Positions 1 through 64,000 of a stretch of DNA of 64,000 nt are shown in pieces. Position numbers and translations under genes: made by a program. Source of the stretch: Stylophora pistillata (lineage: Eukaryota); assembly GCF_002571385.2 (NCBI RefSeq), contig NW_019218560.1, positions 31,257 through 95,256 on the forward strand, written 5' to 3'. Every line of letters begins with the position of its first letter. Position 1 is the first letter of the stretch. Below the pieces are notes generated by a model, which was not told where the DNA came from, did no database searches, and saw only the letters and a list, made by a program, of their open reading frames with translations.

Positions 1-167
1 ACTCCTTATTTTTTCATTGTTGCTCACCCCCTTAGTAAAAATTTCTTTCTCTTGCCAGCCTTCTGCTTCCATTAAAATCAAAGATGACCGTCATAATTTT
101 CTCTAACAAAACACTGAGCACTCGCTCACCAATTTTACACCTGCAAGCTAATCAGATACAAACTCAC

Positions 168-3100
168 CTGACCCTTGTGAAAATAATTGGGCAGGTACTT
201 CATGGCATTTGTCCTGATAACATGAACATTCTGGTATTGCCCTGGATTTGCTTCTCTTAATGCCATCACTCTATCACTCACATAGTCACTGACCTAAATA
301 AAGTTGTTGCAAGGCAGCATTATCCAAAGTCCAAGTGATGCACGGAAATAAGAATCCTAACACAGGTGAGCTGTGGTTACTCAGAGAAACATATCTACTC
401 ACATAGTCACTGACCTAGGTAAAGGTACTATTTGGTAGCATTATCCAAAGCCCAAGTGATGTACAGAAATAGAAATCCTAACACAGGTAAGCTGTGGTTA
501 CTCAGGGAAACATATCTACTCACAAAGTCACTGACCTAGGAAAAGGTGTTATTTGGTAGCATTATCCAAAGCCCAAGTGATGTACAGAAATAGAAATCCT
601 AACACAGGTAAGCTGTGGTTACTCAGGGAAACATATCTACTCACAAAGTCACTGACCAAGGAAAAGGTGTTATTTGGTAGCATTATCCATAGTGCAAGTG
701 ATGCACAGAAATTAGAATCCTAGCACAGGTAAGCTGTTGTTACTCAGGGATATATATCCATCTGTCTTTCTTTTTTTCCCATTATTTGGTAAGTGTTAAC
801 ACCCTCAAAAATTTCTTTTGGGATGTGACATTATAATTTCACCTTTGTTTATTCAGGTCATCAAAAGCACATCATCCAATAATCAATTAAAATATTTATA
901 ACTGCTCTGTTGATTCATCAAACAATGCTTTTAATACACAATAAAAATGATGTTTCTCACACCATACCTATTCATAAGAACAATTCCTTAAAGTCCCTAT
1001 TCACCCTCAGAGGTTTATATATATTTCGATTCTTTGTGTTATCAGGATTAATCTCCAAAAAAAATTTTTTTTGATTGATTAAATATTTCCCGAGATATGC
1101 CACCTCAAAGTTCATCCTTTGGCCATGCCCTTTTGAATTGGCCTGGCTAAGTTAATACTGGTAACTAAAAGTCCCTCATGACGTCACAGCAAGAATGTCT
1201 AAGTTCGATTGATGCGCCTACATTCACTTGAATATGCCTTTAGACGAATCTGGTGTATTTGAGCAACCAGCGACCATGCCACGAGTTGGCATTTTCACAT
1301 CATTTTACAGCAATAGACACATGTTCTTAGAAAAGAAGTTAACATTCGTTCTTGTTGTGAGGTCACTCGGCCCAGTAATTCTCTCCCGGCCAAGTCAAAA
1401 GGGCACAGCCAAAAGAGTAACTTTGAGGCGGCATATCTCGGGAAATATTTTATCAATCGCAAAAATTTTTTTTGAAGATTAATCCTGATAATGCAAAGAA
1501 TCGAAATATATATAAACCTCTGAGGCTGAATAGGGACTTTAAAACAGTCACTTCTCTTTAAAGGCAAGTTTGATAGGCAAGTTGGTATAACATAAATGCC
1601 CCTAAGAGCAGTTTTAGCTCTAAAATACACTGTGCAAGTTCAGAATAAAAAAAATCTCTTAAAAAACCTTTGATTCCCACCTTCAGTCTTATTTCCATTC
1701 CAACCATTAGTGTATCTGGAAACATGGGAGATAAATCCACTACAAAAACAAGAAAGTATTACAAAAATATCAATGAGACTTGATAGATCTCCTAAAGACT
1801 GCTCTGAAATATAACTGTCTAAGGTTGTTACTGTAGATTTCAGATGCATTGGCAACACCAACAACCTTTTGTTTGTTTATAATATTAAACAAATCCATAT
1901 TGCTGTGGGCCTGTACTGTTATAGATTGCCAAAGACATCAAAATGTTATAACAACAGCAGTGGCACACTAGACTGAGCATTATGTGCCACTCTTTTGTTC
2001 TTAACACATTTTGGCATCATCTATGATCTATTACAGAAAAGACAAATGGCAGCATGGACTCTATTTGTTAAAGTGATCATATTAACCTAATAAGCCACCA
2101 TATCCACATCCAATGTCTGCAAATTCAACTCTTGAGGTTTTCCTGACTGCATGTGCTCCATTATCACCTTTTTCATGAAAGAAAGCCGGAAATAGAGCTC
2201 TCCAATCCATTGCATCTGGAGATACAGGACTGTAAGAAGACCAAAACCCATCAAATTCAATATTCAGGAAATGAAGCATACAGTTGTATTAATTAATTAG
2301 CCAAAATCAAGATACTTTATACTGCTTCAAAATATGTTTGGCATAACATGTGAAGGAAACTAAGCGTGTGGAATAATAAGCTGCAAAAGGCTTACTGTGA
2401 TTAATTAGCAAAACAAACTGAAATAAAAATCTGTAAATTGCAAAATGAACCCAAAATCAATGAAAATCTGTAATTTGCATAAATGGAATCTTGCCTGTTT
2501 TGTTAGCAAATATATAGTAAGCACTGTGAGACCACATAATTCCCATAAAGAAACATTAAGATTTGAGGTCTTTCATTTTTTATCCACAAATTACTGTTCA
2601 TAGATTTGGTTAATTAACTCTTTACTCAAAGATAGAAGACAAATTGCAGTGGTTCTCCAGTAAGGAAAAGGTAATGGCGAACAAACTCATATTTTGTCCC
2701 CACCAAAATAATACACCCCCCTCCTGACGCTACAGGATAGCCTAACACTTATCTGGGAAAGATTTCCGTATAACCCCATACCAATCAAAAACAAAGCCGT
2801 AGTCCCAAAGGAAATCTGTTGTTTTGCCTCTGCTTTCCATTTATCCAAGAACTGAATGCATAATGAAGTATGAGGTTATACGGAAATCTTGCCCTTATCT
2901 GCATCGCACGGAATGAAAATAGTTACTACTGTTATTGTTGTAGACGGGTCCGCACCTAGATATTTAAAACTTAATTATTAAGTACCCCTTCCACATGCCA
3001 TGTAACGTACTAAATAAAATTAGTGATAAAAAATTGGCTCGGTATCCGGCATCTATTCTGACTTTACTTTTTCTCGAAAAATTGATCATCGTAACTCTCT

Positions 3101-3194
3101 CGATATTTTATACTCACTATTCAAGAGTGTGATCGGCCATGGGATTTGCATGAGCTCTTTGCCGGTAATACTTCTTCTGCGGAAGTGCCGCCAT
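168..3194 (-). CDS. METTL1: tRNA (guanine-N7)-methyltransferase, first 4 coding exons (3118-3194, 2087-2229, 1681-1739, 168-293); 3' part lies outside the window
   Basis: Spliced translation [35 protein letters not shown]...[39 protein letters not shown]...[14 protein letters not shown] carries the Trm8 motifs RQRAHx[10 protein letters not shown], EIRxKV and NAMKYLPN; all junctions are GT-AG and in phase. Confidence 0.97.
276..759. repeat. 121-bp tandem repeat, about 4 units, overlapping the METTL1 exon-4 acceptor
   Basis: Units start at 276, 397, 518 and 639 (actcac[a/t]agtcactgacc...); high identity between units. Confidence 0.95.
992..1538. mobile_element. Non-autonomous DNA transposon (MITE) with ~160-bp TIRs and TTAA TSD, Kolobok-like
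   Basis: TTAA(988-991)-AGTCCCTATTCA...TGAATAGGGACT-TTAA(1539-1542); arms at about 992-1150 and 1385-1538 are reverse complements. AG...CT termini with TTAA fit Kolobok better than piggyBac. Confidence 0.8.
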
Positions 3195-3299
3195 CTTTGA
3201 TCATCAAAACACTTGTCTCCCACAATCCATTGCAAAGTAAACAAAACAAAACAAAGAAACCATAGTACTTTGCAGTTTTTACGTGTTTCTAAATCCAAC
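3195..3299. promoter_or_regulatory. Very short bidirectional promoter region, METTL1/YIPF3
   Basis: Divergent ATGs at 3194 (-) and 3300 (+); both sit in YY1-like contexts (AAGATGGCGG, AACATGGCG); locally CpG-rich. Confidence 0.75.
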
Positions 3300-12180
<8,881 letters not shown>

Positions 12181-14030
12181 AAGGGAGCTGACATTGCAAG
12201 AAATAAAAGAAGATTTTACTGCAAACACCATAATTGTGGGGCAGGCAATGGTGGTGGATGCAGTATTTTATCTACAATAAATTCCTGCCATTTAAATTCT
12301 CTTTTCAAGACCTAAAGTAGCAAGCTAGGTCTTGAAGGGTACATTTGGTTATTAGGTGGGTAGACCAGACTATATGTTCGTTAATTCTGAGTGCCATCAC
12401 ATTGTTCCAAAAAAATGCTAATGAAAAGTTAATGTAAAGTAGAATCAAAGTATAAGACATACTGTAAAGGTAAAATAATTAATGTCAACAACCTGTTGTT
12501 GTCTCTGGCCTCAAGTTCCCCAGAAGTGGAAACCTTGGAGGAAAAACAAAAGTAGTTTTTCACAGAGGCAGATAACTAAAATAAATGTCTTCTGCTTTGA
12601 CTCTTTCACTCTCAAGATCTCTTTAGTAATTTTCCTAACTGTCTGCCATACAGTTCTTTTTATGCTAATTTAGAGAATTTGGCATTGGATCAACTGATAT
12701 TTTAATGTTTTTTCTTTATTCTTATCACTGATCTGCTTGATATTTTATTGATATTGTGAGAAGAAATTCGATCTTGGTCAACAATGGGAGTTTAAAGGTC
12801 AGTCTAAGATTTGGACAAAGTGGCTGCTCTTCTACACCACTGAATAGTACATTGTAGCTTGAAATATGGCTGATTTAATGAAAGGAAGATATTGTAGCTC
12901 AGGCAGATGTTTTAAGCAATCACTGTATTGTGGCATTTTACAAAATGCCAGCTGGTATCAGGGAGTTGAAAAAAAAAAAAAATTCATACCAGTCAACCTG
13001 TAGCATTTAGTTTGCATTTCTTATTCACCATTAATTGCATTTTTTACTAAAAAGTACACTTTCTAAATATGCTTGTAGGGGATTTTGGATGAGGAGAGTT
13101 GAAGTAAATAATGGTAATACAAAAATGTGCAATCTGCTGAAGGCAGAATTGGGGGACTAGTGGAAATTGAGAAATAGACAATAATAATTATAGCAATATT
13201 AAAATCAGTATTGTTCACCAAAGTGGAGGTGACTAGTGGTGAATATTTACCGAGGTACAAAGCAGTGAGGTTAATTTTAACCACTTTCATCAACACAGGT
13301 GTAAATAATTGTTTAATTAGTATGTACACACAGAAACCAAAAAATTAGTTTATTTCTGGCAATTTAGCAAAAAACGGTCGGAAATTAAAGTGCTGGTGTA
13401 TGATTTTGTCTCTTTGGCTTCTCAGTGGTGGACAGTAATTGATATTCACTTCTGAACCAGCAAATCAACATGTGCAGAAAGCATTATTCGCCTGTGTGGT
13501 ATATACTAATAGTGATTGTTATCATTAAGAACCAGATGGTGTGCATGGTATTTGTCCCTTGGTATTTTCATGTTTTGGTTTAAAATGTAATTTAAACTTA
13601 ACAAATAGTTTATACTGTTACAAAATTTACAGTTTACAAAGTTGTACAGTGCAGATTACCAAATGAATATTTATTAAAATGTAAAGAAAATATTCCTAGT
13701 TTTGGTTACCTAACTGAAGTTGAATGGTGTTCTTCATGCATTTAACTGATTTTGTTTGCAGGACTGACAAATGGAATTTAAAGGTTTTGTTTCTGAGTCT
13801 CAGAGAACAAGTTCTTTTTCATTTGATTTTAGTGTTATTTACAACACCTGTCCCTGGAAAACATAAATTGAAATAAATTTACAAATGAACTAACATTACC
13901 AAGAGTAAACTACTAACAATGCACTAATCATTAGCTAATGAACTACCTATTAGTTTACAACGTTACTTGGTGTTTTCTTTGACATCAACCAATCCTAACA
14001 ATTGGGTGACATTAAAACCTGAAGAAACAT

Positions 14031-14947
14031 TTAATGGTCATTCCAAATTTCCCTGACGACTCTTTGAGGCAGGGGAAGTTGTTTGGCATTCTGTGGCGAA
14101 ACGGTCTTCTTCACTAAGTCTTTACAGTTTTCCTGAAGAGTATATGGCACTGCAACAAAGTGCAAAAATACGCATTCAGACTGACTTAAATTCTTTCCAT
14201 TTTACACTTTTCGGTCAGATTTTGCTATGGGCTAGAGGAAAAATTTTAACCCCGTCAAACCATTTGACTAAGAAGTATGGAAGCCTTTAGTGTAGTAGGA
14301 AGTGACATGGACTACTTATAAAGTTCCTCTGATATTTCATTTAATTGCCATCCTCTGCACATAACTCAAAGCAATTTGTTTTTACTTGAATGTACACTTC
14401 ATCAGTCATGTTTAAGAAATTCAGAGTTTCTCTGTATCGCTATTGGGTCATTCCATTGTGAACCTGAAATCCCCCTCCTGTCTGTGGTAGGTTATATGTT
14501 TCAAAGCCGATAGAATTTGCAATTTTCAGATGGGGATGTCAGGATTTGAGATTCCGACAAAAAATGGAATTTTTCGATCCTAATTTCGGTTTCTTCCCAC
14601 TCACCGGCTGAAGTGATGACGACTTCTCTACTAACAATCTCCATCATCTCTCCATCATGCATTTCTCGATATTCGGGGGCTAAAGGATAATAGATCTTTT
14701 CAAAGTTCAATAACATTGGCTGGTTCGTTTGTTCGTCAACTGCAATCCAGGGATGAGTAACGTAAGTGTTCACATCGTAAAAACCGTTTGAGGGTTCAAG
14801 TGTAGAATAAAAAACCTGGCTTCCCTGATAGTCGAGCCAAAAAACTTTAACTCGACTTCTTGAATGATTGGTGAACCTCACTGGCGTACCAGTTCTCGAG
14901 TGTACAGATCTCGGAGAAGCATTTGCAGAGGATTCTGTAACCTCCAT
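14031..14947 (-). CDS. VHL: von Hippel-Lindau tumour suppressor homolog; exons 14605-14947 and 14031-14149 (about 153 aa)
   Basis: Beta domain VRFTNHSRSRVKVFWLDYQG...YDVNTYVTHPWIAVD; exon 2 gives the BC-box/alpha domain VPYTLQENCKDLVKKTVSPQNAKQLPLPQRVVREIW. Confidence 0.93.
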
Positions 14948-15372
14948 CTTGGTTTACGATAACTTTAACGTTCATGTATGATACCACAGATCGTCCCTGG
15001 CTCAGAGGACAGGTCTCTAAAGTCAGTCACTTGACTTCCGTTTGATAATCTTTGAAGACAAAATTCTAAGCCGCAATTTCCGGGCGCACTCTTTTCTGCT
15101 AGTCGATACAAAATAACAGACTACAAAATCAAGAGAACTTAAAAAGTCGTGTTTTTATTGGGTATTCATTTTCGTAGGGGTTCTTCGTTTTCGTAAGGGT
15201 CTTAGGTCTTCGTTTTCGGGGTCTTCGTTTTCGAAACTACCCTCCGGAAGTCAACGTAAAGAGGCAGATGAGAGGCCACCCTGGACAGATCTATGTTGTA
15301 CTCTCTTGGGAGGGAGGGAGACAGAAAAGTCTCATGGTATCACGGTACCCTGTTCAGAACTCAGTGGCAAGT
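14948..15372. promoter_or_regulatory. Probable bidirectional promoter between VHL and the orphan membrane-protein gene
   Basis: Divergent genes; CpG-rich; ETS-like CCGGAAGT at about 15244 and ACTTCCG at about 15034. Confidence 0.6.
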
Positions 15373-17781
15373 ATGGCTCAATTTTGGAGGCTACGGAACT
15401 TTCTCTATGGATTTATCCTTTGGTTGTGTATTTACTATGCCTCTTTTGCGAGTGGTAGGCTAATAAGAAAAGCAGAAGCCCGAACAAATGTTTCGTCTTC
15501 AAACTTGACCTTGCAAGAATTGGACCGAGAAATGGACGTGTTGGAACAATGCAAAAGTTTGAAATGCTCGTTCACCATCGATGAAAAATATTGCAAGAAA
15601 TTCAAGGAGTACGTATACAAAGAAAAAGCACTGGCTATTTTCATTTTCACAGACATTGGAAATTCGACAAGTGACGAAGAAACCACAGGGAAGGCCTTAG
15701 ACGAGAGTGAAGTCTCAAGAGTGGTGAACAAATCATCTCATGACATTCACGTGAAGCAAAAGTGGGCATGGCTGAGAGACGCGCATGGAAAGTTTCTCGC
15801 AACATTACCTTACGACTTCGATATTCTCTCCCTCTCCACGTTAAAAAAGGATGCGTTTAGTATAACTTCTTTTAAACTTACCACGAGGCCTGAGAACTGC
15901 TATGCAAACATGTCTGAAACTTGTCTACTAAGTTTTCTTGCGAAAACCATCTATGATTGTCTTGGAAACAGTTCTGGCAGTCTCTGTAAGAGAATGGAAC
16001 AATATCGACAATATAACTGTTGTGAAAAAATAGACAATGTATATATGTGTGATAAACCCCTGGTGGACAATCAGTGGATTGAAATTGCCATCAGATTTCT
16101 CTGGGCTTGCTCAATTGGATTTGGCCTGTTTGCTCCTCTTTTGTTAAAATACTTTCCCAAAGAGTTTAAAAAAGGTCGTAGAATAAGGCCGCAGAGGTCA
16201 CTGTTCAGAAGAAGTGAATCTGATAAAATGGAAGCTGAAACCTTATCAGTGGATGCATTAGCATTGGGTAAACGGCCATTGATGTTCACTCTAGATGACG
16301 GAATGTTAGATGTGCTTCGCACTGAAACAGAGTCTGTGCTTTTCTCCAGATTGAGTCGTTGTCTCTTTGTTATCTTGCTGAGTTCTTTGCCTTTACTGCA
16401 AGGTTTCATATACGCATATTTAAAGGAGGGGGATGTGGGAGTTGCAACTGAACCACTGCTTGGGGTTGGAGATGCATTCATCACTTTGATGGAACCAGGT
16501 GGAAAAATTGCACTGAGTACTGCATATGGGTTTTGCATTCTGGTAACCTGCATTGCAGTTGCAATCCCTAGAACTTTGTCTGATTGTGCAAGGCGGCTCT
16601 CTGGAAGGAGAGATGAACGCACATTCCTTGGTTTTAAGAAACCTGATGAGATTATTAGTAACTCAGACAAGAGAGGGTTCCAGCTGATGTACGAGAACAT
16701 GGTCTTTCATCTATACTGTCTACTTAAATTACAATTTTGGAAGTTTATACTCCTGGTGATGATCTATCCTCTACTAAAACTCTGTAACGTTGCTGCCTTT
16801 GATGAAGACCAGGCAGAGTCAAATGAAAGTGTGGAACAATTGGACGAGGAAGAAAAATGTCAACTATGCTCAAAAATTTGTAAGATAGTGCTAACATTGT
16901 TAATGTTTCCCTTTTGGGCCATCACAATTGCCACAGCGTTCCTTCTGTATATTTTCCCAGTTACTTATGTTGGTTTTCGCATCTGGAAAATGCTGTTCAG
17001 ATTTGAAATAGAATCGCCATGCTGTCAGTCCATCCCCGCGTTCGTGAGGATAACAACTTTTCCAGTGTTATACATCCTGTTTATTGTGTTCTGCATGTGT
17101 GTGGAAGCCTCTTATTACATGTTAGCAGTTGTCCTGACATTCAACATCATGTTTCTGGGAAGTGTTGTTGGATTTACAATAATTGGGCTTCTGTTTTACA
17201 TTGAGTATTTCTTCCCTTACATTGTTCTCAGTTTGTGGGTTATTTTATACATTCTTAGAGGAACAAACAAATATTATGCTCAGTTTACCAACTTAAAGAC
17301 CATTGTCTTTGAAGAGTGCGAAAAATTTGACGAAGAGACCAGGAAGGAAACCAGCATCCGTGAAACTTTTAGTGGTCCGCCCCCAGATAGAAGATCTCCA
17401 TCACTTTCTTCCCTTCCAGCGAGCAAGTCAACTTCAGCAATCTTCCTTATCACAGTGGATGATTATGGAGTTCCCAGCATCCCACTAGAGATCTTTCTTG
17501 CATCCTCTAAAAAACTAATGCCTTTCAAGCGTATTATACTGGCAAAGCTTTTAAAGGTGATTGCACTGGGAAGTTACCTTGTAGTGATATTCTTGTTTGT
17601 TATGTCATTAATGGAATTTAAAACTGTGAATCCCATAGTGCAAGGACTAGCACTGTTATTTCTTGGTGGACTACCCCTGTTGGTTCAGCAAAGCCCACAT
17701 CATAAAATAGAGGCTGAAGAAATTAGAGCAAGGTTTTATGTCAAGGATTTCATCAAACAGTACACAAAGAGGGCTTTGTAA
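15373..17781 (+). CDS. Intronless ~800-aa multi-pass membrane protein (signal anchor, Cys-rich ectodomain, about 9-11 TM segments), family unrecognised
   Basis: Uninterrupted 2.5-kb ORF (track start 15268; likely start MAQFW at 15373 ahead of a hydrophobic signal segment); many hydrophobic helices. Confidence 0.85.
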   Translation: MAQFWRLRNFLYGFILWLCIYYASFASGRLIRKAEARTNVSSSNLTLQELDREMDVLEQCKSLKCSFTIDEKYCKKFKEYVYKEKALAIFIFTDIGNSTSDEETTGKALDESEVSRVVNKSSHDIHVKQKWAWLRDAHGKFLATLPYDFDILSLSTLKKDAFSITSFKLTTRPENCYANMSETCLLSFLAKTIYDCLGNSSGSLCKRMEQYRQYNCCEKIDNVYMCDKPLVDNQWIEIAIRFLWACSIGFGLFAPLLLKYFPKEFKKGRRIRPQRSLFRRSESDKMEAETLSVDALALGKRPLMFTLDDGMLDVLRTETESVLFSRLSRCLFVILLSSLPLLQGFIYAYLKEGDVGVATEPLLGVGDAFITLMEPGGKIALSTAYGFCILVTCIAVAIPRTLSDCARRLSGRRDERTFLGFKKPDEIISNSDKRGFQLMYENMVFHLYCLLKLQFWKFILLVMIYPLLKLCNVAAFDEDQAESNESVEQLDEEEKCQLCSKICKIVLTLLMFPFWAITIATAFLLYIFPVTYVGFRIWKMLFRFEIESPCCQSIPAFVRITTFPVLYILFIVFCMCVEASYYMLAVVLTFNIMFLGSVVGFTIIGLLFYIEYFFPYIVLSLWVILYILRGTNKYYAQFTNLKTIVFEECEKFDEETRKETSIRETFSGPPPDRRSPSLSSLPASKSTSAIFLITVDDYGVPSIPLEIFLASSKKLMPFKRIILAKLLKVIALGSYLVVIFLFVMSLMEFKTVNPIVQGLALLFLGGLPLLVQQSPHHKIEAEEIRARFYVKDFIKQYTKRAL

Positions 17782-18219
17782 GTTTTTCTTAGTTACTTTG
17801 CAGTAGAAAAGTTTTTAACTGCTTCAATACAAAGATTTAAATATCAATTGTCTGTTCTGTTTACTAAAATTTTAGTATTAATTTGTTGATTCTGAGAATT
17901 GCCTGGGAAATTGTAAATTCTCACTTAAATGATATTTTTCTTTCCTCTCATTACCTTTCTACTTGAAAATGTCATAGTACTGTTATGAGAAGTTCCATTT
18001 TGGTCACTCTAGATGGGTGAAAGGGTTAAATAAGTCAAAAGTAATGTGATACTTCATTGCATTGCCCTGTGATTTTTCCAGGAAACTCAGAGATTAACAG
18101 AGATAAAACAATTGTGACTTGCATGGCCACTCCCATTTTTGTGTTCTCCATGCAGTTTTCTTGTGTTTACTTTGAGTTTTCATTGGCCTCCTGTCATATT
18201 CTTTTTTAGGACACTCATT

Positions 18220-18547
18220 CAAGGGCGTAGCCAGGGGGGGTCCTGGGGTGCCCGTGATCCCCCCTCCGTAGGCCTTCTTTAGAGCAAACAACCTACAATA
18301 TTCAGGTGGTGAAAACACCATGACAATATCTTGGCCATAAGAACCATTGTTGAAAAGCCCACTTTTTTAAAATTTGTTTTTTTTGTAAAGTATTTTCATC
18401 AACAGCTCTTGTATTTAGTTAATATGGGCCTTCATGCCGAGATAATATGACTGAGCCCGCTGATACACGCGGGAGAGCAGCAGTGTAAATGGTGAGTAGC
18501 CTCTGTGACCTCCCCCCTCCCTTTGAAAAATCCTGGCTATGCCCCTG
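18220..18547. mobile_element. MITE with CA(A/G)GGGCGTAGCCAG-type TIRs and 5-bp TSD TCATT (hAT-like)
   Basis: TCATT|CAAGGGCGTAGCCAGG...CCTGGCTATGCCCCTG|TCATT; related decayed element at about 21265-21515. Confidence 0.8.
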
Positions 18548-18810
18548 TCATTCAAAATACTCTCCAACTTATTCAAAAACAGTATAATTTGCTATCTAAC
18601 AATTATTCTATGAGTGCGTGTTGGATATGAGATGATAAAAAGCCAACGAGGCGCATAGTGCCAAGTTGACCATAATCATCTCATATCCAACAAACGCGAG
18701 TGGAACAATTGTTTTATTAAAAATGCTACATTAAATTATTAAATTTTTAGCTCCCTTTTAATTTTAAGCTTATGCATACGCTTACCATATTGTAGTTTAT
18801 GGTATAAAAT

Positions 18811-18843
<33 letters not shown>

Positions 18844-18844
18844 G

Positions 18845-18876
<32 letters not shown>

Positions 18877-19350
18877 ATTTTTAATAAAAGGGGTTAGACA
18901 AGCCTCCCATTACTCCCAGTCATCTTATGGCATGGAAACCAGTTTATCTTTCTCACTCCCAATATCTCATTAGCAATTCTCCTTTTCATTAGTTGCTGTT
19001 GAGAATTTAGTATTGAATTAATAAGCAGGGATAATGGGGCTCCTGATTAAGTGGTTATCCTGTAATGGTTATCTTGTTTGCTTGATCTTGTATAGCTATA
19101 ATTGTAAAAGTAATAGTTTGTGGGTAGTCATCGCGGTAAATAACACTTCAAAAGAGAATTATAACATAACCAAAGTAAAGCAGGGGCTCTGATTGGTCAA
19201 TTCAGTATCCCCCATTTTCCCATGGGTGTACACTGCTGACGTGAGCAAATGCAAAGACTAGTTTTCTGCGCATGCTTGTTTTTTTCTGGTCATGTAAGAT
19301 CTCTTAAATAAAAGGAAACTCTAGCTACAATGTATCAATGTTATGTTATA

Positions 19351-19545
19351 AAACAAATGGTAAACACCACAGCGTACACTATTGAGTTATGGATGCACTT
19401 GGGAGGTTTGCTAAGCACTCAAGAAGCTAGAGTCGCTCTCGGCTATCGCCTCGAGCGACTCTTACACTTCTCTTGTGCTTAGTAACCTCTCACGTGCATC
19501 TATAACTCAATAGTGTATGCTGTGGTGTTTACCATTTGTTAAATA
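19351..19545. mobile_element. ~195-bp palindromic (hairpin) MITE
   Basis: aacaaatggtaaacaccacagc...gctgtggtgtttaccatttgtt; arms pair over most of their length. Confidence 0.8.
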
Positions 19546-20389
19546 TAACTGGTGATTGATATTTGTACACTGTGTAACATATATAGCGCAGTGGTAGAGA
19601 TGCAGGATAAAGTGCATGAAGGTACGACTCACCTGAGAGCAAACTTTGGCAAATGATTATTGTACTCTAATGGTTTGATGCAGGACTCATCACATTTTAC
19701 TTGAGGCCTCTTCTTACTGTCACCGAAAAAAAGATCTTCCTTTTGTGACTCAAAAAATCTTACTCTCACCTTTCCAAAACTATAAACAAGAATTTGCATA
19801 AGCTGTTATAATCCTCTTTTTACTGCGTTCACCCACAAGATCCCATTATCAACTCTCCCTACTTTCTGCCATACAATTGTTATGATGTTACTTCAGAGAA
19901 TTTGAAATTGGGTCAACTGATCACTCCCTATTTGATATTTGTCTGTCTTCTTATCTCTTGTCTACTTGATATTGAAATGGTATTGTAAGGAGAAATTCTG
20001 TCTTGGTCATTCATGATGTCAAAGGGTTAAAACTGTCATACTATTTGAGAAAATACTTTATTATATGGCTGTCTCACAAGGACTGGGAACTACCAAATTC
20101 ACGAATTTGATTGGCTGAAATCAGTATTGAAAGCAGTCCATCTAGACTGGTCTAGAAAAAAAAGGTACAAAGAATATAATGTTCCGTTGCTTTCTAGACA
20201 GCCATATAATAAACATATTATTAACCGATAGGTTGGTCTGTATGGGAGAATCTTGACCTTGGTTGCTGGTACAGACCTCACTGCATTCGGTCTGTACTGG
20301 CAACCTCGATCAAGATTCTCCCATACAGACCTCCCGCTCAGTTGATAAGAACTAGGTATGCACAAAGAATTTCCTCTGAAATCACTCTC

Positions 20390-20875
20390 ACAGAGTTGTA
20401 GTGAAGAGCACCGTTTAAGTTATTCTTATTACTTTTAAGATTCTTCATGGACTTTCTCTGGTCTATTTGTCTTCCCTGTTACAAGAATATCATCTACCAC
20501 ATACTCTACGTTCATCTTCCAAATCACTTCTTACTGTCCCCACTATAAATTCTGTGACATACGGTGAACGTGCATTGTTCTGTGCACATACATAATGGAA
20601 TACTCTTCCTGATTGTCTTAAATCTGCAGCTCCTCTTTTGTCTTTTAAATCTGCCTTTAAAACATTCCTATTCCAGAAATTTTATTTTTAGTATTGTGAA
20701 TCACTACATAGGTTTTTATCCCATTTAACTTTATTTTTGTTAGTGTAGCTAGGTACTACTGACTGTTAGTATCATTGTTATGTTTTATTTTTATTATGCT
20801 ATGTAAGAGCACTGAGATTCTTAAATGCACTCATAAAAACCTTACTATTATTATTATTATTATTATTATTATTTA
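20390..20875 (+). mobile_element. LINE (L2/CR1-like) 3' end with (TTA)n tail
   Basis: Decayed coding motifs LRSS..., YGERA, WNTLP, SFKSAFKTFLF followed by a 3' UTR and microsatellite tail. Confidence 0.65.
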
Positions 20876-22230
20876 TTGGCTATTGTTAGAAACCTATTTG
20901 CTGGTTCCCTCTCTTTTTGTAACCTTATCTATGAAAGGATGGAAAGATAGATCCACAAAGTAGTGAGGTTGAAAAATATTGGGCATGTTTCTCATTATTT
21001 ACTAGATTGGTTAGATTGTTTGCTGTTGTCCAAAGCTTCTGTTTTGAAATGGTTAAAAATTTAAGGTCTTTGTCATAAATTATGAATAAACTTAAAATTT
21101 AAATGAAGCAATCTCATTTCCACTAATCTTGTTAGTTGGTTGTCTCTGGAATTCAGAAGTGGCCAGCGTTGATGGTTCAAAAGTGTGTTGGTTCATGTTG
21201 ATTAATTTCTTTTTTCTTATATCGTTAATTCATACTAAAAGTCTGTTAGGTAAGAAACAATAAACAGGGGTGGATCCTGGGGAAAAGTTTAAGGAATGGG
21301 CACCCCCCCTCAAGATGACCTCCAGTTTTTTATTATAACTTTACAGTAATACAAAATGTGATGTATGGTTTGCTATGTATTCTCAGCAGTTCACATTATT
21401 TCTTAGTCATAAGCCCTCTTTTTTGCTCACTTTAAAATTTGCTTAACATCACTTGTCTGTTACATCATTCCTTAGAAATGTACTCCCTCTTAGGAAAAAT
21501 CCTGGATCTGCCCAGGTTAAATATTAATATGAACAGAGCATGCACCACAGAAATTATTTCTTGCAAGTAGGTTAACAAATTTGTGAAAGAGATTAAAATT
21601 TATGTAATTTATATCTGTAGGTAATGAATAATAGTTACTTTGTTTTAAGTATTGATGGTATTTTAAGTCTGGCTTTACATTTTCATCTAGTAGATAATTT
21701 TGTTTGCATTAAATTAGAAAAATTTGTAATGTCATGTTCCACAATCAGAGGTTAGTTTGTAGGTAGGTTTGGGTTGAAATAAAAGAATTTGTAATTGTTA
21801 TTCTGTGTCTTTTCTTATTGCAACAAATTAAAGAATGGAATACGTACCATGGTTCTAACGTAGCTATGCTGCTATGCTCAAATGGCTACAACGTTGCTAT
21901 GCTCAAATGGCTACAACGTTGCTATGCTGGCTAGGGATACAATGATTAGAAGTTTTGAAAAGAACCAAAAAAGTTGTAGAATTCTGGTTCGCAGGTCTGG
22001 CGCAATTCATTTTCAACCCGCGCTTTTTGAACAGAAAGCAAACCCAGCATTGCGTCTCCCTGGCATGGATTGGCCTAAACGTTACCTCTTCGGTAGCTTT
22101 TCCAAACCGGAGGTGGACGAGAAGGAATTGGAAAGGAAAAAGACCTCTCTAAACCAAGGAAACCTGGGTTCCAATTAATGATCAGCAAAATGGCGGGAGG
22201 TTGGCTAAGAACTAGGTGAAACATTCTTAG

Positions 22231-25200
22231 ATGGGCGTGAATAATCTCTGGGGTATTTTAGAACCTGCTAAGAGAAAAGAAAACCTCTCTGCCCTCCGCA
22301 ACAAGAAGCTTTGTGTGGACTTAAGTGGATGGATTTGCGAAGCTCAGTGCGCAAAAGGTTTGAAACACAACGTGAATAAACCGCACCTGAGAAATCTTTT
22401 CTTCCGATTGCTTCAATTGATACGAATTGGAGTCAAGTTGGTGTTTGTCGTGGATGGAAAACCACCTGAAGTGAAATGGGATGCAATCGCGAAGCGAGTT
22501 CAAGCGAGAGATGGCGGGCAGTTCGGGAAGGTCAAGAAATCTGCTAAATCCAGCGCTGGCTCGGGAGCTCGTGTCGGTCGATCGCAGTTTGCGAACTGGG
22601 TTAGAGAGGTAAGATAATGATCATCTCTTTTTTTTTTTTTTTTAAGTTTACATTTTTTGAAAAGATTTGTTTTTGTTTTATGTCCGAATGTTTCTTATTT
22701 TGTGGCTGATATAGCCCGCAGAACCGGTTTGATTTTTGTGCGTTTTCAGGCGGACGGAGGCGCGCGCGTGGGGTAGAGCGCGAAAAATGTTAACCCGTAC
22801 TTCGCGCTTGCCTCCGTACCGTTCGCCTGAAAACGAAAAACAAAAAAAAACAAAACAAAAAAAGAAGCTGGTTCTGCAGGCTATGCCTGAGAAGAACTGC
22901 AAATCTCCTTTGAAGGTCTCGGTTAGTGTTATCAGCCTCAGCCTTCGGCTTCGGCAGATAACACTTACCTCGACCTTGATTATTCCGGATATCACAAAAA
23001 CCTCATCTAATAATTGTTTATAATTGGTTNNNNNNNNNNNNNNNNNNNGAGGGGTCTTGTGCATGTTTCACAGACACTAAAAATAGAAAGAAGGCATCAT
23101 GAAAAATCATATAGAGAACCATGAGGTTCACATATAGCAAAAGCTAACAATTCTTAGTTCATGGGGTTTTAAGGTGGTATATTCACTGGTCACTATATCA
23201 CACAATGACCCCTGCCCCTCTCTCTTTGAATAAGGAAGTGTACCTGTAGGTTTTTAAATTTACAAGTCAGGTGTAAGAAATTGCTTAGGATACATGATAT
23301 AACTGTGAACAAGGTAAGTTGGTTATATCAACTAAGTTGAAATTCTAAATTGGTAGCACCAGAGTTTCTTTAGAAACTTTCAGCTTTTATAACTCTGAAC
23401 ACACTGTTTACCTGATAACATTTGATACTTGAAAGCTGGCAAGTAGCAAATGCCAATTAACTGTTCATCAACTTTGTTTTTTTTGGTTTTTGTTTTGTTT
23501 TGTTTTGTTTTTTTTGTGGCATTCAGTCCAATTAACATTGTTCCCAACTGCTTGGCATTTTTTAAAAGTAAATTATAAAAATATTTTTTGACTCAGTGCC
23601 GCAAGCTGTTGAGCCTGTTAGGGGTGCCATGCCTCGAGAGTGAGGGTGAAGCTGAAGCACTTTGTGCCTGGCTTGATCTACATCAGGTTGGTTTGGAAAT
23701 ATTTTACTTCTTGTTGTGAAAGATGTGTTAGTTCATCTACGTCATGGCAATGATGAATGAATGTTTATTTAACCCGTTACACCCTGGCTGAGTATGATCA
23801 GCGTGCAGATTCTCCTTACTGTTCTCTATACATTTGCCATGATACTCACAAGGAGAACTCAAGGCTGTGGTCTAGCTGCACCCAGTAGCCCCTGGTGCCT
23901 TACTTTTGTTCTTGGGCGACTCAGGAATTTTAGTTTTTTCATACAAAGTCTATGCTGGGCACCCTGGATTTCACAGTTTCAGAGCGCTGGGCTTCGTTCA
24001 ATTTTTCTTAGAGCACAGCCTTGAGAGCTTGTTTAACAATCAAGAGCCTCTTCAGCTGGTGATCAATTATCCTTTATTCTTGTGATGTTATTGTGTGGTT
24101 CTTGGTGATGACGCAAGGAGAAATTGGTGACTGCATGTGGTCAGTCTTAGAGTTATTGTCAGTTACAGTGTCAGGCTTTCAAACGAGAGCTACAATCATT
24201 TAACTGCTTTTAGTTTGGTGTTCTTCATCAGTCAATGGCAAAGGCGCTCGGAGAAAACTTGTCACAAAGACAAGCTGTAATATCATGGTAATTGAAATTT
24301 CATGATCCTACATTGATAACTTGACTCTACAGCTAAAATGTAACATCTCCTCTGAATCATAAGATAAATGATCAATTATTTACAACTAGCTCTCTGATAA
24401 GCAGACACTCTTGATTATTTGAGTAGCTCAAACTGTCCCCTTGCGAGAATTATTCCCTCAAGCATTCACCAAAGAAAAATAGGGCGGATGTCTGCTTATA
24501 AGAGAGTCTTATGTCAGACTCATGTTAGTGTCGAAGGAATGGACAGCTTGCTTTCCCAAGGACAAATGGAGTTTTGAAAAACCAATCCCCACTGTCCTGT
24601 TGCTTTGTCAAACTTCATATTTCTGTCAATTTGCAAATTCAAGATAAATTTTTATCACCAAGGGTCAATTCTATGCATGGGGTGTTGGCTTACGAGAGAG
24701 CAGAAACAAAAGAAAAATACAAGTCTCACTTCTTAAGTGTCCACATCTTATGAGAGAGTGCTTGCTTCCTTGAATGTGTAAATACAGGGTTTGAGTGGGA
24801 GGCAAAAAGAAGAATTTAAAGTGTTTGTAATTAGAACTTTCCCCTTACAAGTGAGTGTCCTTTAGTGGAAAGTTGACTGTACTTCGTCTTATCTTTAATT
24901 TGGTGTCAAACCTAAATATTGTCTAATTATACTGTAATTTATATAATGCTTGAATATGATTCATTCTGGATGTTCAGAAGCGAAATGGAAAATCTAAACA
25001 GATGCTTTAATTCCAACACAGAAAACTGTAGACTCACGGTAAACGATAACTACCGTTAAAACAAACCACTACTCGATAAACTAAAAAACTTTCAACTCTC
25101 TCTAAGAAAATCGCACATCAAAAAATAAAGTGGTCCGCGTGATTTGCTTATGATATTATTATCCTACATAATCCCAAAGCACACGCATCTTCTTAACACT

Positions 25201-28200
25201 GGATAAGTTTGATCTAAAGAGGCTGATTTTCAATAACTTCTGGCTTAGCAAAAAAATTTATGTCATAAATAATTAATTTACTCACAGATTGTAGATGGGT
25301 GTATAACCAATGATGGAGATGCATTTTTGTATGGAGCCAGAACTGTGTACAGAAATTTTTGTATCAGTGGAAAGGTAAGGCATCTTCAGACTATGGTCCA
25401 CATAATTCAGTCATTTTACCAGGAAACTGTGAGCAATAGAAATATGGGATGTTTTTGCATTCTAGGGAAAAACCTTAACAGGCATAGTGAAACTAAACTA
25501 AAAAAGAATGTGTTTTGCTGTAAGAAAACAAGTTGAAAAATCTGGAGGCAATCTAGCAAAGGTGTGGGTGAACTTGCATGGGTGGTAGGGGGCAAACTTG
25601 CAATAGGGCAAAACCTTTGTACATCTTTAAAAGATCTAGCATTAAGGTGCTTAATTCAGCTTTTTTTTGTTTAAATGTTCAGGATACATCAGTAGAATGT
25701 TACAAAATGGAAGAGATTGAAATCAAGCTAGGTATGTTATATTACATGTATGTTTGCCTTCCTCTTGTTTTCCAGAGAAGTCCACCACTGTTCTTTCTTC
25801 TCTTTTTTTTTTTCTTTTTTTGTGAGCTCTGCTCACCAAAGAAATTTATCCCAGTACTCACTTTTTTGCCTTAAGTAGATTACAGTTCCTCTCCATAAAG
25901 TGTTGTTGAATATTAATGTTTTTTATTCTCCTTACATAATTATGTTTCATTCTATGGAAACTTTTGTTCAACACTTACTGGTAAAAATTATTAGCTTGGA
26001 TTGCCTACCAGGGGTAACAGTAGTAATGATGATGGAAATTTGGCAATGGATATTCCACAAGGTGGCTCTCCTTGTCCACTGTTTCCTGGTCAAATGTTAG
26101 TTTCAGTAGAGGGAAGAAAACTGTAGGGTATTGAGAAAATCCTTTGAGCAATTAAGAAACCCTGAAAAAACTCAACCCAAATCATGATGCCAGCTCTGGG
26201 AACTGAATCAGGGCCACTGCAGTGGGAGGCTAGTACTTTTAGCTCTGTGCCATCCTCACTCCAATCTCCAACAGATGGGAAAATAAACATCTGTATGTGC
26301 AGCTCTTTTATGCTATGTTTCAGATCTCAACAGACAGAAGCTGGTTGCACTTGGAATACTTCTGGGATGTGATTACCTACCACAAGGTGTATCAGGAGTT
26401 GGAAAGGAAATTGCCATGAAGCTTATTAAGAGTGTCGATCATGAAAACCTAATTCACAGGTTAAAATAATTTTTTAGGTGCTAAATAAAATCTGATCTTA
26501 TTTACTTTGCAATGAATGCCAGTAGTGGTTTATTTATGGTCCTCTCTCGATATTTTAGCTGATAAGAGTGTGAGTTGCCTCAAAAGGGCTCTTATTCTAC
26601 AGGTTTAACCCTTTAACTTTTAGTGGTGATTAACATTTAACTTCTCCCTCTAACATCCACTCATTATCCAGCAAACAGGTAATGAGAATACTGACAACTT
26701 ATTAAGTAAGTTGTTACCTTGATCAAACACCAAATTCTCACTAGATAGGAGAATTAACAATCAGATGTTGGGAGTAAAAGGGTTTTAATTGATATTTGGC
26801 TTAAAACTGAATGGAAAATCATGCTCTAAAAGCAAAAAGATTAACATTCTGCCATCTTGCAATGATCTGCTCCTCTGGTATCCAAAGCTATTTGTGCTCT
26901 TTTAGAGTGACACTAATGCAGTCGTGACATCCTTAACTCTAGTTTGCAGATGATACAACTGTTAGGCTGTTTTCATTTTTGTGTCTACTGGTTGTGTAGC
27001 AACTATACTAAAAGCTGCATAAGTCCATAATGTAACAATGGAATATTCAGAGAGTTTTCATTTACTTGTGTTAACTCTGGATTGATTTATTTAAGGTTCT
27101 ATGAATGGAGACAAGGTGAGGACCAAGATGAAATTCTTTCAAGCGTGGAGAAGCTTGTGAAATGGTAAATATTTTGATACAGTCCCTAAGTGACAAAATT
27201 CCTAACAGTTGGCAAACCCTGTAAATAACTCATCTGAATGTAGCCTCATGTTGTTATTTTCTTCATTTCATTTCATTTCATTCTTTATTCACACTTATTC
27301 TACTAAAAATACAACAACGAGAAAGAGAAAATGTAGAAAAAAAAAAAGAAGAGAGTTCTAACTATACATGAATTTACACAAAGCAGTGGAAAGAGTGTGT
27401 AGTGCCAAAGGAGCCAAGCTTTCGAGTTGGCCACTACCACAGAGCAGTTACAGATGGGTGAAAGTTAAATACACTTAAGGAGATAGCACATAATTATACT
27501 AAATAGTTAAAATAGTAAAATAGGGCTCTATGATAGGTTAAAGTTGTTCAAGATGTCTGCCTGCCAAGTAGGAAGAGTTTGTATTCTTTTTTAAAGCTTT
27601 TGCATATTATCTTTGGACAAGGTGGTGTAGAGGATGTTATTTAATATCGGCAAACATTTGTTTCTGAACAAATCATAACAAAATGTAATGACCTGTCTAA
27701 ATAAATCTCTCCAGATACAACCATAAAACTTTAAAAATGTAAAAATGGCCTAAAAGTTATTTTTTCTTTAAAATTGCCACAGCTCCTTTTTGTTCTAACA
27801 GCTATTTTGTGACCACTAGTACTTTAATTTTACAGCAAAGCTCTTAAAGACAAGAACTTCCCACATCCAGAGGTAACATAAACTACTAACTAAAGAGACA
27901 TGTATTGTACAATAGTTAAAAAGTTTATCTAAATCAGTAACCCAATCAGGAAGAACTGGCAGTAATTAATACGTTTATGCCTCAGAGTGACTAGCTTCTG
28001 GTTTCTCTTGATAATATCACCTTTGAATTGCACATTAAGGTCATGAGAATATAGAAAATGATCTCTGACTTTAGAAGCTCTCCTCATCAACACCTCGCAT
28101 AGGATCATAAGATGGTAGGTTTCTTGTTGACTGTCTCTGTTTCTGTCTCTTTTTTCGGTCTGTTGTCACTAGGTTATTCAGGAATTTTTGTCCCCAAAGG

Positions 28201-31200
28201 TTGTTCCCCAGCAGGTTTCCTTAAAGATTTTCAATCCAGATCTAAAAGGAATGCAGGTGATTGTAAATTGTAATGAACTTAGTCATACATGTATAGTGTA
28301 GCTTAGCAATTTAGTAGCCTTGTATGAATCATATTTTGAATAGAACCTCAAAGAGATAGCCTGTGGTTTTTATCTAGTAAGCAATACTCCTTTATGTCTA
28401 AAAGTGTTTTTTTTGTTTTACTGTGTTCAGTACTTTGTATTTTCAAATTGATTTCTCTTTGCCTTATTTTTTTGTGCCTTTCTTTTTTATGGAAAAACAA
28501 ATCCCCATCCAGGTTATCTTCAGTTGATTTCCTTTCCCCAACCTGTTCATGAAGTTATTATTTTCTAATTTCATATAATTTGTTCATAACATATGAGCAA
28601 ATATTATTTTCCAGTTTGCGTGCGCTTAAAGTCAGGGAATTACTACTCTTTCAGGAATTCTGCCTCAAGCACCTGCAATGGCCTGAGGAATATACCACAG
28701 AAAAGGTTGCATTAAATTTCATATCTTAGAGTACTTTAATTTTCAGGTTTATTTGCATACTTGGAAGGATGATGAAGAATATTACCATGATGATACAAAT
28801 GAAGAATGCTTGTCAATGATAGCTTATTTTTAAAAAAATTAATGTCTGAGCAAACTTGACTGTTTGATTTTTTTAATTTTTTTTGTTTGTGAACTCAAAC
28901 CAAAACTGAACAAACAGAGTGATTTGATCCCTGTGAAGCTATTATTTCACTTTTAATATTGTTGCGAGACACCTTCAGTTGGTGTTTTCTTTTATTTTTC
29001 ATGCTGGAATTTTTTTGGTAGTGTTTCTGTGTGAACATTTTGACTTTTTGTATCTCATTAGCATTCTTACAATTGTCTGAGTACATATCAAGGCTGTGCT
29101 CTAAGAAAATGTGAAGAAAGCCCACTGCTCTGAAACTTTGAAATACAGGGTGCCTAGCATATGCTTTTATATGAAAAAACTAAAATTCTCAAGTCGCCCA
29201 AGAGCGAAAGTAAGGCGCCAGGGGCCACTGGGTGCTGCTAGACCACAGCCCTGACGTGTATTTAAGCACATTCTGCAAAAACTTTAACCTTTTCAACTTG
29301 AAAATGAGCGAGAAATGGTCAAAATGTGGTCGTTTTTGAACAATAATTTTAATTTATAGTGAAATAGTTCAAAGAAATTGCTTTATTCTAGGTTCTTCTA
29401 TTAATCACCTATTGGCAAATGAAATTATCACTGGAGCATCACACAAAGACACTTGTTCAACCAGAAAGGTAAAACTAATGTTGGAGTGGCTGGAAGGTTG
29501 AACTTTATTCTATATTGATTTTCTCAGAACATGCTTTTCCTTTAAACCTCTCACGTGTTTTGATGTGTGCAAGCTTATCATTAAATTGAGATCATTGCAC
29601 CAAACTAGTACTTTATCTTGCATTTTAGGATTGTAAAATCTCGTGTCCAACAGAAGATTGACTGTTTTGAAGTTGAATGGCAAAACCTTGAACTTGGAGA
29701 AACATGTCCAGTTTCTTTTGTGACCATTGAGACTAAAGAGGTATCACCAATTATTTCTTTATTGTGTGATTATAAGGATTTCTAGCCATAATGAGTTTGG
29801 TTATTATGCCGTCGATCATAATTATATGGAATATCAGTATGGGGAGGTCTTAGAAATAAGGAAGGTTTTAAGGCATTAGAAGCTCTGCATTGTAGAGCTG
29901 CAAGAATTATCTTTGAGCTACCTTGGGAGATGTCTAATGCTGATGTTATGACAAAGGCTAATTGGTCCCCTTTAGCCTTTATGTATAAAATTAGCTTAGC
30001 TAAGCTTATGCATAAAATCCATAATAACCTGACTCCAGACGCTATGTCAGCTCTTATTAAGAACAATGATAACATCAAGCGATATCAATTTAGGAAGAAA
30101 CTGAAAATTGATGTCACTCGTTTTAATACCTACTACGTGAGGAACTCTGTAGCTTGTAGAGGAGCAATAGTTTGGAACACGTTGGTTCCTCAACTTAATG
30201 ACGATATAGACAATGTTAAGAAATATGCGATTATAGCAAGACGATCTAAGGCTTTGCTACACCTTGATTTCGACTGTATCTCCCCTCAAACATTAACCAG
30301 AAGGGAGGAAGACTTTAAGTATAATTAGTGTTAATAATTAGACGATATTAGAGTACCACCTTGCTTTTTAAAATTTTAAGTTTTTATCGTTTTAGACTTG
30401 TAAGTAGTAAGTAGCGCTATGATTTTAGCTGGGTATATCCTATTTATTCTCTAATTCATTAGTTATCTTACTTAATTATTTAGACACGACCCCACAAGCG
30501 AAGTGTCGGTTTAAATACTTATCGTGTATAAATAAAGATTATTGATTGATTGATTGATTGATAGATGGATTGATTGGTACAAAATCCATTGACAGTAGCC
30601 CTTAGCTTGATTTAAGATGCCAAATAATATTCACCTTGATTTTTTTCAGCTTTTCACCCAAGCATATCCCAAAGTTGTCGAAGAATTTCAAGAGAGTGAG
30701 GCAGAAAAACTGTCCAAAAAAACGAGTAAGTTGATGGAATATTCCTCATAATTAAGTAGGATTTCTGTCAAAGAGAAATCATGATAATGGATAACATATT
30801 TTTTTTAAGATAAGTTGTTGAACTAACAAAGCTTTACCTGTGACTGAATCTAATGTGTGTGCTGGTGCACATTTGTTTTTGCAGAGAAGAAAGCCACTAC
30901 ATCTGTTTCCTCTTCAGACAATCATGACAATGAAATGGAGTTCCTATCAAGGCAGCTTGAAGATTTAAGGGTGCAAAGTTCTATGCCACAAAATGAAAGT
31001 CATTCTAGAGGTTTATATTCTGATGTCTCAGTTAATGAATCTCTGCAAGATGTTATTGACTCTGTACTCCCAACAATCGATGGTTAGTCGCTGCATCATC
31101 CACCAATGATCAACTCTGCGTCTGTCAATAGTGGTTGCTCTGATAGTGATGCTGATGAATGCCATGATGATGATGACGACAATGATGTGGATGATGACGA

Positions 31201-32311
31201 CAATGATGTGGATGATGACGATAGCATTGAAGAGTGCAATGTAAATTTTCCTTGGCATTCCAATTCAGTACAGAGGGAATTAGCTCCATATACCAGTAAT
31301 CTGGATTGTGGATATGGGCATGGAGTTGATGGTAGTTATGGGATATCAAATCCTTCTATGTTAAAAGATGTTCAAACAACGTCCCCATATCATCATCGTG
31401 TTGATGTTTCCATTAAGAATGATAACACAACAGACGAGAAGAATTCCGATGTTAAAACACACGAGTATCTGGGGAAGAGACGTGAAGCAAACACAGTACA
31501 GCAAGAAAGTGCAATTGAAACTTTAAGTGATTTTAAATCCAGAAATAGAAATGATCATGGAAAGAAATTTAATACATGTAGGTCAGCAAACATTGTGAGG
31601 ACATTAAGTGGAGTGACTGTTTTAAGTAAGACTGATGTAATTGAAATTTTTGGGTCCAGTGATGAGGAGAATGATGATATCAAATCACGTTCTTTGAAGC
31701 AGTTGCTTTCAAAATCTAAGGCAAAAACACTGAAAGGAAGAGCTGGAATAAGCAAGTTCAAATCAAGAAATGAAATGCCTGGTTCTGTCACTGAGTCCTC
31801 AGAGACAAAAAGCCCACAGAAGTCAGTCCAGTGTACAAATTCAGATTTTTCAGTCCAAACAGATCAGCTCAATTTTCATGAGGAAGATGGTTTTGGGACT
31901 AATGAGTGTGTGCCTGGTATTTTGCAAGAGTTGTTGAGTGATCATTCAATGACTTTTTCAAGTAAAGATAAGGTGAAGTATGTCAACAACACAAAGAGGA
32001 ACAAGAAAGAACTACCAGAACACACAGGGAAAGTACTCAAGCCAGAAAATAATGGTTTCATCAGTACACCTCATAGTTTGAATCAGAAATTCAAAACAGC
32101 TGCGAGCTCTGATGGTTTCTCTGATGTTTACTCGACTGGTGGATATGAAGAAGTTCAAGGAGATAAGTGTGGGAAAGAAAATGTTAATCCACCCTTTGAT
32201 GATTACATGCCTGCTCCTCTATCAAAACGACTGGTAAAGCAACTGAGTGGGGGACAGAGGCTGGCCAGTCTACGTTCAATTTCATCTGTTAAAGATGATA
32301 TATGGAACTGA
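22231..32311 (+). CDS. GEN1: Flap endonuclease/Holliday junction resolvase GEN1; exons 22231-22608, 23597-23686, 25288-25374, 25683-25731, 26324-26459, 27096-27164, 27836-27872, 28173-28256, 28655-28705, 29392-29468, 29629-29740, 30650-30725, 30885-(31087 stop or on to 32311)
   Basis: XPG-N: MGVNNLWGIL..VDLSGWICEA..KPHLRNLFFR..VFVVDG. XPG-I: GEAEALCA, TNDGDAFLYGA. H2TH: LLGCDYLPQGVSGVGKE. Chromodomain-like: IVKSRVQQKIDCFEVEW. Long disordered tail; the 3' end is ambiguous (see findings). Confidence 0.95.
23859..24023. mobile_element. ~165-bp MITE with CAAGGCTGTG TIRs; inverted second copy at about 29089-29253
   Basis: caaggctgtggtctagc...tagagcacagccttg; nested in a TTAA-type element; imperfect 6-bp flanks (AGAACT/AGAGCT; ACATAT/ACGTGT). 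Confidence 0.75.
26090..26262 (-). mobile_element. Decayed tRNA-derived SINE
   Basis: Minus strand reads tRNA-like head (gatggcacagagctaaaagtactagcctcccac...gattcagttccc) followed by a V-domain-like ggattttctc...cagttttcttccctc tract. Confidence 0.55.
29780..30575 (+). mobile_element. LINE 3' fragment (CR1/L2-group) with (GATT)n tail, GEN1 intron
   Basis: ORF 29930-30328 and upstream LYGISVWG..LEALHCRAARII; NSVACRGAIVWNTL; AATAAA followed by (GATT)n. Confidence 0.8.
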
Positions 32312-32416
32312 ATGAAAAAGTCTCTGACACAAAAAAAAATTGTAACAATGGTTTTGAAAATAAACCAAGTTTAATTTTAATTATTCATGAATTTAAAATA
32401 TCTTATTTTCAGTTAT

Positions 32417-35400
32417 CTACTTGAGAATGTTGAGTTCAAAGGGTGAGTCAGAAGTTGAAAGTTCAGTGTTAGTTAAACACTGATATTCCAATCTGTACTT
32501 CATATAAATGAGATTTGATCTGTGCCACCAGTAAAAAGCTAATACAATAAAAAGGTGCCACCATTGATGGCTGGATCCAACATAGTTCAGTTTACCTGCA
32601 AAAGGAAAAGAAAAGAGTCATGGGTTCTCATGATTACTACTTAGCATGCTTAGGCCTTTCCCCTTGAATGTTCTGTTTCCCATTGACTAACTGACCCATT
32701 TGTTTTGAAAAAGCAGATGATCAAGACTTTATTTTGAATTAAGGCATTAAAAATTGATTACCCTGATTTACTAACTTTTTAATTGTATCAGGAACATTCT
32801 GGTTAGGAAAACGGGCAGAAAATGGACATGTACATTCGGGCTATTCCTAAACTTGGGCTCTCTCATTTGATTATTTCTTTTTCAAGTGTTATGCCCAACT
32901 GACAGAGCCACTCTCACCAAAGGAAAGGCATAAAGAAATGAAACACTTTATGGGGAGGTTATACTAGGAGAAAGATGAGTTAACTTACTGCAAGTGAGCA
33001 CTGTATGAATCATGGTGATCTAAACAAGTGCTACTAAACTTCACAGCACACGGTCACATTTTGCTCTGCAGTTTTTTTTTTTTTTAATTCAAAGTGTTTT
33101 CAATACATTCTCAGAAACAAGAGATCAGCCATTTGGGAAATTTCTATCGGTCTAAATTTTTCTTTACTAGAAATTATGAAAAATCTGATTTTTAACCTTG
33201 AAAATGGGAGGTTGCCTAATATACATGGGGTTGACCCATACACAGATAAATACGGTAACTTACTGCAAGCGAGCACTGTATGGCAAGATTAAATATTAAC
33301 CCTTGGACCCTCTATACTGACCAGCATCTAATTTCTCCCAACAATATCATCCCCAAATCACATGTTAAGGTCATGATATTAAAGGAAATGATGAGCAACT
33401 AAAAGATAGCTCACATGGTTTATGATTGCTACACAAATTCTCCTTGTCAGCAACTAGTCTTAAGAAATGTGTAGAAAACTGTGGAACAGACCCACTTTAA
33501 TGTTGGAGTGGAAAGATTTAAAACTATTTTTTTTGACAGTAATTACTTGACCAACTTGTGTGATCTACACCGACAACAATTATTCACCCCAAAAGTTAAA
33601 GAAAGTGATGCATATTTACTTTCACTTCAGTGAATCATAGCAATAGCTAATAACAATTTAAATTTAATCATTTTGAAGACAGGTTTTGAAGTATTTAATT
33701 TTAATGTACAATCATATTATTTACTCTACCTGGGAAATATCTTTCTGGTATTTTAAGTGCATAAAATCCTAGAGCAAGAATTCCCAGCAAATACATAACA
33801 ACCACTTTAGGAACAAAGAGCTGAAAGAATAATTAAAATGTATCATTAAATTAAATTTTAAGACATTATGCATCATGTACATCAGCTAATAAAAGTAACT
33901 TAAAGTTAATAATTTTTAATTCATTAAGATAAATGATTAATAGCTAATCCTTTGAGGAAACTGTTAAAAGTATGATCCAGACTTTCATCTTGAAAATACC
34001 GTAAATCACTGCCCCACCTGCATTTTAATTTACTGATTCTTGGAGTGGATTTCTTTATTTCGAAAGGAGAGCTCCTAAGCATGAGAATTTGCAAACAAAC
34101 TGCATCTAAAACATCAAAGTATCTAATAGTGTTTTGGTTGATTCATCCCTGATAATTTAGGGCACAGGTTTCCCATAGCTGGTGAAAGTTTTTTACAGCT
34201 CTGCGATTATTTATAACCCTTACGATCCTCTTCAAGGTAAAACATCCAGGCAGGTTCTGAAGCATGAACTAGCCCCCTTAAACTGCCAATAATGTGCACC
34301 TACCCTCACAGAGAAGTCATTCCATCCTCCAAGCAGAAGTACCCAGTGGATTGCTGGGACCACACCATATGCCACTAGGCTACAGAAGAGTAAAAGACGT
34401 CTACTTGCCCAATGAGAGGTCAAGAAAGAAGGATGAAATTGAAATGCTAATGAAACTAAAGTCAGAAGAATCGCACCACCCAGGTAAATGCTTTGCCAAG
34501 TCTAGAAAATAAATACAAAGTAAAGAGTATTGATTGAATTTTAGGAAGCACATCTAATGTCTAGACTTATCCAATACTAATACAAAAAAAATTGTTTTAT
34601 AAATTTCTTCACACTTCGTTATACCAAGGTATGAATTACCAGTAATTATTACACAACTCGGGTAGTCAGAGGGCCAATAACTAAACTCAATCAATCAAAA
34701 TGCTCTATTGCCGGTCAATATTCTCTCAGTATTGGACCGGGCACTGTCCCGAATGATACCACACTTGTGTCCCTTTGAACTTCAGTCGTATAATAAATCT
34801 CTTATTAACCAAGCTTGCTCGGGACCGTACTTGAAGAATATCGGCCTTCTGCCTTTTTTGTATGGACCTCGGTCCGTACTGTCAGGCCGATATTCTCCCA
34901 GTACTGCCCTTGCACTTGGTTAATAAGTTATATATATATATATATTTAGATGTGATTAGATATCCTTTTGGCCTAAAAATTATATTAGGTGAATTTTACG
35001 TTTGACTAAAGTATTTGCCGTAAATCCTCTATTAAGTCCCCCTCCCCTTACAAGCTAGCCCCCTCTTTAGGGGGGAAAAATTTATTAAGGCCCCCCACCA
35101 TAAATAATTATCCTAAGATACACAATTTATCCCTTACCACATGACAATAAAATGCATAGTAAATGGCAGGCACATAGCAGCTGCACACACCAAGTGAGAT
35201 GCCAGCCAAGTCAAGTGACAACCAAAGATGAAAAACTCTCTCAGAGTGACAGCAGAATAAATGATAGATGGCAGAAAAGAACATGCAAATCTGAAAAAGA
35301 ACAAAACATGCCACTGTTCAGGAGTAAGGATGTATGAGCATTTGGTATGCAAATGTTGCAAGCCTCAGCTCTGTAAAAGTTCAAACAGCCCTCAAGATTC

Positions 35401-35863
35401 TGTGGGCTAAGTGAGTGTGGACATTAGTTGATATGGCAACACCACCATACTCAACACAATTTAAATTGGACCGTCTTGACTTGAAACAAGACAAACCCAT
35501 TATTTTCTGTATTATTTAGTTGGATAAAAGACTCTAGAATGATGTAACACTGTTTGAAATTTTCAATTCATCCACTTTCAAGATGTCTTCCTTACCATGT
35601 AGCCAATAAGTAAACAAGTGAACACCACATGATCAGAAAAAGTTCCATCGTGTTCTGGAATCCTGGCCAAGTTATCAACAAGGAGAAGGTAAAAGAAATA
35701 CAAGAATCCAAGTAAGTGGGACCAGATGTTGATGGACTCATTCGACATTACAAAGAGACTAGAAAATGAAGAGAAATTTCAAAGGTCAGTGTTATTTTAT
35801 GACTACAGAATTTAAACCCTCTTTCACCATAACATCAATATGCAAGTTCTCTATAATTTTCTC

Positions 35864-35899
<36 letters not shown>

Positions 35900-37598
35900 C
35901 TTTATTAATGTGTCAAATCAATAGCAGTTTCCCACTAAATAAGGACAACTAAACTAAACTAATCTAATATACATAAAATGCATAAAATATGCAATCCTGC
36001 CCTGTATAGTTGACCCTATATATATATGTACTACCCTACCCTATGTAATTAAAATTACCTAAAAGATTAGAAATACAATACTGATAATATAAAATATTAA
36101 GATTAATATTTTATATTATCATTACTAATCCATTCTCTATGGTGCTTGCAAGGAGAATTTGTCTGACAATCAAGAGTTTCTTGAGTTTGCAATCATTTCC
36201 TTTATTCTCATAACCCTGAGGTTTGATTCAGGGGTGACACTATTGTGAGAATTTAGATGCCTATCAATCTTTTGGGTGAAAGGGTGAAAGTAAGTAGAGC
36301 CAGGGCTCAACACTAACGGTAACCAACTAGCCACAGACTAGTAGAAATTCAGATTTGGCTAGTGGTTTTCAATTTCCACTAGCCAGTTTGGCTAGTAAAC
36401 AAACTGAAATTGTTTTAACATCTAGGTTGTCACTGGCCACTTGGCTAGTAAGTTGAAAAGTTAGTGTCCAGCCCTGAAGAGCTGTTACTGACCTAGTCCC
36501 ACTTTGAGATTGTATGAAATTACAAGGAGTATAGTTTTAATAACTGCATCTTCAGGCTGCTCATTTGTAGGAAACTAGTCTAGCCAATGCAGGTGATCCC
36601 TGATCATTTTATACTCCCCCTAGAGTAAGACACCATTAACACAACACAATGGCACTCACCAGGGTTGTTCCCTGGACCTTGAAATCCAGCGTCAAGCATG
36701 CTTACATTGAGCCACAAGAAAGGGAGAACAAACGCCAACCATGATGGAGGCCCCCCCTCTCCCAGAAAAAAAGGATAATAATATATTGTCACACATTAAT
36801 AATCATTTTAGGCTGCTCGAGGTTGTTGCATTTGAGCAGCTCAGACTGGAATCAATTCTTAAATGACGCGTCTTTGTTTTGTTTTTCTCATTAATAGAAG
36901 AAATTAAAACTTTTGTGAGTCCTAAGGTTTAATGATTGGGGGAAAGAAAAGTAAGAAACAAGGTTAATCTTTTTTTTTTTTTATGAATATTCTGGTCACC
37001 TCTGATTGAACACTTGTTCTAGTATGTATGCTGTCAAAAAATAACCCCCACCAGCAACAAAAGCAGCCACACCTAAGGGAAAAAAGTCCATCGCCCTTAC
37101 CCCCCTTCAGAAAAGAAACCAGATGGCCAAAAGGAAAAGGAAAGTAAGTTTAAAGTTGAGAAGAAAAGACCAGTGATGTTAAATATGCCTTTATTCTCTC
37201 TAGTAATATATTAATGGCTCAATTTGTGATTCAAACCCCTCTATTCCTCCTAAGTCCAAAGAGGAACACCTCAACTGCCGTTTCTTTCATTCAACAGCTT
37301 TTCAGTTTTAAGTACCGGAGTTTCAAACACTAACGCAACTTAATAGAAGAGTCAGGTACTTTAACGAAAAATCACTAGGAAAGCAGTTGAATCAGATTAC
37401 TTACCTTTTGACGCACATTCTGAACGATAAGAAGGCCCGGTAACCAGACGTAACGTAAGGATTTCCTCTTAGGAAGTACGGGACATCGTGGTAGTCGTAC
37501 AATTTTACAACCTTCGAGTCCAGAAGGAAAGGACTTTCCAAATCTTTCTCAAACCCTCTCTCGTTTAAGTCCATTTGAATGCTTGAGAGATCAGCCAT
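32417..37598 (-). CDS. PAQR3: Progestin and adipoQ receptor family member 3; exons 37405-37598, 35596-35758, 35138-35290, 34304-34501, 33730-33820, 32417-32595
   Basis: NPYVTSGYR, SNESINIWSHLLG, SAIYHLFCCHSE, DLAGIS, KIPERYFPGKLNYVGSSHQWWH are PAQR/HlyIII motifs and closest to PAQR3; phases are consistent. Confidence 0.95.
36301..36476. mobile_element. ~175-bp MITE with CAGGGCT..ACACTAAC TIRs; inverted second copy at 60749-60934
   Basis: TIRs are visible; internal (A)CTAGCCA/TGGCTAGT subrepeats; the two copies are highly similar. Confidence 0.8.
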
Positions 37599-38101
37599 CT
37601 TCAATGTTCTCGATGTCCGATTCTCATTTGTAGTGTGTCACTGTAGAGTGCAACCAACATCAGATCAGATCTTAATGTCAATGTCAAAGAGTCCTTAGTT
37701 ACTTGCAGCTTTCTGGAGAGTGTTTCATTTGTCACGCGTCCTTGTCTTGGAGTTCAGATGCCTTTAGTTGTACTTCCTGTCGACGTGACCAGGATCTGAA
37801 GGGGTGTTCCGGCGAAATTCCTTCACATTTATTCACAGTACGCGGAAATAAGATTACTGTCACTATCGATGTTTGCCGGATCTGTTTACCGGCGTAGTCA
37901 TCGCTGTTTGCGTGTTTCTCCCGTGACTATTATCGATCGTGCCTTTACCCAAATTTGGTCAAGATCTCCAAATATAGATTAGAACTGAGCGGAAATGAGA
38001 TGGAATACTCAATCAATCGGAAGCCAGTCAACAAATGTTAATAGGAGGTGATACAGAGTGTTGGTTGCAAATCGTGCGCTTCCCTTATTTTAGGATAAAG
38101 C

Positions 38102-41100
38102 ATGTCTTCGGCTCGAGAAGCGTACTTGAGAGATTTACCTCATCCGAATTTAAATGACGTTCTTAAATCCAATACTTACAGCGCCATCAAACTCCTCAAA
38201 ACAGGTAAACGCAAAGACATGAGCCTTCATGTGGATACTCTACACCCAATATTTGCCTGACTTGTTTTCCTTATATGTGCGTTTCGTTATGACATTTTGA
38301 GCATATCCTTACACTAATTAAATCCTAAATGTCACGTTATCAAGTTTGTTCAGGGAATGAATTGAGTCACAACGATGAAACTCTGGTATTGATTTTCATA
38401 AATTATTATAGAAAATTCATGCAAAAATTCCTATCAAATTTATACATGTAAATATCGATCGCGTTATTTTGTTATTGTATAAGACATTTTAAATATAGTA
38501 ATTTTGCATTCATTATTCATGTATTTCCTCAATTCTATGCCAAAATTAACCACATTTTAATTGATTCACCGGTGAGTTGCTGGTTAAATGGTACTCTTGC
38601 TCTGTGGAGACCTGAAAGGTTTTTAATATCCTACAGTTTTCAGGTTGATATACTTTTTGAATACCTCAACCTATATCAGACATTGTTTGAAGTGTTCAAT
38701 ACCACGGTGGTTGCCTTCCCAGGAGAACTCTGTTATTAATTACATAATTTCAAATAATGTATTAAATCCTAAACGTAACCATTTACGTAAAGACGCCCAA
38801 TACTATTCCAAAACAAAGGTAATCTTTTGTTTTGCCATAATGATTGTACTTTTTATCTAGACTGTATGCATGATTAATTCTGGCGTTATACGGAAATCTT
38901 GCCAGTTTGATTTATAACCAAAAGATTTAATGCAGTGAAATTAAATTGTGGGCACAGTTTAGGGTTAGTCATAATAACACTCTGTTACTGCCAACAAAAT
39001 CTCGTCAAAATTTTCAAAATTTCTTTTTTTTCTGTTCGTTAGTTATAGAGAATTAAATAATCTAAGTTTAATTTATTGATGAAAATAATAAAAAATCTCA
39101 AAAAGAATGCGAGATACAGCTGAAAGAGTTTTTTAGGGTAGCTAGTACTACATAGTGAAAGGTGTAGTAATCTGGAAGTTTCCAGTAGAGTGTTGATATT
39201 TTTTGTGGATTTTCATCTAAGTTCTTGATTTGCATATTTCCTTTACATAGCATATTGCACCACACAAAAGAAGTGAATTTGTCACATTTCCACTTTTATT
39301 TCATGAGTCAATATGAAGGATTGTTAAATATTGTTAATTTTTCAACTTTCTTTTCTCAGTTGGTGAATTTTCCCACAAGGTGGCTTCTCTTAAAGAACAA
39401 TTGGGAAACCAACTCCTTTCATTGGTGGAATCATTCAGAAAGAAGAACTTAGAAATGAAGAAAGACAGGTCTGTATTTAATAAGAATCATTGTCATGACA
39501 TTGTCATATATCTTGCTCAAGCAAGATATATGACAAGATATAAGTATCAGTCAAATGTTTCTTTCTGTTGTTTATCGTTGATTTTCATAAGTTAAGGACT
39601 GTATTAGCAAAAGTATCAGAAGAAGCCTAAAGTTTACCAGAACTTTCAAAATAAAACTGACAACATTTCAAGGTGACAGTGGTGAGTAACCATATCATAG
39701 ATTAGAGAGACTCCCCTCTAAACAGTGCTTGCATGATGCAGACCTGCAGCTAAGTGTACATGCATGCATGCAGTACTTTTTGCATGCATGCAGTTAGTCA
39801 CTGCATGCATGCAGTTAGTCTCTGCATGCATGCAGTTAGTTTTAGCATAGATGCAAAAAGTGTCTGCGCGCATGCAACCTGGAGCTCCATGCTTGTATGA
39901 ATAGATGACTGTATTTCCAGACTGCATGGTTTGAAGTTTGAGCAAACGGTAAGTTCTTTTATTCAGTTTACACTCTAAGTAAGATAATCTATTGTTCATG
40001 CTTATTATATTGTAATCCACTTTGATACTCAGAACATAATTTTACATGTGACCTTGCATGCAGTTGCTGATATCTTTTTTCAAATTATAATTTCTCTCAG
40101 ATCTGCTTTAAGTAGTGCTTTTAGCTGCTGGGAAACACTGCTTGGGGAATATGAAAAACAAGCACAGGTATTGTTATTATTCTTTTATGAAATAAGTCAT
40201 GAATTTTGTAGAAAAGATATATACATGAACCAGCTGACACTAGGAAGTCTACTGTTAGTAACCTACAAATTGATTAAAATGAATACCAGTCATATTGATA
40301 GTTTTTTTGATACATACATTTTTGCAGTTCTTAATTCACTATTTGATGTATTAATTTGTAAAAGTAATTAAGTGTCCTCTGGAAAATTCTCCAAATGACT
40401 TTCCTGTAATAGTTACAGCAGGAAACAGCTGAGTTGTATGGTCAAAACTTTGTGGTGCACACATGTATAAATCAAAGGTGAAAATTACCAGATAGCTGTG
40501 GTCGTAACCTAAAGAGACTTGCAAATTACCAGACATGTCTTCCATTTCTTAGGATATGTTAAAGGTTTCATCCAGTCTAGTGCGACAGGTGAATACTCCA
40601 GCTTTTGAGGAGGTGATCAAGAAGAAAGCAGCCACAAAAAAGGTGTGATGACTATGTTACTTTACTGCATGGGTCAGCAGGATCAGATATCAGATATCAG
40701 ATATCAGATATCAGATATCAGTGCTCATGGAGAGAGCAGTCTCACCACCCTCCCAAGGAAGCTTTTCAAATGAAAAGTTTTAATTAATTAAGGAATACTT
40801 TATTTATAATTAATGGTGGTTAATAATGTTATCCTTATTATTTTAAAGATATTTTCCTTCAGAGACAGTGGTGAAAGTCAGATTGAAAAGGCAGATGAAG
40901 CATTACAAAAGGTGATAAAAATGAAAATAAATTTTAAAAAGTGTGCACTTATATCTACGTACCTCTCATCTAATTTTGTGTGAGCAAATGTGAATTACCT
41001 CCATATTCATTCGATATTTTGCAAATTCTGTAATGTAGTTAGACCTTCCTGTATCATTAACTAGGAAGTAAAAAGTAGATTTGCAAGTTTTTACAGTTTT

Positions 41101-44100
41101 CTATTAAGAGAATGAGTTTCATTTTGCCATCTACAAGGTTAGTTGAATTTAAAGCTGACTCATGTAGTAGACCTCAAATGACATCAAAATGTGTTAAGTT
41201 CACTTTTGAAACACTGAGGTTGGTAGGGTATTGATGTTCTTCTTGTTGATGTCACTGTGATCTACTACAATGGAAGATTCAATAAAAATCCACAAATCTC
41301 TTGCTTAAGTAGACCACAATAAAATCCTCAACTTTTTTCTCTACTCAGCGCCACAAAGAATATTCAGAAGCTTGTGCCAAACTTGCAAAATTGCAAAGTG
41401 CAGGTGCAGAAGCTGCCAAGGTATTACTAAGCTTTACCTTTTAGCTAGAGTGTTGCATCAAACTTTCTTTTTGCTTGGTATTGCATGCATATAGTGTCCA
41501 ATTACTGTTAGCTACCCTTTTGACTCCCAAAAGTGACTGCAAATCTAGTTTCCCCTTCAATATTACCCCTGAATCACGCATGAGAATAAAGGAAATGATT
41601 ATCAACTAGAGGTTGAAGCTCTTGATTGTGAAACAAAGTCTCCTTATCTGCGGGCCTTAGGAATTCAATATAGAGAACAGTATGAAGAATATGGAGACTG
41701 ATGAGAAGGAGTAAAGGGTTAGAGAAAGTCTGACTTTCTTTCTTGGTAGCATGAATTGACAAGGAGTAAGGCTTCTCCTTTGGGATTAGATTCCATTCCC
41801 ACTCCTTGGCAACTTCCCCACAGAAATTTACCAAGTCTACCTGAAAGCTAAATGAATGTGCACTGTGGGGAAACAGGCCCCATTGAGGGTAAAATCTTGC
41901 CCCAAATACAATAAAATTGTAAACATTATTGAAGAACAGTTTGGTAAAACTGACACATGGAAAGATCCTTAATTTCACAAGAACTCTGTATCACTATGTC
42001 TTAGATTGAACTATTAGTAAAACTCAGGACTCACAGCAGTACATGTTTCTGTTTCTAAAGATTTGTACATTGTACAGGTGGAAGAACAAAAGGACACATA
42101 GTTCCCTACTAGGTTCATCCACCTAAACCCAACCCACCCCTCCCACCCCGGGAAAGGACATCCATCACACAGTAATCTCGTGCGTGGGAAATTAACGTCT
42201 CCTACCCCTCCTGCAGGATACAGGACCTCCATTTATTCGTCCCTATCTGAGAAGACTAGAATATCTAACCATTTCTTGATGTTATAGAAAGGAAGCGTAT
42301 TCTTCTCAATTATTTTAAGACCATGAGTGTTGGTCCGGCTGGGGCTCGAACTCTCGACCTCCCTCACAACAGTCCAGCGCTCTATCCATTGAGCTAACTG
42401 GGAGGCATGATTCAATTGACTCACTTAATTGTGACTGGTGACCTTTGTTCCAAGAGAGATCGACTGACTAAATTAAAATGTGGTAGAATTTTCTAAAATG
42501 AGTCCAAGGCTTGAAATTTTGAGCTTCTACCTGGCTTTCAGTCAAAAGAGATGAGTAAAAGAAAAAGGCAACAAACAGCAGTGGTGATTTTCAGAGAAAT
42601 GGCTGGGTAACCTAGTCATCTTAATTTGGAGATCAGTCTGCTAACAGTAGACCCACTCATAATGGCTTTTACCCCCTGTCCTTTTTTCATTTAGAGAGTA
42701 GTTTATTTTTGTTATCCTTAAACTTAGAAAGTTTCTGACACTTTTTGTCAATTTGTAGCAAGAACATGTTCAGACATTGTGCCATAATACCCACAATGCC
42801 TATGTACTTCAGCTTAATTGTGTCAACAACATGAATGGAGTGTTCTATTCTACAACACTTCCTCAAATGCTGGATGTAAGTATTGATACAGTGTGAATGA
42901 AAGAATACCAAACTATTTTTAATTAAAGGTAGTAAGTTGTAATTTACCTTGAAAAAGTGAATACCAGGAAAATAGGGAATCCCAGCTATAGCGATGACAA
43001 TGAACATTTGTGCTCAGATTTTTCTACAGGAAAGGGGAAACCCTATCTTTGCCTCACGCCCAGTGTGTGGCTTCAGTAGTCACTAGTCCCCCTTTCATTC
43101 TCTCATTTACTCACTTAGTAAGTCAATTACTCAGTCACTTAGTTAACATACTCATTACTTAATTGGTTAAATGAAATTCCCTTAGTTGAAGTAAGTTAGT
43201 CAGTCAGTGAGGCATCTCATTAGTTATCAGTTTGTCAGTCTGTAAGTCAGGCAGGCAGGCAGCCAGTCAGTCAGTCCGTCATTCATTTATTCACTCATTC
43301 ATTCATTCATTCAGCCAGTCAGTCAGTCAATCAGACAGACTATAAGCCATTTAGTGAGTCAGTCATTTATACAGTCTGTCTGTCTCAAGTTTGCTCTAGT
43401 TGGTCTTTTTGTTTGATGGTTTGATCTGTCAGTCAATATTTTACAAGGTGGGTTGGTGTCTTTAGTCAAGTATTGAGTTGTCAATTAAATTACTAATGCT
43501 GTTCATGTATCATTTAATCTCTCTTTTGCTGATCAACATAATGATAGTTCTAAGTTGTCTAAATTATGTGAGTACCTGTTTTTGAATCAGTTTCATTTTC
43601 TGGCTCTACTCTCCATAGGACTTACAAGATATACATCAAGATGTTTCAGAATCTTTGAGAGTGGCTTTTGGTGACTGTTCAAAGATTGAGAAAGAAAATG
43701 TAATTTTAACCTGTTTTTGTTGTCATATTCATAACTGTTGTCCTCTTCAATCAGCATATGATGGATGAGTTTATTTAATTTCTCCTTGTATTATAACCAA
43801 TGACCTAGTTTAAACTAATTTTACCAGCATAGAACAGTAGAGTTCACTGTTATTTATATCATTCATTCCTTGTCCCTCTCTCACCCTCCTGCTTATAACG
43901 CACAATCAGTTTGAAGCTTCAACACCCCCCCCCCCCCATTGCCACCTGGAACTCCTTGGGAATGAACAATTGCTTGTGTGATATCAACGAATGTTGTACG
44001 AGTTAGCATAGCTATGTCTTAGATTTTGTTGCTATTGTTGGGCTTTTTTGCTCAGGTAGGCATCTGATCCTCATTGAGAAATTGTCTTTCTAAGCCATTT

Positions 44101-44272
44101 GCTCACAAGACTACTTTGATGCCCTAGTCTACCAAAGCAACTGAAGGTTCAAAAATAATAAAGGCTGATAGTTTCGAAAGAAACTGTTTGGGGCTGTGTC
44201 AGTGGGAGTAATGAAATAATTTGGATATATCAACAAAGTTGAAATGGTAAATTGGCCACCATAACGATTACA

Positions 44273-44303
<31 letters not shown>

Positions 44304-47300
44304 TGGAGTGAATAGAGGAATTGTGGGTTGTGTGTACTTTCAAAGGCAGAAAATGGAGCTACGTTATTAGTGGGAACATGGCAACGAGAAAAACAAGAAT
44401 AAGTTAGTGGAATGAAAAGCGTTCGTTGATCCCTGTGGGATTTAGANNNNNNNNNNNNNNNNNNNNNNNNNNNNNNNNNNNNNNNNNNNNNNNNNNNNNN
44501 NNNNNNNNNNNNNNNNNNNNNNNNNNNNNNNNNNNNNNNNNNNNNNNNNNNNNNNNNNNNNNNNNNNNNNNNNNNNNNNNNNNNNNNNNNNNNNNNNNNN
44601 NNNNNNNNNNNNNNNNNNNNNNNNNNNNNNNNNNNNNNNNNNNNNNNNNNNNNNNNNNNNNNNNNNNNNNNNNNNNNNNNNNNNNNNNNNNNNNNNNNNN
44701 NNNNNNNNNNNNNNNNNNNNNNNNNNNNNNNNNNNNNNNNNNNNNNNNNNNNNNNNNNNNNNNNNNNNNNNNNNNNNNNNNNNNNNNNNNNNNNNNNNNN
44801 NNNNNNNNNNNNNNNNNNNNNNNNNNNNNNNNNNNNNNNNNNNNNNNNNNNNNNNNNNNNNNNNNNNNNNNNNNNNNNNNNNNNNNNNNNNNNNNNNNNN
44901 NNNNNNNNNNNNNNNNNNNNNNNNNNNNNNNNNNNNNNNNNNNNNNNNNNNNNNNNNNNNNNNNNNNNNNNNNNNNNNNNNNNNNNNNNNNNNNNNNNNN
45001 NNNNNNNNNNNNNNNNNNNNNNNNNNNNNNNNNNNNNNNNNNNNNNNNNNNNNNNNNNNNNNNNNNNNNNNNNNNNNNNNNNNNNNNNNNNNNNNNNNNN
45101 NNNNNNNNNNNNNNNAATCAAATATTGTGGAAAGTGCAAAGCGGAAAGCAGTGATGTAGAGTAGAACTGAGATCAAAGTTTCTTTTTTGATTTATTCCTT
45201 TGCCAGATAGTCGATAGCGTCAAGAGATTGGAAAGCATAGAAAGTATGTTTCAGCTCATGAACAGCAAGGCAGACATCTCAACATTTGTCCAGGCAAATG
45301 ATCCTGGTGCTTACTCTTCACCAGAGAAAAATTTCCAGAAACCAGAAGATAATCATCTATTAGTAAGTCCACACCAAGTTACGAAAGAGTCAACACTGAA
45401 CTATTAGTTTTGAGTCTTAGACCGCTGGTTAGTTCCCCTTCCTTTCAGCTGGCTTACATAACTGTTTAACTGGCCTACATTTCTGTTTGACAGGCTTGTT
45501 ACTTTGTACAAATTGAAGCGATTAAATCATCGTCACTTTGATCGTAGGAAACAGACTTGGATAGTAATGTTTCGGAATTGTTCTACAGTTATAGAATTAA
45601 ATAAATATATAGAAAACATAGAATTGAATAAATATTTCTTAAATGTATATAAACTGTATAAATATATAGAGTTATATGGCTAATATATTATTCTAAATTA
45701 ATTTATAGTATTGTTGAATTATAAACGTCAGTCTCTTGAGCATTTTAGAAAATTTACTGTATTCTGGACAAGTGAATTTTAACCGTGTATAAATAGATAA
45801 GGCAAAAGATTGAAGATTACTAACGTAAAACGCCTTAAACTTAAAGCTAAGTTTTCTCCATTTTATTTTATTTTCTTCTTTCTCTAACATTAATTATTCT
45901 ACACGAAGTTCTGATTTCGATCCAGCGCGTACTCTTGTAAAACGTAGGGATAACCACGTGATCAACCATCAATCACCAAACAAACTTTATTTATCAAAAT
46001 TTCCTAACTTATTTCTAATACAAATATAGAATACCGTAACTTACAACTTGTGGCATTACTAAAAAACTTCTTGATTATACATCCCAATTATGTAATTGGT
46101 CCCCCTAATATGGTGACAGATTAACGCACGAAACCAGATTCAATATCAAAATTTAGCGAAAGAATGATATTCTTTTGAATTAAGCTATAGGTAGGGTTGT
46201 GTCCAAATCCTCTAACCGTCTTTAATTCTTCTTACAGAATGTAACAGACAAAAGACTTTTTTTGGTGAATGCAACGGAACCCGTGCTGAAGAGGAAATAT
46301 ATCGCACTCCAAATAAAGGTACAGTTGTTTGTTTACATGATATGCAGTATTGACCAACGGTTAGGTCATTTAAGAGAGCCGGATATTAGGAAAGTATTAT
46401 TTCTTTTTGCGGATTTATAGACCATCCCCTTGTTCTTTGTCCAAGAAACACGTTAAAATGACGACGCTAACATTTAGCCGTCACAATTTGACGGATCAAT
46501 TTTGTCCAAAAATATTTCACATTTGTGAGATAGGAACGGGTAAATCTGAGGGACGGAGATGGACCCGCTAGCTCGGGTAGCCAATCAGAGCACAGAGTTC
46601 GCTTCCTTTTGCCTGGTTGTAAGTGCCATCCATTTGATAAGGTTTATAATTTTTAACCATTTTTAGGGAATATGGTTTTTTGTTTTGGGGTACAGTATAA
46701 CTATTTCTTCAGGGAAAAGGCGCTTTTTCGTCCTTGGTTTTTTTTAAAGGGGAGACTCAATAAGAAATGTGACGTAAGCTCGCACATCATCTGAGGAAAG
46801 AAATACTCGTTTGAAGGTTGTATCCGTGGAGGACAGTAGTTACTGAAGTGAGGGTGCTCCCTACCGAAGTTGAAACATTGACTTTTTAATTGTTAGAGTC
46901 AGCTTACTGTTACTCTTTGAAAAAATAATCATTTTCGTTCTATTGAACCCGTTTTTTCGGGTCGAGGAGGTTCGACATGACGTGTCTCCTCTCAGTGGAG
47001 CGCCGTCCAGGTTTGATCGATTAGATATTTTAGAGTTCGGTAAGCCTAGGCACGATTAAAAATTTAAACCATCTAATCTTCAATTTTCGTTCTCTAGTTG
47101 CGAAACTATGATACAGCGATAAAGAAGGATCAGGAGACCGTGAAATCTATGAAAAAATTACGTGAAAGGTAACAGAAGTTTTAGGTTTACTTTGGCAAAC
47201 TCATAGCACATTTCCGAATTACCTTTAGCCTCATTTTTAAAGTGAGTCCAAGGGCTTATCCTTTGATATGATAATAAGTTTTCATTCACATGCAAATTAA

Positions 47301-50300
47301 ACTCATTTTCATACGAATGATTGACCACCAGGCCTCGTTTAGAAAAGGAGGCCAAAGGTAATTGAGAAGTAGCCTATTAAAATGTCCTCCTGTGCCCCTG
47401 AATATGTCCCTGAATGGTGACATTTTTTATGCGACCAGGGAAGTTTGGTAGCAGCGAAGTTTACCAATGGTCTCGAATTCTTGCTCTTGATCTAGTTCAG
47501 ACATATCGGGCGGAGTACCCACTCTGCTTTAATTGGCCGCAGTGCTTACGTTAGCTTTATATTTTGTGGCAAGAAACAAGACATGCCGAGCCTGAAAACA
47601 TTGGAGGAACTCACTCGCGTTCAGTAAACTTGTTTGTTTGTTTGTTTGTTTGATTTCTCCCGGCACTTGAAAACAAAGTATTCTTCATTTGTTTTTTGTT
47701 TGTTTGTTTCCAAACTTGATAAACAGCTACTCACAAAATCCATCCTACGGAAATGCAGGAGAACTTGAGGAGGATCTATTAAGGCAAAAAAATGAGCTAA
47801 GGGTGAAGGAATGGCTCTCCTGTGTTGCTAAGGAACAGGTAGGCCTGTCAATGATAGGTCCGCAATAGCATACTTATAAGAAAAACGAAAAACATTAATA
47901 TGTTATATAAATCTGTTGAAAGAAAACTTAAGCAGGGAAGCGAAAACTCGAGACTTTTCCAACACCAAGATTATCTTATTACGGGTTATCGGCTGATTAA
48001 CCATTTTGTTTTTAGCTTTACCAAAAAATTCATACACAGTTTTCAAGCACCGCGACTTACTCGTTTGTTTTAGAAGACAACTTGTTGCCTGGAAGCACGC
48101 TATCTAGCCTTTTCAACGTTTGCACATGCGCAGACTTTGTCCGCTGTGTTAGTTACGAGATTGGTGAGAGTTTTCCAGACCAAACCAAGACAATCTCGGA
48201 TCACTCTCAATATTCACTGGAAAATTGATTCATTGTTTGTGAATTGATATGGGTACCTCGTTTTTCTTCTTCGCAGACTAAACTCTTCACATCAGACGTA
48301 CTTGACAAACTTCAAGTTACCGAAGATGATCTCCAAGATGACGAGGAACCCAATAGCGAGGACGAGAGTGTCACAAGACCAGTGGATAAGCGGCAGAGTG
48401 TGATCAGCTCCAAAGGAAAAAAGATAAGAAAAGCTGGACAGCATCAGTTTGAGGATCACACTTTCAAGAAACCGAAGTTCTGTTTTTACTGCAAGGGACT
48501 TATAAAGGGTAATAAAACCTACTCAAATTTTCCCTTTGTGTCGAATGAACTGGAGGAGACTTCGTTAGGTTCATGGAAAGTACGTAAGACTCGATATCGG
48601 TAGAGGCGTGAGTTTGTGTTGTCGCCGAGGTCACTGTGCTGTGTTCTTGGGCAAGATTCTTAACTCACACAGTGTATTATCTATGAATGGGGAACGCGAA
48701 ACTGTCAGCTCTGGCGAACGTTAAAAAGCAATTCTACGGCGCTATCAGCTTTGAACTTGCATGAATTATGTAAAGAGAGGGTCAGTAAGGTCGGGAGCCC
48801 ATTACTTGGAGCGTTCAACTGCCCTTTGTTTATGTCAAAGGTGTTTTTACAGACATGTCTATTTTTACTGCGAAATGGGATTCCCCACGGAAGCCCTGCG
48901 ACCAATCACGATTAGCACGTAGTTAATTTATAACTATTTCCCGGGAAAAGGTAGTCTAAAAATAAACCGTTCTGTGAAAATGCCGTGACTGACATAGGCT
49001 CAGTATGGGAGTTGAACGCTCCAAGTAATGGGTTCCTGGTGATGTCCATGTTCTTTGGTTGCATCTTGCCAAGAATTGTGAACCTGTCGAGGTTAAATGA
49101 ACATGTACAGTAGAAAAATAGAGAACGGGCCTGTTAAGACATCACTTCGATTGGTATTGGAGGTGCGGTTGAGTTAACGGAACCTTTGTTCCTTTACCAT
49201 CGCAATACTTCCTTGATGGAGAGTTGTCTTTTTGTTGCTAGGATTAATTAAGCAGGGTGCGCGATGTAAAGTTTGCAAGATGAGTGTCCACCACAAGTGT
49301 CGCGACAACGTGCCTTACTGTCCTGGCGACAGGGTGAGTGTCATGTTTGTGTATTTAATAAATATTTTTTTTTTTTATCTAGGGACAGCCCAACCATCTC
49401 TCATTGCCTTATTAGTATTCCGAAAGTAAGGAGTATATAGATGGAGCGTGGACCACAATGGTTCTTTCGTAAAAGGAATTCTTTTATCCCCGTTACTCAG
49501 CGCGAGAGTTTTATACTTTTGATTTTTTTTTTTTTTGCGGGTGAAAAGGTACCAATGTTTGACAACCGATTTCGTGTTGACTCGTATTGCTTTTAACTTC
49601 TGTCAGTCATTTGAGGCTTGACTAGAAATCGTTTCCTAAACTCATTAAACTCACGAGCTTGTGCCATAAATCAAAGAGGAAAAAACTTGGTCTGTTACTT
49701 TCTGCGCGGGCGTCGAACTTGAAAAAGTGATGAGGGTGTCTGTAACGGGCCCTGTTTTTCTTTAGCTCGCGTTGTTCCGCCTTTAAAAAGAGGGAAAAGA
49801 GCATTTCATTAGTGGAAGGGAACGGCACACAGAATTTTTTTTTTTTTTCATGTGTTGACCTAATGAGGAAGGGGGTAGGGAGCTGTGAACGATGATTAAC
49901 GGTAACTCTATTTTTTTTTTCGCTTTTTGTATCTGTTGCAGTCTACCAAAGGACAGTCGCTACGCATTTCATGCACTAATCAACAGGAAGATGACTCTGA
50001 TGATCCTGTGTACAGTGACGTGGATGACGTCCCCACCCCTCCCCCGCACAAGAGAGCATTGGGTCCGACCACATCATTACCTGTTTACAGGGGAAACGAC
50101 TTCTATGGTACGGAATGTATAGGTTAACAAGATTTCCGTCAGTGCGTAATTGTTGCGTGACCTAGAGTTACATTAAAGATTTGTATGATTATTTTTTGTT
50201 TCCTATGAAGGTGAATTCTCAGAGAAAAAGTTATCGAACTTTTTTTTTAAAACTTTCCCTAAATGTTCCCAACCATTGTCTGTTTCGAAAAATGCAATCA

Positions 50301-53300
50301 GCAAGATAGGTCACCATGCTTGTTTAAGAGATATGATGAGCCAAACTTAACACATTTATGCCTGTACTGGCGCTAATCACGCGCGTCATCNTCTCATCAG
50401 TTCACAATATATTTTGAAGTTGCAGGAAGCAACGGTTTTTGAAGAAACTTCATTCTAAGTAGGTAGAACTTCTCGAGCGTATGGAACAAATCGATATATA
50501 ATTTGTGGGAAAAATCACGCAATTTTTAAACGACATCGACCCAAAACTTTCCTGGAGTCGTTGCTTTCAAGGTAATGATTTTCATCATCGACTAACGGGC
50601 TTTGTGCACGATTTTAGCTGTATCTTTCTCCCATCGATTCTTTTTTTTTTTTTTTTTTCAATTTCTCCAATTTAAAGGGGATAATTTGGTCACCAAAATT
50701 ATGCAATAAAAAATATAGATCCTCTTGCTCGTCCAAGGGCTAAAGACTATCTCGGAATAAACACGCTTATTCGCCGAGTGCGTGATTTTTAAGCGCAGTA
50801 CAGGATGTGCAGTGCAACACTGAGGAATCACCTTAATTGAAGCCACGATCGAAGTAGCCTGCGGTGCAAGCGTCATTGGGGCGAGTCAGTCTAGGGTAAC
50901 CAGTTATCGCCTTTTGGGTCTTAAGAGTAAGTCGTTACCAGACTCTGATTTTCTTTGCCCCCTGCTCAGCGATAACAGGATCCCCAGGAGGCATTAGTTA
51001 TAGTTGGTATGCGCGTCTAAATGTGTGAGATTTGGTGGTCCAGGGGTTAGTGTTACTGTGCCTCACCGAAGTAGTCTCGGTTGTTTAGGGCAAAAATTCA
51101 GTAATTTTGCCTATAAAATCCTCTTCAAGGTTGTAGGCGGAAGTAAATTAATTCTTCATTATTTGAATTACGCTCTTCCGCAAAATTTTCAGCTTTCTGA
51201 TAATGGAATTTTCTCGAATTCTTGTCTTCAGATGACGTTGAGGGAATGATTTCTTCATCGAGATCGGTATGGTTATTGTTTCTGTTTGGCTCACAACAAA
51301 TTGGTGTTGTTTTATTGAACAAGATGTGATTGTAAGTTTGTTAGGAGCTCAGGCATTCTCTCACGGCAAGGTGATGAAAAATTTGTCGTTTCCAATTTCT
51401 TTACTTAGCTTTTTAAATGTTATTTTTAGAAGTGCTGTGTTTCTCTTTACGATTTTAACGGGGAGAATGATGGAGATCTAAAATTAAGGTGAGAACCTTT
51501 TCTTCCTTTCTTTGGTGCGGATTTAGTAGGCGCTTGGTAGTGAGCGATGCTATTGTTCTACTCAAAACACCATGCAGGGGAGCATTAGTACGTCATCAAA
51601 ATCCAAAGCAACGCAACCCAATTTGAAATGTATTTATTTGGATGTCTCTTCCTCAGTAATATTTTTTTTTACTAGCATATGATCGTTTATTGGGTATGGT
51701 CTCCGCACAGTATCCTATGTGAAGCTGTACCCTCTCGCCGAAAGAAACGTTTCTCCTCGGGGGGGGGAGGGGGGGAAGGGTGCGGCTGCACGTAGACTGC
51801 CGCCCAGCCTCTCACTTCATTTAGCGTACAGTTCTTGGTTAAAGACAACAATGACAAAATAGTAGATTGCCCTCGGAAAAACGGATTTGTCTTGCAATAG
51901 TATAGCGCTGTGCGGAAATCTTCCTCCTATTGGAAAGACGTCAACCTAAAAGGAGCATGCATTTTTATTTATTTCACTGATCCGTGGAAGCAAAGCACGG
52001 AAGTTTAACCAACTTACCGTTGCAACGACAATTTACTTTGTGTGATAAAATTTTGTCGCCTCAACAAGTCGCCTAAATGCAAACTGGTTTCAAATTTTGG
52101 CCGACTTGTGATTTGTGTTTTCGCATGTGTTTTGGACATTCGTAGAAGAATATGGTTCAAATGCCTCCTAAAATCCTCTTCGGGAAAGAAGAACCTAAAA
52201 AAAATTGCCTCACTCCCGACCCAACGTGTGGCTTCGTTGCTCAGTTGGTAACAGTGCCCCCTAGTATCTGGGAAGTCAAAGCATGGATTTTTTTTGCTTC
52301 TTTTCTGCAAACGCTAAAAATTGCAGTCCACCGGTCCATTTGTTTGCTTGAATATGGTTCTACTATGAATTCACATCTCGTTTCCTTGTTATAGTGCCGG
52401 GGATAAGGTTCAAGTCTTAAACAGTGCTGATGAAAACTGGTGGGAAGTAAGTGATGACAGTTCACGGTTCTCGATTGCGTAACTTCTAAACACGGAAAGT
52501 TTTGAAACACTCAGTGGACTGGAATTTTAACTGCCGTTTGAATATGATATGTAGCTTGCACGGCTGGTGACTGGGAGATAAGAAAGAAGACGGAAACGCA
52601 AAAATCAGCTACAAAGGTCCGAAGGTCGTCCTTGTAAAAATATTCTGGAAGATGGTAATTTTTTAAAGTCGTTGAGGAAATAAAGGTGTTATTCCTTTTC
52701 TCTTGTGCGTGGGAGAAAGAAAAACGCGGAGACCCCCACGACGAATCGAATTTTGGTGCGTCAGTTGGCGAACAAGCGTGATTTTGTGGCGTTCGCCCTT
52801 CGCGCTTTCAAAGGTTTCGCTTTCTCTACTTTGAAAAACGTAGAAAAGATTACGCCTGTTTTGCCTTATTTAAAAAGGCGAAACCGAGGAAAAATGCGGT
52901 CAGAGTCGTCGGGAAATCTGTAAAGCATGAACCATGAGCTGCTTCCTCTTGATGCCTTAAACTGTTGTGTAGCTAAACTTTTTTTGTTGTTGTCATTGTT
53001 ACTCAGGGCACAAGTAAAGGAAAAACAGGGTTCTTCCCTGCTTCTTACGTACAGGTATGATTAAGCTTTTACACCCTTACACCAATATGCCTATTCTCCA
53101 TACTGTTCTCTATACATTTCCTAAGAAACTGAAAAGAGAATTTGTTTAACAATCAAGGCATTCTTTCGTTGGTGATCATTTCCTTTCTTCTTTTGACCTT
53201 CATGTGTGATTCAGGGGTGATGTAAGAAGAAATTTATTCCATGGGCGTGCGTTGTTTATGAGATGGTGTGTAACTAACGAGGCGGGTGGCGCTAAGTTGG

Positions 53301-55593
53301 CTTGAACCATTCTCTTATCCAACAAGTGCGAGTGGAATAATTGTTTTATTAAATTTCATTAAATCCTGAACGTTTGACTACTTCAGCAAACATTTTCAGC
53401 TTCCAACACGCCGCAGGTAAGGCGACTCGGAAGATGAACCGGAACCAATCAGAATACTAGAAATACAATATTTGATTTAAGTCACAATTACCCAGAGGCG
53501 TCCCAAGCTCACATCTCGAGCAAAAGCGAAGGATTAGTTCGTGAAATTGTCACACGTTGTGTGACGCGGTGTTAGTTACGCGAGCAACCGTTGAGAATTT
53601 GAATGCGTTATAAGGAATAGTAAGAGGAACAAAATATGGTTCATTTAAAACACTAAATATTCCGAAATATGAACATTTTACACCTTAGATTAATAAAACT
53701 TACTCGTTACTTGTGTGTCCGTTATGTTTTTTGGCGATTTCTGCTGTTTTGCACTTGCTTTGCCATCACTGAGGGTCCCCCTCCATCACTGTTTTTCCAG
53801 GAAAAACAGGAAATATTTTGAAATGTTTTATTTTTAAGATGAGGACATGATTGTATTTTGTTTTAAGAGCTACCTTGTTGTCTCGATCAGATGCCCCGGT
53901 GTATTGATAAGGCCGACGTTTAGTCTCATCTCTCATCAACTTTTGTCTTTTCTAATCTTTACAGCTGTTATGTGTGCAGAGAGTATTCGTTTTGACTGCC
54001 CAATCTTCGAGCCACTACTTTTTAAATTTTGAGTGTTTTATTTCTAAAATAAGAGCGTATTTTTGTGTTTCTTCTCAATAGCTACCTTGTTTTCTCGATT
54101 AAACGCCCTCGACGTATTTCCAAGGCTGACGTGCAATCCATTTCTCATCAATCTTTGTTTACTAGTCGTCTTTGCAGCTGTCATCTGTCCTACTTTTCGC
54201 GTAAATTTGTTTCGCAATCTCTATATAGTAATTTTTTTTACTTGCGCAATACCCAACTTTAACGCCTAACGGTTTGTTGCTTCGCTTTGACTTCATTGCA
54301 GGTGATTTCTGCCACTGACGTCATTCTTCGATGCCTGTTTGATTTCACTGGTCAAGAAGGAGATGAGTTGACAATTCAGGCTAATCAGGTCAGCGGTGAT
54401 ATATTTTGTTTGTTTGTTTTTGGCATGCACTTGTCAATCGAGATGAACAAGCGTATGGAGGCTACGGTTAAAGTCGATGGTATCTGAAGAAGAGCGCACT
54501 TACCCCCCTCCCCTCCTCCCCTAACCCAACAAAAGTGAACTCATAACAAGTAGTTAGGGTTAGTATTGGGTTAGGGGAGGGGTGGGGGCACACTTGCTCG
54601 GCTACTGACGTTTATCCGGGGTCACGTAGCACGATTTTTTTTTTTACCTTTTCACTCCCAAGATCTTATTTCTAATTCTCCTTACTGTCTGCTATATAAT
54701 TCTTATGGTGTTAGTTTGAAGAATTTGGTATTGGATCAATCAATAATCCCCTCATTGATATTGAACAATTATTCGCCGAAGACGAGGTTAATATCGTCGA
54801 ATAATCCCCGAGACGGTTATTCGACAATATTCACCGAACCTGAGGCGAATAATTGTTTTAGTATAATTTCAGAGCTGAACAACAGAGGAATTTCTAAAAT
54901 CATAACATTTTGGTAACATTTATTAACATTTTATTTTAACATTTTATATAAACCGCGTGGCGCTCGACCAATCAGATTGCTGGAAACTCTCATCTCTGAA
55001 ATTATACTAATTTTCTTTATTCTCATAACTTGTCTACTTGATATTGTATTCATACGGAAAGGAGAAATTCTGTCTTGATCACTCATGAGAGTTAAAAGGT
55101 TAGGTATGTGTCTATAGGACCTCGTACACAGTTCCAGGAATCTATATTCTACTGGGAAATTTAGTGATCACCCTAATCATGGCTTAGTTTATTTCTTTGA
55201 CTAAAAGACTTGTCTTTAAGATTTCAAAATGAGCGAACAGTGACCCCTTTTCTCGTTCTTCACAATTCAGAAAGAACCGTCTCGCGACAGAAACGAACCC
55301 CTTAGCTAAAAAACGAACAAGACTTCTTGTACTCAACGAAAATACTTGGTTTAAGCAAGACGCAAAGCTGTTTTAGGACTTTTCAGAAGGTGGCAGTCGG
55401 TGTGTTGTTCGTTTGTAATTTCAGGTAACCCAAGCTGGACTTTTTTTTCTGATTACATTATTTTCCTTTTACACAGATAGTCGTTCAGATCAGAGACGAA
55501 GGCAACGGATGGATCGTTGGAAGAACGGGCTCGGTAGAAGGGGCCTTTCCAGCGACCTATGTTGAAAAAGTCACTAATAATGGTCCTGATTAG
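38102..55593 (+). CDS. F-BAR + HR1-like coiled coil + C1 + tandem SH3 adaptor (STAC-like C-terminus, Bzz1-like architecture), about 669 aa; exons 38102-38204, 39360-39468, 40101-40167, 40553-40642, 40849-40911, 41349-41420, 42759-42875, 43619-43699, 45207-45362, 46238-46318, 47098-47168, 47727-47838, 48277-48508, 49242-49333, 49942-50107, 51232-51266, 51430-51488, 52395-52446, 53007-53054, 54302-54388, 55477-55593
   Basis: 21 GT-AG exons join in one frame (2010 nt). F-BAR helix motif [31 protein letters not shown]; YSQNPSYGN; C1 [36 protein letters not shown]; SH3-1 [23 protein letters not shown]; SH3-2 [23 protein letters not shown]. Confidence 0.88.
39760..39845. repeat. 21-bp minisatellite built on TGCATGCATGCAGTTAGT
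   Basis: 3-4 tandem units with a palindromic TGCATGCA core. Confidence 0.85.
40682..40721. repeat. (ATCAGAT)n heptamer microsatellite
   Basis: About 5.5 perfect units. Confidence 0.9.
42050..42406 (-). mobile_element. tRNA-derived SINE
   Basis: Minus strand: gcctcccagttagctcaatggatagagcg (A box)...gagttcgagcccc (B box), then a non-tRNA body; no acceptor-stem closure. Confidence 0.75.
43195..43385. repeat. Compound (CAGT)n/(CAGG)n/(CATT)n microsatellite
   Basis: Directly visible in the sequence. Confidence 0.85.
44150..44446 (-). mobile_element. 3' end of a Penelope-like retroelement running into the assembly gap
   Basis: Minus strand encodes ...[13 protein letters not shown], typical of a GIY-YIG PLE ORF end, followed by a pLTR with a hammerhead-like acgaagggctaacgctcaaaacgtcagc; matches 59955-60105. 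Confidence 0.75.
48796..49036. mobile_element. ~240-bp MITE with ~27-bp TIRs
   Basis: ggagcccattacttggagcgttcaact...agttgaacgctccaagtaatgggttcc. Confidence 0.7.
53822..54190. repeat. Diverged ~210-bp tandem duplication in an intron
   Basis: agctaccttgtt..tctcgat...tctcatcaa...cagctgt occurs twice (about 53868 and about 54080). Confidence 0.7.
54762..55010. mobile_element. Palindromic-head repeat (aattattcgcc...ggcgaataatt) nested in a TTAA-type element; decayed relative at about 13205-13510
   Basis: Inverted repeat at 54765-54855; interrupts the host element that spans 54645-55100. Confidence 0.65.
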
Positions 55594-56559
55594 TGTTGAT
55601 CAGTGTTAGAAGGGACCTAGCCGTGATGTGTTAGCAGCAAGATTCTTCTCAGGGTCCTCTTCCTCCCTCGCTCGAGTTCGGAAGAGAGGATTCTGGGAAC
55701 TAGGCTGATTTATGGTATAGATAAAGTGCAAGCATCAAACAGTGGTCTTAAACTCAATTTACGTCGCCATAGAGTGAGTTTTTATCTCTTTCCATTTTAA
55801 TTAACGGATGTGGACTGAAACTTGGATATTGAGACAGGGCCAAAATAGTAGCTTTACAGTAGTGAATAAATGAAAACTGAAGGAAAAAAAAAAAAGAAAA
55901 AGAAGCCTTTCTATGAGGGAAGGTTAAAATATTATTGTATCCAAGAAACCCTCCTACCTCAGAGTTTTTTCTCGGACTTAAAAGTGAGGTATTAATTAAT
56001 CCACACGTATAACTTCTGCCCAAATTACACACCACTCAGTACAATTACCACAATATTATTATTTTTCCTAAACCACCTCAGGATTTGACGCAAATGCTTC
56101 TAAGCATTCTATGCTGCGAAATGAGCAGGGGTTAAGTAAATTGATTCCAAACTGTGTCTAAGCGCTCAAAATCGTGATAATGAAATAACTGCACAAACCA
56201 CAAGTAAAATTTGAGTGGTTTGACTATTTGGGCCCACAACTTTATCTTAATGGTGTAGAATTGTGGTGAATTCTCCTCAGTTGTAAGGTCCCACATGGTG
56301 AATGAATTGAATATATTTATATTTTATTGTTATCGAATAAAATGTTTTCGAGGAGCACTCAGGTTGAATTGTCGTAGATGGTTCCACGTGCACGATTCAG
56401 AATCACGAAGACAAAATCAAAGACATTTGTTTGAGCTTGCACTATATGGGTTTGTTTGGTTCCTAGATTTGGTGGGTTCAAATTGAGTTCCAATAAGAAT
56501 ACCCCAGTGGTTTGTAATTTACAAACCATGCAGTGCAATGTAATGTAATGCAAAGGTGT

Positions 56560-57002
56560 CTTTTTATGCATAAACTTATGACAGTGAAACAGTATGATTA
56601 TTCGCGGCACAGACTATCATAGCCATAACACTCGCTCCAAGGAAATTATTAGATGTTAGATCAAACACGAACTGGGGTCTACTCAGATCTTTTAATAGTG
56701 CATTGACAGACTGGAATTCCCTCCCAGAAGACATGAGATGTCTACCCTATGATGCTTTTAAAATTTCGTTTCTTAAATATTTTGAATCTTAATAGGCTCC
56801 GTTAGTGTGTCATCTCTTGCACATCGATTTTATTATTTTCTGTTCATGTCATATTTTAGATATTTCAAATTTCATATTTCCACCGTGAGTTTTTACTTTT
56901 TAATTACGCGATTACTTATCTTATACATTGTTAATTTTGAGGGCCTCACTGAAAACCGCAAAACTTGCTTATTTATTTTTTAATAAATAAATAAATAAAT
57001 AA
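56560..57002 (+). mobile_element. LINE 3' end with (TAAA)n tail
   Basis: HNTRSK...DWNSLP...FKISF motifs, then a UTR and (TAAA)n. Confidence 0.6.
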
Positions 57003-58072
57003 GCAAGTAGTCCCGCGAGAGGTGTGCAGGAGGTCTGAAACTCAGTGCCAGAACCCCCAGCAAATCTTGACCTTTCTAACCCAGCGGCAGTGTTGAAGAT
57101 AGAAAAGGGGGTACTTGGGAAATCAGTGTAGTCCCAAAGCCCTCATGAAGGCGTGGGCCTTTCACACAACTCTAAGCTTAAAGAAAGCATCCCATTTGGA
57201 TGGAGCATCTCTCTTTAAACCTACTCTAACCCTTTACCCCGTGGGCATATTCTCCATTTTTTTTTTTTGTACATTTCCAGTGGCACTGACAAGGAGAATT
57301 TTTTCAACAATCAGGAGTGAATTAAGCAGGCCACCATTTCATTCATGCATATGACGTAAATCTGTCACTCTAGATGGTTAAAGGATTTGGGAAAAGGGCC
57401 TGGGAACTACTCCTCTTGAGTGTTCAACAATTGCAGCAAAGCATGAAAAAAAAAACAGGAGAGGCAACACAAAAGAGATGTAAAAGTAAAACAAAGGACC
57501 ACAAATGTAAGATTTCACCTTCAATGAATTAGTTTTTACATTTATTATTTATAATCAGTACAACAAAACATCTAAAGTAGGTAGGTGGTTCTTTCAGTTA
57601 CGTGACAATCAATGAATCTATGACTACAAGAGTGAACTTGTACCTCACCTCATTAGTAAAAAACTACAAAAAGCAACTAGTTGCAAATTAAATCAACACA
57701 AGCCTAAAACAAAGTTTGCATGTAGGACTTATGCAAACATTTCATACTTTACAAACATGATTTACCAGAAGTCTAAACTATACATGTGTAATAACAATAA
57801 CATTTATTATTTGTATTGCGCCTTTTCTATAAAATATTCAAAAGCGCATCACAACAGTAATTAATAACCAAAATGTGTGTCTAAGCATTGTATCACTAGA
57901 CATTAGGTCATGAGACATTTACCAAAGAAAGTTCCTACTTACACTTTAACCTATTATTGCCACATAATGCAGCTTACCCTAGTACTGTAAGGTGAAACTA
58001 AAAATTTCATCTCTTCTTGGTCTGAAAAGGATAGAACCAAACTCCATTACACAAAAGGTATACACAACAATG

Positions 58073-58281
58073 ACCCTTTAGGTTCCAAGATCTTAATATT
58101 AATTCTCCCCTTTAGCTGCCCCAAGTTTCCCTGCAAATAAGTTATGAGTATTTGGTGTGAGAGCAGGATTACAACTTCTGCCTGATAAGTTTGAGCACTC
58201 TCATTACCTGTTTGCAGAATAATGTTTGGATTTTATAGGGAGAAGTTACATGTGAATTATTTTGGGCAGTTAAAGGGTTAA
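58073..58281. mobile_element. Representative of a very abundant ~200-bp (TTAA)CCCT...AGGG(TTAA) non-autonomous element; more than 10 decayed copies across the window (e.g. about 7860-8503, 12600-12797, 19830-20030, 26606-26785, 33298-33520, 41515-41720, 53070-53230, 54645-55100, 61318-61530)
   Basis: Shared internal motifs attctcc...gagaatttg...aatcaag...ggagaaatt...aaagggttaa. Confidence 0.75.
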
Positions 58282-58289
58282 GTTTGTAC

Positions 58290-58565
58290 TTGAGCTTATT
58301 GGCCCAAGCAGCAGGAGCTTGTTCCTGTTTCAGTGCAGCCTGAAGCAGCCAGGAGGATCACTACTCTCCCTGGATGGGATGCTAGTCCATCACAAGGTTA
58401 CCCCCCCCCCTGCATTTCATCAGGCTTCCCTGACAGTTTACCAGTACCCATTTGTGCACCAGGGGGGAGAGAGGTGCAATGTGAGAACACAACACATTGA
58501 CCTAGCCAAGTCTAGCACCCAGACCTCTAGACCAAGAGTCCATTGCCCTGACCATTAAGTTAATG
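58290..58565 (-). mobile_element. SINE with Deu/Nin-like conserved central domain; related fragment on + at about 48570-48700
   Basis: ccctggatgggatgctagtccatcacaagg...agtacccatttgtgcaccagggggg agagaggtgcaatgtgag; the + copy has gtgttcttgggcaaga..cttaactc.cacagtg. Confidence 0.6.
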
Positions 58566-59866
58566 CATCTCTTACAATGGTATACATTAAAGTTATTTAT
58601 CATACACCCACATGGCTCATTTGCCATTGGATGATTTCAGTGGAGTGGTCATTGGGCCTGTTATAAATTCAAAGGCATCCACCCAGGATGCATTATCATC
58701 AAAAGTTGCCAGCACTTCAGACATTTGCCCAATGGTGTTGATCCTCTAGTTACCTGTTGCTATTCTCCCAGACAGGTATGGAAAGTTGATTGTTGCACAT
58801 TTTTTTAGGTCAAGCTAAACTGGTCTTAAAATTAGTTGTAAACCATAAAGGAGTGGGAAGAAGGAAGATTAAAGGGAATCTGTGGTGCTGTGATGGTGAG
58901 GGTATTACAAAATAGTTAGGTTTTATCAACTGGGTTGACTGCGTAAATTGGCTATCACAGAGAGATTCTTTAGCTGGTATTTTGAGTGTTAACTATTCAT
59001 CAGAGTGCATGTCCAAGGGGCTAACACTCAAAACATCACCTTTAGAATCTCTTTACACAATATCTCAGTTAATAAATACAAAGTAGCCTGCAGCACAGAC
59101 CTCTTATAAGGGCGAGTTAAAAGAAGCATGCAATTGTTTATTCAACCAGCCATGTCTAATTTGGAGTTTGAGTCGAAGGTAGGGGGAGGGGGCAGGAAGG
59201 GGCAAAAAGACTCCCCCCTCTCTACCATAACTTTCGCAAAGAAAATACTGTGCACTCGCCTGCCAAAATTACACCTACTTTGCAAGCTAAAAGCAGTGTA
59301 TCTGGTGTTACCTACGTCTCAACCAAGAAGGCAAGAACCTTCCGATGCTGGCACCTTTCTATATTATTTTACATATTTGTTCAATCTTACCTCTTTTTAC
59401 ATTTAGTTTGAGGTCTTACATTAAATGCATTGCCATGGCTTCAACTACTTCAAAGTAGCTTTGATGCAACTCTTCAGACTCCTGCAAAGCCTTCTCTCGA
59501 TTAGAGACAACCACTTCAATCTGGGCATTGTTTTTCATGCACACTGTGATCACATATGGGAGGCTAAGAATGAAAAAATAGAGCTTAATGCTTGGAAGAA
59601 TTATCACATTTTTTAGGACTACTATGGCATCAAGGCATAAATTTTTTAGACTAAAGACTTCCATCAACTTGGATAAACTAATAATCCCCTGATTGATATT
59701 GTTCTTTATTTTCCTCACATGTACGCTTGATATTGTACCAAAATTGTAAGGAGAAATTCTATCATGGTCATTTATGAGAGTTCAAGGATTGACAAGGCAT
59801 GACTGGCTGTGTTTGCTACCATAGCATGGTCAATGTAACTGCTTGCAGATAAGCATGTACACAATA

Positions 59867-60105
59867 TGGATATATCAACAAAGTTGAAATGGTAAATTGG
59901 CCACTGTAACGATTACAAAAGCTGACGTTTCGAGCATTAGCCCTTCGTTAGTGCTCCGACGAAGGGCTAACGCTCAAAATGTCAGCTTTTGTAATCGTTA
60001 CGGGGGCCAATTTACCATTTCAACTTTGTTGATATATCCAAATTATTTCGTTACTCCCACCGACGCAACCCCAAACAGTTTCTTTCGAAACTATCAGCCT
60101 TTATT
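59867..60105. mobile_element. Inverted pair of Penelope-like termini forming a ~175-bp hairpin with decayed hammerhead cores
   Basis: 59867-59950 is the reverse complement of about 59956-60040; the right arm extends and matches 44150-44305. Confidence 0.8.
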
Positions 60106-61097
60106 CATGTACACATTACGGACTGACTGACTGAGTGAAGAGGCTGGTGGGGAAATTATTTGGCTTGAGGTCATGACATACAGACTGAGTGCAGAGAGGT
60201 CCCTGACTCACGACCGTGAGCCAAATATTTTCCCATCCGGCCAGACCAAACTCAGTCAATAACCAGGGCCAGCTGCTTCATATGATTTTATTATGTATTA
60301 ATACAAGGAGCTGATTTATACACACATTTTAAATGGTTCTTACTCGTGATCTAATGGAGGAAAGAGACATGATGAAATCACCATTAACAGCATTTTTCTT
60401 CTCTACTAAATAAAAAAATGGATTCTATGTTGCCAGGGTTCTGTTTAGTATTAGATCACAGATAACCTTCAGATGTGGTAAGAACAAATAGGTAGCACAG
60501 CTGACTGTGTCAATGATGGTCTCACCTAATTTTGACATCCTCTGTGATTTATAATGGTACAAAGCAACCACAACAGAATCTACTTGCTTTAAATGATAGC
60601 AAAGCAATTGAAAATGGTGACATCATTCATGTATCTGTCCTCCAATAGGCCATAAGTGAGAGCCAATCAAAATTATAACACAACCAAAGTAAAGTGCACT
60701 CTCTGATTGGTAAATTCAGTGTCTACCATTTGCCCAAGAGTTCTAATTTAGGGCTCGACACTAATTTTTCAACTTACTAGCCAAGTAGCTAGTGACATCT
60801 TAGATGTTTTTAGATGTTCCGACAATTTCAGTCTGTTTGCTAGCCAAACTGGCTAGTGGAAATTGAAAACCACTAGCCAAAACTGAATTTCTACCAGTCT
60901 GTGGCTAGTGGGCCACCGTTAGTGTTGAGCCCTGTAATTGGTTCTCACTTGGTCCTCTGGCCAATAATATTATTCCCTAGTGCGACCCTTGCACTTGGTT
61001 GGTAAGAGGTCATTATTAACATTGATGGGAAGAATGTTAACAATACCACCTGAAAAACAAGTTTTAATGGGATCAAGCTTCTGTTTACTCTATATAC

Positions 61098-63522
61098 CTC
61101 ATGAGATGGGTAGCAGCAGTGATAGACAGCTTGCCTTCCTTATCACAGTACTTGTTGTAAAAGTCCTGCTCCTGTTGGGTTTTAGGTGGAGCTCTTTTCA
61201 AAATATCTTTGTTTCTGGCAATTTTAGTAACCCAGTAGTTGCTCAGTGCTTGGAGGGCCTGTGATTCATCATTGCTAACTTCATCTGCGAAAAAAATTGT
61301 AAGCAGTCCACCATTCAACTCCCATATTCTGACCTGATCAGAAATTCTCCCCACTAAATGCTATAAAATTAATGTCCTTGTAAATTAGACAAAAGAATTT
61401 GGTGTTCATCAAACTAACACCCTTCCACTGACTATCTTGTCTTTTGTCATCACCTGTTTGAAGGATACCTTGCTGGGATTTTGGGAAGAAGTTGAATGTT
61501 AATCAATTCTGGGAGTGAAAAGGATTAATACTAACACAAATGATCATTTCTCTCTCTCTCTCTAAGGGTAGAGTTTCATGAGTTATAGCACACATACTGT
61601 AAAGGGGCACCCCTTCTCTGTTGAAGATGGTATGTTAATGAGACATAACTAAAAAGTTAAAACAGCTTTACATAAACAGCCCAATGACACTGCAGCAAAT
61701 GGATTGCACCTTTGCAGAAAGCACATTTTTACTTATATTTATTGACACATCCACTCTCACAAGCTAATTTAGGACTAACCTCCCAAAAAGTCAAACAAAT
61801 ACATGTTTTTCTTGGGTTTATCTGTGTGACAAAACCATACTGTAAGTCAATGATATCATCAAAATAAAGTCTTACTAGATGCCATACCCAAACACTTATA
61901 ATAAACCGGCATCAACCATCTCTTTGGCACAGTGCCTTCAATCAGACAGAGTTGCACTGTGTAATTACACCATTAATACACAACATGTAATGTAGATATG
62001 AAATTATACTTTAAAAACCTTTCTTGGTGTTCAAAATATTCATCTTATTTTCAATTGAAGTCTTTCGTTGCTCATCTGAGGGTGAAGAAACAATTGAATA
62101 AGCATGTGTCATCAGCAACACTACCCAAAAAGTAATGAATCTACTTATGACAGTGGTAAAATAATGTCACCAATTTTATCAAGAAAAAGGCTTATGAAAT
62201 GTAATTTGGCTGAAATGCCTAACACCCTGTGTTTTTCCTCTACATCTCTTGAGGTCCATAGAATTGTGGCATTATCTCGACACAAGTCCTGAGCCACAGA
62301 AAATCACAGTCTTCTTGGCCAGTCTTTCAGACTACTTCTTCCAATGAAACTAAACAAGCTTAATAGATATATTTTATACTACTCTGTACAATATGAATTT
62401 GTGTGCAATTTTCTCTAAAAGCCCATGAGTGAGCAAGTCTCAAACAAAGGAGTCTTGATGGCATTCAGCTGTCAACATAAAACAGTTCTGACCAGCCAGG
62501 TGTCTTTACTACGCTATTATGGTGCTAGCCACTCTCTGATTAATGGGAAAACAAATACAGGAAAAATGGAGTTGAAAAAAGGTAAATAAAAATGTTAGGG
62601 TGTACAGGGTGTGCATAACCATTTTATAACTAATCTTAGTAATAAACAATAAAATACAATAAAAATGATAAGTTAAATTCTAGTCACACCTGAGCAGGAC
62701 TTCTCTGTCTTCAGTATATTCTCCGCTTGCTCATCCTGTGGCTTTACACTCAGCGATTCAGGACCAGTATCCTTGTGAGAGGAGGGCAGCACCTCAACCT
62801 AAGAAGAAATCACCAATAATCATGATCACACTTTTGTCCAATGGCTGAAGCATGTCTTGTATCAAGTTCTTCTGAACCTTTGTTTCATTTTAGCAAGAGA
62901 ACAAGAATCATACCAAACACTGATCTTACACATCGACCTTACCTTACTTGAAGCTGCTTGCATGGTACCATGATCTTTTCCACAGCTGGAGCCTTTCTCA
63001 GAAAGTTCACCCATAACATTTTCATCAGAGTCAGATGAAAAGGGACTGGTTCTTTCTCTAAGTTTCTTCCCTTTTGGGGGCGTCTTTGGTTTAGAAAATG
63101 CAGCCTTCAGCTCCTCCTCATCATTACTACTACTGCCATCACCACTGCTGGTGCTATAGGCATCTTTCTGCTCACAAAAATTGTCCAAAACAAATGATAT
63201 CAAAGATTATCAAGCATGCTTATTGAGCTGTATTTGCAGCATAAGTTTCTATTCTCTGCCTGTGTGAGTTTCGCAGCTGTACATGCTTAGCTATTTGGAC
63301 TAATTCCAACTACAACTTAAGGAGTATTTCCCATTTACCAAGTACAGGCATAACAGTTAATGTTGTTCCCTGGATTTTTTGCACTTATGTTAATATGCCT
63401 TACAGTTCTTTAAGAGTTATAATTAAACAACACACATGCAGATTGTATGAATTTCAATTTAATGTCACCTGTGTGCTGCGTTTCCTTTTGACAAAATCAC
63501 TCCTTCGCATGGCTAGAGATAT
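61098..63522 (-). CDS. Internal exons of an uncharacterised gene (63469-63522, 62943-63170, 62690-62798, 62019-62075, 61098-61284); likely further exons near 59420-59520 and 58617-58745; 5' end outside the window
   Basis: Five GT-AG exons join in phase: Ser/acidic/basic low-complexity region, then a helical segment QALSNYWVTKIARNKDILKRAPPKTQQEQDFYNKYCDKEGKLSITAATHLM; no family recognised. Confidence 0.7.
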
Positions 63523-63749
63523 CTGAGGGAAAACAAAATGCATTTTATTATTTTAAGTTTTAAGGTCTACCAGAAAACAGATGTCTTTTGAAAATGGCCT
63601 TGGAGATGCTAGCCTGTGTATAATGACAGATTAAAAAACATTTACAAAATAACAAAAACATGACCACACTAAAGTTCATTGTTACAATAGATTAAGCCGA
63701 GTTGTTTCAATTTAGAGAAAATGACTGTAACATCAACTTACCAATTTTG

Positions 63750-64000
63750 TCTCATATACTGTAGTACCAAGTTTTCTTTTGTTGGGATAATTTACGAGGG
63801 TAATTAGTATGTGTAATCAAATGGCGACGAGAGAAATTAAGAAATAATTTTATGCGCGTTTTGTTAAAATTCTGATATCGTGGGTGACAAATTATGTCTT
63901 GTTTACACACATAGGCGTAAAATCGCTCGAGTACTTTGTCCAACTGCTTGGGAAGAATCATCTCCAGGTTTTTCTCAAGGCTATTTTCATCACACCCCTT
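63750..64000 (-). mobile_element. Possible Crypton-derived (DUF3504/ZMYM-QRICH1-like) fragment
   Basis: Peptide QLDKVLERFYAYVCKQD resembles the L+..L.+FY..+RK.DG motif of Crypton tyrosine-recombinase proteins; CpG-rich island in a CpG-poor intron. Confidence 0.45.

Follow-up and report, generated by a model that had tools for sequence, protein, structure and literature searches.

Gene structure and expression

Within the window, that is, the whole 64,000-nucleotide stretch of Stylophora pistillata DNA analyzed, 21 exons on the forward strand between positions 38102 and 55593 were spliced into one 2010-nt frame that encodes 669 residues and has a single terminal stop. The splice model was built by mapping a coral ortholog (P0006, 667 residues) by tblastn and then seeking the best in-frame splice sites; P0006 mapped collinearly onto the window, and all 20 introns had GT-AG borders. 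The start ATG is located at 38102, with an in-frame stop one codon upstream, and the last base of the stop codon is 55593. The spliced translation was 100% identical, residue for residue, to the public S. pistillata protein P0069, and the S. pistillata genome contains one copy of the gene. RefSeq names P0069 "protein BZZ1-like", and the genome's own annotation names it "SH3 and cysteine-rich domain-containing protein".

An initial annotation of the DNA letters had described 21 exons in one frame of about 669 residues; we recovered the same count and length, and every motif that it had quoted is present in the spliced protein. In particular, YSQNPSYGN was found at residue 338, HTFKKPKFC at residue 435 (exon 13) and DPVY at residue 503 (exon 15); further motifs were located at residues 594 ([10 protein letters not shown]), 610 (ILRCLFDF) and 630 (NQIV). 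The features, all on the forward strand except the strandless gap, are given below with their evidence in parentheses; exons 3 to 8 were each placed by P0006 mapping, splice sites and frame.

38102-38204, +, exon 1, residues 1-35, start codon, F-BAR begins (tblastn with P0006, GT donor, identity to P0069)
39360-39468, +, exon 2, residues 35-71, F-BAR helix 1 (P0006 mapping, splice sites, frame; Pfam FCH region, residues 19-96)
40101-40167, +, exon 3, residues 71-93, F-BAR
40553-40642, +, exon 4, residues 94-123, F-BAR helix 2
40849-40911, +, exon 5, residues 124-144, F-BAR helix 2
41349-41420, +, exon 6, residues 145-168, F-BAR
42759-42875, +, exon 7, residues 169-207, F-BAR helix 3
43619-43699, +, exon 8, residues 208-234, F-BAR helix 3, the exon preceding the gap
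44447-45115, no strand, assembly gap (N run) inside intron 8 (43700-45206)
45207-45362, +, exon 9, residues 235-286, F-BAR end, disordered stretch begins (P0006 mapping, splice sites, AF2)
46238-46318, +, exon 10, residues 287-313, HR1 helix 1 begins (P0006 mapping, splice sites; 3' end equals the RNA loose end before 47096, runs X14 and X24)
47098-47168, +, exon 11, residues 314-337, HR1 helix 1 (RNA joint 47168/47727 in all four runs)
47727-47838, +, exon 12, residues 337-374, HR1 with turn YSQNPSYGN, then helix 2 (RNA joints at either end; Pfam HR1_TOCA, residues 305-361)
48277-48508, +, exon 13, residues 375-452, acidic linker and first half of C1 with HTFKKPKFC (RNA joints 47838/48277 and 48508/49242; Pfam C1_1 positions 1-22)
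49242-49333, +, exon 14, residues 452-482, second half of C1 (RNA joints; Pfam C1_1 positions 22-49)
49942-50107, +, exon 15, residues 483-538, linker with DPVY at 50002-50013 (RNA joints 49333/49942 and 50107/51232; U-domain residues per PMC6156082)
51232-51266, +, exon 16, residues 538-549, 35-nt micro-exon (RNA joints 50107/51232 and 51266/51430, four runs)
51430-51488, +, exon 17, residues 550-569, SH3-1 begins (RNA joints; P0006 mapping, splice sites)
52395-52446, +, exon 18, residues 569-586, SH3-1 with WW motif (RNA joints; Pfam SH3_1)
53007-53054, +, exon 19, residues 587-602, SH3-1 end with [10 protein letters not shown] (RNA joint 52446/53007; exon 20 sequence follows in the loose end behind 53056)
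54302-54388, +, exon 20, residues 603-631, six-residue connector, SH3-2 begins with ILRCLFDF (P0006 mapping, splice sites, RNA loose end, Pfam)
55477-55593, +, exon 21, residues 632-669 and TAG stop, SH3-2 end (P0006 mapping, frame; Pfam SH3_9)

In four RNA runs, reads and contigs confirmed 10 of the 20 junctions, among them 47838/48277, where the F-BAR/HR1 half meets the C1 half. Eight joints and two loose ends in these runs agreed with the model, and exons 11 through 19 were linked; the 35-nt exon 16, which restores the frame, was detected by RNA joints only. The first RNA mates lay on the reverse strand, which in most stranded libraries indicates forward-strand RNA. The coral STAC-like gene is expressed from the forward strand.

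Structure of the N-terminal half

The N-terminal half was composed of an F-BAR domain (approximately residues 16-265) and a TOCA-type HR1 hairpin (approximately residues 299-377), followed by an acidic linker that leads to the C1 domain. Pfam FCH scored 27.1 bits on P0069, just below its cut-off of 27.8, and HR1_TOCA scored 27.4 bits, barely above its cut-off of 27. The best solved match to the N-terminal profile was the CIP4 F-BAR domain (2efk), with an E-value of 1.2e-6 over positions 21-271. The AF2 model contained three long helices at residues 16-250 and a helical hairpin at residues 299-376, and for this half Foldseek returned CIP4 (TMt 0.72) and FBP17 and Hof1 (both 0.71). The initial annotation's reading of this half was supported: profiles and model point to a CIP4/TOCA-type F-BAR with a TOCA-type HR1, itself a marginal match, behind it.

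The F-BAR region was predicted to form a symmetric homodimer with a score of 0.79, compared with 0.00 for the best of three controls; the runs agreed in 86% or more of their contacts, with a partner pLDDT of 84 or higher. Of 30 proteins solved as one-chain pairs, 21 reached the mark for a dimer; of 23 solved as single chains, none did. Among eukaryotic proteins 17 of 29 attained it, but just one of the seven that had no older solved relative did so, and the result may reflect memory of solved F-BAR dimers. The net charge of the F-BAR region was not positive (33 K+R versus 33 D+E, pI 7.2), and its amphioxus counterpart was acidic. The basic residues that we take to mediate membrane contact in FBP17 had no position-for-position match in the HMM alignment to CIP4.

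Structure of the C-terminal half

The C-terminal half contained a C1 domain (residues 430-479), an acidic linker with DPVY and a back-to-back SH3 pair (residues 550-665); Pfam identified C1_1 at 54.8 bits and two SH3 domains on P0069. The C1 domain was modelled by AF2 at low confidence, and with a half-C1 profile the STAC3 C1 domain ranked before all other C1 matches. The two SH3 domains, which are joined by six residues, aligned with those of STAC1, STAC2 and STAC3 in a single stretch (E-values of 1e-17 to 1e-20). Upon superposition on the STAC1-3 crystal structures, the TMt was 0.87-0.93 and the rmsd 1.3-2.1 Å, whereas other tandem SH3 proteins reached a TMt of only 0.26-0.43. Judged by alignment and modelled geometry, the coral SH3 pair is a STAC-type rigid tandem. 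A search with the C-terminal half returned amphioxus STAC-like proteins first and vertebrate STACs next, these being its nearest non-cnidarian relatives, in line with the STAC-like C-terminus that had been noticed initially.

The STAC U-motif blocks channel inactivation. The linker motif DPVY, singled out initially, corresponds to the core of the U-domain in STAC2 (residues given in PMC6156082). Of the nine STAC2-critical residues (KVD, PVY and ETL), the coral protein keeps only D-PVY, which is invariant in corals, and it had no match to Pfam STAC2_u1.

Relationship to STAC proteins

An HMM of the cnidarian N-terminal half matched the amphioxus N-termini over its full length with an E-value of about 1e-77, and the amphioxus STAC-like proteins matched the coral protein over both halves. 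The fused form therefore predates the cnidarian-bilaterian split and the vertebrates. On sequence grounds, the coral protein is orthologous to the amphioxus STAC-like proteins over both halves, and vertebrate STACs are without the N-terminal module. In the Atlas feature search, arthropod C1+SH3 clusters were nearest (0.96 and 0.93); from the amphioxus proteins and these leads we infer orthology with Drosophila Dstac. A putative BAR domain in Dstac and other invertebrate STACs is described in PMC7573238, which cites Hsu et al. 2018. This agrees with the BAR-like region mentioned for Dstac in the initial annotation, extends it to other invertebrate STACs and removes most of the novelty of the coral layout.

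Identity and proposed function of the protein

We consider it likely that the locus encodes an expressed, 669-residue invertebrate-type STAC ortholog of S. pistillata with a putative role at the membrane and CaV1. It might be argued instead that two genes, or a scaffold mis-join at the 44.4-45.1 kb gap, lie behind a fused protein that is an artefact of gene prediction, and a gap of estimated length does sit within the gene, and shortened public models exist (P0003, 396 residues; P0063, 499 residues; P0028, 411 residues). However, the gap falls within an intron, and that intron interrupts the F-BAR coding region instead of separating the two halves. No coding residue is missing over it, exons 8 and 9 each begin in phase 0, and orthologs cross their join without insertion or deletion. 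Exons 1-11 comprise 1010 coding nt, and RNA contigs carried 1058-1062 nt 5' of exon 12, which supports this join indirectly; contigs X6-6 and X14-2, judged by length, begin some 50 nt before the ATG and reach exon 15 or beyond. Additionally, P0076 and P0077, predicted from Logan sequencing-run assemblies, are 669-residue proteins with one or two differing residues on contigs of about 3.1 kb, far below the 17.5-kb gene, which indicates one mRNA. Full-length proteins of 664-669 residues were found on Logan contigs of 2.2-3.3 kb, too short for introns; their 76-89% identity to the S. pistillata protein suggests that several coral species are represented. With the RNA joints that tie exons 11 through 19 together and the presence of both halves in amphioxus, these results contradict separation or mis-joining, which we regard as extremely improbable.

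A second alternative is that the protein is functionally a Bzz1/TOCA-type endocytic adaptor, in which the F-BAR senses curvature, HR1 and the SH3 domains recruit a Cdc42-like GTPase, WASP and dynamin for actin polymerization, the STAC likeness reflects shared ancestry only, and CaV1 regulation is a later bilaterian gain. Its domain order equals that of fungal Bzz1-type ArF-BAR (PMC8158962), and RefSeq labels P0069 and its Pocillopora damicornis and Nematostella orthologs BZZ1 or BZZ1-like. CIP4/TOCA proteins are closest for F-BAR and HR1, the U-motif is conserved only in part, and the Atlas gave, as leads only, a Basidiomycota C1+SH3 cluster (0.90) and a "putative Protein BZZ1" cluster (0.88). 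Structures of Bzz1 SH3 domains exist in the PDB, yet none was present among the 60 best PDB matches, where several other yeast SH3 domains appeared; by this ranking the coral SH3 domains show no marked resemblance to Bzz1. Both the sequence and the predicted rigid geometry of the tandem SH3 point specifically to STAC, the STAC3 C1 outranks every other C1, DPVY is invariant in corals, and the sequence searches, limited by word matching and length, returned no fungal protein. BAR-bearing Dstac does regulate CaV1 (PMC7573238). We consider the endocytic adaptor unlikely.

For the favored STAC ortholog, the F-BAR dimer, aided by the basic C1 and HR1, would place the protein at curved or PI(4,5)P2-rich plasma membrane. 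By analogy with STAC and Dstac, the C1 domain, DPVY linker and tandem SH3 would bind coral CaV1, support its surface expression and damp its calcium-dependent inactivation, and HR1 may receive input from a Cdc42-like GTPase. By pure inference, curvature or actin might be coupled to CaV1 in coral cells. Weighing against this STAC-type reading are the partly lost U-motif, the lack of net positive charge on the F-BAR region, the borderline FCH and HR1 scores, the low-confidence C1 model and a dimer prediction that may echo solved F-BAR dimers. Of the initial reading, the single gene with F-BAR, HR1, C1 and two SH3 domains, its STAC-like C-terminus, the DPVY motif and the BAR-like region of Dstac were supported, whereas an origin from fungal Bzz1-type proteins, or any special relationship to them, is hypothetical, as is the coupling to CaV1.

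Comparison with known systems

The TOCA family (CIP4, FBP17 and TOCA-1) and NOSTRIN share the F-BAR and subsequent HR1 with the coral protein, CIP4 being the best solved sequence match, but they end in a single SH3 domain and have no C1, whereas in the coral protein HR1 is followed by C1 and a STAC-type SH3 pair. Fungal Bzz1/ArF-BAR has its domains in the same order, with an unusual C1 domain likewise placed after the F-BAR and before the two SH3 domains (PMC8158962). In contrast to the six-residue coral connector, the ArF-BAR SH3 domains (572-651 and 705-760) are separated by a linker of about 50 residues (PMC8158962); likeness to Bzz1 was judged from PDB rankings.

Vertebrate STACs share the C1 domain (57-60% identity for P0045 and P0052, 45% for P0057) with its FKKPxFC signature, the tandem SH3 (32-34% identity to STAC1, STAC2 and STAC3 in a single-stretch alignment), the U-domain DPVY, and the WW motif with the equivalent of STAC2 W329. 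However, STAC1, STAC2 and STAC3 have neither F-BAR nor HR1 and no similarity to the coral N-terminus, and the coral protein lacks the Pfam STAC2_u1 linker domain and does not conserve ETL and KV of the U-motif.

Public databases already list the gene, and its layout has been reported earlier for invertebrate STACs, which, like Dstac, share a BAR-type domain N-terminal to the C1 and SH3 module. The amphioxus proteins, one of which is named STAC by its source, are of this kind and match the coral protein in both halves, but they are 811-877 residues long with long disordered inserts, whereas the coral protein is compact at 669 residues. Where PMC7573238 speaks only of a putative BAR domain for invertebrate STACs, the coral domain was resolved as an F-BAR followed by a TOCA-type HR1.

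Gene model and assembly gap

The window was AT-rich animal DNA, the RNA and DNA runs that contain it carry a coral label, and the motifs quoted in the initial annotation were all found on the + strand, inside short stop-free segments. A search of the first exon of the C1 domain against 1.84 billion representative proteins identified P0006, a coral ortholog of 667 aa with 78% identity, plus shorter fragments. Alignment of P0006 with the window by tblastn revealed 20 collinear pieces that covered residues 1-667 except 532-549. All GT/GC donors and AG acceptors near every pair of tblastn pieces were tried with a splice-site script, and for 18 of the 19 joins of neighbouring pieces, one in-frame GT-AG junction, with a polypyrimidine tract, stood out clearly as the best; the piece that tblastn had missed was a 35-nt exon, which was revealed through RNA joints. 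The 21 exons total 2010 nt and encode 669 aa with a single terminal stop, so that this splice model reproduced the exon count and the length proposed in the initial annotation. The features of the gene are as follows.

38102-55593, + strand: the 21-exon gene, with its ATG at 38102 and an in-frame stop one codon upstream
43700-45206, + strand: intron 8, which contains a run of N at 44447-45115
48316-48510, + strand: interval used as the first-C1-exon query in the protein search
51232-51266, + strand: the 35-nt exon missed by tblastn

Exons 8 and 9 each start in phase 0, and residues 234 and 235 follow one another directly in every ortholog, without any indel; therefore, the gap in intron 8 conceals no coding sequence and the frame is unbroken. 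The gap falls within the F-BAR coding region rather than at the boundary between the protein halves. Other ambiguous positions were a single N at 50391 (intron 15) and a separate run of 19 N at 23030-23048, outside the gene. Tandem repeats were present in intron 2 (39761-39876, 21/42-nt unit, about 4 copies), at the intronic position 40682-40721 (7-nt unit, 5.7 copies), in intron 7 (43190-43338, an AGTC-like run of 37 copies) and in intron 9 (45449-45497, 21-nt unit, 2.3 copies).

Public identity and copy number

The spliced translation was 100% identical to the Stylophora pistillata protein P0069 (XP_022807749.1, PFX14458.1), which is named "protein BZZ1-like" in RefSeq and "SH3 and cysteine-rich domain-containing protein" in the genome's own annotation. 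The databases thus already contain this exact gene model, and its names there reflect both comparisons drawn in the initial annotation. Two 669-aa proteins predicted from Logan sequencing-run assemblies differed from P0069 by 1-2 residues, and "protein BZZ1" is the name given to the Nematostella ortholog of 683 aa. A search of the 397.6-Mb, 5513-contig S. pistillata assembly showed that the gene is single-copy and gave no second STAC-like gene, the remaining matches being generic SH3 domains with 24-50% identity. Porites lobata has a second model, P0028 (411 aa), on the same 5.48-Mb contig as its full-length ortholog P0027. P0028 begins within the distal F-BAR/HR1 region, contains C1 and one clear SH3, and diverges within the second SH3. 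Its identity is 62-69%, and it may represent a partial duplicate close by or a paralog.

Transcript evidence

RNA was examined over 47090-53089 in two polyA contig sets and two raw stranded runs. All eight junctions predicted within this interval, from exons 11/12 to exons 18/19, were observed as GT..AG joints, seven of them in all four RNA runs, while the exon 18/19 joint was clean in three runs and SNP-shifted in run X14. In the latter, a TA..GC joint at 52447/53010 that could be taken for an odd splice was found to be the normal exon 18/19 junction together with a synonymous C-to-T change at 53009. At the exon 10/11 and 19/20 junctions, the RNA gave loose ends with sequence that continued into the adjoining exon. 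First mates lay on the - strand, as + strand RNA would give in most stranded libraries.

The initial annotation had raised the concern that the 5' and 3' halves were separate genes or a scaffold mis-join at the gap. The gap is intronic, as described, and two single RNA contigs extend far to the 5' side of exon 12, by 1058 nt in X6-6 (1662 nt in all) and by 1062 nt in X14-2 (1813 nt in all). Since exons 1-11 comprise 1010 nt of coding sequence, these contigs begin some 50 nt 5' of the ATG and extend across the C1 and linker exons. Furthermore, full-length orthologs of 664-669 aa were found on Logan contigs of 2.2-3.3 kb, which must represent spliced mRNA because the gene covers 17.5 kb; judged by their 76-89% identity to the window protein, these orthologs appear to come from other coral species. 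The intronic gap, the RNA joints, the long RNA contigs and the short Logan contigs with full-length proteins together led us to reject the two-gene or mis-join reading.

Several additional features were noted in the RNA. Exons in 47760-53009 showed single-base differences between RNA and assembly (for example at 47796, 48353, 48431 and 50067), which are probably allelic or population variants. In intron 11, the summed RNA contig depth was 1275-3196 over 47090-47489, compared with 20-60 on exons, and in each of the four runs, loose ends at about 47260-47315 continued into unlike sequence; this deep stretch looks like a short repeat or mobile-element fragment found in many transcripts. Short pieces with loose ends on both sides occurred in several RNA runs in introns 13 and 15 (48799-48829, 48991 and 50795-50826). 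Their first mates were mostly on the + strand, opposite to the reads of the gene, and these pieces could derive from repeats or from antisense transcripts. Finally, X6 contigs covered long intronic stretches of introns 15-17 (50078-52336) at a depth of 10-20, compared with 63 for the spliced contig, which indicates retained introns, pre-mRNA or DNA carry-over in the library.

Neighbouring loci

Two loci lie on the 5' side of the gene.

34232-37604, - strand: PAQR/haemolysin-III family gene in head-to-head orientation to the STAC-like gene
31106-32311, + strand: an open frame of 401 aa, acidic and serine-rich

Two exons of the PAQR gene matched Pfam HlyIII (E 9e-8 and 1.2e-11). About 500 bp separate the end of its apparent first coding exon from the ATG of the STAC-like gene, a spacing that suggests a shared bidirectional promoter region. 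The 401-aa open frame had no match in Pfam and may represent one large exon of a further gene that lies upstream of the PAQR gene.

Structure of the N-terminal half

Pfam was run exon by exon on the unspliced single exons, and P0069 was used for the whole-protein analysis. The FCH match in P0069 scored 27.1 bits, slightly below the 27.8 cut-off. A profile built from two cnidarian N-terminal fragments had the CIP4 F-BAR/EFC structure 2efk as its best solved match (E 1.2e-6, positions 21-271) and matched none of the solved HR1 structures. The AlphaFold2 model of P0026, a relative with 94% identity, contained long helices at residues 16-68, 75-162 and 166-250, followed by a disordered stretch, and Foldseek comparison of this model with CIP4, FBP17 and Hof1 gave TMt values of 0.71-0.72, with weaker matches to the F-BARs of FCHO2, GAS7, Fes, srGAP2 and PACSIN. 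The profile and the model thus bore out the F-BAR N-terminus read in the initial annotation, and the N-terminal half is predicted to adopt an elongated three-helix F-BAR/EFC fold.

When two copies of aa 1-300 were modelled, a symmetric dimer was predicted with a score of 0.79, whereas the best of three controls scored 0.00; the contacts agreed to at least 86% and the pLDDT was at least 84. Of 30 proteins solved as pairs of one chain, 21 passed the mark used for such dimers, and of 23 solved as single chains, 0 did so. Among eukaryotic proteins 17 of 29 passed it, yet only 1 of the 7 without an older solved relative, and the result for the coral domain may therefore reflect the predictor's memory of solved F-BAR dimers. 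A symmetric antiparallel homodimer is the predicted state of the F-BAR. The domain is net neutral (33 K+R versus 33 D+E), and the basic residues of CIP4 helix 1 had no position-for-position match in the HMM alignment; for this reason, membrane binding is a property that we infer.

The region after the F-BAR gave a marginal HR1_TOCA match in P0069 (aa 305-361, 27.4 bits against a cut-off of 27), and the exon carrying YSQNPSYGN gave, on its own, a faint match to TOCA-type HR1. In the model of P0026, residues 299-340 and 347-376 formed a helical hairpin with YSQNPSYGN at the turn, in agreement with the HR1 region placed there by the initial annotation. HR1_TOCA scored 22.9 bits in the Nematostella ortholog and had no Pfam match in the amphioxus proteins.

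Structure of the C-terminal half

In P0069, Pfam revealed C1_1 at aa 430-478 (54.8 bits) and two SH3 stretches from aa 555, and the single-exon matches agreed. The C1 domain is divided between two exons (profile positions 1-22 and 22-49), and each SH3 is also divided over exons. The FKKPxFC signature of the C1 is common to amphioxus and vertebrate STAC, and its identity to the amphioxus and vertebrate STAC C1 domains was 57-63%, apart from 45% in one of the four comparisons. The segment G-x-x-K-Q-G of DAG-responsive C1 domains was intact, but a lysine occupied the site where PKC C1 domains carry tryptophan.

The SH3 pair aligned continuously with the STAC1, STAC2 and STAC3 structures (6b25, 6b26 and 6uy7; E 1e-17 to 1e-20). 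Upon superposition of the predicted pair from P0026 on the STAC1/2/3 crystal structures, Foldseek gave TMt values of 0.87-0.93 and an rmsd of 1.3-2.1 Å over about 115 residues, whereas other tandem SH3 proteins (sorbin, p47phox and GRB2) gave 0.26-0.43. The two SH3 domains, joined by a connector of six residues (aa 604-609), are thus predicted to lie back to back in the rigid STAC1/2/3 arrangement, and the C1 and SH3 results agree with the STAC-like C-terminal half described in the initial annotation. The first SH3 contains a WW motif at aa 584-585, nearly invariant in the family alignment, which contains the equivalent of STAC2 W329 and STAC3 W284, a residue whose role has been described (PMC8258685). 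This tryptophan is weakly diagnostic of STAC because most SH3 domains carry it.

The linker retains the STAC U-motif in part. DPVY is the centre of the STAC2 U-domain, and D-PVY (aa 502-506) was invariant in three coral sequences, but the KV and ETL of the STAC2 motif KVD-PVY-ETL were not kept. Pfam STAC2_u1 had no match in the coral or amphioxus proteins, compared with 120 bits in an axolotl STAC. In STAC2, KVD, PVY and ETL are each required for suppressing CaV1 inactivation (PMC6156082).

Relationship to STAC and Bzz1 proteins

A search with the C-terminal half gave, after corals, STAC-like proteins of amphioxus (E 1e-42 to 1e-33), followed by vertebrate STACs (E 1e-28); by this search ranking, STAC proteins appear to be the nearest relatives beyond the phylum. 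The amphioxus proteins are 811-877 aa long; one bears the name STAC in its source, and FCH is present in several. An HMM of cnidarian N-termini matched the N-termini of these amphioxus proteins over their full length (E about 1e-77) and gave no match to vertebrate STACs. The match in amphioxus means that the fused architecture is common to Cnidaria and a chordate and therefore older than vertebrates. A profile of 16 cnidarian and amphioxus sequences found almost only cnidarian proteins, plus two weak single-SH3 matches, and the N-terminal single-sequence search found cnidarians only. The gene is a coral member of the BAR-containing invertebrate STAC family, and our analysis resolves its BAR as a CIP4-like F-BAR with an HR1-like hairpin after it. 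The BAR-STAC layout was published by Hsu et al. 2018, as cited in PMC7573238; in the text of a STAC structural review (PMC8258685), neither 'BAR domain' nor 'invertebrate' occurs. Our literature search found no paper that combined Bzz1, STAC and F-BAR and none on a cnidarian STAC.

A deeper kinship is a tentative and, in our estimate, rather doubtful proposal: animal STACs and fungal Bzz1 would descend from one opisthokont protein with F-BAR, HR1, C1, SH3 and SH3, related to the TOCA family; the coral protein would still join the ancestral curvature/actin module to the CaV1-regulating module, and vertebrates would have kept only the latter. The domain order F-BAR, C1, SH3, SH3 is the same in the fungal Bzz1-type protein ArF-BAR (PMC8158962), but the SH3 domains of the latter are spaced by a linker (572-651 and 705-760), whereas those of the coral protein lie back to back. 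The RefSeq name is also consistent with such kinship, and Atlas feature scores of 0.88-0.90 point the same way as leads only. In contrast, no fungal protein was among the matches listed for the C1-exon, N-terminal, C-terminal and 16-sequence profile searches, and Bzz1 SH3 domains were absent among the best PDB matches listed. Were common descent true, STAC-dependent calcium-channel control would have begun inside an endocytic membrane-shaping machine.

Proposed mechanism and comparison with known systems

The initial annotation was correct in every detail of observation and its structural interpretation held; the mechanism proposed here draws on knowledge of the family. In this mechanism, the protein would be placed at the membrane by its F-BAR dimer together with the basic C1 and HR1, the C1, DPVY linker and tandem SH3 would bind and modulate CaV1, and the protein may receive GTPase input. 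L-type channels in neurons are tuned by STAC1, STAC2 and Dstac, the Drosophila STAC.

The gain is modest because the gene was already annotated and the BAR-STAC layout already published. The F-BAR of the coral protein is clear, its C1 near-canonical and its DPVY core conserved, and it also has an HR1-like hairpin. This compact single-copy cnidarian version offers a simple setting in which to study the function of the N-terminal module, the candidate roles being membrane targeting, GTPase input or an actin link. The gene also lets one ask whether STAC regulation of CaV1 predates bilaterians. Compared with the TOCA family (CIP4/FBP17/TOCA-1), whose members have a single C-terminal SH3 and no C1, the coral protein carries a C1 and two SH3 domains.
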